DNA from: Podarcis bocagei
Lineage: Eukaryota
Assembly: GCA_964188305.1 (NCBI GenBank)
Contig: OZ076888.1
Direction: 5' to 3' (one strand)
Length of the DNA stretch: 64,000 bases
This document shows, piece after piece, positions 1 to 64,000 of this stretch. A model generated the notes under the pieces. It ran no database searches. It was not told the DNA's origin and saw nothing but the letters and a program-made list of their open reading frames with translations. The position numbers and the translations under genes are program-made. How positions within the stretch are numbered: position 1 is the first letter of the stretch; each line of letters starts with the position of its first letter.

Positions 1-680
1 CCTTATTGAAAGCAAATGATACTCAAGTCAACACACATCCAAAACTCCTTCAAACCCACACCCTAAACACATTATCATGATTACACTTCAGCAATTTCAG
101 CATTTTATTTGCATTCATCTGCCTGATTTTGCAAACCGAATCCTGCTGAACCTCATTTCTCAGGACTAATAAAGTAAAGCCCTTTAAAGCAGAAAGGGTT
201 TGGCCCTTTAATATGCAGAAGGTAATTAACAAGATTCCTAAACTGTTCTCGGTTTTAGTCAGCCATTTAATTTCAAATTTGAAGCCAACTACTTTAATGG
301 ATCCATTAATGTTCCTATATTTCAGATTTAAAAATAAATAAATAATACTGTACCAGTTAAAATACTGGAACATGATACAACCTAGGAAGAAGGGTGGGAA
401 GAAAGGGAGCATCAAGAAGCAAATATTTCTGATCCTTAAAGTCAAAATTAAAGGGAAACAAAGAATATTGAATCACAACCTGACTCTAATTTTTACTTGA
501 GATTTTTAACATATGTGAGTGCCCTCAGCTACTATATAGCTTGAATTATTTCAGTGAAAATAGCTAATGAAGTCAGGCATGTGCTAGAATGGCAAAAGCA
601 GTGTTTGATGTAACATAGAATTATATTATGAGACAAATACTGAAATATCACTTCCCCTTTACTCAAATAAAAGACATTAC

Positions 681-1562
681 CTGAAAAGGCAACAGATTGT
701 TACCATTGTCAGTCCTGAAGGCGTTGTCTTCCATCCAGGATTTTGGGGTTAGGGGAGCAGCCCGTGGAAACTTTGGTGGGGCAATGACATTGCTAGAGAA
801 GGGCTTCTTAAGAGGTGAAATGGGATTAAGTGGGGATGGCACTCCAACTCCCACTCCTACACCCACACCCACACCTACTGCCCTTCGAGGGTCCCTGCCA
901 GCTTGCAGCCCGCCCCAAGGATTGGAAGGTGTACTCCAGGCGGCATTTTGGTGGTTATTCCAGCTGGAAGGAGAAGAGGTGGAAGCTGAGGAGGAGGAAG
1001 GTTTGCTGGTCATGATGGGCTGATGGCTATAAGCAGCATTTCTCTGGGCAAAAGATGCTTGATTGGGGCTGACTGGCGATCTCCTTTGCTGCTGCTGGGC
1101 TTGCTGCTGCTGCTGTTGGTGGTGCTGAGTCTGAGCTAGGCCAATCTGGGGGGAGAAAGTGCCACCAAAAACTGGATTTACATGGTGAGGGAAATTCTGG
1201 AAAAGCATTGTCCCATTGACAGGGGTAATCCCTTGGAAAAAGCTATCATCCACTGCATTTGTGGTCCCAGTAGACCAGGTGCTTCCGAAGGAGGGAGACA
1301 AGGAGGTGCCGGCTGTAGGTTCCTGCTGAGGCTGGTGGAAACTTAAGCCTGGCAAGATGGGGGACTCCATCTGCATCTTTTCCTTGCTATTTTGGGCAGG
1401 AGCTGCTGAGCCGATGCTAGTCACTGGGCTGCTGTCCTCCTGTTTGGATGTCTCTGACGTGATGGGCGTAGAAGGGGCTTCTGCTGCGTTTGGATCTTGC
1501 TGCTGCTGCCGCTGCTGCTGGGGCTGGGCTTTGCTTTTGTCCATCAGTAAATCATCCTGCAT
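681..1562 (-). CDS. CPEB3: CPEB3 first coding exon (N-terminal Q-rich/prion-like region, 294 codons); gene continues beyond the left edge of the window
   Basis: Translation MQDDLLMDKSK...LFQNFPHHVNPVFGGTFSPQIGLAQ...VGVGVGVPSPLNPISPLKKPF...WMEDNAFRTDNGNNLLPFQ is recognisably CPEB3. Acceptor tttcag at 1574-1575 gives 11 nt of UTR (exon starts 1573). Donor CAG|gtaatg at 680. Confidence 0.97.
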
Positions 1563-3681
1563 GGTTTGCGCAGCTGAAACGAGAGGAAGGAGGGAAAAAA
1601 TCCAGAAGACAGACTGTTAACATTCATATGGCTGCTTTAGCCTTCGCCTCTGCTGCTTGCAAGAATGCCACTGCGAGCGTAACGCTGCCGCAAGTTGCAA
1701 GGCACGACTAATACGTAATCCCTACCCCCACCCCTTTAGGAGTAACAGTTTGAATCAGTGTAATCGCTCCACGTCGCTTCTAAAAATACATTTAAAGATG
1801 TTTCACCCTTTTTGATGTCTTGGTTCCCTTCAGTGTAAAGGAAAGGTATGCTTATAGGGCAGAGATATACAGCAATTTCGCCACGTCTCTTTCTCATACA
1901 CCGGAACTCAGAGCTCTCGCCCTGCAATGAGAAACTGATTCTGGTTCCTGTTTTTCCGTGCACCCTCCTCCTTCCTTGTTATTTGCATACGTCAATAAAT
2001 ACTGCTGCGTCCTTCAGCAAGGTTAAAAAGACAGCAGCCTTTACTCTCCCCCACCCCCTTTCCTATGAATAGACTTTTTAAAGGAGCCGCATACCCATTT
2101 CGCTTAATCAACAAACCGGTTCAACCAAATAATTAAAAACAGTTCAGGATCCACGATTTTAAAGCCCTGAATAAACGAAAAGAACTAAGCCAAACGGTAT
2201 TTTTTTTAAGCTACTGAAGGGGTGGGAGGCATCTTACACGTAACTAGGGGATACAGTTTTGTTTTAATAGTCCTTTTGTCTCCCATGTTAAATATGGCAT
2301 TTAATAATCCAAGAACTAAATTGCTTTGAGCAAAAAATACTGAAGCCTTCAATCCCGCATAAACTGGGGAAAGTATTCAGACGCGTTAACACTTCCTTGT
2401 AGGCATCCTCCTGCTGCAGATTTTTCCATGCACAGGCATAAAACACTAATTAATTCATATTGCCAATATAAATCACCAGATAGTAATAATGACCATTTTG
2501 TCTTCTATCTATTGTTACTAAAGAGCATTCCCTACCTCTGCACCTATGAGAACGCTATCAGAGGAACAGCAAATAGTTAAATAGGCCAAACAAAAGACGG
2601 CCGTCTGGAAAAGACGCTGAACAAATTCATAAATTAAACAGGCTTGTTTTAACAATACTGTATACTTTTCTCAAATAATATTGCAACCTTCAAAATCGAA
2701 TGTATCTCTCAACGCTATTTAACTGCATCAGTAAAATAACCAATACTTAAACAGGGGTTGCTTTGAGAAGGGTGTGAAGAAATATGAAGGTAGTGACTTC
2801 CTCTCTCATAACCACTAAATTCAAAACATTCCTGAATTTAAAATCCTTCTTCATAACAGGTAATCAAGTGAAAACATCAACATTTTTAATGGGCATAGAA
2901 GAAATATATTCAAGCAGTATTTTTTATTTTATTTTATTGCTGATCTGTGCACACAATCTAAAAATAATGCCTTGCAGGGAGTGCATAAAGAGAGTATTAA
3001 GCTAAATTCCTAATCCGAAAAGGAGCAAACTAGCGCATCTGTAGCACGCAGCTTTGCTGCTGTTGTAGGGGGTGCAGGGAAACCTTTAAAGCAGCACTGC
3101 AGCAAGCCATAATATAAAAGGCTTTGTGTAGTTTTCCATTAGCTGCGCTCCGATCAAAGTCACCACAACAGTAAAGGAAGAAAAATTAATACAATACATT
3201 TCATACAAAGAGGGACAATCAGATATATTGCTCTCCTCCTGTGTTTTAACAGCCGGTTTAGGAAAGCATTTAAACAATAGCCAATAGTAAAGTAAAACTA
3301 TTGCTTCCAATATAGCAGATAAGCTGTGCTACAACAATTTTAAGGTATTTTTAATCAACTTCATATTGAGACACTAGCTAGCATTATTTCCCCCATCGCT
3401 TCTTATACGTACGATTTCACTACAGATCTACCCCTTTGTCAAGGTCAATACCTAACCATTACGTGCACGCAGGCAAACTGAAGAGAGGCAAATTGGGTAT
3501 TACTCGGAAAAATAGGCAGCTAAATACCTAGCATTGGGCTGGTATGCGGCGCCTCCTGTTTCCTCCACCCCCTTTCCCCCCGTGTATTTGTGCCCGTCTA
3601 AACTACTGTACATGAAAATCAAATACTCCCATAATACTTCGTTTGCATGCAGTAACCCGCTTAGCCGCCGATAACAGTTAC

Positions 3682-3960
3682 CTTTTGAGTATTCTGTATT
3701 TAAAGATCAATAAAAGGAAGGGACAGTGTGTCTATTTCCTTCTTTCGGGTTTGGTATATGACAAATAGAAATTGCTCTGGCAAGAGCACTTTGACAACTG
3801 TAAGCAGAAGACGCATGTGCAACCGCGGAATTGTGGGGATTGAAGTCTTTCCTTGAACAGAGGCAAGCTGGGAGAAGAGTGCTCAAAGCACCAAGGCACG
3901 TTTGTAAAACAGAAAGAGCTTGCAGCTCTCTCATGGCTGAAAGCCTCTCGATCACTCCTC
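3682..3960 (-). other. Candidate alternative non-coding first exon of CPEB3
   Basis: Strong donor AAAAG|GTAACT at 3681 in a repeat-free segment (3400-3960) that retains CpGs. The 5' boundary is a guess. Confidence 0.4.
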
Positions 3961-4410
3961 AGGAGGCAAAACTGGTTTAACAGGTACCTTTGGAGCCAAG
4001 CATTTTATTAGGCACGGGTCACTCTGATTTTAATTTAGATTTGGGTCAAGATGTTATTTATAATTTTTTTAGAGAGAGATTTGAGCCGCATCTAAATTAA
4101 GATCCAACAGAGTAATAGTGATCCAAAGTAAGCAACTGTAATACTAGCTAATTATTGGGTATTTTTCAATTTTAAAAAGTACAACACAAAAACACCTGGT
4201 TGCCATAATAGATCAAATAAAAAAATCTATCCCGTACTTTCTCCAACAGTGCACATCATACAACACTAAGAAGATTACAAGCAAATACAACCCCCCCCCC
4301 ATGTTCAGGGTGTTTGTGTGTGTGTGTGTGTGTGTTATGTACATACATACACACAATCACATCAAACAACAGTTATGCTCATCTTCCACCTAAGCATCTT
4401 CAGGTGTGTA

Positions 4411-4639
4411 CAGTGGTACCTTGGGTTACATACGCTTCAGGTTACGGACTCCACTAACCCAGAAATAGTACCTTGGGTTAAGAACTTTGCTTCAGGATGA
4501 GAACAGAAATCATGCTCCGGCGGCGCGGCAGCAGCAGCAGGAGGCCCCATTAGCTAAAGTGGTGCTTCAGGTTAAGAACAGTTTCAAGTTAAGAACGGAC
4601 CTCCGGAACAAATTAAGTACTTAACCCGAGGTACCACTG
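4411..4639. mobile_element. Tc1/mariner (Tigger/pogo-like) non-autonomous MITE
   Basis: TIRs CAGTGGTACC(T/C)..GGTTA / TAACCCGAGGTACCACTG with TA on both flanks; same family at 38381 and 38870. Confidence 0.9.
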
Positions 4640-5289
4640 TATACTGCACTGCTGAAAAGGGGAAGGCAATTGACACAAAGTTTTATTTTCATCTTATTAA
4701 TGGGAAGCAGGTTTCATATTGGTTTCTTCAAAATAGTCTTACTGTTTAAGTTATTATAATGCCCTTCATTCTTAAAGCATATCCTAGTCAAATGCCTTGG
4801 ATTCACATATAGCTTTTGGGCAGGGATAAATTTGGGTAACATATATTCCTGCAACAAAAGTGGCAGAAATGGAAATCCTTGTTTTTCAACACATCACATG
4901 TATCAGAATTCCTTTACAGTACTGTGCTTTAGATACCTACTTCCCAACCCCACAGTCCCAAAGGTTGTCAGGTTAGTCTGACTAACCAAAGTACAGCATT
5001 ATCATAAATCACTTTAATTATCTCTCTTCCTGTGTTATGAATAATAATAGAATGGCGTGACTTTAATAAGCCAAGTTAAATGTACAAAATTGCATGTTTT
5101 CCCAATTACCAACCAATGAGCATTTTACTTCACAGTAGTACCTTGGAAAGACATATACCAAAGATTACTATGCTTAAGTAGCATTATGTACTGTTAATAA
5201 GATACAGGGCTTTTAAACAAGTTTGGATTTGGCTATGTTAGATTTCAGCCAATTGTTTATTCAGATGTCAATTCCAGAAAGTACAATCG

Positions 5290-5630
5290 GGCCTTTCTCC
5301 CATACAAACTATCATCTTCCATCTGCCTCTGATCTGAGGAAGGCAGTGGAAAGCCTGAATTAGTGCCTGGAAACTGTGAGAAGCTGGATGCCAATGAACA
5401 AACTTAATTCAGATAAGATGAAATAACTGTTTGTAGGATCTAGGATTACAAATACAACCTGTCATGGATACAGCTGCACTCTTTCTGAAAATTCAGAATC
5501 ACAGCGAGAGGGTATTCCTTCATGCTGCTTCTGAATTATCAGATCATGCCAGTTGACTAGAAATGCCTTTTACCAAGTTTGGTTACTATACCACATGTCC
5601 CCTTTCCTGGAGAGGGCATGCCTAACCACG
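5290..5630 (+). mobile_element. Degenerate L2-type LINE ORF2 remnant
   Basis: Decayed 'CL..V..WM..NKL..N.DK' reverse-transcriptase C-terminal motif (gctggatgccaatgaacaaacttaattcagataag); a similar remnant lies at ~7830-8110. Confidence 0.55.
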
Positions 5631-6659
5631 TCAGTCTTGCTTCATTTGTAAACCATTCTGTATTATATTATTTTGGAACAAAAATAATAATAGGGAGCCA
5701 GACTGTAACCTGAAAAACAGGTGTTTATTTTTATGTGTAGGGATCAAACAAGAGACATAGTAGCAGCTGCTTCTGCCCACTCCTCCCCTAGGTCCTTTAA
5801 TCCACCCCTCTCCCCTGCCTGCAGGAGCAGTGGTGGCTGGTGCCCAACGTGTCTGGTAGGGTGGAATGCAAGAAGACCAACAGTAGGAGGAACCAAAGTG
5901 AATGGCAGACTGAGCCACCCTTGACTGGTTGTAAGTAAGAAGATGGCTATATAGGGGTTGAGTAAGGGCAGACTTGGGTTGGTAGGGTAGTGCCCCAATT
6001 GCCCCAATGGGTCAGCCTCCACTATGCAGAAGTGAACAGAAATCAGCCTTTGTATCCATCCCCGCCCCAAGATGGGGTTGTCTCCAAGGCATGCTTAAGC
6101 CAAGACCCTAAGACAATAAAGCATTAATTGCCCCAACCACAGCATCATTTTTGCACTGAACAGAACATCCAAGAAAGTCAGCAGCAATGAAATAACTCTT
6201 GTTTGCATGCCTTCTCTTTTTTCAGGTTAAAGGAGGTCCACTATGTCTTTTCATAATTATCTTCCAAGTTCTGGAACAGTGGACAAAAAGGACAAGGGAA
6301 TAACAGACAGGATCCGCCCTGGCTAGCTTTTTTGTTGCTTGATCACTATGGCAAAAGGTATACCATTTATTTTCAACACTGACTGGCAGCAGCTGTCCAG
6401 GGTTCCAGGCTCAGAACATACCCAGCACTCTCTGGAGATACCACTGGGATTGAATCTGTATTCAGAAGGTTCCAGAATCAATCCCTGGTGTCTGCATAAA
6501 AATGGATGAGGAAGGGAAAATATAAATGGTCTGAACCTGGTATAAGAGGACAACTTCTGGGGTGTGAGGGGATTAGGGGAGGGATGGTACCTCTACTGGG
6601 GGACACATCATGCTCTGTTGGGGGTAGTTTGAGAGTAAACTCTGAGGAAAAATCTGTAC

Positions 6660-6990
6660 CCACTGCCTTGTGGGACATCTTTGGAAGATGAAAAAGCCAA
6701 GGAGTTAACCCTACACAAACCTGGAGTGCAGTCCCTAAGATGGTTAGATGGTGCTTTCTACACCTCCTTACAACAACTCCTGCAGCTAAGCTTGTGCCAA
6801 ATGTGTTACTCTACTTTCCTTTGGACCACATCAACAAGGCTGAGAGAGGGGTCTTGTCATCTCAGCAGCCCAGGCTTGTGCCACGAGGAGGTCACTTTGG
6901 TGCTGCTTATGCAGCAGTTTGATTTCACCCCCGGAAGCACACTCTATTGCCTCTCGAGACAGACAGCTGCTGCCGCCAACAACAACAACT
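6660..6990 (+). mobile_element. RTE-related retroposon 3' remnant
   Basis: Ends ...cctctcgagacagacag...gccaacaacaacaac, an RTE-type 3' terminus with a (CAA)n tail. Confidence 0.5.
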
Positions 6991-7378
6991 CATTCTCAAT
7001 GCTGCAAGCTACATGCTAATATTCAAAATATACAAAACTATCAGCTAATAGGAAAACAAATGAATTTTAACAGGCAGCTTTAAATAGAGCAAAACAATGT
7101 ATCAGAAGGTTACACTTCTAGCATTCTGTAGAAGTATACCACTAGCATGACCCCCAAAGCAACTCCAATCTGCAGACAGAAATAACTAAGAATTGTTACA
7201 AACCCTAATAGCTAAATTGTTATAAATATTATTGCATCCCACTTTGTAGTTCTGCCATGTTTAACAATTGCAAAACCAATATCAATTACTATGTACAAAT
7301 TAAAATTGATAGGAGATAAATTATCAGGGAAACATAATGGAGTTTAATCCTTTCATAAAATTAACCAAACAGAAACAT

Positions 7379-7645
7379 TAAAGGAAAAGGGACCCCTGAC
7401 TGTTAGGTCCAGTCACGGACGACTCTAGGGTTGCGGCACTCATCTCGCTTTATTGGTTATGGGAGCTGGCGTACAGCTTCTGGGTCATGTGGCCAGCATG
7501 ACTAAGCTGCTTCTGGCGAACCAGAGCAGTGCACGGAAATGCCGTTTACCTTCCTGCCGGAGTGGTACCTATTTATCTACTTGCACTTTGACGTGCTTTC
7601 AAACTGCTAGGGTGGCAGGATCTGGGACAGAGCAACAGGAGCTAT
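7379..7645 (-). mobile_element. Sauria SINE, 5'-truncated
   Basis: Reverse-complement homology to the full copy at 23489 (gggacccctgac...catgtggccagcatgactaagc...acttgcactttgacgtgctttc). Confidence 0.9.
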
Positions 7646-9434
7646 TAGGAACTGACTAATTTTAAGTTTTCACATTTGTAGAGTGCACCAATTTTGAAGC
7701 AAAAAGACAATTTTTGCACAGAAGTGTTTTGTTGAGTCTGAAATTATGGTCTTGTGATCCAGTTGTTTGAGCAGCAATATTATCAATATGTGGATAGCTC
7801 TACCACTTTTTCACTTTCTAATTCCAGTGTGGAAACACCCTCAGCAGGTTCCAGTCTGATTACAGGACTGGAATGGATGAGGGCTAACAAAGTAAAAAAT
7901 AATCCAGGTTTTTCTTAAATATCATGGTTTGGAAAATCTAGTAATTAGAATGTTTAGATTTGACTCTGGATGGGGTCATACTCTTCTTGAAGAGCTAGTT
8001 ACAAAGTCTCCAAGTGACATTAGGTGCCAGGAATGTTTTCACCAGCTTCAGCTGGTTCAGCAGTTGCAGCCTTAACTAACCTGACCAGCCACAGTGATGC
8101 ATGTACTCCCATTTCACTAAATCTCCCTAAGAGAACCATGTTGCTACTTATTTCCATATCATATCTATGTACTTGGTTATCACTGTCTATATGCTAGTCT
8201 GCATGTTTAATCAAAATATTGAAAAAGATAAAAGGTCAAAAAGTGGCAGCATTCCTTTGGCTACTTTACAGAACATTATAGCAAGTAGGCCCCAATTGGT
8301 TAGGTTACTTAGTTACACTGTACTTCAAATTTGTAACATTTTCACATAAATTTACAGCCTGGGTGTTTGTCCCCTTTACTCAACATGAATACTGTACTGG
8401 TACGCAAACAATAATCTTTTACAAAAATGCCTCCGAGCTCCAGCACCCTCTTCCCAGGAGAAAAGTCTCCTGAATGGTACTTCTGTTGACTCAGAAATTG
8501 AGGTTGAGAAACACAGCCATAATAAAATGTTGGTTTCAATTACAGCCACAGCCTCCCCAATAAAAAAAGATTTTGAGAAGCCACAAAACTCATGAAAAGC
8601 ATATTATTAACCAACTCGCAACACATACTCAAAGCGTATTTGCTTATTGCCTTTGGTTGAGGCAGGTGACCTTTTTTGTGGCAGGGTGGTGATGGTGGCA
8701 GCAGCGGCAATTGTGTCATCTTTTGGCAAGAAAAGTAGCTATTCTCTATAGTGGTTCTGGCTAGTACAGTGAAGAGTTGGGTTGAAACCCCTCAGCTGGG
8801 AAACTCACTTGGTGACCATGGGTCAGTCACCCCCCTCTCAGCCTAACCTACCTAATAGGGGAGTTTGAAGGATAAAAGTGTGGGGCAGGGAGCTGGAAGG
8901 ACCATTTGCGCAGAGGGAAAAGCCTCCTGGAGGAAAGGCTAAGTAGATCAAGGTAATAAACAAGTATACTGTACATGAAGTTCTTTAAGCGAGCACAGTC
9001 AGTCAAGGAGTCACAGCCCAGCCACCCCTTTGCCCCAAAAGGACGTCTGTGACGAGGGGGGTGGTGGGAGAGAGTTGCCCCCCCCCCGCTGAATGCCCTG
9101 GGACAAAGGAGGCGCACCTGTACCAGTGGGGAAGGCAAGGCAAAGGGGGGGCGAAGGAGCTTCAATGTGATGATGTAACCGAAAAATACCTCTCCCCACC
9201 CCACCTCACCCACCACCGTCTCCGCACAGGGAGCGGGGGAAATGAGAGTTGTGGAAACACTCGCCCATCTCTCTCTGTTTCCTCCTCCCCAAGGAAGGAA
9301 GGGAGGGTGGGGAGCAAGGAGCAAGAACTGACAGCGTCGAGGTGTGTGCTGACCTTTCCCTCAGCGAGCGTAGCCATCTCGCCGCTCCCCCAGCCGAAGG
9401 CAAAACCCCAACCCCGGCCGGCCCGCGCTCTCAC

Positions 9435-9560
9435 GCAGCGGCGGCGGCGGGCGAGGAGGAGCAGGGCAACGAGCAACTGTCGCGAGCGAGCGCGCCGTTA
9501 GAAGAAGAAGAAGGCGGCAGGGCGAGGGGGTTGGGAGGGGGAGGGAAAGGGGAATTTAAA
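9435..9560 (-). other. CPEB3: Probable CPEB3 non-coding exon 1 (boundaries uncertain)
   Basis: Donor-like TGC|GTGAGA at 9434 on the minus strand inside the CpG island; an alternative donor AAG|GTCAGC lies at ~9353. Confidence 0.4.
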
Positions 9561-9588
9561 TCCCCCCCTCAGGGCCGGCGAAGAGCGG

Positions 9589-9610
9589 GAACTACATCTC
9601 CCATGGTGCC
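9589..9610 (+). promoter_or_regulatory. ZNF143/THAP11 (SBS) motif
   Basis: gaACTACAtcTCCCAtggTGCc fits the consensus ACTACAnnTCCCAnnATGC and lies between the two predicted start regions. Confidence 0.75.
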
Positions 9611-9977
9611 TTGGGCGCGCTCTGCGGTATCTCAGCTCGGAGTGGGCGAGAAGGGAACCAGGAGCAGCGGCGGTTCCTCTGTGAGGTAAGAGGGCCCCGC
9701 GCGTGCGCAATTGCCCTCGCTCCTCCCCGCCCCCTCGCCCGCTCCGAGGCTGCGGCTCTGTTGTGCCTCTCGCTCTCCTTGCCCCCCCCCTCCTTTACCG
9801 GCCTAGGTCGCCGTCTAGTCAAAGGAGCCCGTCACCGCTCGGAAGGAGAGCCTCCTGCCGCTTCCTCCTCCTCCTCCTCCTCCTCTTCCTTGGCGGCAGG
9901 TTCTAGGCCTTGCTTCTCCCGACCGGCTCCTGGCGCCTGTCGTAGCCGAGCCCCCGGGCTCCCCGCACCCGGAGAGG

Positions 9978-10021
9978 ATGTCGGAGCAGACGGGCTTGCT
10001 GATACCGCAGACCATGGACAG
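9978..10021 (+). CDS. MARCHF5: MARCHF5 coding exon 1 (MSEQTGLLIPQTMDR)
   Basis: ATG at 9978, donor AG|gtacgg; phase 2 joins exon 2 to give DRSCWVC. Confidence 0.9.
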
Positions 10022-12153
10022 GTACGGGGAAAGAAGGGGAGCTGCGGGAGGTCAGGCGGGCCCGTTTCTAGGTGCGCCTTGAGGGGATGATTTTGGAGCA
10101 GGAACCGGGTCGAAGGGAAAGCACGCGTGGAGGCACCGCACCATCCTGGGCCGCGACGGCCTATATGCGTGCAAAAAGTCACGGGGGGATTTGAGGGGAG
10201 CTGCTTGCCCTAGGCCTGAGCGGATGTGGAAACGAGGGCACAAAAAGAAACGCAGGGCTGTTTGTGTCTTTTTTTTGGGGGGACAGGGGATTGGAGAGTT
10301 GCTGCTGTGTCCCCACCAGGAGCATTCTGAGGGTTAATGAGGCCTTGGGCCCAAATCACACACACACACCGTTTGCTGTCAAATGTCTTCCAGTAGAAAC
10401 TGTTGCTAAGTTCACCTTGCAGTAATCTTAAAATTAGTAGCCCCTACAGTGCTGTTAAAAACATCTATGTCAACACCCACAACCCCTATTTTAGTAGCTT
10501 ACAGATCTTGCATATAAAACAATGAGTTGTGATCAGATGTTTCCACCACATGGAGCAACCTTGTGCTCATACTACCACTGCATGTCCGAGTAACCTTTTC
10601 TATGTCTTTGTCACTATCCTTCAGCACTGACTACTTCAGAGTCCCCAGGCCTTCATTCCAAAAGAGTTTGAATTCTGTGGCCCAGAAGGACAGGAGTGCT
10701 ACTGTTCTGGCTTCGTGGTTGCAGGGGAGAAGCAGAGAATAAAGATTAAGTTAGAAACCTAGTATGTGGAGGGTTGGGACAACTTTTCAAAGGATTCTTG
10801 TAGAGTTGAGATCCAGCTATATGACTGTAGCTTGCTGTACGATCTTTTCATTCCATAGTGTACTGCTACAGTGATCACTGCAGTTCCACAGTTTTTGTTG
10901 GCTTACCTTTTATCTACAGTAATAACATGTAAGAGACGGGTCCTGTTAGTAATTCTATATACTGTATTGCTTTTTTGTTGTGGTGGGTGGCATGATAATG
11001 GAAATAACCCAGACTTAGCCTGTGCTTTTTTTTACCTAGTGACAGAAGGTAAATTCCCGTATCTTTGAGAATGGCCCTATTGACTTGAGTAAGGCAAAAT
11101 GGTTACATTAGTCGAGGAACCACAGTCTCATTTAACTGCATTCCAATAATACAGGCAACAATGAATTTATGTGTGTCCAACTGATGCACAACCATGATAG
11201 GGCATTGCAGCAACCTGGAAAGGGGGCAGAAGTGAAGCAGGCATATGCATGCTCCGCCGCCGCATGTGATAACCCAGAATGCAACTCCCACACAAATCAT
11301 GTGTTGCCTGTATTGTAGTTACTGGATATAAGGGATTGATACTGGGTGTTGATATGGGCTGTTGGAGGAGGGGTAGTACCTCTGGTGGGGGACACATGCT
11401 GTCTGGGGTGGTTTGTCCACCTTTGGTTCCCATCCTGCACTCAGTCAGCTCTCACCTGTGGCTCTTAGAAGCTGTCAGCATGCAACAGTGGCCACACCTC
11501 AGGAAATGGCTTCAGCTGGCTGGCTAAAACAGCTGAGGGTAGTCAATGGGTCTCAAACCCTCAGTGTGTTAAGGACTTCCCCTGCACTTAAGTGCTGCTA
11601 GCAGTGCAGAAGTCTGCAGTTACAAGTTACTGGTTTCTGCAGCCATAACAGGCACTGTGATTCTCCAGTGGTTTGACTGCACCCCTGGAGACACATTCCA
11701 TTGGCTCTGGAGACAAGACAGATGCCAACTTAATAGATAAGTGGATTTTTGGGGTCACATTGTTTGAAGTGTATTAACAAATCAAGAGGAAACACTGTCA
11801 TGAGCTATTGGCAGAAGTTGTATAGTGTACAATACCAATTGCTTGGGATATTGCTGTTGGTTTGTATCCACAAAATGAGAGATACAGCATTAGGACAATT
11901 CTTTATTGTACCACCTTGATGGAAATGGTTTCATTGGTTTTTAAAGAAGACTTTTAAGTTCATACTATTTAGGCTAAATCGTATATAGTATAGCAAAATA
12001 GAATTTGTAAGACTGAAGAAATGCATTGGTTTGCCTGCTTGCTTTTAGTTCATGTTAGCCGTCGTGCAAAACTCCTGAAGTTTTAATTAGCATTGACTTA
12101 ACTAAACAAAGAGAATGCTAAATGAAATTTTGGAGAGGCAAATACCAATGTAC

Positions 12154-12290
12154 CAGTCCTTTTTTTCTAGAAAAATAGGTGCTGGTACTCACCATGAAGT
12201 TGTTACAGTAAGTGCCTCACTTCTTAACAACAACAAAAGAGGTGCTAGTACTGTGTACCCTTGAGTACCCCCTGGGGGGGGGAAGCACTG
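12154..12290. mobile_element. Short hAT-type MITE
   Basis: Ends CAGTcCTT / AAGCACTG; 8-bp TSD caatgtac / caatgtag. Confidence 0.75.
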
Positions 12291-12494
12291 CAATGTAGTT
12301 GATCTTCATTTATCATATTTAGAAATGAGTCTTTCTTAGTGAATACAGGGGAATCACTCTCTTTTGGAAAGTTGTTGCCTTGCCTATCTTTGTGGTAGGA
12401 ATGCCTTTTTTAAATGAATGTTGTGAGTTAGTAAGGCAACTTACATTACATGCAGCAAACTGCCCTAATTTACCTGATATATGTAACCTGATAA

Positions 12495-12778
12495 GGGGTG
12501 CGGGTGGCGCTGTGGTCTAAACCTTTGAGCCTCTTGGGCTTGCCAATCAGAAGGTCAGCAATTTGAATCTGCAACGGGGTGAGCTCCCATTGTTCTGTCC
12601 CAGCTTCTGCCAACCTAGCAGTCCGAAAGCATACCAGTGCAAGTAGATAAATAGGTACTGCTGTGGCGGGAAGGTAAAAGGCGTTTCCATGCACTCTGGC
12701 ATTCGTCATGGTTCTCTGTGCACCAGCAGCAGTTTAGTCATGCTGGCCACATGACCTGGAAAGCTGCCTGTGGACAAA
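12495..12778 (+). mobile_element. Sauria SINE, 3'-truncated
   Basis: tRNA-like head gggtggcgctgtggtctaaacc, degenerate B box, SINE body. Confidence 0.9.
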
Positions 12779-14679
12779 AGTATCTCCATAGTTCAGATGG
12801 ATCACTGCTGCTGAGAGAGAGTGGCTTGTCCAAGGCTACTTAGGTCACAGTTCTATACACAGATGTAGAATGCCCCATTGAATGCAATGGATGATGACTG
12901 AACCAAAGTTCAGGAGTTATGCTTTGCCAGCAAATTCTAACATCTGTCTCTTCTGCAGCCCTTCTTCATCTTTTATTGACTTCTCTAATGTGGAAATAGT
13001 TTCCTGTGACATGGAGAAAAACTGAGAAGATCCCCAGCCTGGTTCTTCCCCCTGCCCCATATAAAGTGTTATACTACAACCCATACTATCACTCCTCACT
13101 GTTGACCATGCTCAAACTGTAGACCTCTAAACTTCTGGAGGACACCAGATTGGGGAAACCTGCCTTAGGTTACTTCTCTCCCCCTGGTGACTTTTGGCCT
13201 GGTTCAGATGTTTGCCTGTGTCTGTTTCCTAGTGGAAGTGCAGACATTCAGCAGCCCTTCCATCATGTTTGTAATGTACCATGGATACCTGCACATATAG
13301 AGGCACAATAGCATTTTTCTCTCCAAAATGGGAGTGACAGTGTTTTTTCATTAAAAGAAAACAAGATTTGCCATTCAATAGAGAATAAGTATTGAATAGC
13401 TTAAATTTTAAAGCACTTCCCTGGGAGTAAGCTTGGTGGACTTTTAGGAGAATTGCTTCTAAATAGACATTCATCTGTAAATGTTGGCAGAAGTTGTGTA
13501 TTTGAAAATTATTATACAATGGAAAAAAGGGGGCAATGATCACTCACATTAAAATTCAGTGGTGGTGTGCTATTTGCTGCAGGGGCAATTGATGTCATAA
13601 GGACATGTTAATTCTTCTCATATTATTGTAGGATAGTAAATGAAATCGGAGATAAATGTTTTTTGTTATAAATATATATCTTAATAAATCTTTTAAAGTA
13701 CAAGGCATAAATACTTTAACTTTATCTTATATGCTCTTATGTTGATTTTAATGTTCTTTTTCCAGAAAAAGTAGTTTTCATTTTAAAAATCTGGAAGCAT
13801 TTTTTTGTTCTCTGTATGCTAATTTAAACAACAATCTGTGTGCTCAATAAAGAAAGGGATTTTTAGGCACAACTGCAGTTACTAGAAGTAGTTTCTATAT
13901 GTGGAAACAGAAAATTTAATTATTGGGAGTAGCAGTTCTGCAGTTGCTAGAATTAATTGCCACCCACGGAAGGAGAAAACAAATGCCCTAAGCCATTTAC
14001 ACAATCAGCAAAACAAATAAGGTATTTCAACCAGTAGTATTTGAATTATTTGTCTACTCGTTCACAAAGAGGAAGGTCTGCTTCCCAGTGGCAGAATTAT
14101 TTAAGAGCAAAAAAGGCACTTTCTACTTCCTCTTTCCACTCACAAGATGGGTGAACATGATGGTTGGTGCACACAGATGAAGAGTGGCTGATTAGTGAAG
14201 TTGTGTAAGTAGCAGTGACAAGGCATAAAATTCTAGCCTAGTGGTGCAATATGATAAGGAAACATTGTTGAGTCTTTAAATAGTGTCAAGATTAAGTACT
14301 TAACAGTGCAATCCTATACACACCTACCTTTTGTTTACGTAAGACCTTTTGTAATTCCACATTACAAATTCCACATTTTGTAACATTCATTACTATAGTT
14401 CAATCTAATCAAGAATATCTTCATACAGATCTTGTTAAATTTGTCCAGTAATAACCCTACCTTGGTTTCCTGAGATGCTTCTAGTTCTTCCCCTTTACTG
14501 ACCAGTTCTGTATCTAATTAAAACAACGTTTGGTGTGTAAAACTGCAGAAGTCAGGCAAATAGGTCAGTACTGTAATCTCACAGAAAATAGAAAACATTG
14601 AGAGCTTAGAACATTAATTTTCAAAAGCAAATTATGTATCCAGCAAAATAGTTCTACTAGTAGAAGGACTTTTAACTAT

Positions 14680-14815
14680 GCAACAGAACTTCCCCCCTCT
14701 TTCCCTGTGCACCCTCTAAATCTGTTCTGGAGATTTCCTCAACCATTTGGAGCAGGTTTCTGGGGTCCATGGGGGAGAGATGAGGGCAGGAAAGTTCCAC
14801 TGCTCAGCTAAAATT
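14680..14815. repeat. Degenerate palindromic MITE-like repeat; related copies at ~14990-15130, ~38730-38850 and ~60800-60920
   Basis: Pyrimidine arm + aaatctgttctgga...tggagcaggttt + purine arm, recurring in the window. Confidence 0.4.
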
Positions 14816-15829
14816 CTTTATGCTAGAAGAAATGTAGGATGCCACTCATTCTGTATAAAAAGGATTGAGCATTCTTTTGCTGTATATTCTGTGTGCAACA
14901 GAATGGTTAATATTGTACAATTATGGTTATGTGTCTTCTGAAAAGGCTCAGGGAAGAATTCAACGTTGTGCTAAGCAGAACACTCCATCAGAGCAAGCAA
15001 TTCTGTTTGCTTGATGGAATAATTTGCCCTTTCCTTCCCGCCTAATGTGCTGTTCCAGGAGTTCCTCCATACCAGGGGGAGGAGAAGGGGGGAAGCCGTA
15101 TTGTGCTAGCAGATGTCCTTGTGTGGGCTTCCCCTGGCAGGACTACTTAGATGAATCTCTTCTTCCTGCACCATCCATGTAAAATTTAGTTGCTCACACT
15201 GCTTTAAATCCCCAGATTGCTTTTAAGAAAAACTTTGCAGTAGATTAATACAGAAATCAAGAAAAGGGAGGTATGAGTATCTATCTTCTTGATGTTTTGT
15301 CCACAGAGCCTCACTTACAGGGTCATAAATATTGAAATTAGTTGTTATGTGCACAACAGCTGGAAAGTGGTGTAATCTAGTGGTGCTTGAAATTTTACTT
15401 TTCAAAATCCCTATCAATTGAACTTAAGACACAAAGTAATAGCCAGCTGTCTGGCACAGAGCAAATGGAGCCACACCTATATTGAAAAACAGGCTCTTCC
15501 CTCACATACTTGAATACATTCTACTTGAACTGGCACGGAACCTGACGATTGGCATTTAAAAGCAAAAGGTGGCAGAGCGGCTTTTAAACTGATTGTGGGG
15601 GGGGGGGGAAGCTGACAGGAACAAAACAGGGTCTGGTTCAGAAGAAGTGTTCCCTTCCCCACCAGATGAAGGAAAAAAATATGATTTAAATAGGGGAGGG
15701 GTAGAACTAAGCGTTAAGAGGGCAGGGGGCACATGGCTGACATTTCTGACTTACTAAATGATGTAGCATAAAACACACATGCCAGAAGATACTTGGAGAG
15801 AGAGAGTGGCTATATTTGTGTGTTTATGT

Positions 15830-16250
15830 GCTAATGCTACTAGACACCTCTGAGCCAAGATGGGCAAACTGGAGTGTTTGATCTTAGAGGACAGCATTGA
15901 TATAGTGGGCATAATGGAAACCTGGTGGAACGAAGAGAAACCAGTGGGACATGGTTATTTCTGGATATAAACTCTACAGCAAGGACATCATGGAGGTGGC
16001 ATCACTGTACACCGGGCATAGAGTCCCCAAGCTAGAAATCCCCAAAGGGGCAGAATCCTCCACACAGCTGCTGTGGTTGATTATACTTGGCCCCAAAAGT
16101 GGGCTTTACTATATCTTGCCACTGATCAAAATGTGAAGATGATAGTGAGATGGAGAATGAAATCAAGGAAGCATCCAAAAGAAGAAAGTGCTGTAGTAAT
16201 GAGTAACTTTGGCATATATGTAGGTGGACAATTGCCAAGGAAGTCCAACA
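15830..16250 (+). mobile_element. CR1 LINE ORF2 endonuclease remnant
   Basis: Reads MGKLECLILEDSIDIVGIMETWW...WDMVISGYKLYSKD (AP-endonuclease N-terminus) with frameshifts. Confidence 0.75.
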
Positions 16251-17804
16251 CGATCACATTTGACTTTAAAAGAGGGAACATCCTGTAGCCAGCAGGATGG
16301 CCACTGTGAGAATAGGATGCTAAGCTAGATGTGCTGCTCAAAATTAACAGCAGTGTCATTTTTGGGAAACTTGAAATCCAGGATGCAAAGATCCTCTTTC
16401 ATGATGTTAGAACTTGTGGATCTCCACTGAAGCTGAATGCTAATAGTAGCTAGACTAAAGAGATATTTATTTTCAAGACTGAAATAATAAGTCTGTTCTG
16501 AAATGCTTAAAGTAGAAAAGAGTTGGGGAAAGTATACTATTGCTAATTCATTTGGTTTTATATAGTAATGTTGAGTTTTCAGAAACTATGTTTTGTTTGA
16601 CCTAGCTAGCTGTTTCTATTTTAGGTTGCAGTCTGAGTAGCGACCTGATTCTGTACTAAGACCAGGGTAATGTTTTATTCAATACAAGAAAATGGAAAAT
16701 CTGGCAAGAACTGAGATCCTTGTGTCAATGGTTTTATTTAGCTCTTTCTGCTGTAGCTACTGTCAATAGCAAGATAAAGCTGATGACAGAAAACAAGGGA
16801 TTTACTATTCATTATTCATAACTTGCTAAAGGCTTAAGAATATAAAGGATATCATGTGATTCTTTTTGTAGGCCATCCATTGTTTAAAATATAGCTGTTG
16901 AGCAATAAATTGGATGAAACTTCTTGTTTAAAAAATGTATGTGACATTGATCCATTGCTGTATCAAAATGAATTTGATAGTCTTAATGATATATATATTA
17001 TATTTCAAGCATATAACCTAGTATTAAACATGTTTTAATACTTCAAAGTATAGCCTTTAATAACTAATTCAAGGGTGTTATTTTGCAAGATTGTAAAGTC
17101 ATTTTTTCCTGTCATCCAAATGAACTTTAGACCTCTTGGGGTGTCAGGTTGCCCCAGGGCATGTCACAACTTTATCTGTGTGGCCCAGTTTTGCACTCAT
17201 TAACAGTTCAGAGGTAGCCATCATACATTGTAACTTGAGCAAGCTATGAAATTTGTCATGTATGTGTCTTCTAGGTAAAAGAGTTGATATACCAGTCTGA
17301 TATTATTTTTGGTTGAAAACACTACTCAAATTTCAGTGCGGATGTTTAGTAGTTTCTGCATTTGCGACTTTATTTCTGTTTTGCTTTTTGATGTGTGTGT
17401 GTGTATCTATGTGTAGAAATTCCAGTTCTTCTGTAATAGTGAAAAGAAAGATGGAATTGTTGTTGAACTTATTTCCTGTATGCATTTTTTTTAAAGCTCG
17501 GATAAATGCTTTTCTATTGCCATGTAGTCCCAATATCTTACCACTGTCTCATCGTTGCTTTTTGGGGGGAGAGGGTTGCCTAAGTAATGGAAAGTTGAAA
17601 GTAAACAGGGAATACAGTTTGTTAGATGTGAATACAACACACACACACACACACAAATAGTGGACAGAGCTGTAGTGAAATAAAGGTAGTAATGCTAAGA
17701 TTGGGTACATAAGATAGAATACACCATAGAAAGAGTATATGTTAATTTTTGTTAGGGGACTTTCCCAAGATAATTTGTTGATTGCCAAGTCTGAAGCTAT
17801 TGAG

Positions 17805-18056
17805 CATGGGTAGGCAAACTAAGGCCCCAGGGGCTGGATCCAGCCCAATCGCCTTCTCAATCCGGCCCGCAGACAGTCCAGGAATCATCGTGTTTTTCCG
17901 TGAGTAGACTGTGTCCTTTTATTTAAAATGCATCTCTGGGTTATTTTTGGGGCATAGGAATTCGTTCATTACTTTTTTAAAAAAGATAGTCCGGTCCACC
18001 ACATGATCTGAGGGATGGTGGACTGGCCTACGGCTGAAAAAGTTTGCTGGCCCATG
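17805..18056. mobile_element. hAT-type non-autonomous transposon
   Basis: TIRs catgggtaggcaaact / agtttgctggcccatg, imperfect 8-bp TSD ctattgag / ctattcat; same family inverted at 33153. Confidence 0.8.
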
Positions 18057-19736
18057 CTATTCATGAATTTATAAAATTCCTAAAAGCCACATCAGCTGGT
18101 GCTGCTTACTTTAAAATATTTAAATCTTTATTTGAATAAACTCTGGAAATCCTGTGCCAAACGGTTTATAACAATGGTAAATAACGCTTGTGCAGGGGTG
18201 TCCCATCAGATCTTGTTGGTTTGCCTCCATTATTCTGAGCCTGGTGGCAGGCACCAAAGTGGTTCAGAACAGTAAGTAGGAATGCAGACCTATTTTCTAT
18301 GCTGTAGTTTGAGCTGAAGAAGTAAAGGCCTTATACCACAAGCAGAAGTCTGAGGTTCATTGGAAATGTATTTGTTTGCAGAAAAATGTGTTTAATTGTT
18401 AAAGCACCCAATTGGTATGCATGCTGCTTCAGAAAATAGATGAATTTCAAGATGAAAGATTTGATCAGTCCACCCTGCCTTCAATTTAAGATTCAATTTT
18501 GATTATCTTCCCAGTAAATTGTCTACTGTTGTTTTTGCTCCTGATACAACTATTTGTGTATCTTTCCTGGATGAGGATGGGTTTTTTGTGTTTGCGTTTC
18601 TGAGATGCCCTGAGAATGCAAATTAGCCATTGAAAGGCAGGATAAGTATTTTGGAAATACGAAATACGATTATTTTCTGCCCTATCATGTGATTATAAAT
18701 ATAGAATAGATTAAAATAGTTTACATTTAATAAGCATTTATTCATTTCTATGCAGGATTTTTTGAACACAATCAGCCAGAAATGTTTCCTGTGCAAATGT
18801 GGGAAAGTTGTAATTAACTGTACAGTTTCTTTGTGGATTTACTTTCCTATTCTGAACTCTAGATCATTCTGCTCGTCCTGAATAACATTTAATAGTTGTA
18901 GTTCTTAGAAATTTTTGTATTTATTTATTTACTGTATTTATTATATTCTGCCCAGTAACAATATTCTTGACGGAAGTAAGAAATGAAGTGAATGAAGGTA
19001 GAATTCTGCTTAGTTGCAGTGCTATAGCTATGTAGATTTGACATGATAAGAATAATGGAATTTTCTCTCTCTCCATATTGGAAAAGGAAATGTATGTCTC
19101 TTTTGCTGTGCATTTTCTGTATAGTGCTGTGATTACAATTGATTGTGGAAAGCAAAGGGCTCTACAGACTTAGATATATTTATAATGCAATCACTCCATT
19201 ATCTGAACAGGAGGGGAAAGATCAATTGCAAGAGGGCAATTTTCCCTTCGCTAGATTACTGTCAAACACATTTATAACTAAAAATAAAATAATCAATCTA
19301 TAAGAGAATTACGTGTATTTCCTTCCTTAATTTTACAATCACATTTTTCTTTATTTGTAAGTGTTGCCAGGATGTAAACATTCCCTATTCAGGAAAGACC
19401 AAAATATCAATATTATATGTAGAATAATTTGTTCATTTGTTGGAATACATTAACTTTATGAATAAAGCAAAAAATTGCAAATGGACCTCAATTACTTCAG
19501 ACACGAATGATGCAAAATATGATTTTAAGAAATGGCATTGGGATTAAGCACACACATTATTATTTTTTAAATCTAGCTATTAGAATATGGTGTTGATGAA
19601 TTTGAGTTAGTAGCACTGCATTTAGGAAATGCCCTTTCTAGGTAAACAAGTTAGCAATAAAATGGTTGGGGGGATTTTATTCTTACGATATTGACAGCTA
19701 AAGCTTTCTGATGTGTCACTTGTGCTTAACTTTCAG

Positions 19737-19939
19737 GAGTTGTTGGGTGTGTTTTGCAACTGATGAGGATGACAGAACAGCAGAGTGGGTGAGACCATGC
19801 AGGTGTAGAGGCTCTACGAAATGGGTTCACCAAACTTGTCTACAGCGCTGGGTGGATGAAAAACAGAGAGGGAACAGTACAGCTCGTGTTGCCTGTCCTC
19901 AGTGCAATGCAGAATATTTAATAGTATTTCCAAAACTAG
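19737..19939 (+). CDS. MARCHF5: MARCHF5 exon 2 (RING-CH domain)
   Basis: SCWVCFATDEDDRTAEWVRPCRCRGSTKWVHQTCLQRWVDEKQRGNSTARVACPQCNAEYLIVFPKL; tttcag / gtaag boundaries; 203 nt. Confidence 0.98.
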
Positions 19940-20683
19940 GTAAGATGCGCATGTGAAACTTCCATGAAGAGTGGGTTGCGGGGAGCACACAACTGGAATA
20001 TTATTATATTACCACCATTACTACTAAAAAATTCCTTCCAGTAGCACCTTAAAGACCAACTAAGTAATTACTACTAATATTAACCAGGGGCTCCATCCCT
20101 GCTTGCTCAGCTCCTCAACCCCCTCACCCTCCCTCGGCAACTCTGCATCTTTTACACCTCACCCCTAACCCTCACAGCTCCTTCCACCCACATGCTGCCC
20201 ACCTGTCAATCACCTTATGCCATATTGATGTCAAGGGGTGCTTCACTTTGAAGCCCCAATTGTCGGGATTTCAAAGTGGACCACAGGGATTTAAAACCAT
20301 ACTTTGTAAACATCCTCATGAGTCCTTTTAAGCCTCAGTGGGGGCTTGAAGGAGATGTGTGGGGCTGGGTGCGAACTCCCATCTGCCTATAAGCAATGCA
20401 AACTGTAGAGGGTGGTGACATTTTACATTCTTATGTAATAAGGAAGATCTCATCATTTGCCTTATGCACAATTGTCTCAAGGTGATGTACAGTGATGCAA
20501 GGGACAGTGTAACATTCAGGGTTGGATTTTGTTCTATTATTATCCTGCCCTGAGATTCTCAGAGCAGCTCATAGCATCCAATCGTAAAAGACAGTGATAG
20601 AGTTCATAGAGGTAGTGCCATGCTATATACTCTTTTAATTCATCATCTCTGCTACAAAACTTTATTTCTCCTTTATGTTATAG

Positions 20684-20814
20684 GTCCAGTTGTTTATGTC
20701 TTGGACCTGGCAGATCGCCTTATCTCAAAAGCCTGTCCGTTTGCTGCAGCTGGAATAATGGTGGGCTCTATCTACTGGACAGCTGTCACTTACGGAGCAG
20801 TAACAGTGATGCAG
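20684..20814 (+). CDS. MARCHF5: MARCHF5 exon 3
   Basis: GPVVYVLDLADRLISKACPFAAAGIMVGSIYWTAVTYGAVTVMQ; 131 nt; AG/GT boundaries in phase. Confidence 0.98.
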
Positions 20815-22555
20815 GTTCAGATGCACTTTCTAAATGTTACATTATCTTAATCAAGCTGCAAACTTCTAGACAGTTGCTGAAGAAGTTTGTTTGGTTTTTT
20901 GTAAGGAAGAAAATTCCGTGAGAGGATTGGAAAACACAGTTTACAAGAGCGTGACTCCATATTCTTCTTTCCTTACCCATGTGGTGGTTTTTCCTTACCT
21001 GCCTTGCTATTTCATGTAACTCTGTGCTTACAGATTGACAAATCCCATCTAACAGGCACAGCTGTATTCAGCTCCTCCCTCTACACACACAAGCATCTGT
21101 TTGAATGAATTTCATCATAAATATCCTGCAAAGCCTCACATCTGTCCATTTCTGCCTGTGTCTGTATTTCTCTGCATATGCCCACTTGTACTTGTGCTTT
21201 TCTATTCATTAACAAGCTCTGCTAAACTATATGGGAGCCACTGCGGCTATTTGGATGAGAAACAGATAATTCCTGTTGCTTCTACCTACGATCTGAGATT
21301 TCTCTCTTGCTTTTCTCATGCTCACCATGATTCTCTCGCTGCTTGTTGCTCACCTTTCCCATTTTGGGGGGGTGAGGGTCAGGGGAAGGAAGCAGTCACT
21401 GTTTCACCATAAAGCTTATTGGATGACCTTGGGCCAGTTATTCTTGCTTGGGCTAGCCTTCCCCCTGTTGTGATGATAAAATGCTTGTGTATTCTGTTCT
21501 TCAAGGAAAGCTGGGAAACAGGTGAAATAAATACCTAGTTGAGAGCAAAGGGAGAATACTCAGAGCAAGCCCTCAGCCTGGATATAGACTTCCTATATAG
21601 TTTCAATGAACAAGTTTGTTCTCAGCCTCTTCCCAATTTTTCATCTTTTCTGTCTAGAGGAATACTTGGAGGAAAGATACAAGCCAGGACTCATTTTTGA
21701 TGCGCTCCTACCTTTGAGTATAGATATGGAGTCATTGCAGTACCTTCACCATCCATCTGTTCACTTTATATATAGTACTTGAAGCAGGCTTTTGACAACT
21801 GCACAGATGTGCTCAATGTACTATTGCTGTCATAACAGTTTTCAATTATTTATAGATTGTGGTTATTTATCAGCACAACTGTGGATTGAAAAATATCGGA
21901 CATTTTAAAAAGTTAGCTTTACTCATGGGTTCTGTTCTTGATACATAGTTCTAGGAACATCATTTTTGAGTAGCATATATATATAAAAAGCATTTATTTT
22001 GAAGTTTTTGTGGAGTAGCGCTCTTTCTTGACTGCAACACTCCTCATGACTCATATCAAGATGCTTTTGGATATATATAGCAGAATTAATACTGAAAACA
22101 GCTGCTTAAAAATACTTCCTTGTTTCAGATCTAGTCCATTTCAGATATGTATCTATATCTTTTTAAAATGGTTTGTCAGGTTTCAGTTACAAGATTGTTT
22201 CCTGTGCTGCCAAACTCATATGCAATAATTACGTATACTCAGAAACAGGATTATTTGACTTGATGGTGCAGTGGTTCTAAATGGATATCTAGCCTAAGAG
22301 AGACAAACAGTTGCCTAATCGTATGAGTTGCTCACCAGCCGAGAAGGTCTGGCACTCTGATCTCGGTGTGCAAGAGAAGCTAATAGCACTACTATAAGTG
22401 TACAGGGCAGTGGCATGTAGGTTCTCTGGATGGTGGTTCAAATTAGGTTGTTCTTTAGTTGTAGCTCCTGAAGTCAGGCCATTGTAAAGTAGCCACATTA
22501 TCTATATTTAGAATGGTGCTGTGCTTAATGTAATAATGTGTTTTTTATTCATCAG

Positions 22556-22739
22556 GTTGTGGGTCATAAAGAAGGCCTCGATGTTATGGAAAGAGCTGAT
22601 CCTTTATTCCTTTTAATTGGACTTCCCACCATCCCAGTTATGCTTATATTGGGAAAGATGATTCGCTGGGAAGACTATGTGCTTAGATTGTGGCGAAAAT
22701 ATTCTAACAAACTACAGATTCTGAACAGCATATTTCCAG
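22556..22739 (+). CDS. MARCHF5: MARCHF5 exon 4
   Basis: VVGHKEGLDVMERADPLFLLIGLPTIPVMLILGKMIRWEDYVLRLWRKYSNKLQILNSIFP; 184 nt. Confidence 0.98.
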
Positions 22740-23167
22740 GTAATGCTACCAAAATTTGAGTAGAATATCTAGACTTGGCTGTTTCTGTGAGGAAGGGTGG
22801 TAAGATAGATTTTAGTATCCAAAATACAGCACTTCTCTTTTTCTCTCCTTGGTGCTAAGTAAAAAGACATTGTCCAGCACAATATTTGGTTAGAGGAGTT
22901 CCATCTCCCAAATGCAGCTTGCAAGAAGGTATTGCAGTATAAAGACTAAAAACAGTGTAATTGTGAGCAGCACTTTCTAATCTGTGAAACTAGAAGTAAA
23001 TGCCATAAATAATTTTATTAGAATGTGTTGTAGTACATAAGTTTTCTGGCTAGGAGTACTCAAAACCATTAAATCGAAGAGCTAATTGGAATGGAGAGGT
23101 TAAATTTGTAATACAAATCTGGTTTAGTGCACTCTAATTCTTGGTTAGCAATGGCATTTTTCTTTAG

Positions 23168-23334
23168 GGATTGGATGTCCTGTTCCTCGTATTCCAGCTG
23201 AGGCCAACCCTCTGGCAGATCACGTCTCTGCTACTCGTATTCTCTGTGGAGCTCTTGTCTTTCCCACTATTGCTACGATAGTTGGCAAGTTGATGTTCAG
23301 CAGTGTTAACTCTAATCTTCAGCGAACAATTTTG
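23168..23334 (+). CDS. MARCHF5: MARCHF5 exon 5
   Basis: GIGCPVPRIPAEANPLADHVSATRILCGALVFPTIATIVGKLMFSSVNSNLQRTIL; 167 nt. Confidence 0.98.
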
Positions 23335-23488
23335 GTAAGACTGTGTAAAGTTTCCTTTATAGAACTAGATTGGCAGACGTGTAGGAGATTTGGCTTCTCT
23401 CTGCATATTTTCACCTTTGTTGTACTTCTGTCAAGTAACACGCTTGGTGTATTTAGTTACATTTACTGTTACATAATATCAGTTAAAA

Positions 23489-23839
23489 GGGCGTGGGTGG
23501 CGCTGTGGGTTAAACCACAGAGCCTAGGACTTGCCATTCAGAAGGTTGGGGGTTCAAATCTCCGCGACTGGGTGAGCTCCCATTGTTCGGTCGCTGCTCC
23601 TGCCAACCTAGCAGTTCGAAAGCACGTCAAAGTGCAAGTAGATAAATAGGTACCACTCCGGCAGGAAGGCAAACGGTGTTTCCGTGCGCTGCTCTGGTTC
23701 GCCAGAAGTGGCTTAGTCATGCTGGCCACGTGACCTGGAAGCTGTACACCGGCTCCCTCGGCCAATAAAGCGAGATGAGTGCCGCAACCCCAGAGTCGGC
23801 CACGACTGGACCTAATGGTCAGGGGTTCCTTTACCTTTT
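23489..23839 (+). mobile_element. Full-length Sauria SINE with 15-bp target-site duplication
   Basis: Pol III A box tggcgctgtgg and B box ggttcaaatc, acctt tail; TSD taatatcagttaaaa at 23474-23488 and 23840-23854. Confidence 0.95.
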
Positions 23840-24501
23840 TAATATCAGTTAAAATATTCAGATAGCATTTATATGGCACTTTGGAGTTCCAGTAGGTCCT
23901 ATTGCATAGGGTCTGGGGGATAGTGGTGGTGCTTGGGGTCCAAGGATACTTTCTGGACTTAACTGCACATGATGTCCCATATAGCATTAGGTATGGAGCA
24001 GGTGGGTGGGTTGTTGTTTTTTTTAGGAAACGGCCTTGTGAGCCAAATTGGGACATGCTGGAGGTGTCCCACCCTTGCTCTAGGATTGCATTCACACAAT
24101 CCTGTGAACCATGGACTGAAGGACTGGGCATGAGCTGTGAAGGATTGAACATCCTCCTCTTCTCTTTTGTGTCAGTGGCCCCACCCACCTGTCAAAATGG
24201 CCCATGGGGTGTGTGTGAGAAGGTTGAGATTCAGCCCTAGAACAAACCATAACCCTCCCCTCCCCATTTAAGTGAATGAAAACTTTCAAAAGAATGTGCA
24301 AACTCAGCATAGAAACATTAGATTACCCCCATTGTGACAGGGAAATGTATGCTTCGGGTTTTAGTACAGAATTGCTCTAATTAGCCGAACTTCAAAGGAA
24401 ACGGGGCTTGACAATCCCGTGTGTGTATGTAACCATTAAAAAATATATTAGGTGTTAAACATGTTTTGTCAGTTTTGAATAATTGTTCCCTTTTATTTTA
24501 G

Positions 24502-24618
24502 GGCGGAATTGCTTTTGTTGCTATAAAAGGAGCTTTCAAGGTCTATTTCAAACAGCAGCAATATTTGCGACAAGCTCATCGGAAAATTTTAAACTATCCC
24601 GAGCAAGAAGGTGCATAA
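24502..24618 (+). CDS. MARCHF5: MARCHF5 exon 6 (last coding exon, stop TAA); total CDS 846 nt = 281 aa mitochondrial E3 ubiquitin ligase
   Basis: GGIAFVAIKGAFKVYFKQQQYLRQAHRKILNYPEQEGA*. Confidence 0.98.
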   Translation, partial: GGIAFVAIKGAFKVYFKQQQYLRQAHRKILNYPEQEGA

Positions 24619-26780
24619 ATGACTGTGGATGTCAGACTTTTTACAATCTCATCTGCTATATTCAGCAGCAATGTACCAATACCTATTATTTGGCTAAAGG
24701 AGCTGAAATTGGAGGATATGTTGCTGATTTTTGTGGTCCCCCCACCCCACCCCCATAGAATAATAAAATACCTTATTATGGCAGGGCAAATCCTCCTTAG
24801 TTGTTGATCCTAAGAATGTGATTTGTTTTCACTGATGTGTTTACTTTGTGGCGGAAGACATCTGAATCATTTTCCTATGGGCAAATGTTGCCTTCTTTCA
24901 AAACAGAAGCCAAACAGTTGTGAAGTTAATAAATTATGTGCAGACTGTATTGAATTATATTTTGTATGCTTATTGCAGTAAATGCACAGTACTTTGCTAA
25001 ATGGGCCAATATAAGAAACTTCTAAAAATATGCATAGTTTATTATTGCCAAGTGGAACTCTGGAATGTCAGTTAATAAGGGTTCCCGTATTCATAGAGGA
25101 AGCTAAAGAATAAGCCTGATAGCAGAACTCAACTCATTTTCTTGCTAGTTCGCATAGTCCATCATAACAGCCCAGATTGTTAGAAGTTTCATTAAATATA
25201 GAAAAACCTGTCTGGGTCAGATAACTTGGAACACCAGCAAATTGCTTTTTTATTTTTTTAAAAAATTCAACAGTCTTTTGGCTCTTTCATTGTAATGCAA
25301 GTAGCATTATATATAATTAACTCCTGTCTGCCACCAGTAAAACTGAAAAACTGAATTACAATCTATATGTGACTAGTTTCAATATTAGACTGTTGCTTAG
25401 TGCCAGTATGCTGTGGAAGCACAACCAAATTGTGGAGTCATTATTCAGGCTAAATCAAGAAGCAAGGGTTCAAAAACAAGCACTGGTAACACATAGCTGT
25501 GTGTAGAAGGAAGTAGAAATGTTCAGTTGTGAATGTTAAAAGACTATTGATTACACAAGTCAATCCTGCTTTACTGAAGTCAGTTTTCTATTTTCCATTT
25601 TTATTTTTTTAAGACTTATCTGACACTCACCTTAACTGCATCTCTTTTGAAATCTATTTTCAAAGTGTCCTTGATTTTGGTGGCACCTATAAGTAAATTC
25701 TTTGGATTGGAGCATAGGTTCCAATCTAGACATGTGTGCACAAGTCCCATTCCAGTCAATGAGATGGATTTCCTAGTACATGGCAGGATTGAGGTTGATA
25801 AGGGAGATATTTAAATTGCACTTTTTCTTAACAGTAGAAATTAGTGTATCAGTGTTTAAATTTTGGGTTCTGTACAAGTCACATCATCGCGAAGTAACAA
25901 ATGACAGTCATTCTGGGTTTACAAGTGGTATTTGCTTTGGCAGGATTAAAGAACCATTGAGTGTCTCTTAAACTCTCAAATTATGTTCCAGTTCAAATAT
26001 CTAATGCATGGAAAAGGTAATAAACACATCTTTTTAAAGTACTGGTAAATAGTTGTTGACCAGAAGTGATGCAAATGGAAAAAAAAGTCTTCGTTTGATT
26101 GTAATAACGTATGCTAAAGAAATATTATTTCCATAGCAAGCTTTACTTTAAATATAAAAATGTAATATTTTAAAAGGTAATAATGACCAGCTAGTATTCC
26201 AGCATTGGTATATGTGGAAAAACCTAAAGCATAACAGAATACTTTAGTTTCTTGTTGTAAATACTAAAAACCCCCACTGTAAGTCAATTTGACTTTTGAT
26301 ATCTATATATTTATATATTCAGCAGTATCCTGCAGAATGTTGGCTTTCTATGAGTTTTCAGCACTATAAAACATTTCTTGCAGAAATTCCTGTTGTAAGA
26401 AGCCTTCTAGGTGATCTTTACTTTATATACACCAGCTCTTTGATACCTGCTGGTTTTTAAACTATCTCTTACAAAACCTAAAAGTATAGATTGGTTGGTC
26501 TAAAATTTTGTTCTATGGTAAAATTGCTGAAATTATTGTTTTATCACTACAAATGTACTGTGAAGAATGTGGGATTATATTTTAAATTCAGTAGCAAAAA
26601 GCATTTCCTTGGTTACTGTGCTTTTGACATGTTTTTAGTAGTGCAATTTACGATCACATACTGGATTAGATTGAATAAAGTTTTTTATATTCTTTAGGTG
26701 TATGGTGTCAAATATAGTAGCATAGATTGCTTTAATTCCTTTAAATGTTTGGGGGAATAAACTATTAAACACTGAACTAT
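24619..26780 (+). other. MARCHF5: Probable MARCHF5 3' UTR with alternative poly(A) signals
   Basis: AU-rich and largely repeat-free; AATAAA at 24762, 24928, 26674 and 26756. The end point is inferred. Confidence 0.55.
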
Positions 26781-29399
26781 ATCCATTGCTTAATTTAACA
26801 ACCAATATATTAGTTTGATTATTTCTACTAGCATACATCAACTAGCGACATCAGATTTCAGCTCCCATAAAGGTGCTTGCTGTTCATTATCCCAGTTCTA
26901 TGAGAGCATCTTCAATCTGCCCAGATTTAGTTGTGCAGGATTATGTTGTACTGTCTATAATTCCTTTCTCTTTTCCACTGCAGATCCTTGGACCATGCCG
27001 CCATTTGCTTTGCTTAATTTCATAAAATGGCTGAGCCCGCCTTCTCCAGCCCCAAATTAGTTAACCTATTGCTTTATGCTTAATGAACATTGAGAAATGC
27101 AAGTTGTGTGGTTCTGGAAGTGATATTTCTATTGCTTTGTAGGAGATTGAAAGCCTCAATGTGCGGCTGAGACATTGGTGTTGGAAAGAGGGGTTTGAAT
27201 TTGTTAGGCACTGGAAAGTGGAATCAAGGATTCAAAGAGCCCCATGATATAGGGAAGCACTGTCACAATTGAATCAATGCTTGGCTGATGTCGTATACCT
27301 ACAGCAGCTTCAAAATTGGGTTGGTGGCTATTCTAGAGGGTTTCTCCAGTTTCTGGAGTGGCTTTTCAGGGGTTGCAGTGGGAAGGGGGAGCTTAGATTT
27401 CACAAGGAAGAATCAAAAGTTCCCATGCACAGACAGAAGATCCACCAATGCACTGGCCTTGTGCCCATTTGTGCAGTAAACCAGGAAACTATTGCGTGCA
27501 AGGCAGCTCTGTGTACACAGCAAAATCTCTTTGTCCACAAGGAATTACTGTGTTGTGCCAACTTCTATATTACAATTGCAGAGCCTTTGCTAATCCCGGT
27601 CTTCTTCCATTTAGATCACCATTAAGAGTGCTCATACCCAAGCTTTACAAATTCCAGCAGATGCATTAGGTGTCTTGTCAAAAGATGTGTAAAATCCATG
27701 GGGTTCTAGGAGTTTGTTCAGTATTCAAGCAACCCTTGTTTACATAGTAAGGATGGCTCCTGTGATCTCTCTCCCCCCCCATACACATTAGAAAAAAGTG
27801 GCAAATACAAAAACATGACTGATTCATCTGCCCACGTTGGAGTGGCTTTTTAAGTCACTGTTTTCAATTTAAAAACAAAAAACCCTGAACCATTTCATGC
27901 ACCATGAAATCCTCAACAATTGAGGCCGGTGGCACTGTGGTGTTTTGTATCCCCACCCTTAAAAAAAATGAAAATTTCTGTTTAACTTGCAAAAAGAAAG
28001 GATCCTATTTACCCCTATTAAAATTGAATAGGAAAGGCACTACCTATCTCCAGCAACTGATCAAAATTGGGTTCTTTTTGTAAAGAACTGCATTTCATTT
28101 CTTTATGTAAAAAAACCCAACATTTTAAAACATTGCAGGCATCCATTGGATCGCAGGCTAAGCTTAACTTTAGGAGGCTCATTCTTCTCCAAGTTGTCTT
28201 TATCTTGACACAGGAGTTAATACTCTCAGTGATCAAACTTGTTAGCACTCATGTTTTATTTGTATTATTTCTTATTATTAATCTACTGGGGTTTATTAAA
28301 CACCTTCCATATTTTACCTAGGCATTTTTGGTTTTCTCCTCCAGAGATTTCTAATGAAGGATGCCTCATTGGAAGGTTGTATCTTTTCCCAGCTGGTTGG
28401 TTTGTCTCTAAATAAATAAATACTCAGCCCTAAAGTGCTTGAGACTCACAGTTGCTCAACACAAAACTGCTCTAATGAATCTCAGTAGCAGTTTTGTTAA
28501 AAAATAATCATGTCAACAACACTGTGGAGGCCAGTGTACCTTAGTAACGTGTGTTTAGCAGTGTTTTTCGACTGTGATTTCCAATAAATTTATTATGTTA
28601 AACACAGAGTCACACTGAAATAAATTGTATCTTTATTGCTATCTAGGAGTTTAATAAGGTGCTCCAATTTAACTCAAAGGGAGATTGATGTCAAAACAAA
28701 TGATGTAAGAGGGTTAAGCAGACAGACGATAGCTTTAAAAGTGGGTTGTATAAAATAGGCATTGGGAGTGAGACCTTATGGGTTAAATTCAAGTTCTGTG
28801 TCTGGAATGACCAGGGCATCTTGTTCACATTACACCCGGACAACCAATTTACATTTATGGTGAGAGGAAAGCATTAACACTGCAACATCTCTCTTACGCA
28901 TCATTGAACTTTGCTTGCTGCTTTATTTAAATCTACACTTCTTTTAATTAAGCTCTTCTGTAAATAATTGAGCGTGGTTATGAGCATTTATCCTGGCTAT
29001 ATTATGAAAATACTGCCTGCAGACTGTGGAGGCAGCTTTATTGCAAAGCAATAATCATTTAGACAGCACAACAGCATGTAAGCCAGTAGTAAAAAAACTA
29101 GAATTTTATGAGTAGTCTCCTCCCTGCTGCATCGAAACCTGAACTGAATGCAGTTAGACCAACAGCAATTCAATTAAAGGCTTACTGGAGGATGGTGGTT
29201 CCTAAATAGATTTCATGTGTTCTTCTTGCTCCTATTCAATAAACACTTTGAATTTTTATTTATAGAGTATATGTTGCCAATTTAGACAACAGAACATGGT
29301 GTGTAAAACCATCATAAAAACATTATAAAATGATTAAAATGACTGATGAAAAAGGTTGCATAGACTTGTCTACATAAAAACATCTAAGGAGATGGCTGA

Positions 29400-30180
29400 A
29401 ATTTAACATACTGAATCTTTGCTGGAACAGCTCAGGGCTTCTGACACAAAATGTGCAACTCTCAATGGAGGCCAGTCAGGCCTCTGTAACACGGGCAACT
29501 CAGTGGTCAAGCCAGGACATAAGGGCTACAGTGGTCCTTACAGCATCCTGGACCCAAGTTGTTAAGAGCTTTGTATGATCTGTCTCTGTTACCAATACTA
29601 AACTGCTAACAGGCTGTTTTACCTTTATTTACTGGTTTGCCAGTATCCCAAAGGATCAAAGCACGAGTACCATGAGCCCAAACCCCAATAATGGATGACC
29701 AGCTGAATCTCAATGGGATTTCCAGAGTCCATTGTGCTATGTCTGCATTGGCTTGACTGCATTGGCGCTCCGTTTCCAAACTCATTTCAAAGTACTGTTT
29801 TTGAGCTTTAAAGCCACCTGCACCGCAGGACCCCAGTACCTCAAGGATTGCCTGTCCCCACATGACCATCATCAGAGTCTCTTCTCCGTGACCCTCCTGC
29901 GAGGGAAGTGAGGTGAGTGGCAACCTGAGAACCTGCTCTTTCAGGAATGGTTCCCCATTTGTGGAATGCTCTCCCCCTGGGAAGCATGTGTGATGCCATC
30001 ATTATTCTATAACCAGACCCTTGGCTGCTAAATCTATGGCCTTTTAAATGTGTTTGTGGGAGGATGATTTTTGGGGTGTTCTTATTATGATACGCATTTT
30101 GTGCTTTTCCATTTTGTATTTTACTGCTGAAAACCGCCCTGTGATATTCGGATGACAGGCAGTGTATGAATTTTAATCAT
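29400..30180 (+). mobile_element. Degenerate L2-type LINE 3' remnants
   Basis: Motifs tgcattggc...tttcaaagtactg...tttaaagcc, tgtggaatgctctccc and aaaccgccctg, related to the L2 tails at 33770 and 37325. Confidence 0.55.
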
Positions 30181-31617
30181 CATCATCATCAGCTTGCAGG
30201 CACCAGACTTAAGGCGTCTCTGTTTGCTCCACTCATTAATTTAGATTGCACTGAGGTGTGATTTTTGGCCAGCTATGTGGTGGTCATCTTTTTAATGGAG
30301 TGGCATAGGATTTGTCCTTTTTATAGTTATTGGTGGATGAGCACTTCTAGGAATTTTGTTCTATGTTCTCTTCTCCTGCCCCAAGAAACACCTATGACAG
30401 AAGGGACCAAAAGGAAGACCAAACTGAAACTAAAGTTGCCTTGGCAGTTTAGTTAAGCGTGGCAACTTTTCAAGTTGTTAGCACTTAAGTATCTTTGCAA
30501 GGAAGGAGGATGGGGAGAAAACCAGAAGAACTTGGCCACGCCCATAGAACCTCCTAGCAGCCCCACCAGGTCTAGTGGTTCCATTCACACTATTAAGGTT
30601 GCAGGAGGGATCTCTCCGCAGCATGGCTTGTCATAAACCACAAGGGCTGCAACCCGATGAAAAACCAGACATCTCCCAGTCATTTGCAGAAGCCATTGGG
30701 CTGTGAAATCCTTTATGGAGCTGAGCCTATATATTTGTACCTGCACATAGTAAACTTTTACTTCAGTTGACTTATTTACATTTTTTAAACAAAAATTAAA
30801 TGCTGTCTTCCCAACATCTGTTGAAAGCAGCTTAAAACAGCAGAGAGAAAAACACACCTATAATAATTAAATTCATATTTAGGAAAAATTACATATCCAG
30901 CCAATTAAAAATATCTATCCTTCTAGCAGATGCCAATTGGTGTTACATTTCTGATCAATTTTAGAGTCAATACGTTGTCAAGCACACACCCCGTCTCTGA
31001 GCAGTGAATTTTTTCATGGGAGCTTGCAAGTGCCTTGGGTTTAGTTTCTTTAGAATGAAGGTTGGTAGTGATTGTAGTGTTTCTGTGATATGGTTTTGTT
31101 TAGCGTGCACACACATATACACACACACCGTAGACTGAGCATAATATGGAAGGGCTCTCAACATTAACACAGCCAGCAGATCTTACTATTCTCCCATTAG
31201 GTTTCTAGGGGAGCTTTCACAGACTCTTAGTACTAGATTCTCATAGAGAGAGAATTCGGGTCTCTCTGTCTTTCCAACTCCCAGTTACTAGCCTGACTGG
31301 TTCTTTTGTTCTTCTGCACACTCAGTCCCACACCTTGATGGCATCACCTCCCGCCTGGTGAGAGAGGGAAGAATACCTTCCTGCCTAAGCTCACCTCCTG
31401 GAAAGATTTCCAGCTATTTTCGGAGGAACAGTTTAGCTCAAGCATAACATAACAACATCTGATACTTCACAGACTTGGCTATAGCTATTAACGTCACAGA
31501 CAGACTGGTTCGACCACTTTTCACGGTCTCTTTTTCTGCAAAATCCACTCTTGCAGCAGCTACAAGAGCACAGGAATGGAGGGGAATCCTGAGAGCACAA
31601 CCAGACTAACCCCTAGT

Positions 31618-31740
31618 CATAGAATCATAAATATGTAGAGTTGGGAGGGATCCCAAGGGAGTCCAACCCCCTGCTCTGAAGGAACCTCAACTAAACCATA
31701 CATGACTGGTGGCCATCCAACTTATGCTTAAAAACCTACA
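31618..31740 (-). mobile_element. CR1 LINE 3' end
   Basis: catagaatcata...gagttgggagggatccc...gtccaacccc; related tails at ~35023-35190, ~39260-39312 and ~46200-46264. Confidence 0.7.
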
Positions 31741-33152
31741 GCAACTTAAAAAAACCCAAACCTACACCACATCTTTTTTGCTGGGTTAAGATGGATTTCA
31801 AGGTGAATGTCTTAGGTTAAGTATTTTTATTTTCTGTGGGGAAAATACTGGTGTTAAATGCACCAAGTAATTGTAATGCTCAGAGCTGTCTCTTAACACT
31901 CCAGCTGTGCACTGCATCAAATGAACTGACATGGGGAAAACAGGAGACATTCACAGAATGTTTAGGTCTGGGAACATGAATTCTGTTGCCCACCAAAAAA
32001 AAGCAAAAAGCTGATGTGCTCATTTCTCCTGTCCAGCCACATTCCGGTCTAACAATCGCTTGATGCTATTGAGTCCTTAAGAGAGGAGGTATTATGTTTT
32101 ATCAGGCATAAACATTGTGCTCTGAGCACTTAGGAAACGTGATACCCCTGCAGCAGAAGCACAAAGGTGAGGATTTGGAGCTTTAATTGCACAATCAATA
32201 GTTTAGATTCAAGGGCCTCCATAAAGGGATGTCTGATGAAATATTGCAGTTCAGAAATAAGTTCCTGAATCCAGTATTGATATTGCGATATTGCGTTTAT
32301 TACCTTACAGAACACAGAAATCATGTGGCCTGTTCCAGCAACGCGAAGAAATTTGGTTCAGTTCGCCTTTTGATGCAAACCTACCTAGTTTCCAAAATTC
32401 ACCCTTCTCCTGATTTTGCAATGCAGTTCTCCAACCAGAAAATATGTACAGATGCATATATTTGGGGGAAATGTCTGTAAAAATGAATATTAGTGAAAAC
32501 GGCATGAGTGCATTGCTGTGCACACTGTTGTCCTGTTATTTTGTCACTGTAGTTTTATGATTTGTATGTCATTTGCAGTTTTAAAAATAACACACAGGTC
32601 CTCTTTTTTTTATTTTGGACATTTGTATCCTGGTCTTCAGCTAACAGGGCTCCCAAAGTGACTTCTATAAAATCAATACCAACCAATAAAATGCTTAAAA
32701 GCATGATAAACACTCACTGAGGTATGAAGAGAGAAGGAACAGTTATGGAGGAAGGGGGTTGGCAAGTAGTTGGGGTTGGTGAATAGAGAGAGCAGGGGTG
32801 GCAGCCTCTAGTATTTCATATATTTATATGTCACTTAATATCACTTAATGTGTCTGAGCAGTTTACAGAAATAACATATGTAATAAACTATACAATGCAA
32901 TACTTTTGCCAAAGCACATCCTGACTCCCAGTATACAAGAGTCACCCCAGTACCACAGACACAGTATACCCAAATTCTGCCTTATATCTCTACACAAATA
33001 ATACAGCACCCACTACACATCCCATTCTACTCTCACAGCTCACAAGCACCTATAAACACCACCCACCCACCCCATCACTCCTGTGCCTCCCACTTCATCC
33101 ACATCCCCAAACCCACCTTGTGCCCCCTGCTTGTGAGATGCACTCCTAAGAC

Positions 33153-33402
33153 CCAGGGGTCAGCAAACTTTCAGCAGGGAGCTGGTCCACTGTCCCTCAG
33201 ACCTTGTGTGGGGCTGGACTATATTTTGAAAGACAAAAATGAACGAATTCCTATGCCCCACAAATAACCCAGAGATGCATTTTAAATAAAAGCACACATT
33301 CTACTCATGTAAAAATACGCTGATTGCCAGACCGTCTACGAGCCAGATTGAGAAGGCGATTGGGTCAGATCCGGCCCCCAGGCCTTCGTCTTCCTACCCA
33401 TG
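33153..33402. mobile_element. hAT-type non-autonomous transposon (family of 17805)
   Basis: caggggtcagcaaact...cctacccatg; TSD cctaagac / cctaagat. Confidence 0.85.
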
Positions 33403-33759
33403 CCTAAGATGCACTTGGCCACAGGCAGCAGGGAACCATTTCTGCTGAGGTTGTGCTAAGTGGCACAAAGTCACAGGGTGGAAAAAATCAGCCCCCAAAG
33501 TTCAGAAGTCAGATGTTGATTCAAAATGCTCTAGCTAGCCAAACAAGCCCTGCAGCACCTGTCAAAACCTTTCCCTACGAGCTCATAATTTAATGCCAGC
33601 TATTTGGCCAGCTAAGCCGCAGAAAAAGCAACGCCGAGGCTACAGCTCTGGCTCCCTTGCGCACAAAATACAGAGAGCTGCTTTTGAAGGAAACCGAAAC
33701 TCCTGATGGGTACACTGATTTCTCACTACAACCATACTGGACCTTTCCCTGGCATGAAA

Positions 33760-34080
33760 ATAAAGAATAAGAATAAAGTTGTTATTTATATCCCGTCCAT
33801 CTGACTAGGTTTCCCCAGACAATCTGGGCGGCTTCCAGCACATATAAAAACATAATAAAAGGTCAAACACTAAAAACAGGGCTGCCTTCAGATGTCTTCT
33901 AAAAGTCAGGTAGTTGTTCATTTCCTTGACATCTGATGGGAGGGCATTCCACAGGGCAGGTGCCACTACCGAGAAGGCCCTCTGCCTGGTTCCCTGTAAC
34001 CTCACTTCTCGAAGGGAGGGAACTGCCAAAAGGCCCTTGGAGCTGGACCTCAGTGTCCGGGCTGGGTGATGGGGGTGGAG
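33760..34080 (-). mobile_element. L2-type LINE 3' end
   Basis: Minus ORF PARTLRSSSKGLLAVP...RAFSVVAPALWNALP...FRRHLKAALF is the L2 ORF2 C-terminus; a simple-repeat tail follows. Confidence 0.85.
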
Positions 34081-34469
34081 ATGCACCATCCCCACCCCAC
34101 CCCAATAAAAAGTGCCTGTTTTTCTCTTTCAGGTATCACTTGCGCTCCTCCGAGGAAAGGTGGGATGTAAATGAAATACATCATACATACAAGGGAACAG
34201 CTGCGAAGGACTTAGGAAGGCTCTGGTTAGTGGTATCACCTTTTTATACCTTTTTTTTAAAGGAAGCTGGCGTCCCACTTTATGACAAGACCTTGGAAAG
34301 GAAGAAATAAAATATCAGTGAAATAAATTCTCTCTTTCTGTGGTTTGTATTTGGATGTGAGAGATATCACAGTAATCTATCCTTGAGGACTTACTGTATA
34401 CATGGACTTGCCCTTTTGCAAACCAAAGCAGGCACAACTCAGGCCTCTATTCTCGGCAATGTAAGGATT

Positions 34470-34470
34470 T

Positions 34471-34530
<60 letters not shown>
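34470..34530. repeat. Compound (TA)n(GA)n microsatellite
   Basis: Directly visible. Confidence 0.98.
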
Positions 34531-34534
<4 letters not shown>

Positions 34535-35439
34535 ATACATGCAAAACAATGATCTCTCAGACAGCTGTATCTATCTAAATAAGAGAAACAGGCCACACTG
34601 TCCTGGAGGGCTCAGAGCAATGTAATATATCCCCAATTTTTTCATTGAGCTAAGCAGAGAAAGAAAATGTACAGCATACCTGGCATACACAGCAGAAAAA
34701 GGGGGTGGAAAAGACACCGCCTCTCCTACCCTTTGATCTGTGTGCCTCACAGTTTCTGCACACAAATTTTGCCTTGTAAGCATATCTGGATTTCTACATG
34801 GATCGGCTTAAGCTGTAGCAGGGAAAAGAGGGGAGGGATCAAAGCTGGGAACAAATGCAAACGAGAAAAGTAAAAGAAAAGAGCAGAGGAAACCTTGTGC
34901 AAAGCAAGGCTGCTTTCTACCAGTATTTGCAAGAATCTCTCTCTCTTTCCTCCCACATGCAGAACAAACAGCAGCCATGTGAATAATAAAAATGGTGTTG
35001 AGGAGGGCTTTAAAATATATGTATAGAATCATAGGATTCCCAAGGGTCATCTAGTCCAACCCACTGCAATGCATGAATCACAGCTAAATAATCCCTGAAA
35101 GATGGCCAGCCCTACCTGTATTTAAAAATCTCCAATGAAGGAGAGTCCGCCTTGCAAGGGAGCCCATTTCACTGTCAAATAGCTCTTCCTCAGCCCTGTG
35201 GCTCCAGTTTGAATCTACAGAGACACACAAACATATATACCTTTGCTTTAAAATAAAAAATATAAATATTAAAATAAAGACATTATGTAAACAACATCAA
35301 ACATACTGATAAAAAAGGTGGGGAGGAAAATTAGAATGGATAAGAAGGAGGGGAAGAAAAGGGAAGGCCATACCCTACATTAAATTAGGTGGTGCATATT
35401 TTATCATCACAATCCAAGACACTGATAGATCACTTTATA

Positions 35440-35860
35440 TCCTAATGTTCTGAAACATATCCTCTCCACAAACTTAATTGGACCATGTTCTGTCTCTTTT
35501 GTATTGACATAAATGAAAAATTTAGACCAAGTAGTATAAAAGTGATCTGATTTAGATTCCCCTGTAGTTAGTTTTCTTTGATATGTGAGTTGCTCAGAGA
35601 TACCTAAATCCCAGGCTCTACCAACCCAGTAATCAACTGAGGAAGGTGAGCAAGATTTCCAGTGATTAGCTATTGACATTCTTGCCCACCATATTCCCAA
35701 TCTGGGATTTGTATTGCTTTCTATCAAAAGCAAGGCCAAGACTGGATTTGGTGTTAAGTGACTGAGCTACAATTTGAGAGGTAAAATCCAATGACAGAAT
35801 ACACAGGACCATAGGTTATAGAACCGACATCACATATTAGTTTCCACTTTAGTATAAAAA
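35440..35860 (-). mobile_element. L1/Tx1-clade LINE ORF2 C-terminal remnant
   Basis: ARMSIANHWK...W...W....E.LT...F...WSKFFIY is the typical C-terminal pattern of non-mammalian L1 ORF2. Confidence 0.7.
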
Positions 35861-36961
35861 CACTCATTACCTATGATAGGGGTTGCCAACTTTTTTGGAG
35901 TACTGGGCGCAATTGATTTTGAAAGTGCTGTCAGCACCAGTCACAATTCGCAATAAAATGATTTTGCTATCAAGGAACCCATGTGGAAGAAACTGTTAGT
36001 CATGCTGACTATACTGCAAGATCAATCCTAGCATGGGACAGAGTGAAGTGTGACCATCACAGGCAGCATATATATGGGTGACATAAAAGCTTGGCAAAAC
36101 ATCAGTGATTTCAATTTCTTACATTTTGGTGACCCCAAGTGGGAGGGAAGCTGCTAAAATATTTCACATTCATCCTTTTAGACCAATTTATTTGCTGACA
36201 TAGCTGTATGAAAACATGTGGAAAATAAAAAAAATATCTACAATTACGTAATCTGTTATGGAGCCTTAAAATTTATGTGCCTTCTGCATTGTCTCAGAAT
36301 CTGTAGTATTCCTATGCATTTTTAGGATGTGAAATCCACTGCGGTCAGGGTTTTGATTTTCTACGATCAGTTTTTTTTCCATTCTTGTATCATAGATTCT
36401 TGGGAAATTATTTAAGGCACATCCTCATGACACTTAATCAGCAGATGAGATGTGATTATTCATGTGGGTGAGTGGCACTAGCAAATGGGCAGCATTTGCG
36501 AAATCCACCATCACTGTGTGGCAGGGCCAAAACAATCCATTTTAGGGTGTTTCAGGACATACAGACATTTTGGGGGGAATAACAACAAAGATTGACTGAA
36601 CTAGAAATTCAGAGGTCAAATCACAATGAAATATCACAATCCTGTAAAATGTATTGTGATTGTAACAAGCATGTTAAATGTATTCATTTATTTTTGTCTC
36701 TAAGTGGCTGATCTATACACATACACCATGGAGCTCAGTCACTTTCCATATCAAAGTAGCATCTTGCTGGTGACCTCTTTCCTGGAATCTGGACAAAGCT
36801 TGACACCCTTTTCAAACAGATGCTATTTCCATTCATCTGAGGTGACACCATAGGTCAGAGTCATGGTGGACCTGTGCATTATTAGGTTTGTTTATTTAGA
36901 TCACATAGGAGTCATGGGAGAGCAAGACAGCTTGTATGGCATCATATATATATATAAAACA

Positions 36962-37319
36962 TAAAAGTAAAGGACCCCTGGATGGTTGAGTCCAGTCAAA
37001 GGTTGTGGCACTCATTTCGCTTTCAGGCCGAGGGAGCCAGCGTTTGTCCACAGACAGCTTTCCGGGTCATGTGGCCAGCATGAATAAACTGTTTCTGGCG
37101 CAATGGAACGTGACAGAAACCAGAATGCACGGAAACACTGTTTACCTTCCTGCTGCTGTGGTACTTATTTATCTACTTGCACTTGTATGCTTTCGAACTG
37201 CTAGGTTGGCAGGAGCTGGGACAGGGCAACGGGAGCTCACTTCGTCGTGAGGTTTTGAACCGCTGACCTTCCGATCGGCAAGCCCAAGAGGCTCAATGGT
37301 TTAGACCACTGCACCACCC
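36962..37319 (-). mobile_element. Sauria SINE, near full length
   Basis: Reverse complement of the SINE head, body and tail; same subtype as the 12495 copy. Confidence 0.9.
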
Positions 37320-37324
37320 TGTTT

Positions 37325-37760
37325 TAAAACAGCTGCACTGGTTATCAGCTTGTTTCCAGGCCCAATTCAAGGCACATGTTGGTATTTAAAGCCCTAAATG
37401 ACCCAGGCCCCAAATATTTGAAAGACCGCCTCCTTCCTTACAGACCTTCTTGGATGTTGAGATTGGAAGAGGGGCCTCTCTTGGTAGTTCCTCTGTCCCC
37501 AAAGGTTCGGGACAAGGGCAGTCTGGGAGAGGGCTTTACTGTGGTGGCCCCCTAGGTTGTGGAACTCCCTTCCCACATGTCTGGCACCTACCTTATGCAG
37601 CTAGTGCTAAAGCAGCTTCTGATGTGTAATGAGTATGTTTTTAGGACCCAGCTTATCCTTAGGGCTGTTAAGTTGTTTAAAATGACTTTTAATATTGTAT
37701 TTTAATGCTGTAACCTGCCCTGGGCACTTAGGGTGAAGGGCAGGTAATTAATAAACAAAC
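37325..37760 (+). mobile_element. L2-type LINE 3' remnant
   Basis: ctgcactggtta...tttaaagccctaaatg...tgtggaactccct...gggcaggtaattaataaac. Confidence 0.7.
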
Positions 37761-38380
37761 CATTGCTCAAGCACCACAAGAACAAAATCAGCCCTAAGCA
37801 AGACTGTTGGAAGGCAGCCAAGTAGACAACATCTGCTTCCAGGTGAGTGCAGGGTGGCAAATCTACAACTGACAATAATTTTACTAAGCAAACTCTCCAG
37901 CTTGGCTTGAGCTCATGCCACGTAGCTTGTCCCTGATCCTTCAGAGTGCCTTTTATGTACATAATGTATTGCTGACAGCATCTCCCTCCAGGGCAGTACA
38001 CAACATACCAACCCTCTTCTGGGTGACTAGTAATTCTCCCTGCTCTGCAGCAGCCTGAAAAGACACAAAATGTGGGGATGGGATACCAAAAAATTGACAG
38101 GGTGGTGGCGGAGAAGAGAAGGTGTTTCAAAGGCCTATCCTGACACACGCAGAGCCTCTTGGAGCTCAAGAAGAGTCGTGTGGGGAAAACTTGGCTCAAA
38201 TGTGCATCTTCTATAAATGTCAACATTATTTTTAGCGTTGGCAGCGCACATGACAAACGAGTGTGTCATGTCATTCTTCAACCTTTTTGCTTTAAAAGAC
38301 AACAGAAAGCTTTAAAAGAAAAAGAGGGGGTTGCTACTTAATGCTCCTAGAAATTGTTCAGTAACACAGCATAAGCAGTA

Positions 38381-38622
38381 CAGTGGTACCTCAGGTTACA
38401 GATGCTTCAGGTTACAGATGCTTCAGGTTACAGACTCCGCTAACCCAGAAATATTACCTCAGGTTAAGAACTTTGCTTCAGGATGAGAACAGAAATCGTG
38501 CTCTGGTGGTGCAGCAGCAGCAGGAGGCCCCATTAGTTAAAGTGGTGCTTCAGGTTAAGAACAGTTTCAGGTTAAGAACAGACCTTCAGAACGAATTAAG
38601 TACTTAACCCGAGGTACCACTG
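38381..38622 (+). mobile_element. Tigger-like MITE (family of 4411)
   Basis: TA|CAGTGGTACCTC...GAGGTACCACTG|TA; internal tandem duplication of caggttacagatgctt. Confidence 0.9.
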
Positions 38623-38869
38623 TAATACAAAATAGGCTGCCATACTAGCAACACTTTATTATTTTGATTTTTGTATTCCTCACTCAATGCAAACACAGGG
38701 TGAAGTCCAAAACAGTAGTTCTGTTAGCGCAGCAGAACTTCCCTTGCCCTCTGTCCCAGAAATCTCCCCAAATCTGTTCAGATTTATGGAGTGAGCAGGG
38801 ATTGGTGAGGGAGGGAAGGTTCAGTAGTACAGCAAAAGCTCATTGCCTTAGCTGAACTGCTCCATTGTA

Positions 38870-39084
38870 CAATGGTACCTTGGGTTAAGAACTTAATTCA
38901 TTCTGGAGGTCCGTTCTTAACCTGAAACTGTTCTTAACCTGAGGTACCACTTTACCTAATGGAACCTCCTGCTGCCCCCGCGTAATTTCTGTTCTCATTC
39001 TGAAGCAAAGTTCTTAACCCAAGGTACTATTTCTGGGTTAGTGGAGTCTGTAACCTGAAGTGTATGTAACCCGAGGTACCACTG
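38870..39084 (-). mobile_element. Tigger-like MITE (family of 4411), opposite orientation
   Basis: TA|CAaTGGTACC...GGTACCACTG|TA; body is the reverse complement of the 4411/38381 copies. Confidence 0.9.
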
Positions 39085-40127
39085 TATACTGTTCATAGTT
39101 TCTAGATACAAACAAAATAGAAATACGGGGGTTTGGGGTTGGAGAACCTCCTTCACCACCTCTCCAAGAAAGGTCAAAACTTCCCCCGGGTATAAAAGGG
39201 AAAGGTAAAACACTGAGGAATCCAATCACAGAATTGACATGTCAGGTCAGTTGGGTCTGTTGGGTTTGACTAGATGACCCTTGGGGTCCCTTTCCAACTC
39301 TACAATTTTATGACTGCTAGTCTTTGCCCTGGGAACTGTAGTTCACCCCTCACAGAGCAACAATTCTCAGCATCTTCAAACTAGTTTCAATAAATAATAA
39401 TAATACTAATAATAATTTTATTATTTATACCCTGCCCATCTGGCTGGGTTTCCCCAGCCACTCTGGGCAGGTTCCAACAAAATATTAAAAAATACATTAA
39501 AATTTCAAGTGTTAGTCGAAGGGAATCAGGTGTTTCAGACCTATGGCATGTATAACGCCTAAACATAACTGCATCATGACCTGCACTTTTTCTCTCTGCT
39601 AAGTACATCTGAATACAAGCCCTTCTCAAGACTGTAGTCGTAACTTGAATTTTGACATACTGACCCAGAACAAAGTCCTGGGAAAAGTTAGGTTAACATT
39701 TCGGGGCGTATCCCAGCAGGATTATTTTCTGGCCCAATTCTCTTTCAGCAAAGGACAATTGAGAAAATTCAAGTTGTGTTGCACTTGTTATCATTCCTTT
39801 GGCGACCAGGGGTTAATTGTGAAGGGTTATCTCGACAACCTACTCGGCTAGAGAACAGCATGGCCTGGAACTCCAGTGCAATTGTTTCTTGCTTAAGTGC
39901 CTCTCTTGTTAGAGCCTTGCAAGCTGATTTGCTAGAATCTGTGTAAATAAAAGCAGAGCTTTATCCTTACATGTGCAGCAAGCATTTTCCATTTCTAAAT
40001 ATTCTCCAGGTTTGGGAATGGTCCACCTTTGATAGGAAACAACTATGTACAACACAATCTGAGGTTCTGATTTCAGAGAAACATATTTCTAAGGAGGTAT
40101 GGTTAGGATTGTAGTCCAATCCCTCAG

Positions 40128-40371
40128 TAAGGTAAAGGGACCCCTGACCATTAGGTCCAGTTGTGGCCGACTCTGGGGTTGCGGTGCTCATCTCGCTTTA
40201 CTGGCTGAGGGAGCCGGCATACAGCTTCCGGGTCATGTGGCCAGCATGACTAAGCCGCTTCTGGCAAACCAGAGCTGTGCACGGAAACACCATTTACCTT
40301 CCCGCTGGAGCGGTAACTATTTATCTACTTGCACTTTGATGTGCTTTCGAACTGCTAGGTTGGCAGAAGCA
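40128..40371 (-). mobile_element. Sauria SINE, 5'-truncated
   Basis: aaggtaaagggacccctgaccattaggtccag... reverse complement of the 23489 copy. Confidence 0.9.
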
Positions 40372-40929
40372 GTACCTATTTATTTATTTAGCTCACAGAC
40401 TGACTGTTTATCTGTTCTATGATCATTTCTGGTATCAATATCAAGTTCACCAGTCACTAGTTACCCGAGTCTTCCTTTTCCCCCTAGCTCCAAGTCTGCA
40501 GGGACCTTGCCTGTTCTCCAAGAAATCTCCAAGATTATAGACGGAGGCTCTGGGATTTAGAGAAAGTAGGCTGGAATTAAAGGAAACAGAAATCTTCTTG
40601 GTGCAAATTAAGACTGGAGCAGCAAATCCCTTTCTAGTAAAGCAAAAGCACTGTACTTCAAACCACGTTTCGGAGACAAATACTTCGGAAAGCTTAAAAC
40701 AAAATTGATTAGTGCAGCTGTTATCTCATTCCTAATGTTTCTGCCATCCTCTGGGTGTTTCAAAAAAGCAGGGTGGACCCTAAAAGGTAAAAGTGAAATG
40801 CGTTAGGAGACTTCGCTGAAAGCTGTAATCTAGATTCCTAAAATGACGTCTTGTGCCCAGCAAAGTCAGCTGCTGACAAATGCATTGCTACCAGAATGTG
40901 ACAAGTTAAAAATAAAACCATTTCAGGAC

Positions 40930-43900
40930 TCGAGGTTATATTCAGATTGTTTATTGTCAAGAGTATGACAAGCACTCTGTCATATTGTGTTCAACATGCA
41001 CCCAATTCCACATTAACTGCTCAAAATAGCACTTGCAAAAATTACAGTAGTCTAGTCATAATTTATGATTTGTTACATAAATTTTGTTAACGAGCACTAA
41101 AACTGAATTACAGTGTAGTCTAGGTAGTTTGTTATTGCTTGTTGACACTGCAGCTTTGGATCTACTGGAGAGAATCCACTGATATGCCTGAGTTATCAAA
41201 CTGCATTTTGTTCTACCAAACTTGGAAATCATAAAATGCTGGAGAACACTTAAAAAGAAATTTAGTCTCTCTACTGGACACATTGGCATTCACAGCATGT
41301 GGACACACTGACTTCATGATATTTCAGAATAAAGGTTCATTGTACAATGGATTTTTATTTTTACGATACTGTTGATATATTTTGCTAGCCGCCTTGGCCA
41401 TTCCTATAAGTAGTGAATAAATAAATATAGTTTGGGGTGCTGAGGGGCCACAAATGGTGAACTGCATGCACACATGAAACTGTAGTCAGTTTCATAACAA
41501 GCCAACTTCAAACTATGAGTTATGCAGTTGGCTAATTAAATTAGACACAATGTTTTAAACCAGCAATCCTGGTTGGTAGGTAAGACTAAGACAATATGTT
41601 TTAGAAGTGAAACCAAACTCGGCAGAAGTCCTCCTCTTGGCTGTGGAGGAGCGAAGGGGGGGACATGGGCGCTCACTGAGTCTTGCCCATGGTTTAGTGG
41701 TGCTATGTGCAAACTGGACCAGTATCATGCCACAAAAAGAATGTTCTGCTTATGTTGTAACCTCAGCATTTTTTTAAAAAAAACATTCAGTTTGGCAATC
41801 ATGAAATCACTTTGGAGTGTGCAGTGAACAGACTTGTATTCAACCAGTTCCCTGGAAAGTGGTTTCATGCTTGCTCTACAAAAATAAGGGGAGCAATTTC
41901 CATCAATGTGTAAGTTGTCATATAAATTCTAAAACATTGCATTAGGAATTATCTATTTCATGAACTGATTTTCTACCAAAGTCATTGGGTTCTTCTTGAG
42001 AGTTGTGCATGTTTTAACAAGTCTCAAAATATATAATTTTTGCAGTGTGCGTTCCAATCTCTTTAAAATAGTTGTGCAAATGATTTTAACAAAAAAAAGG
42101 GGGGGAGATAAATTTATAAAAATGAGGTATTTGTGAGGAAAAATCTAAAACCTTTTAAATATTTGTGAAAAGCACAGTGGAGAGAAATATGGTATGTATG
42201 AATGAAAAAAAAGTAGCATTTTTTTGTTGACAGCTGGCAACACAACAGTAAAATGGCACGTTTTCCAACATGTTCACTCCACTCCTCCAAGATTTCCAGC
42301 AAAATGTATTTTTACTACTGAGGGAAGAGTGGGAGAAATGAGATTAAGACCACTGCAGCCATCTGAAGTCATTCTTGGGACTGACCAAACATTTACTCAT
42401 GCCCAATGTTCTATTACAGGGAACTAAGCATACAATTCCCAAAGTGTGTTCTCACTGAGAGAAAGTTACCAGCACAGACGTTTAACACAAAATGGGAATC
42501 ACCATGGGTATGCCAACGTTTTGGGTGTGAATAGCATAAACCACTATTGAAATCCTGTGCATCTCTTAGCCAGTGTTCCCTAAGGACAGAAATTATTTGA
42601 TGGTTCTTTTTCACACACACTATTTGCCACAAACAGGGTCTTTCCCCCTAGATAACGAATTAAAAGCTTCCTGGATAAAATTCTGTAAGTCTTGTTCCTG
42701 TGCAACCTTGCTTGGATTGGATGAGGAAATCCCTGAACAGATTGCATGCATATGCAACAATACTAGCATAATTAAACTCCAATGGTGCCTCTGTCATAGC
42801 TTGCATCCTGTAAACAAAGTTTGCTGTATAATTAAGTATCAAGGTATAATTGATATGACAATATCCATGGAGCGTGTGTCATGTCTAATGCCACTTATCA
42901 CATGAAGCGTTCATCTGATTCCTTGTCATGTTTTCAGTTTTTGAGCAGGTTAGGAAGGGAGTGGAAAACCTATCATCTGTATCACATAAAAAGCTACAGC
43001 TTTCTGTGTAACAAAACAATCAAATGACCTCTTTACCATGATGCCAGCCATAATGAGTAATGAACTTGTTGGACATGAAGGGTTAATGTTCAATAGCATT
43101 AACACTCCCTGAGAAATTATGTCCTATTTCTTTTAACTCACTGTGTTGCTGTAAGATGCAGGAGGGGCCTTGAACCTTAACAAGGTAAAATACAGCAATG
43201 ATAAAACATTGCGCCCTTTAAAGATACATGCAGGTTAATTCTATGTCCCAAGGTTAGCTGTTTACTTCCTACTCGGATATTATATATCGTATCTCCAGGA
43301 AAATGCAACACACAATTTTATTCTGACAATTCACAAGGCAATCAACATTGGAACTAATAAAACAAAACAGTGGACGGGGTAGCCAAGACATTCAGATTCC
43401 AGCCTCAGACTGCAAAGCATGTAACCAGTGCTCTTATACAATTAATGCTATGCAGGTCAGATTTCTGAAGTAGGAGGCACATTTTCTCTTAGAAAACCAA
43501 GCTGAGACTAGAAATCCATTGGGATCTTTGAAATACTTCAGACTTAGAATCTGTATAACAAACTTGGAAAAAAGCCAGCATTTAAAAGACGTATTACTTT
43601 GGTAAATGTATGCCTTTTCTCTCCAAAAACCAGATTATGCAAAACTGGCTCCCTTGTCTTCCTATGAGCTTTTAGTAGCACAACCTCCACTAAAACCAAT
43701 AGGCTAGAGATGAAAAAATTATTCTATTTTATCATTCCTGTTTATTTTGCATACAAATCTCTGCTTTGTGCTGTTTTCCTAGAAAGCAGTTGGCACCAAC
43801 TTCCTGTACCCTGATTATTAAATTGTGCTATTATTGCATTGCAGATGCCTGAAGTGTCAAATAAAAATGATCCAGGATAAGCAATTTAAACAGTGTTTAA

Positions 43901-45153
43901 AATACTGGCTGCAAGCTTTTAAGCGCAGGGAAGTTTGCCTTGGTCAGGCTCAATGTGATGTTGCCCTATTGAGCTGACGTTTAATTGCTGGCATGGCTAA
44001 GCAAATGCTAACCTTCCATTTGTTCTGGGATTTCTTCTTCCCTGTCACTTTAAAATATCTAAGCCTGATAAAGCTTGAAAGCTTGCACCAAGAGCTGCAA
44101 AAACAGTGGTAGGTCAGATTAAGGTATTGTTGTATCACATGCCTTGAAGGGCCACCCTGTTCCGGACATTCAAAGGGTGCATTTATGGAATCAGGCACAC
44201 GCTGTGCTGTGTCTTTGTGACAAAGACTAAGATTTCCATTTTATGCCTTCTCACAGAAGTCTGCCCCATGTCCACAGCTTAAACACCTATTAAGGGTCAC
44301 TGATAGCCTTTTCAACAAGTCACATACCCAACAAGAGAGGGCAAGTTTGATGAGATATCTAAAAACAATACATGAACAACCGGAAGAAAAAGCGCCAAAA
44401 CAATTTTATTTATGCAAATGAAACATTTTCCAAGTAACCCTGAGAAAACACAAGGGTTACAAGCAGAAGGTAACACTCTGGGCAAGAAAAGGGTGGCTAG
44501 CCAGGTGTTTCCAGCATTTTACTAGTCTGAATATTAAAAAAATGTCCTCAAATGTGTATAAAGATTAAAACTATGTCAATATGCCTGGTAACTTATCAGA
44601 AATATATCTGTTGACGTTTCCCCCTCATTTCCACTGATTTATATAGTACCTAAATGGTTGGCTGCTCTGAGGATCAATATGCTTAAGTCTTTTCTTTAAA
44701 AATCAGTATGTGCATTTTAATAATGTTTCGTTCCTCCACATCCAATAAATTGCTTAATCTTAATGACTTTCCATAAGAAAAGGAAGGGCCTTTAAAATAA
44801 CACCAGTTTGTTCAGTAAGCTTCTTCATATTCCATTATGGAAACAAAACCTTTAAAAGGGCCTCACTATTGTAAAATATACCATACCTACACAAACCTTT
44901 GAATATACCACTTGATTTTGGTTTCCAAGAGTGGCTCTACAATAAACATGACGTATGACTACAGCCTATTTGCCTAATTTGCTGTAACCCTATCACACCA
45001 GAAATGCCAAATAAACCTAGAAGGAATCAGGAACCCTCATAATGGACAGGATTGTTTGTCCTAACAACAGCTTAAGATGTTGGTTCATTATGAAAATCCA
45101 CTGAAGTCATACAAGACTCTTCCACTTCCAGTTCTTCACCCAGCAAAGGTTCT
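40930..45153 (-). other. IDE: Probable long IDE 3' UTR with alternative poly(A) signals
   Basis: Almost repeat-free AU-rich 4 kb after the stop; minus-strand AATAAA at 44405-44410, 43741-43746, 43317-43322 and 40950-40955. Confidence 0.5.
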
Positions 45154-45249
45154 TCACAGTTTTGCAGCCATGAAATTGATATGTGGCTTCACCAGAGGAA
45201 AGAGTGGCAGGCTGCGTTTGAACTCTGTCATATTCTGAATCACGTCTGG
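45154..45249 (-). CDS. IDE: IDE last exon (25), ending in PTS1-like AKL*
   Basis: [31 protein letters not shown]; acceptor ttgcag; 96 nt. Confidence 0.97.
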
Positions 45250-45885
45250 CTGCAAAGAAACATTTTAGAAAAAGAAACTTTGAGAATCAAGCACATAGCC
45301 TATATGTATTCACTGAAGCAAAATTCATTTTTAAAATCATCAGCCAAAGGGTGACCAAGTCCTTAAGTTTCAGTTAAAAAGCCAATAGCAAAAAAATTAT
45401 AACTAAGATCCAAACCTTGCTTACATAAGAACTTCCTTCAGATGCAAAATTCACGAGATAAAATTGCCTAAAAAGTGGCTTCTTACAAAACTATATATCC
45501 AATATGTTATGATGACAATCTTAAGACAGGAACATCTCTCTGTGCTTGACAGGTAGGTGTGGTTTCTTCAAATGGCCAAATACAGAAGCCTAATTGGGCC
45601 TAATTAGCTCCATGTTCCAGAAGTGCCACACCCCAAATCTATACTATTCACGACACTCACAATTTTTCTAAAGGCTTGTTCACACAGTGGTTAAGCTGTC
45701 CCAAGCATAGCAGCCAGATAGGTCCCATGAGTAATGCATTTCCTGGTGGTGATATGCACCACCAGCCTCATTTGAACACAGGGATAGTTACTTCTAAACA
45801 TGATAAGGCTGAGTGAGTAATAACAGTGTTGGAGCGTATATTGGGCACTCTCATTTTTTTCATAAATGATTATAAAACATCTTAC

Positions 45886-45953
45886 CTGTGGCAGTGGTGG
45901 AGCTGGTGCCAGGTTTACATCATTCTGAGATGGAAATTCTCCCACAACAGGGC
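45886..45953 (-). CDS. IDE: IDE exon 24
   Basis: CPVVGEFPSQNDVNLAPAPPLPQ; 68 nt; aacag / gtaag boundaries. Confidence 0.95.
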
Positions 45954-46329
45954 CTGTTTAAAGCAACAACAACAGTTCATAAACCTCTAGGAAAACATCT
46001 ACTTTTATACACAGATATTAAACAGACCATTAAAAGCAAAGGGTTGAACTGCTTTTCGTACTGCTTGAAAATCTGCACACTTGCAAACTTTTCTCACATT
46101 TGTTATTCTCCAGGACTCCTGAGAGTGAATATACTCCCACCGATCCACTAGAGGTCATAACCATCCTTTGCAAAAGATTCTGTTTGTTCTACCAAACAGC
46201 TTGGCAGGGGGTTGGACTCGATGGCCCTTGTGGTCTCTTCCAACTCTATGATTCTATGATTCTAAGTGTTTTTCTGTGCAAACTTGAGTGAAGATAATTT
46301 GGAAACAAAGAAAGGCACTCAGTACTTAC

Positions 46330-46402
46330 AGGAATCCATTTCCCGTGCTAGTACATGCACGGATACTTTGTGCCTTCTTTGAGCATCAACTGACAACATC
46401 TC
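46330..46402 (-). CDS. IDE: IDE exon 23
   Basis: EMLSVDAQRRHKVSVHVLAREMDS; 73 nt. Confidence 0.96.
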
Positions 46403-48680
46403 CTACAGAAAGACAGAGGAAAGAAAGATGAGAATCGGTTATTCCAACAAAAGCACAGGAACATCTGCACTGCAGACCAAAGTGTGCAAGAAAGTCTGCT
46501 AGCCTGGAGCAGATATGCCTGACCCAAGCAGGACACTTTATCCAAGTAGGGTGGAATGTCCAAAAAGGAAGAGAAATATGTAGCCTATGCACACTGTGAT
46601 ATGCAGCCAACTGCTGCTGCTTATGCTGTCATATACAATCTCAAGTCACTCTTTTGCAAACATGAAAACACCTGTTCAGTGTTAAACAGAACTGACCTAC
46701 TGGGCCCCTCCCTGGCTGGCTTGTCAATATTTCAGTTATGCCAGTGAGTCCACCCCATTAACTCACCCTGGCTGTTACATAGTGCTTGTGGCCTGCCCAA
46801 GAAAACCTCAAATTCTGCCAAAATCTCTTTCACATACTGTGGAAGGTAAATAAAATTAATGATAAAATAGGTGCACTTACTAGAGATGAGAGCCATTTTT
46901 GAATAATATAGAAACACCAGCAATACTTAAGAGCAATATTAAAATATATGGCAAGAGTAAGCAATTCAAAGTCAATCTAGCTGTCAGTTGCTCAAATCTT
47001 TTAAAAGCTTCATTAACAGAATTAGCTGGGGAGTAAATCAATTGCCTTCCGCAACTGTAATCAAATAATTTAACTACAATGCACTTATATCAATAATTAA
47101 CATTTTCTTAATCGGCCGTAATGACAAGTCTACTGAAAACCATGATGCAATGCACAGTCAAGTTCTATTAGCACTGACTTGAACACAATGAGCATTCATA
47201 ATTAAAAGTAACTAAAGTGGTTCTAGAAAAAGCATCTCCATTCCAAAGTTGCGGGGGGGGGCAGTTAATGGCAAGCTCCTTACACAATTATTTTTTTAAG
47301 AGAGGCTTCAATTCCAAAATATTTTTTAATTTACTTTTTAGATGGCAGGAAGAAGTTTGCCTCACTTCAAAGAAGCTGCCTTATAATCTGTTCAACAGAA
47401 ATTATGCACAGTGTTTCTTTCCCTTTCTTGCATCCCTTCTTGCAGTGTGTGTGTGTACACATGCAAAAGCTGGACAGATGCAGTGATGGGGAATGAATGG
47501 ACTGGGGGTATGGATGGAGGAATATGGTGTGGGGGTGTGTGCATAAGGGGTGGATTGATAGGAGGGAGCATGGCTATCATCTTGGATATCCTCATGACTG
47601 CTCCTGGTGTGGAGACACTGAAAGCACATCTTCTACCTCTTGATTACAGTCTGCAACCATGCATTTTAACTGCACACCGAGCAGCTGTGTTTGACAGACA
47701 GGATAAGGATTCAGAGCTCTCTCCTAATCCACTCTGCTGTTTGAAAACAGGGACCCAAAGGGATGTGCACTGCCCTTATATGCTGCCTCTTTCAGCTGCG
47801 TGTGCATTTGGCTTCCCCCGGTACTTCATGCTCTGCAACCATTGGGGCATGGAAGGAAATACCCTTTTGTATGGTTTCTAGCCTGGGGGAGGGTTCATTA
47901 GTGGGGCTTCTACTGCTGAAGAGTCATGTGCTTCCTTGTCCACCTCCACCTTGTTCTGTTGTACTACTCCCAAAACCAATACTAGCATATATGTAACATG
48001 TATTCTGCTTAGGATATTCAAAGATCCAAAAAGCATGCATGAATTTGTCTGAGTCACTTCAAAACTGTAATGACCACGCCTTTTTAAATAAGCATCAGCT
48101 ATTAAAGGGGGGAAATTAGTTCGTCTGAACTTGAACCAACAGCCCTGGAATATGTTTAACGTATTCATTTTTACCTGCCTTGCAAGCTGCACACATTGCA
48201 CCCTTACTTGTTACTGCCACCTGGTCATACTGCTTTCTTCCACTGGCAGTTTGGAGGGGATAAGCAAAATGTTTTGCAAGTGCGCTGCTGCTTTAGCGCT
48301 GTGCCTTTTGGCATTGTTTAGCTTTCTGTGTTTCTTGCAAGTTGTGGGCATTGTGACTTGATGGTTACACACCTCTCTTAGCATGCACAGATTGCCTCTC
48401 TCTGTGTCCATGTGGCATGTGAGTGTTGTTGCAGTCTTGCCCCTGATTTGGGGAGGTTATTCCAGGGACATTGGGAGCATGACTGCTGTTGATATTGTAA
48501 GAGCGGCCCTATTGGATCAGACCAAAGGCCTAGCTTGTGCAGCATTCTGCTCTCACAATGGCCAAGCCAATGGATATGGGAAGCCCACAAGGAGGACAGG
48601 AAAACAATAACACTATTATCTTTTGTAGTGTTCCTGTTGTATTTTCTCCTCGTCTCTTCCAAGCTGGGCTTGAGTTAGAC

Positions 48681-49183
48681 CAGAGGTTTTCAACCTTTTT
48701 GGGTCCATGGCTCCCTTGACCAACAATATTTTTTCTGTGGTACCCCGTGGGCCTCTTGAGCTCAGCTATGTCATCCCCTGCCTGCAGAGCTAGCAGCCCC
48801 TCACCCCTTTTCAAACACCCTCCCTTGTGGAGTGTTCCCTCAGCCTCCTCTCTTTTCCTCGCTCCTTGGGAATCCTCTGGGTAGCTGCCGCCCCTGGTCT
48901 CTGAGCTGCCCCCCCCAAAAAGAGTTGCCTCCTTCCACTGCCCCACAGGGGCCTGGGAAGCACCCCCTGGCGAGCCCCAGAGACACCATTCACCTGGGGA
49001 GCTCGTAGCCAGGGCTGCTGCAACGAACAGTTGTGCAAGCCTTTGGGAGGCAGAGATGCAAGAGGGTATCAGAGGTGGAAGGGAAGGAAAGAAGGAGAGA
49101 CAGAGGCCAGTGTTGTCCATGGCACCCGTGACCATCATTCAAGCCACCCCAGGGTGCCACGGCCCACTGGTTGAGAACCACCA
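48681..49183. mobile_element. hAT-type non-autonomous transposon
   Basis: Ends cagaggttttcaacc / ggttgagaaccacca; 8-bp TSD agttagac / agttggac. Confidence 0.8.
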
Positions 49184-49377
49184 AGTTGGACTATAGGACT
49201 CCTCTGCTATGTACTTGTATTGCAATAAGCAGCTGCTCAATAAGGCAATATTATTAATTTTGCAAAATCACCAATTACTGTTATACATACAGAGCTGATT
49301 GCAAGGTTCAAACAACCCTATAACTCCTTAAATACAGCATACAAACAGTTCAGGTGCTATACGTAACAATGACAATA

Positions 49378-50260
49378 CAGTGGTGCCTCGCAAGACGAAA
49401 TTAATTCGTTCCGCAAGTTTTTTCTTCTTGCGAGTTTTTCGTCTTGCGATGCACGGTTTCCCATAGGAATGCATTGAAAATCAATTAATGCGTTCCTATG
49501 GAAACCGCCTTCAGACCAGGTCCGGGGACAGTCTGTCCCCCGACCTCTTCTGAAGACTGGGGGGGGGGACAAGGGCTTTTCTTCCCACCCCCAGCATTTT
49601 AAAAAACCCCGGGACAGCGGAGGACTTCTCCGCTGTCCTGGGTGATCTTAAAATGCTGGCGGGTGGCATTTTAAAATCGCCCGGGACAGCGGAGGACTTC
49701 TCCGCTGTCCCGGGAGATGTAAAAGCCCCTGGGAAGGCAGGCAGGGGGGACAAAGACTTTTGCCCCCCGCCCGCCTTCAGAAGAGGTCCTGGACCTCTTC
49801 TGAAGGCGGGCGGGGGGCGAAAGTCTTTGCTCCCCACCGCCTGCCTTCCAAAGCCGTCCGGGACAGCGGAGAAACGTGCTGCCTTTCTCCGCTCTCCCAG
49901 GAAGGCAGGCAGGGGGGAGCAAAGACTTTCGCCCCCCGCCCTGCCTTCAAAAGCCGTCCGCGATAGCGGGAAGCGCTTCCCTGCTATCCCGGACTGCTTT
50001 TAAAATGCTGGCGGTGGGGAGCAAAGCCTTTCGGCCCCCGCCGGCCTTCCTGGACCTCTTCTGAAGGCCGGAGGGGGGGAAAGGCTTTGCTCCCCACCAC
50101 CAGCATTTAAAAGAGGTCCCCGGAGATTTCCCTATGGGCTTTCTTCTTGCGAAGCAAGCCCATAGGGAAATTCGTATTGCGAAGCGCCTCCAAAACAGAA
50201 AACCCTTTCGTCTTGTGGGTTTTCCATCTTGCGAGGCATTCGTCTTGCGAGGTACCACTG
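49378..50260. mobile_element. 883-bp Tigger/pogo-like non-autonomous transposon with GC-rich palindromic interior
   Basis: TIRs CAGTGGTGCCTCGCAAGACGAA / TTCGTCTTGCGAGGTACCACTG, TA on both flanks, CpGs largely intact. Confidence 0.92.
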
Positions 50261-50798
50261 TAGTAGCTGCAGAGATGTCCCCAAGGACAACGTGTGCTTT
50301 GTAGAATCTGGCTAAAGAACAACAACAAAAATAGTTGTTCTTCCCCACCCCCATCTACTTTAAAAAGCTTTTAGAATATAGTGTCACAATTTTAACCCAA
50401 CCAGATATATATAATTGTTCCTGTAAAGAGCTTTGGCTTGTCCAGGCAAAAAAGAAGAGAAAAACTATCATTTACATGTTTGAATTATGCTGACAGTATG
50501 CACAGAATTAAGTTAGCAAGCATTCTGATGAGTGACTAGGGAATAATTGGGGAACAACATTTTTACCCTGGTAAAAAGAATGTGGAATAAAATAAAAAAA
50601 AGAAGAATACTCACAGGCTCTATTGTCATGTTCATAGCACACAGCAACATTTTAACATCTGGTATATGTATGTACTCCATTTAGATAAATGTTGTGATGT
50701 TTATCAAGTTCTCAAACTGTTATTAATATATTCCCTTAAATTTTACACAATTTTACAATCAGAAGCTAAACTAATCAGAAATATTATGATCAGCTTAC

Positions 50799-50860
50799 CT
50801 TATAAAAGTGCATAATATCATCCTTAGTAAGAGTTTTGAGATATGCCACTTCAATGTTAT
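50799..50860 (-). CDS. IDE: IDE exon 22
   Basis: DNIEVAYLKTLTKDDIMHFYK; 62 nt. Confidence 0.96.
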
Positions 50861-51515
50861 CTGGACAACAAAGATTATAATTAATACAATTATGAAATTT
50901 ACACTTCCTTCAAACCACAACACCTCAGCATATTGTAATTATTATTATTATTTATTGAATTTATGTACCGCCCTATACCCAAAATATGCCTGTCACTGAA
51001 AATATTGCTACCCTGAAGGATCAGGACATTTTCTGAAGCCTGTGCACATGTGACATTCCATGTCCTTAGCTATGATTAATGGATCAGGAGTATCTGCATC
51101 AAGCATCATATGTTCTTAGACTGATGCAAAGGAAGGGATAAGGCAGCACTGGAATTTCTAGAATGCAAATCCCTCATCACATAATCGGTTATAAGAATAC
51201 ATGCCAGGCAGCTTTCAAAAATGGAATGTGGTCTAGATGGGGCAAAGAAATAGATAATACCACAGAAATAGCTAATAATAATTTAATTTTAAAAAATTAT
51301 TATTTGTACCCCACCCATCTGACCAGGTCACCCCGGCTATGTGCAGTATCCCAGCATTGTGACTTTGACACTAATTAATCTTCTAAGTGTATTCCAGAAC
51401 TAAATATTATTATTTTATCATGCATGGTGGGTACACTTTAGATGGTCTGAATTGTTACTTTTGTTAAGCTTTCATCCAAAAAAAATTACATTTCCAGCTT
51501 GGGAGTGCTTCTTAC

Positions 51516-51788
51516 CTCTGTCAAAGTTATATTGCTGGGAAATAATTTCGCCCCAATATTTTGCACACTCAGCAGACAGTTTCTTTGGTTTGTCAAGGCG
51601 ACGAATTGCTAAAGCCTGGATGTGCTTCTGGAAGGCTTCATCAGACATGTCCTCTATACTCTTCTCCATGGTTTTTAAAAAAGCTTCAACTCTGCTCTCC
51701 AAGTAGTGTGGAGGTTTTTCTGACTGGATGATAAATCGTAGTCCTTGGATACCATTTGCCCGCCGTGGACCACTGAACACAATGTAAC
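51516..51788 (-). CDS. IDE: IDE exon 21
   Basis: [38 protein letters not shown]...[14 protein letters not shown]; 273 nt; acceptor tttcaag. Confidence 0.98.
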
Positions 51789-52264
51789 CTTGAAAAAAAC
51801 CAAATAATTCATTCTATTAGACTCACTAAATAAATAATTAAAAAAGACAGAAGGGGTTTGTATTTCTGCCCTTGAATTCTGGCCAAATTCTAACATGACC
51901 ATTAGTGCCTTAAATGGTCTTACATCAAGTGAATAGATGATATAACTATCGTAACTAATCTCAGGTTTTAGCTTTCGTGCAAGCTAATGGAGGGATCTCA
52001 CATTATGCATTTTGACCATGAAGAAAACAGCATATATATTAAAATTGTATAAATCACTTTCATGATTCTCCTGTATCTCTTTGAAACAGTGATTTCATTG
52101 ATTTGTCACTGAGCACAAAGGGCCCCAAGCCAGCAATAAGATTCCACAGCCATCACATGGACAGCACATTACATTGAACTATAGTGGCTGAAGTATACAA
52201 TCCAAATTCTGCTCACTATAACAATATTTAGGTGATCTATGAAGACAGGCAAGCTATTATTTAC

Positions 52265-52432
52265 CTAACTGTTCTTTAGTGCGCAGGGTATTGAAGCAAG
52301 GCTCTGAGATGATTTGACAGAAGAGCTCCAAAAACATATTCTCTGAGGTGCTTTGCATATCTGTTTGATAATATATTTCAATGCCACAATTGTTATGAAC
52401 CTCGTTCCTCTGTTGATAGACGAACCAACCTC
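52265..52432 (-). CDS. IDE: IDE exon 20
   Basis: [56 protein letters not shown]; 168 nt. Confidence 0.98.
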
Positions 52433-52586
52433 CTAAAAAAACATGAAAATGATGCAAAGGGTCATTTTGAAAGATGGTCAAGCAGGGAACCATCCATACT
52501 CTCTATGCGATGTACACTAGTTTAGAGAAGAAAATATAAGTACTCTATATAAACACAATCTGGAAGCCTAGGACTGAAATGAATTA

Positions 52587-52844
52587 CCATACTTTTTGCT
52601 CTATAAGACTCACTTTTGCCCTCCTAAAAGTAAGGGGAAGTGTATGTGCGTCTTATGGAGTGAATGCAGGCTGCGCAGCTATCCCAGAAGCCAGAACAGC
52701 AAGAGGGATTGCTGCTTTCACTGCGCAGCAATCCCTCTTGCTGTTCTGGCTTCTGAGATTCAGAATATTTTTTTTCTTGTTTTCCTCCTCCAAAAACTAG
52801 GTGCGTCTTGTCGTCTGGTGCATCTTATAGAACGAAAAATGCGG
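52587..52844. mobile_element. Tc1/mariner-type MITE
   Basis: Imperfect TIRs ccatactttttgctctataaga / tcttatagaacgaaaaatgcgg flanked by TA. Confidence 0.8.
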
Positions 52845-53394
52845 TACTTTTTCTAGTCATGGTTTCTTTGTTCCATGAGCAAAGAACTTCAGCTTATATT
52901 ATAATCAGGTGCATAATTACCCCAAACAATGCCAGTGAGTGGTTTGGTAAACAGTAGTTCTCGTTTCCAAATTAGCAACTAGCCCCAAAATGGTGCATGA
53001 TCTGCCCATGATGCACCTCTACACATTGCTATCCATTTTTCTACTCTGCAGTGCTTAACTCTTTGTACGCTGTGAATAAATTCAGGATATATATTTGAAA
53101 GTCAAATACTGAGACTTGAGTGATTTCATTTGTATAGTAATTCTGCACTCTATTCAGTGAGGAAGACCTTTTCCTCCAAAACTAACACAGAGATTCACAA
53201 CACAGACCTAGACTACTGTTGCCAAAATAATATATCATTTTGGCATTGATTTTGAAATATTTGCCATGCAGTACTGAAAGCAAGTCACTTTCCAAAAACA
53301 AATCAAGAAATTTCATCCTGACTTATTGCAAATGCAAGAACCATGAACCTCAGCTTTATATGTTTTATAGCTTATGTCCCAATGGACAACTTAC

Positions 53395-53506
53395 TGTCAG
53401 GCAGCTGTACTTCTCTATACCTTACAAGCTGGCTCGGAAGCAGAGGTTTTGTATGAGCATGCTCAATGAGAGTGTCTTCAATCATTTGCATAATTCCTAA
53501 TGCAGC
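53395..53506 (-). CDS. IDE: IDE exon 19
   Basis: [37 protein letters not shown]; 112 nt. Confidence 0.98.
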
Positions 53507-55880
53507 CTGGAAGAGAAGAAATTCATTGGAGATTTTATTCATCTCCTGGCAATTGTCCATGTGGTAGCACACAGAAGGATAACGGGTATTACGGAAAATG
53601 GCGAAATTAGAAAGGAGATGACTAATTGCAGCAGATGCAAGCATTAGGAATGCAAAGCCAAGTTGGTACGTGTGACAGCTATGAAGCACACAAAACTGAA
53701 AGGCTGAATCTTTGCTTCTACATTATGTTTTAAATACTTTTAGAAAACAAGATCAACTTTTTTTAAAAAATAAATAAATGCACATTTTATATGCAATGGC
53801 TGTGCCCTACATCTTAGCACATAAGGCTGAATTGTTTTTTCCTCCCTGCCACCCCTCTTCATTTACAGAAAATATGTGTCAACTCATTGCTACTTTGATG
53901 TCCACAGCCAGCATCTGCTGTATCATCCCCATATTACTCTTGTCTCCTACTCTTCTGCATTTAGTTTCTGAAAGTTTAGTGAAACCACACAATTCCTTAG
54001 TTCCCCCTTCATTTCCTACTTTATGCATTGATTAAGGTCCAAGTCCATGGTCCTCTTAAGCCTGTAACTATGAGAGACGTGTATGCATCATGGGGCTAAA
54101 ACAATACAGCTGCACAAACAGCAAAAATGCCTTTGACAAGCCAATGCTATAAAACCCTTTGACCATCTCCAGAGAGGAGTCTTACTTTCTGGAGTTGATA
54201 TCAAAATCACTATGCATTAAAGTACCAAATAAAACCTTACGATAATGAGTAACAAATCTACAAAAAAAAAAAACCCAAGTCACTCTAGGGAAAGCCTTTA
54301 TAGAGGAAACAAACTCATCAAGATGTATTGAAATTAAATCCAAAATAATAAAGGCTGTTAAAAGCTAACTGTGCTTATAGAGATGCAAAACTCCAAAGCC
54401 TTTTTTAAAGATACAGTCATATTCAGATATGCAACTTCAAAATGAAAACTACAAGGCTGGGTCAACTGATCTGAACTCAAGAAAATCTCATTTAAAATGT
54501 GCTTTAAAATTCAAATTCAGTAAGCCAAAACCTTTTGGATTCTAACATCACAGAAAGTAACCTTGCATAGAAAAGACAACATTTAAAAATGCTAAACCAG
54601 GGTGTGGCTTGATTAAATAAATAATGTCAAGGAAAGCCACTTCCTCTTCCATGAAACCAAATATCCAGGTATGGTAGATGTCATTGTTCACTGCGTAGTT
54701 CACTATCTGGGGAGACTCAAATAGTTTTTACTAGTCCTTAATGGCTCATGCGGGAGGACTTTGAGACCTTGCCCTTTTGGTTTGCCTTAAGTCAAATTAT
54801 TTTACCATTACTATGGCATTAAGGGTTATTTTAAGATGCTCAGAAATAAGTGAGCTGGACATGCTCATTCACTGTTGCCTTTTAACATAAAATATGTACA
54901 GTTTCTACAGATAGAGAACCTTAAAGTTTTTTCTACAAACATGGCTGTTGGTACCTTCCTTGTACTTATTATATCCAACCAATATACGCAATACAGAGCT
55001 GTCACACCTAGCGCAAATATGTAAGACCCTAGTCTCATTTTACAGGTAGGTATGAAAGCAAACTAGCTCTATAATTTCATCAAAAGTACCATTAACATCG
55101 CTGCATTAAATTCCTTTGCTAAGATGATATTCAAACATCTCACAAAGCTGTACCAGGCAATCTTATACTATAACATTAAAGTCACAATGTCTATTATTTC
55201 CAGCTCACAGACTGCCATTTAACATTAGCCACTGACTTCATTCTCAGCTATTTTAAATACATGCTCTTGGTTCAAATTATATGCCTGTTTGAGAACTTAA
55301 GTGTGTGGATCTAGCATTCAATTTTACAGCCTTATTTCATCACTGAAGCAGACTGCGCAGATACCATGAAGTATAAACTGCCTGAAAGCTCATTCCAATA
55401 CATGTTGGAATGCAAGTCCCTTGAACATTCAAGTAGTTTTGCTTGATTTTAAGAAATCACTTAACAGGGTCAGTTATTTATCTGGGACAAAAAGGAAGCA
55501 TCACACAGCCAAACAGTTCAATCTTGAATGTGAAATGTAAGCTTAAAGAGACATCACAGATATGATTGTGCACCTGTACTGTCCCCAAGATATGTAATAA
55601 GAAACAGAAACCTAAGTCTGGGATGCAGCATTGTGAAGATTTCATTTCAAATAGATGTCATAGCCTTTCTGTGTTATTTTATACTCTTCTCTCTAGCTAA
55701 AGACACCCACAGAACAATATTGGACAAGCAAACCTGTAAGATAGACTCACTGACAGAAAAGCTTATGAAGATTTAAAAAGCAAGCATGGATCAAAAGATA
55801 GAGAAACTTAAGTAAACCCTTGATTTTACGTACAATTATCAGTATAAATCTGCTTCTGGTGAAAAACGTATCAAACCAAC

Positions 55881-55972
55881 CTGTTTTGTTATATTGCCAT
55901 GGAGAAGTGCTTCAATGTGTAACCGTGACAACAGCTGAGAAATAAAGGCCTTGAGACGGGGAAGGGTGACAT
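55881..55972 (-). CDS. IDE: IDE exon 18
   Basis: [31 protein letters not shown]; 92 nt. Confidence 0.97.
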
Positions 55973-57556
55973 CTACAACAGATATTTAGAGGTTTAAAAT
56001 CAATCACATTTTCCATTTCGAAAAACAAGGCCTATATCATCCTAAAATCCAATACATGTCTTAGAAGATGACAAAGAAAATTATAATAATCAACAAAAGT
56101 CAGTGGGAGTTTTCTTCACAAATATTCAGGTTTGGGAAAGTTTCCAGGACAAAATTGCAGTGCTCACTGCGTAGTTTGCCTTGCTTAGAATTCACATGTT
56201 ATTTGACCCAGATTCCAACACAGAAAAGAAAAGAGAAAGGCAGACAGACAGACTATGCTGCACTGCAGTTAGGCTAAACAGACATCCAGCCTCAAAAATA
56301 GTAACAGTCATTCAGGTGGTGGCTGAAGATAAAGCTTAAGCTGTTAACTACATAAAAGAACATGTAGTTTATCATTCCCCATCATCTTGACAGCAATTAT
56401 TTCTGAATGGCAGTTTCAGAGATTGGTGGTTATTCTGAAATTAATTAAACTTTTCATAGATATGTATGGTAGGATTAATGCCTTTAGCTACAGGCACATC
56501 CAAACACCCACTGAAACACAGGTGAGTGTAGATGAATATAAATGGTGAATACAAGTTTAAGTGCCACCAGAGTGGATTGTGGCAATCAACCTTAGAAACT
56601 AAACAATCAGCATAACCTAGATTTCACACCTCGACTCCCTTGTAGAAGTGTACAAAGGGAAAGATGGGAAACTTACATAGGGGTCAGGGGGTGAGGAGAG
56701 AATATTGGAAAGAAATTTCTTCCTCCTGCCTGTCTACAGCCAGGCATACGGATCACTAGTAAATAGATGCTGTGTAAATAAGATCTCTGATATCACTGAT
56801 GGTAAGATAGAGAACATAGGAATGCTGTATTTGGGGTTGTTCTTGAGGCTGCAGCTACCGCAGAATGATTATGCTGGCTGTTACACAGGGAGGCAAGAAG
56901 CGATCATATTGCAACAAATTCTGCACTAACTGATGGTTATGGGATCCAAGTATTTAAAGGAGCACCTCCCCTGATAACTCCCAGCCCAGTCTATGTGGAG
57001 GAAGTCCTGCTTGGGTGCTGCTGGAGGGCGAGGCCCGTGGGGTGGTGAAGTGGAGCAAGGTCTTCTTAATGAGATTAAGAAGACTGAGATTATATTGTCC
57101 GGATGGTGCTGATGTTTCAGTGTCACTTAAAGACAGTGCTGCATCCAATGAAGTTGCCCCATTGCTGCAAGGACAACAGAGGGGGGACAGCAGAGGAGGG
57201 CTCTTGTCTTCATGTCCTGCTTGGGAGCATCTGCAATGGCATATAGATGGCCACTGCTGCAAACAGAATGCTAAACTAGAAGGATGTTTGATTTAATCCA
57301 TTTAGTCTACAACTGGCCCAGAAAATGGGAATGGGGACTAGGTTGGATTGGATAGTGATTTCCCCTTTGCTTCATTCTCTGCTGCTGTCATTAGAATCAC
57401 TCATGAGTTTGTGTTGGCCCAGTTCATTTGTCTGATAACAGACATGGGCTTCTAAGTGGAGCAGCGTGAGCCCTGAGTGAGCTATGTGGCTGCAAACTGG
57501 AGTGAGTGAATTAAATATCTGCTGCTTTCTTCCCAAGACCTATATCCTGCCCTGCC

Positions 57557-58580
57557 CCATGCAATGTTCCTGAACAAAGTGGAGCAAATTGTACGAGTTT
57601 GGCTGAGAGTATAAAACAAATATTACTGTGCTTCCCTTTGTCTTGAAAGAGACTGAGTGTTTACACAGTTCACAGACTTAAAATGACGGAGGTTGAGCTT
57701 GCCAACCTGGAAAAGCACCAACTATGCTTAGTGATCAGATGAGTGGCAGTGCCTGTACCTTTCTCCAATGTTCTGATTTTCCCTAGACCCAAAGAAAATT
57801 GATGAGCTAGAACAGCTGAATCTCTGGACTTTTAAAAGGTAAAGGGAAACAGGACTTGAGAGTGGAAGAAAGGAATGGCATTCAGCATGCTGGGGTTCTG
57901 AAAAGTATTTGGAAATCTCATCTGAAAACAGGAATATTCAATGTACTGACCTCTAGGTGTTTTGCACTACAATTCACATCATTCCTGAACACTGACTATA
58001 TTGGCTGGGGCTAATGGGAGTTAAGAGTCAAACACGGGGGGGGGGGGCACAATATTGGCAACCCCTCTCCATGCAATGTTCCTGAACAAAGTGGAGCAAA
58101 TTGTACGAGTTTGGCTGAGAGTATAAAACAAATATTACTGTGCTTCCCTTTGTCTTGAAAGAGACTGAGTGTTTACACAGTTCACAGACTTAAAATGACG
58201 GAGGTTGAGCTTGCCAACCTGGAAAAGCACCAACTATGCTTAGTGATCAGATGAGTGGCAGTGCCTGTACCTTTCTCCAATGTTCTGATTTTCCCTAGAC
58301 CCAAAGAAAATTGATGAGCTAGAACAGCTGAATCTCTGGACTTTTAAAAGGTAAAGGGAAACAGGACTTGAGAGTGGAAGAAAGGAATGGCATTCAGCAT
58401 GCTGGGGTTCTGAAAAGTATTTGGAAATCTCATCTGAAAACAGGAATATTCAATGTACTGACCTCTAGGTGTTTTGCACTACAATTCACATCATTCCTGA
58501 ACACTGACTATATTGGCTGGGGCTAATGGGAGTTAAGAGTCAAACACGGGGGGGGGGGGCACAATATTGGCAACCCCTCT
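57557..58580. repeat. Perfect 512-bp tandem duplication in IDE intron 17
   Basis: 57557-58068 is repeated at 58069-58580; no difference found by eye, including a G12 run. Confidence 0.95.
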
Positions 58581-59374
58581 CCTAAGACTATCAAACAGAA
58601 TTTTAGAACTGCACAACTGCAACTGTAAAAAATAAGAGGCAAATTATATATCCATGGGTCATACTGCATAACCACTTCTTCCACAGGAATATGGAATTAA
58701 TTTCTTAAAGTGTTTTTATGCTGTCCAGATCCCAGAATTTAAAAGGCACCCTTTAAGGACAGATTGTTGGAACTAAATGAAGCCCCAGTTAGGGGGATTA
58801 AGCTCTTGAAATCTGTCTGCACCAAAACTGTGGGACTTTTCTGTGAGGGACTTCAAACTTCACATCTGAGCATACTTTTGGAAGCTTACGATCTTCTTGG
58901 ATTGACGAGTTATTGCTGGTGGATAATTTTAAACTAGATATATTTTAGAGAAAGATATTTTGATGATTATGTTAAGCTTCTTCACAATGGACTTATTTTA
59001 AATGCTTAAAGCTTTGTTATTTTAATATTCCCTCTGTAACAAATGTGGTTTTGGTTATCATTAAGGATTATTTAAATTCTAAATTTAGATCTTAAAAACC
59101 TAGAACATGACAATAAGGTTTTAAAAGGTTTTCTCATCACCACTAAGTCAATCTAAATTACTAAAAATCTCCATACCCTCCATAGAACAGTTGTATGAAT
59201 GCATATACTATTTAAGACGGAGATGAAATTAAAATACTTCGCTCAAAGTTCAGTTGAGATAAAAAATGCTTGACTAAGAAACAACAATTTAAAAATCAAA
59301 ACAAGTAAAAATACACATTAGATAGAAAAGATGTAATTAAAATGGGCAAAATATATAAACTGGCAGCAGCTCAC

Positions 59375-59495
59375 CGTCTAAAGCTTCTTTTAATTCATCT
59401 TTGGTCCAGGCAACTTCCGTCATCAGTAGTCGGAGGTAATACATGGCATGCTGGTGTGGTTGTTCAGCTCGGAAGTTATTAAGCGATCGCATGTA
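59375..59495 (-). CDS. IDE: IDE exon 17
   Basis: [40 protein letters not shown]; 121 nt. Confidence 0.98.
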
Positions 59496-60054
59496 CTAAC
59501 AAGGTTAAAATAAAATAATGGTTAAGAAATGAAGATTTGCAATGAACGTTGCCTGGTTTTTTGATGTTCTATATTCAAATTATATGGTCAGATAAAAGAA
59601 ATAAATGCCCTTCAAGATGGGCAGGGCTCCCTCTTAACTGAGATCTCATATCATAGTTTGAAGCTGGATGGCAAATCATTATTCATCCATGATTAAAAGG
59701 TTACCCTGACTAGCATTCATCAACCAATACTGGGGCCAATAAAACACATCAGGAATTTGCCTGTAATTGATGAGCTTATGGATGACTACTCTGAAGTCAC
59801 ATTATTTTCAAATGGAGCTTACTCTCAGGCAAGTGTGCAAATGACAACAGTCCAAGTGTGGCACCAATCATTGCAGTCTTATACCTTTCTGCAGGCATAT
59901 GTACATTCCCTACACATTGTTCATAACTTGTTTGAACTTTTAGGCTCTGTACACCCCCTCCTGCCTTCAAGGAACGAAATATTGCATGTATGGTGTCTTC
60001 CCCTGCTTGATATTCTGATTTATAAGGATCAAAGTCAAGTTCAAGATGGCTTAC

Positions 60055-60165
60055 CGCCTCCTTGATAATTTCAAATCTTTTTTCATCAATCTCAAAGGTA
60101 GCCATTTTCTCAACAATCTTCTTGAGCAGGATATGCTGCTTGTCATTGTAACCTTTTACGGAAAG
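60055..60165 (-). CDS. IDE: IDE exon 16
   Basis: [37 protein letters not shown]; 111 nt. Confidence 0.98.
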
Positions 60166-62069
60166 CTATAGGAAAAGGATATATAAGCTGTTATGTGTTT
60201 GAAATATTCTGTTTTCTATAATTCTAGATTGTCCATCAAAGCAGTAAACAGCAACTTCTTAACACTGGAAACCATTCTCCCTTATTTCACCAGAAATACT
60301 AAGGTTTGCCCTTTACTACATGGAAGTCTATGTGTGATATTATTACTGCGTTACTTTTTCCCAGGGCTTAACATCTTCTATTACAATTACAAAGCAAAAT
60401 TATAGTGGAAAACAAATATTGTTCCATGCTGCAAAGCAATGCTTCAAACGTCAGGTAATAGAAAACGGAATGAAATGTTGTTGCTCTTTCCCAGGATTAA
60501 AATCAGAAAAGCAATATGCTAATTGGAATGAAAAGAGTAGTTTATCATTCTTTTTCCAAATGAAGAATAAAAGTATCCTAGGAACCCAAATCTAGAAAAG
60601 AATATAGGAAAGAAAAACTTCTGTTCCATAGTTAATAAAGCAGAAGAGTCCATTATATACTGATTTTTAAGAAGTAGGGACTTTCAAATGTTTAAGACAT
60701 CAAGATGACAGGTTCATAAAATCATTGCATAACTCGGTTGACCACCATACACACAAGGCTGTATTGAACGCAGTGCCAACTGGGTGCTGCTTGTGCAATG
60801 TGACTTCAGTTTCCTCTCCCTTTCCTGCCCCCCCCCCAACATGCTAAACAGGCTTCTCCACCCTTCTGGAGCTTACTCTGAAGGTGTATAGGGAGCTAGA
60901 GGGGACAGGAGAAGAAGAAAAAAGAGGATTTGCAGGTACTGATGACTAGCAGCATCTGCAAAGCTCCTTGCGCATATAAAGGATAAAACCTTTGTTTTAG
61001 CAACACCTTGCTGCCTGCAAGATGCACCGACTCACCTGTCATTTGTGATGTCTGGTATGTGGGAGACTCTGCCAACCTTGCAAACTAAGCCTCTGGGGCA
61101 GATCCTAATAAGGATCTGGCCTATGAAGTCAAAAGGGCTCCCCAACCCCTGTGCTACATGATGAAAGAAATTAGAATGGACTTGACTCATATTGACTAGA
61201 TCCCAGGTTGCAGTCTGAAAACATAACACCTTGGCAACCTTGCTGGTGCTAAATAGGTCTGATCATATGAGAGGCTGCTGAACAACACTTTGTACACCAC
61301 ACTGAGTTCCATGATGGAAAAAAATGGCAAGCTACAAATGTAAACAAGCAAAAATACTATAAAACTGTGCTGTTTTCCCCCAGCCAATTTTAGCACTGAA
61401 ACCAGTACATTAAAAAGCATGCTTTTTAGCAGCCCCATGTTTTGTCAGATAAAGAAAATGTATGACCTACGCAGAGATTACTGGAGTCTTAAAAGTAAGT
61501 GCAATGTTTTGGGAAAGTTTAGGGAAGAAATAGTCATGTACTAGAGATCACTTTTTAATGTACTCATTTGTTATATAAGGACCCTGTTTCACAAGTCATC
61601 TTGATCCTGAAATGCAGTCTTCTCATACCAATATGCAGTTAGTAATATTTAGTAAATTGCATGTCTGATGAAGGTGGTTCTGGCACACAAAAGCTCATGC
61701 TGCAATAAATGTATTAGTCTTCAAGATGCCCTGCAGTACTTTGGTGGTGGCTGGGGTTTTTTATTTTTTAAGTATACATTAGGATCTAAATAACTGAAAG
61801 CCAGCAGAACTCCATGTTTAACTAAAAACATAGCAACTCCTTCAAGGTTACTAGACTATACAAATGAGTAAGAAATGCAGATCAGTAATGCATCAGCACA
61901 CTTCTCAGTCATAAAAAAACCATTCCAATCATGGCCAAACCATTCAATAAATGGTTATAAAACTGCACAAGTCTCATGCCCTTATGATAGGGATGCAAAG
62001 GAGGACAAAACCAGTAGCCATTTTTTCAAGCAGCACTCAACTCTCACGCCATCTAATTTTTGCTTGTTC

Positions 62070-62233
62070 NNNNNNNNNNNNNNNNNNNNNNNNNNNNNNN
62101 NNNNNNNNNNNNNNNNNNNNNNNNNNNNNNNNNNNNNNNNNNNNNNNNNNNNNNNNNNNNNNNNNNNNNNNNNNNNNNNNNNNNNNNNNNNNNNNNNNNN
62201 NNNNNNNNNNNNNNNNNNNNNNNNNNNNNNNNN
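62070..62233. other. N gap, 164 nt
   Basis: Run of N. Confidence 1.
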
Positions 62234-62234
62234 A
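62090..62234 (-). CDS. IDE: Inferred alternative IDE exon 15b (only its first base is visible; the rest is in the N gap)
   Basis: Strong polypyrimidine tract and acceptor cttttgttttgtttttcttttttgttag|T abut the gap. T would complete the split Ser codon AG|T. The gap fits 145 nt. Confidence 0.6.
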
Positions 62235-62697
62235 CTAACAAAAAAGAAAAACAAAACAAAAGGATGCTTTGATACTTCAAGGAGCGACACGGTAATGGAT
62301 GAAGAAACATGACTGAAGAGTATGTATATGCAGCCTCATAACTAATATTCTCGGGAATGAAACACTGGGAATTTGATTTCTCATTCGGAACTCTAGTGGA
62401 ATGGAGCAGTATCTCAACTCCAATTCGGACTGTAAATTTGAGTTTTAAGTAAAAAAAAAAAATCTTGCAAATATTCTGGTGAATGACATAAAATGAAGTG
62501 CAAAAATTGCTGAATGCGAATGGAAATGTTGAAGACTCCAGAAATTTCAAATTATGAGAAAGTATAGGTAGAAATCAAGGTTGAAAAAGAAACTGAAAAA
62601 AACAGGTTCTCAATTGGAAAAGCCATTGAAAAATTGCTTCCAGCAAATCATTTTTTTCCTTCTGATTAGTGGAAGTAAATTTAAGGCTTTTAAGATT

Positions 62698-62845
62698 NNN
62701 NNNNNNNNNNNNNNNNNNNNNNNNNNNNNNNNNNNNNNNNNNNNNNNNNNNNNNNNNNNNNNNNNNNNNNNNNNNNNNNNNNNNNNNNNNNNNNNNNNNN
62801 NNNNNNNNNNNNNNNNNNNNNNNNNNNNNNNNNNNNNNNNNNNNN
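62698..62845. other. N gap, 148 nt
   Basis: Run of N. Confidence 1.
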
Positions 62846-62862
62846 CCACGTAAGCAAATGGG
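62718..62862 (-). CDS. IDE: IDE exon 15(a); first 17 nt visible, remainder in the N gap
   Basis: cattttcttccag|C CCA TTT GCT TAC GTG G = (S)PFAYV(D), the start of canonical exon 15. The end is inferred from the 145-nt orthologous exon length. Confidence 0.9.
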
Positions 62863-63051
62863 CTGGAAGAAAATGTTGAAAGTAAAATATCTGCTGCAAT
62901 TACTTCCCAGTTCTGCTAGATCCTCCATACTGGATCTCAAGGACACAGTAAAAAAGAAAATCCTGCTTCCTGTTATGAGAATATTAAGACAGTATGTGAA
63001 CACAAACACACAGCTAAAGGGGGAAAGATTGATTAAACAATTCCACACTGA

Positions 63052-63053
<2 letters not shown>

Positions 63054-63086
<33 letters not shown>
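63054..63086. repeat. (CA)n microsatellite
   Basis: Directly visible. Confidence 0.97.
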
Positions 63087-63088
<2 letters not shown>

Positions 63089-63994
63089 ATTACATCTATG
63101 TTAAATCTACTGCGTAAGATTACACAAAACCGTTTTTAGCTCACATTATTCTGAATTTGCTACAAAGACAAATGCTTACAAACAAGTACAAAACATATGT
63201 AAAACACTTAAAATATACAATGAGTTAAAAACCGCCACAGTGGATAAATCTAAAAGCTTGCCAAGTAGGACAGTCTCACACTTAACTTGCTTGTCATCAG
63301 GATTAAACCTCACTGAACACAGCTGCTGGTTTCACAAAATCAGGAAATAGCGCAGTTATAGGTTTGCTACCAAACCACTGGCATTTTCTATATTAGGCAC
63401 AAAAATATCAAAGTTTTGTATTTAGCTATAGCACATAACACTACCCTGATATATTTTTGCAATATCCCAAGGAGGAAGAGTACGCTGCACAGACTTCCAA
63501 AGGTAAAGACAACTCAAAGACTCAAGTCATGTTTCAACAATACTGCTTCGCACCAACATATTAAGAGTGACAAGCCAGATTAAGAGCAGAAGTAATTTGT
63601 GCACAGTATGGTCTAATATCTATTATGGATATATACATATAGCAGTTAAAAATATGAAATCATCAACATCGCCCAAGTAAATTGTTCACAAAGCAACATT
63701 TCTTACTGAAGAATTCTATCATAAGTAAAATAAAAAGTACAACAATATTCAGCATGTTAAAGCAAAATAATAATTATGGGGCAGAATAATGATTCAAAGA
63801 ACAAAACATTTAATTAAAACCATGCATCTCTTTTTGAAGAAAAATCAGAATGTTCTTTTAATAATGTGAAACAAGTGACCCTTTGCACGATGATTTCTGA
63901 CATGCAAACCAACACTATTTATTCAGAAGTTAAGTTTCACTGGGCTCAATCAGACTTGCTCCCAGAAATGTATGCGGCCTCAATATATGTTAAA

Positions 63995-64000
63995 ACTCAC
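63995..64000 (-). other. Possible 5' splice site (GTGAGT) of IDE exon 14, which would start just beyond the window edge
   Basis: The window ends actcac = GTGAGT on the minus strand, and exon 14 was not found within the window. Confidence 0.4.

What the first reader, a model, noticed from the sequence alone, without database searches (positions are those of the whole stretch)
62070..62864. Two N-gaps appear to hide a tandem pair of mutually exclusive IDE exons (15a/15b)
Seen: the acceptor at 62863 is followed by (S)PFAYV and then gap 2. A second strong acceptor at 62235 is followed by T and then gap 1. The two exon starts are 628 nt apart and so are the left edges of the gaps, so a 145-nt exon ends exactly 20 nt before the end of each gap. 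Known: human IDE has an alternative exon 15b that replaces 15a and gives a less active enzyme. Inference: the duplicated-exon cassette is conserved in squamates. Because 145 is not a multiple of 3, including both or neither exon frameshifts. Annotation of this assembly would miss both exons.
Basis: partly seen in the sequence, partly recalled or inferred. Interest (0 to 1): 0.7.

Follow-up and report, generated by a model that had tools for sequence, protein, structure and literature searches.

The report
Hidden IDE exon 15a/15b pair
Two blanked-out stretches in this lizard's insulin-degrading-enzyme gene sit where humans have the known either/or exons 15a and 15b, so this is very probably the ordinary lizard counterpart, though the hidden letters could not be read.

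Summary
The gene is IDE, on the minus strand. The window has only two N runs, 62070-62233 and 62698-62845. Each starts just after a good acceptor: 17 nt into exon 15a (PFAYV readable) and 1 nt after a very strong acceptor at 62236-62235. Each ends exactly 165 nt after its acceptor.

A published human table gives 15a and 15b as 145 nt each, phase 2-0, with starts 632 nt apart. Here the starts are 628 nt apart and the readable phases agree. The readable intron holds no other 145-nt open candidate.

Both N lengths are 4 mod 8, which points to computed masks of exact length and not to estimated gaps. Other readers noted N runs on conserved exons elsewhere in this genome.

The reading is therefore well supported, but only indirectly. 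An open 15b, its donor and its use in RNA remain unshown.

This is the counterpart of a known human and mouse exon pair, so novelty is low. The claim that annotation would miss both exons cannot be judged; it probably applies only to the masked copy.

The parts
62863..62890 (-). Acceptor of exon 15a: pyrimidine-rich tract and AG at 62864-62863
   Evidence...ttcaacattttcttccag|CCCATT, 16 of 20 pyrimidines, AG-free zone 28 nt.
62846..62862 (-). Readable first 17 nt of exon 15a: third base of a Ser codon, then PFAYV and one more base
   Evidence: PFAYV is the start of the human 15a peptide as printed in the supplement of PMC5740500. The phase is 2-0.
62698..62845 (.). N run 2 (148 nt): would hide exon 15a bases 18-145 and the first 20 nt of the next intron
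Evidence: The length is 4 mod 8.
62718..62862 (-). Inferred full extent of exon 15a (145 nt)
   Evidence: Inference from the 145-nt human exon and the phase-0 start of exon 16. The donor is hidden.
62235..62717 (-). Inferred intron between 15a and 15b (483 nt; 62237-62697 readable)
   Evidence: The human counterpart is 487 nt by the coordinates. It holds no 145-nt open AG..GT candidate.
62235..62264 (-). Candidate acceptor of exon 15b: long T-rich tract and AG at 62236-62235
   Evidence: 17 of 20 pyrimidines (16 T), T at -3, AG-free zone 32 nt. Only 13 of 4284 minus-strand AGs in the window are as good.
62090..62234 (-). Inferred exon 15b (145 nt); only its first base (T, 62234) is readable
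   Evidence: Inference from geometry and human coordinates. Its content was not tested.
62070..62233 (.). N run 1 (164 nt): would hide exon 15b bases 2-145 and the first 20 nt of the next intron
   Evidence: The length is 4 mod 8. The letters were not read.
60055..60165 (-). Exon 16 (111 nt, 37 codons, phase 0 at both ends), the common downstream partner
   Evidence: acceptor ...ttcctatag|CTT TCC GTA AAA, donor GCG|gtaagc.
59375..59495 (-). Exon 17, used to fix gene identity and residue numbering
   Evidence: 40 of 40 residues identical to human IDE 666-705 in the 1019-residue chains, E about 5e-23. Peptidase_M16_M, profile positions 247-283. One search shows the splice sites.

Best explanation
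This is the lizard counterpart of the known IDE exon 15a/15b cassette, two tandem-duplicated exons of 145 nt that are used one at a time. The pre-mRNA is read from the minus strand. Exon 14 lies beyond the window's right end. It is joined either to 15a (62862-62718) or to 15b (62234-62090), and that exon is joined to exon 16 (60165-60055). By counting back from exon 17, either exon supplies residues 581-628 of the middle M16 domain. Because 145 is 1 mod 3, including both or neither shifts the frame of exon 16 onward. Such transcripts would meet an early stop and be removed, so only one-exon forms make protein. Shown here: gene identity, the 15a acceptor and its first 17 nt, the phase-0 start of exon 16, a very strong acceptor at 62236-62235, and a layout that matches the human one. 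Inferred: everything inside the N runs (length, open frame, donors, likeness of the two exons), use in RNA, and the lower activity of the 15b form, which is known only from human enzyme.
For: Gene identity: exon 17 is 40/40 identical to human IDE 666-705. Other exons hit the Peptidase_M16_M, Peptidase_M16_C and PqqF-like_C_4 families. Searches show the 15a start with PFAYV after one base and exon 16 starting in phase 0, which fits an exon of length 1 mod 3. (supplement of Hatje et al. 2017, PMC5740500) gives human 15a at chr10:94239034-94239178 and 15b at 94238402-94238546. Both are 145 nt and phase 2-0, with starts 632 nt apart and a 487-nt intron. Here the figures are 628 and 483. Placing the lower N run at random in the 2552-nt intron would match that offset within 4 nt about 0.35% of the time. 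One search shows the 62235 acceptor is among the 13 best of 4284 AG sites. Both acceptor-to-N-edge spans are 165 nt. One search finds no readable 145-nt open phase 2-0 candidate in the intron, and both N lengths are 4 mod 8. Searches show that 15a/15b splicing is known in human and mouse.
Against: No letter of the proposed 15b beyond its first T is readable. Its open frame, donor and likeness to 15a are untested. The 628-versus-632 match assumes that the 148-nt N run has the right length. The 100 nt flanking the two units show no likeness to each other; that is expected for an old duplication but adds no support. Exon 14 lies outside the window, so the shared upstream donor and the split Ser codon cannot be checked.
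Confidence: 0.8

Rival explanations
1. The lower N run hides a conserved element that is not a working exon 15b in this lizard. It could be a decayed relic of the duplicate, a poison exon, or an intronic regulatory element. In that case only 15a is used.
For: Nothing inside the run was read, and no RNA evidence was obtained. In mouse liver the 15b form is about 1000-fold rarer than 15a, so weak or lost use in some lineages is conceivable.
Against: The run begins 1 nt after one of the best acceptors in the window. It ends in register with the 15a run (165 nt each). It sits at the human 15b offset within 4 nt.
Confidence: 0.12
2. The two N runs are ordinary assembly gaps of estimated length that fall here by chance. 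The lower one hides plain intron or a repeat.
For: The scan's program labels them as assembly gaps with estimated length.
Against: They are the only two N runs in 64 kb and both begin within 17 nt after an acceptor. The spans are equal at 165 nt. Both lengths are 4 mod 8, which has 1/64 odds by chance. Unchecked notes on other parts of this genome report the same length pattern and N runs lying on conserved exons. The resulting spacing matches the human one.
Confidence: 0.04
3. A 15b-like exon exists but differs in length from 145 nt or uses another acceptor inside the N run. The exact register with 15a would then be a by-product of how the mask was drawn.
For: Mask lengths come in steps of 8, so mask edges need not follow biological edges. 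Only one base after the 62235 acceptor is readable.
Against: The human exons are both 145 nt with the same phase. The frame from the exon-14 side to exon 16 requires a length of 1 mod 3.
Confidence: 0.04

Closest known systems
Human IDE exons 15a/15b (Farris et al. 2005, as cited in PMC7830943; coordinates in the supplement of Hatje et al. 2017, PMC5740500)
   Same: It is the same gene and the same place in the gene: the exon begins with PFAYV after a split Ser codon. The phase is the same (2-0). A second acceptor lies 628 nt downstream of the first, against 632 nt in human. The layout allows two exons of 145 nt.
   Different: In the lizard window the exon bodies and donors are hidden. Likeness of the two exons, the open frame, expression and the lower activity of the 15b form are all untested.
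Mouse Ide 15a/15b (PMC8467815)
   Same: It is the orthologous exon pair, detected by isoform-specific PCR, which shows the cassette outside humans.
   Different: The mouse has direct transcript evidence, with 15a about 1000-fold above 15b in liver. None was obtained here.
Frame-incompatible mutually exclusive exon clusters in general (Hatje et al. [quoted passage not shown]
   Same: These are tandem exons of equal length that is not a multiple of 3, so joint inclusion or joint skipping breaks the frame. The 483-nt intron is long enough to be spliced, so steric hindrance is not needed to explain exclusivity.
   Different: Whether an RNA-structure switch also acts here is unknown. A 26-nt intronic element at 62311-62336, flagged in another note, could not be tested.

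Membership tests
IDE exon 15a/15b mutually exclusive pair | The host gene is the IDE orthologue | tested here: met
   Exon 17 is 40/40 identical to human IDE 666-705. Other exons match M16-family domains. IDE-like peptides run in order along the minus strand.
IDE exon 15a/15b mutually exclusive pair | Exon 15a is at the expected place and phase (start phase 2, beginning PFAYV) | tested here: met
   (62862 onward) compared with the human entry. Only the first 17 nt are readable.
IDE exon 15a/15b mutually exclusive pair | A second exon of the same length (145 nt) and phase lies in the intron before exon 16 | tested here: inconclusive
   The acceptor and the geometry fit, and no readable alternative exists. 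The exon body lies in the N run and was not read.
IDE exon 15a/15b mutually exclusive pair | Spacing of the two exons is as in human (starts 632 nt apart) | tested here: met
   628 nt here against 632 nt from the coordinates. This assumes the 148-nt N run has the right length.
IDE exon 15a/15b mutually exclusive pair | Sequence likeness of the two exons (tandem duplication) | not testable with these tools
   The readable flanks show no likeness.
IDE exon 15a/15b mutually exclusive pair | GT donors after both exons | not testable with these tools
   Both donors would lie 20 nt inside the low ends of the N runs.
IDE exon 15a/15b mutually exclusive pair | Transcripts carry one or the other exon, never both | not tested
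One search listed RNA runs only for a related species.
Assembly gap (unread letters, estimated length) | Placement is unrelated to gene features and length is arbitrary | tested here: not met
   Both runs start just after acceptors and end in register. Both lengths are 4 mod 8.

The most novel reading that the evidence does not exclude
Both alternative exons, each with about 20 nt of its downstream intron, are near-identical to human DNA over 148 and 164 nt. That is why only these two of the IDE exons in the window were masked. The intron between them is also held at 483 against 487 nt, across what from general knowledge is some 300 million years. That would point to constraint on the RNA itself, for example a structure-based switch using the intronic element at 62311-62336, and not just on the protein.
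Probability: 0.3. Interest if true: 0.45.

Novelty: already known. Interest (0 to 1): 0.2.

Why it matters
If the hidden letters confirm it, the IDE 15a/15b switch dates back at least to the common ancestor of mammals and lizards, with almost unchanged spacing. That would argue that the low-activity 15b form has a conserved job and is not mammalian splicing noise. It would also give a non-mammalian model for studying that job. On the practical side, N runs in this copy of the genome tend to sit on the most conserved exons. Readers should therefore not treat them as random gaps, and exon models built on this copy will lose just those exons.

Tried and rejected
**Read laying.** I laid reads and contigs across both N runs (window:59300-63040, two runs of the window's species, one DNA run of a relative, one RNA run of a relative). 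The aim was to test continuity, exact length and junctions.

- One search was a local tandem-repeat scan of 45000-64000 that spans them. It returned nothing.

**Literature.**
- I looked for the age of the IDE exon duplication in papers on tandem exon duplication. IDE is absent from what is held.
- I looked for IDE in papers on ultraconserved elements. Nothing was found.
- A search on contamination masking gave nothing useful.

**Local checks.**
- Likeness between the flanks of the two units was not significant.
- Repeats or inverted repeats around the N runs were only A-rich chance matches.

**Considered and not run.**
- The big representative-protein search and the word search. Gene identity was not open, and an exon-sized query cannot reach full-length IDE isoforms.

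**Rejected reading.**
- Ordinary assembly gaps, for the reasons given under the rivals.

Full report
**What is in the sequence**

The window holds only two N runs, 62070-62233 (164 nt) and 62698-62845 (148 nt). The gene around them runs on the minus strand.

An AG at 62864-62863 follows a pyrimidine-rich tract. From 62862 it is followed by one base and the codons for PFAYV, then N. A second AG at 62236-62235 follows a long T-rich tract. It is followed by a single T at 62234, then N.

The two exon starts are 628 nt apart, and so are the low edges of the two runs. Each acceptor-to-low-edge span is therefore exactly 165 nt.

**Which gene it is**

Open stretches on the minus strand read as successive IDE exons from 60165 down to about 45100.

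- Exon 17 (59495-59375) is 40/40 identical to human insulin-degrading enzyme residues 666-705, with E about 5e-23. It also matches the end of Pfam Peptidase_M16_M.
- Other exons match Peptidase_M16_C and PqqF-like_C_4.
- Exon 16 is 60165-60055: 37 codons, phase 0 at both ends, with a good acceptor and a gtaagc donor.

Counting back, exon 16 covers residues 629-665. A 145-nt exon 15 would then cover 581-628 plus the last base of codon 580. Exon 14 is not in the window: nothing IDE-like lies between 62865 and 64000.

**Comparison with what is published**

Reviews and a mouse study state that human and mouse IDE use exon 15a or 15b, and that the 15b enzyme is less efficient (citing Farris et al. 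2005).

The supplement of Hatje et al. 2017 (PMC5740500) lists the two human exons on GRCh37:

| Feature | Human | This window |
|---|---|---|
| Exon 15a | chr10:94239034-94239178, 145 nt, phase 2-0 | 62862-62718 (inferred end) |
| Exon 15b | chr10:94238402-94238546, 145 nt, phase 2-0 | 62234-62090 (inferred) |
| Start-to-start distance | 632 nt | 628 nt |
| Intron between them | 487 nt | 483 nt |

The readable phases also agree: one base before the first full codon of 15a, and a phase-0 start of exon 16. A random position of the lower N run in the 2552-nt intron would match the human offset within 4 nt about 0.35% of the time.

I used only coordinates, lengths and phases from that table. I did not use its human peptides to fill or search anything.

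**Strength of the second acceptor**

- The site at 62235 has 17 of 20 pyrimidines (16 T), T at -3 and a 32-nt AG-free zone.
- Only 13 of 4284 minus-strand AGs in the window do as well.
- It scores above the proven acceptors of 15a and 16 on the same count.
- The readable part of the intron holds no 145-nt open AG..GT candidate in phase 2-0. None of the 40 other open candidates looks IDE-like.

**Gaps or masks**

The program's note asks whether the flanks are continuous and in frame. Direct proof is therefore missing.

The indirect evidence favours computed masks of exact length:

- Both lengths are 4 mod 8. An unchecked note reported the same for nine N blocks elsewhere in this genome.
- Both runs sit on exons and end in register.
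- The spacing that results from the 148-nt length matches the human spacing.
- Several unchecked notes report N runs on conserved exons or elements elsewhere in this genome.

If the runs are masks, 'annotation of this assembly would miss both exons' applies only to the masked copy.

**How it most likely works**

Exon 14 is joined to 15a or to 15b, and then to exon 16. Since 145 is 1 mod 3, including both or neither shifts the frame, so only single-exon transcripts encode full IDE. This is the frame-shift class of mutually exclusive exons in Hatje et al.. The 483-nt intron is long enough to be spliced, so steric hindrance is not the cause.

These steps are inferred. Only the acceptors, the phases and the layout are shown.

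- I did not read or infer the hidden letters.
- I did not search with the human 15b peptide printed in the paper.
- I built no joined spliced model.
One search was a local repeat scan that spans them and returned nothing.
- The organism is coded. 'Wall lizard' comes only from other agents' notes.

**Verdict**

This is the counterpart of a known exon pair, so novelty and interest are low.

Noticed in passing
window 62311-62336: The scan holds a separate note (s1-337825) calling this 26-nt intronic stretch between the two candidate exons an antisense copy of exon-15 coding sequence and a possible RNA-duplex splicing switch. In one search the minus-strand frame here reads ...YEAAYTYSS. Pairing could not be tested because the exon bodies are hidden.
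   Followed up: partly
window 57550-58361: There is a tandem duplication inside the IDE intron after exon 17: two copies of at least 300 nt, 99% identical, with starts 512 nt apart (the same peptides appear twice). It is recent and of unknown content.
   Followed up: partly
window 666-1616, minus strand: This is a 317-codon open stretch with a glutamine-rich start (MQDDLLMDKSK...). From memory it looks like the first coding exon of CPEB3. A GC-rich island at about 8000-10000 may be the MARCHF5 promoter. That would give the same gene order as at the human IDE locus. It was not tested with tools.
   Followed up: no
window 49500-50350: This is a GC-rich stretch (0.51) whose minus-strand frames repeat motifs such as PPPAFRRGPG. 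It looks like a minisatellite between IDE exons. TRF at score 150 did not report it.
   Followed up: partly
They are not masked with N in the window, so the N masks and this filter do not use the same rule.
   Followed up: no
window 63055-63087: A (CA)n microsatellite lies in the intron upstream of exon 15a.
   Followed up: no

Follow-up and report, generated by a model that had tools for sequence, protein, structure and literature searches.

The intron between the tandem duplicated, mutually exclusive exons 15a and 15b of the insulin-degrading enzyme gene (IDE) harbours a 17-nt antisense element that is complementary to the same coding segment in both exons, and that is found nearly unchanged throughout the bony vertebrates that we compared. 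Judging from these comparisons and from predicted folds, we hold with moderate confidence that the element serves as a docking site with exonic selectors, governing the choice between 15a and 15b. Insulin and amyloid-beta are both substrates of IDE, and its 15b isoform is reportedly a much poorer catalyst (PMC10129079, PMC8467815); how one exon is chosen over the other is not described in the literature that we searched.

The IDE locus in the Podarcis bocagei window

The window analysed here is a 64-kb stretch of the Podarcis bocagei genome, and its minus strand carries the 3' half of IDE. This assignment, already made in the first-pass annotation, is supported by the minus-strand stop-to-stop reading frames, which give IDE peptides from the unmasked exon 16 (from ~60165) to the last exon (~45200), and by a 90-aa exon (51517-51786) that matches insulin-degrading enzyme proteins with 90-97% identity, the full-length matches being named so by their sources. 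The window contains two N runs only, 62698-62845 and 62070-62233, and comparison with all nine relatives described below places these as exons 15a and 15b. Given the length of 145 nt that both exons have in the relatives, exon 15a would span 62718-62862 on the minus strand, with 62846-62862 visible and the remainder in the N run: the acceptor AG at 62864-62863 is followed by 17 visible bases (62862-62846), C CCA TTT GCT TAC GTG G, which translate to PFAYV. On the same reckoning exon 15b would span 62090-62234 (minus strand), its first base being visible and the remainder falling in the second N run, which is preceded by a polypyrimidine tract and an AG at 62236-62235, the 15b acceptor. A pair of tandem homologous exons of equal length is thus seen in the relatives, and in the window it is represented by two N runs at matching spacing and by the PFAYV peptide. 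The intervening intron would accordingly occupy 62235-62717 (minus strand; 62698-62717 in the N run), a length of 483 nt that agrees with the initial estimate as long as the exons are 145 nt.

An antisense element upstream of exon 15b

On the plus strand, positions 62311-62336 read actgaaGAGTATGTATATGCAGCc, and the minus-strand pre-mRNA reads GCUGCAUAUACAUACUC at 62334-62318; the antisense copy first noticed there is therefore confirmed. This 17-nt core and one further invariant U (62317) make up the putative docking element, 62317-62334 on the minus strand. With exons taken as 145 nt, the core corresponds to intron nt 384-400 in Podarcis and ends 83 nt before the 15b acceptor. The segment that separates the element from 15b (62235-62316, minus strand) comprises the polypyrimidine tract, the likely branch point and the 3' splice site, as judged from the sequence and from the positions of AG dinucleotides.

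The element is distinctive within this AT-rich region (GC 29%). Even when up to 3 mismatches are allowed, the 17-mer occurs once in the 64-kb window, where 0.08 occurrences are expected. Over 20 kb (window 44-64 kb) it was the sole non-exonic colinear blastn match to two teleost IDE loci, all other colinear matches being exons and the remaining teleost matches a GT-microsatellite. An Rfam search gave no match at the element.

Conservation in nine vertebrate IDE loci

Because the Podarcis exons 15a and 15b lie in N runs, our tests were run on nine vertebrate IDE loci, from Fundulus, Lerista, Phrynosoma, Natator, Engystomops, Lepisosteus, Turdus, Huso and Anguilla, a sample that includes no mammal. 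These were reached from the window's own IDE exon through a full-length IDE protein to its relatives, and from there to the genomic loci; all nine species differ from that of the window, and their intron identity to the window is at most 75%. Exons 15a and 15b are both present in all nine, each 145 nt long with AG and GTAAGT borders, and within a species the two paralogues are 52-58% identical in nucleotide sequence overall. It follows that the exons were duplicated before ray-finned fishes and tetrapods split. Seven database IDE gene models (P0242, P0270, P0271, P0275, P0281, P0303 and P0304) carry the 15a and 15b peptides in tandem; these are probably annotation artefacts, since a transcript with both 145-nt exons is out of frame.

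The 17-mer is identical in Podarcis and in eight of the nine relatives, namely Lerista, Phrynosoma, Natator (a turtle), Turdus (a bird), Lepisosteus, Huso, Anguilla and Fundulus. The element of the frog Engystomops differs by one change, A10 to U, which falls at the sole position that faces a mismatch in both of the duplexes described below (C.A in 15a). Presence in orthologous introns had been named in the first-pass annotation as a test on which the idea could fail, and the element was found, nearly invariant, in all nine of these other vertebrates; the sampled bony vertebrates diverged roughly 430 Myr ago. When the last 170 nt of the intron are aligned across nine sequences, mean column identity is 46% and the only invariant run is GCTGCATAT.CATACTCT. 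Between Podarcis and the turtle, the last ~130 nt are ~85% identical. Orthologous introns range in length from 343 to 1,904 nt, the longest being that of the sturgeon, and the distance from the element to exon 15a ranges with them from 183 to 1,792 nt, whereas its distance to the 15b acceptor stays at 76-143 nt in all nine.

Complementarity to both exons

In each of the nine relatives the element is complementary to its own species' exons, in both cases at exon nt 77-93. The match to 15a is 16/17, with the selector GAGUAUGCAUAUGCAGC, and forms a duplex of 7 bp, a 1x1 C.A mismatch and 9 bp, with predicted energies of -25.3 to -28.7 kcal/mol. The match to 15b is 15/17 (or 14/17), with the selector GAGUAUAC(A/G/C)UAUGCAGC and energies of -21.7 to -26.1 kcal/mol, the helix here consisting of 8 bp (one extra A-U), a 2x2 loop and 9 bp. 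The two pairings share docking nucleotides and register in 9/9 relatives, and the 15a duplex is the more stable of the two in 7/9. Docking nucleotide C11, which never varies, pairs in 15a with the G of an Ala codon and in 15b, in 8/9 species, faces the A of a Thr codon as a mismatch. The complementarity to exon targets that the first-pass annotation proposed is thus borne out for the relatives' own 15a and 15b, while the Podarcis targets lie inside the N runs, where the nine relatives predict the 15a selector at 62786-62770 and the 15b selector at 62158-62142 (minus strand, exon nt 77-93 in each).

We estimated how often such complementarity would arise by chance using the turtle exon 15a. Among 400,000 random 17-mers of intron composition, a single one had a reverse complement that agreed with some stretch of exon 15a in at least 16/17 positions; shuffling the element itself 400,000 times never gave such a match. 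The chance complementarity is thus ~2.5e-6 or less. Ranked by pairing with 15a among the ~1,300 intronic 25-nt windows of each species, the window with the element comes first to third in 8/9 species; within any one species its duplex energy, at z about -3 to -4, does not stand apart, as other windows reach similar values.

Folding predictions point to the same pairings. Partition-function folding of 15a, intron and 15b placed the element in one or the other duplex with a summed probability of 0.92-0.99 in 9/9 species. The favoured partner in the ensemble is 15b in amniotes, the frog and Fundulus, and 15a in the eel, and both pairings are populated in gar and sturgeon. RNAalifold, applied to the contiguous element-to-15b stretch of the relatives, also predicted the element:15b helix. 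The compensatory changes across vertebrates that had been suggested as a check were not found, as no pair was changed on both sides in the RNAalifold alignment of the nine relatives. Since all core pairs are invariant, the support comes from conservation and not from covariation. The variation that exists is confined to mismatch positions or those adjacent to them; one A-U to G.U change occurs in the Fundulus 15b. Competition itself is not proven by these matches, because complementarity to both exons follows automatically from their paralogy.

When we looked for other partners of the element in the 1.5 kb upstream and the 2 kb downstream, the next-best windows differed in place from one species to another. 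Helix extensions suggested by RNAduplex likewise vary among species, and none is seen in the turtle or the bird; among them, an extended 15a duplex (exon CUAGC with intronic GCUGG) occurs in fishes and Lerista and is absent in turtle and bird, placing it outside the conserved core. An origin of the element as an inverted pseudo-exon was rejected, as its likeness to the exon stops at the 17 nt on both sides.

Constraint on the exonic side

A reduction of synonymous variation at the EYxYAA codons had been put forward as a further check, and this is what we observed. Among the nine relatives, 0/5 synonymous sites inside the 15a duplex vary, as against 24/39 elsewhere in the exon; in 15b these figures are 1/5 and 14/25, and the one varying site borders the internal loop. 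The Ala codon within the helix is GCA in 18/18 exons, whereas in the Ala codon that follows, where the helix stops short of the third base, this base can be A, C or T. The two paralogues are 15-16/17 identical in the selector segment, which is, or overlaps, the longest run that they share in 9/9 species. Part of this conservation can be explained without RNA pairing, because the selector peptide is itself conserved and other synonymous-invariant patches exist in both 15a and 15b.

A proposed docking switch

In the mechanism that we propose, the element would pair with either selector, that is with the E-Y-(A/T)-Y-A-A codons in the middle of 15a or of 15b. The same docking nucleotides would be used in both pairings, so that only one could form at a time, and the paired exon would presumably be the silenced one; formation of the duplex in vivo, its effect on splicing and the direction of that effect are what we infer here. 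Pairing with 15b would close a loop of ~155-220 nt (~159 nt in Podarcis) enclosing the branch point, the polypyrimidine tract, the 3' splice site and the first half of 15b. Pairing with 15a would bury the centre of that exon and free 15b, and would become possible first during transcription. Near-equal duplex stabilities together with the order of transcription would then set the 15a/15b ratio and limit joint inclusion. In mouse liver, 15a is ~1000-fold more abundant than 15b (PMC8467815), and the preferential masking of 15b predicted in amniotes fits 15a as the canonical isoform.

The length of the exons bears on how exclusion is achieved. At 145 nt in all nine relatives they are not divisible by 3, and double inclusion or double skipping therefore shifts the frame, so that nonsense-mediated decay (NMD) alone could yield apparent mutual exclusion. 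It is possible that NMD works in parallel with RNA structure, as a backstop that would remove frame-shifted products, and the structure need not be what enforces exclusivity.

Alternative explanations

The pairing with 15b might be the true one by itself, forming a repressor hairpin whose stem hides the 15b 3' splice site and makes 15b a rare form, with the match to 15a a by-product of paralogy. Such a hairpin would account for an element anchored 76-143 nt from 15b at any intron length, for the dominance of the 15b pairing in the predicted ensembles of amniotes, frog and Fundulus and its recovery by RNAalifold, and for the strong repression of 15b in mouse liver (PMC8467815). In an element adapted to 15b alone, however, a U would be expected in place of the invariant C11, which pairs with the G of the 15a Ala codon and mismatches the A of the 15b Thr codon in 8/9 species; in addition, the 15a duplex is the stabler in 7/9 species and the synonymous sites of the 15a selector are fully frozen. 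We consider this explanation rather unlikely. The exon-intron duplex could otherwise recruit ADAR, the element being an editing complementary sequence (ECS) of the kind known from the GRIA2 sites, where an intronic element is complementary to a coding exon; an intronic element in imperfect duplex with an exon is indeed what the nine relatives have. Editing would most plausibly act on the 15b Thr codon (ACA) at its first A, turning Thr into Ala: in 8/9 species this A lies opposite the invariant docking C in an A.C mismatch, and it has a 5' U; two fishes (the eel and one other) encode Ala there in the genome. Yet the helix, at 17-18 bp with an internal loop and unconserved extensions, is short for known ECS (typically >20 bp including flanking helices), the mismatched A of the 15a duplex sits on the intronic side, and the invariant C is equally explained by pairing with 15a. 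A search of the literature for A-to-I editing of IDE came up with no report. Editing as the reason for the element thus appears improbable to us; that the conserved A.C mismatch in the 15b duplex is an ADAR site added to a splicing switch, recoding Thr to Ala, is a more speculative thought.

Other explanations do without the duplex. The element could be bound by a protein as an intronic splicing silencer or enhancer, for example a CA-rich hnRNP site, with its complementarity to the exons a coincidence: its core is CA/UA-rich, and the flanks of alternative exons are commonly conserved, as the 85% identity of lizard and turtle over the last ~130 nt illustrates. Protein sites are, however, short and degenerate, which leaves 17/17 invariance over roughly 430 Myr unexplained; the boundaries of the conserved block coincide with those of the complementarity, and the only variable position is the mismatch. 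Nor is a complementarity with a chance of ~2.5e-6 or less readily taken for coincidence, and a search for Rbfox GCAUG sites at the IDE loci of the nine relatives found none conserved. We think a protein site of this kind quite improbable. A chance match without function might be suspected in so AT-rich a region (GC 29%), all the more as the exon core UGCAUAUGCA is self-palindromic, a caveat raised when the element was first described and a correct one. The flanks GAG... and ...GCAGC nevertheless fix the antisense orientation, and invariance in ten species together with the permutation tests refutes chance for practical purposes, leaving it a negligible probability. Exclusion by steric hindrance or by a distant branch point, which had been thought unlikely from the start, is rejected because, in the window, AG dinucleotides precede the 15b acceptor by ~32, ~40 and ~78 nt, the first of these having been noted early on, and because intron length varies from 343 to 1,904 nt; with AGs at ~32 and ~40 nt, the branch point should lie near the 3' end of the intron, which makes a steric mechanism unlikely.

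Comparison with known systems

The switch that we favour, with one docking element and two exonic selectors, has its closest parallel in ATE1 exons 7a/7b, where competing R1:R3 and R3:R4 pairings operate among elements R1-R5 that are described as intronic (Kalinina et al., NAR 2021; PMC7797038). Both genes have vertebrate tandem duplicated mutually exclusive exons with one in-between element and two homologous partners, and in both the pairings exclude each other and have nearly balanced duplex stabilities. The first-pass annotation had proposed that IDE uses the architecture of Ate1. The competing logic would be shared; the partners are not alike, as R1 and R4, which pair with R3, are described as intronic and not exons (PMC7797038), whereas those in IDE are coding segments within exons. 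We found no second, ultra-long-range module in IDE like the R2:R5 pairing of ATE1. The evidence is also of a different kind, since for ATE1 the mechanism was proven with disruptive mutations, compensatory mutations and antisense oligonucleotides, whereas the IDE case is known from sequence and predicted folds.

Insect Dscam1 exon 6, 14-3-3 zeta and Mhc resemble IDE in having one docking site and several exclusive selectors that choose one exon; there, docking and selector elements are intronic and serve clusters of exons, whereas IDE has two exons only and its selectors are exonic. As its docking element is intronic and both selectors are coding sequence (exon nt 77-93), departing from the intronic docking and selector elements of the characterised competing-structure systems, we class IDE as a variant of these systems. 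According to Hatje et al., competing structures do not usually persist over long spans of evolution (PMC5740500), unlike the IDE element, which is invariant across bony vertebrates.

Other systems share individual features with IDE. The editing complementary sequences of GRIA2 (Q/R and R/G sites) are likewise conserved intronic antisense copies of a coding segment whose imperfect duplexes contain a mismatched A; IDE departs from them in its shorter helix, in having no known editing, and in that one element matches two alternative exons. SCN exons 5a/5b are also ancient duplicated exclusive exons, with RNA elements conserved from human to a cartilaginous fish, and formation of the RNA structure promotes skipping of one exon, the model being an Rbfox2 RNA bridge (PMC12772994). 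Both partners are intronic in SCN (PMC12772994), whereas in IDE the predicted pairing is between exon and intron and is without conserved Rbfox sites. OGDH exons 4a/4b are a vertebrate duplicated exclusive pair with a short intervening intron as well, and exclusion there depends on an extended AG-free zone and on a branch point no more than ~50 nt from the upstream 5' splice site (PMC7969005); IDE differs in having an intron of 343-1904 nt and AGs 32-40 nt from the acceptor.

Novelty and implications

Few mutually exclusive exon pairs of vertebrates are known to have a demonstrated RNA-structure mechanism. A full-text literature search, with supplementary tables and subscription journals outside its scope, found no description of docking and selector elements or of RNA-structure control of the IDE exons, in agreement with the first-pass annotation, which knew of none, and a full-text search for the element's own sequence also returned none. 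What appears to be new here, as far as sequence comparison can tell, is a competing-structure logic with exonic coding selectors and unusually deep conservation. The main genome-wide catalogue of conserved complementary regions left exons out of its search by design (PMC8052449), and exon-intron pairings of this kind would therefore be missed systematically in such catalogues.

In its broadest form, which we put forward tentatively and with somewhat less than even confidence, our proposal is that an RNA switch has existed in IDE for more than 400 million years, with a single intronic docking site whose selectors are at the same time coding sequence of both exons. If this is true, the same codons are constrained by the protein and by RNA structure, and the 15a/15b isoform ratio could be shifted by an oligonucleotide against one 17-mer. 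Conservation across bony vertebrates would run against the view of competing structures as short-lived (PMC5740500). An invariant 17-mer is easy to mutate or block, which makes the 15a/15b question directly testable.

Further structures around exon 15b

Several additional structures were considered around exon 15b. A second helix that would loop out the exon, suggested by a 13-nt inverted repeat in the window (62309-62321 with 61900-61912), was rejected, having no homolog in any relative. A pairing of the pyrimidine tract that follows the element with purine-rich sequence at ~+25 to +60 in the intron after 15b was dismissed as generic purine/pyrimidine complementarity: its mean energy is -26.6 kcal/mol within species and -24.8 kcal/mol across species, and z against shuffles is ~0 except in the eel. 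In that species (Anguilla, 17853-17890 with 18145-18165) the tract after the element is C-rich and strongly complementary to a G-rich block just past 15b (-51 kcal/mol, z -5.6), a species-specific match that would loop out the whole of exon 15b.

Downstream of the 15b donor, by ~25-55 nt, lizards, turtle, sturgeon and eel share a partly conserved block, GGAAGAA...GCTTGAGAGT, for which window positions 62030-62069 read ...GATGGCGTGAGAGTTGAGTGC; this block may be a splicing regulatory element, although its seeming pairing with the tract that follows the docking element was no better than controls. RNAalifold also predicted a local hairpin between the 15b 3' splice site (GUUAG|UCGC) and exon 15b nt ~30-39, at alignment columns 228-271 of the relatives; its window counterpart is 62235-62239 with exon sequence in the N run. 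All pairs of this hairpin are invariant and thus give no evidence either way.

Other features of the window

Within the IDE introns, we observed a direct tandem duplication at 57550-58361, with a period of 512 bp and copies 99% identical over at least 300 nt, in the intron flanked by the exons at ~59.4 and ~55.9 kb. At 48400-50400 lies a GC-rich stretch (51%, compared with ~38% in the neighbouring sequence) that looks like a minisatellite within an IDE intron; a unit rich in proline, glycine and arginine recurs in its reading frames. Intron 14 contains a (GT)n microsatellite at 63053-63095, which explains spurious blastn matches to fish loci and a weak, sub-threshold Rfam match to mir-3149. 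At 666-1616 on the minus strand there is a 317-aa open frame that starts MQDDLLMDKSKAQPQQQRQQQQ and is rich in Q, S and P; it may be the first coding exon of CPEB3. A CpG-island-like stretch with a GC content of 54% lies at 8000-10000, and its location at 8-10 kb would fit a CPEB3/MARCHF5 promoter region.
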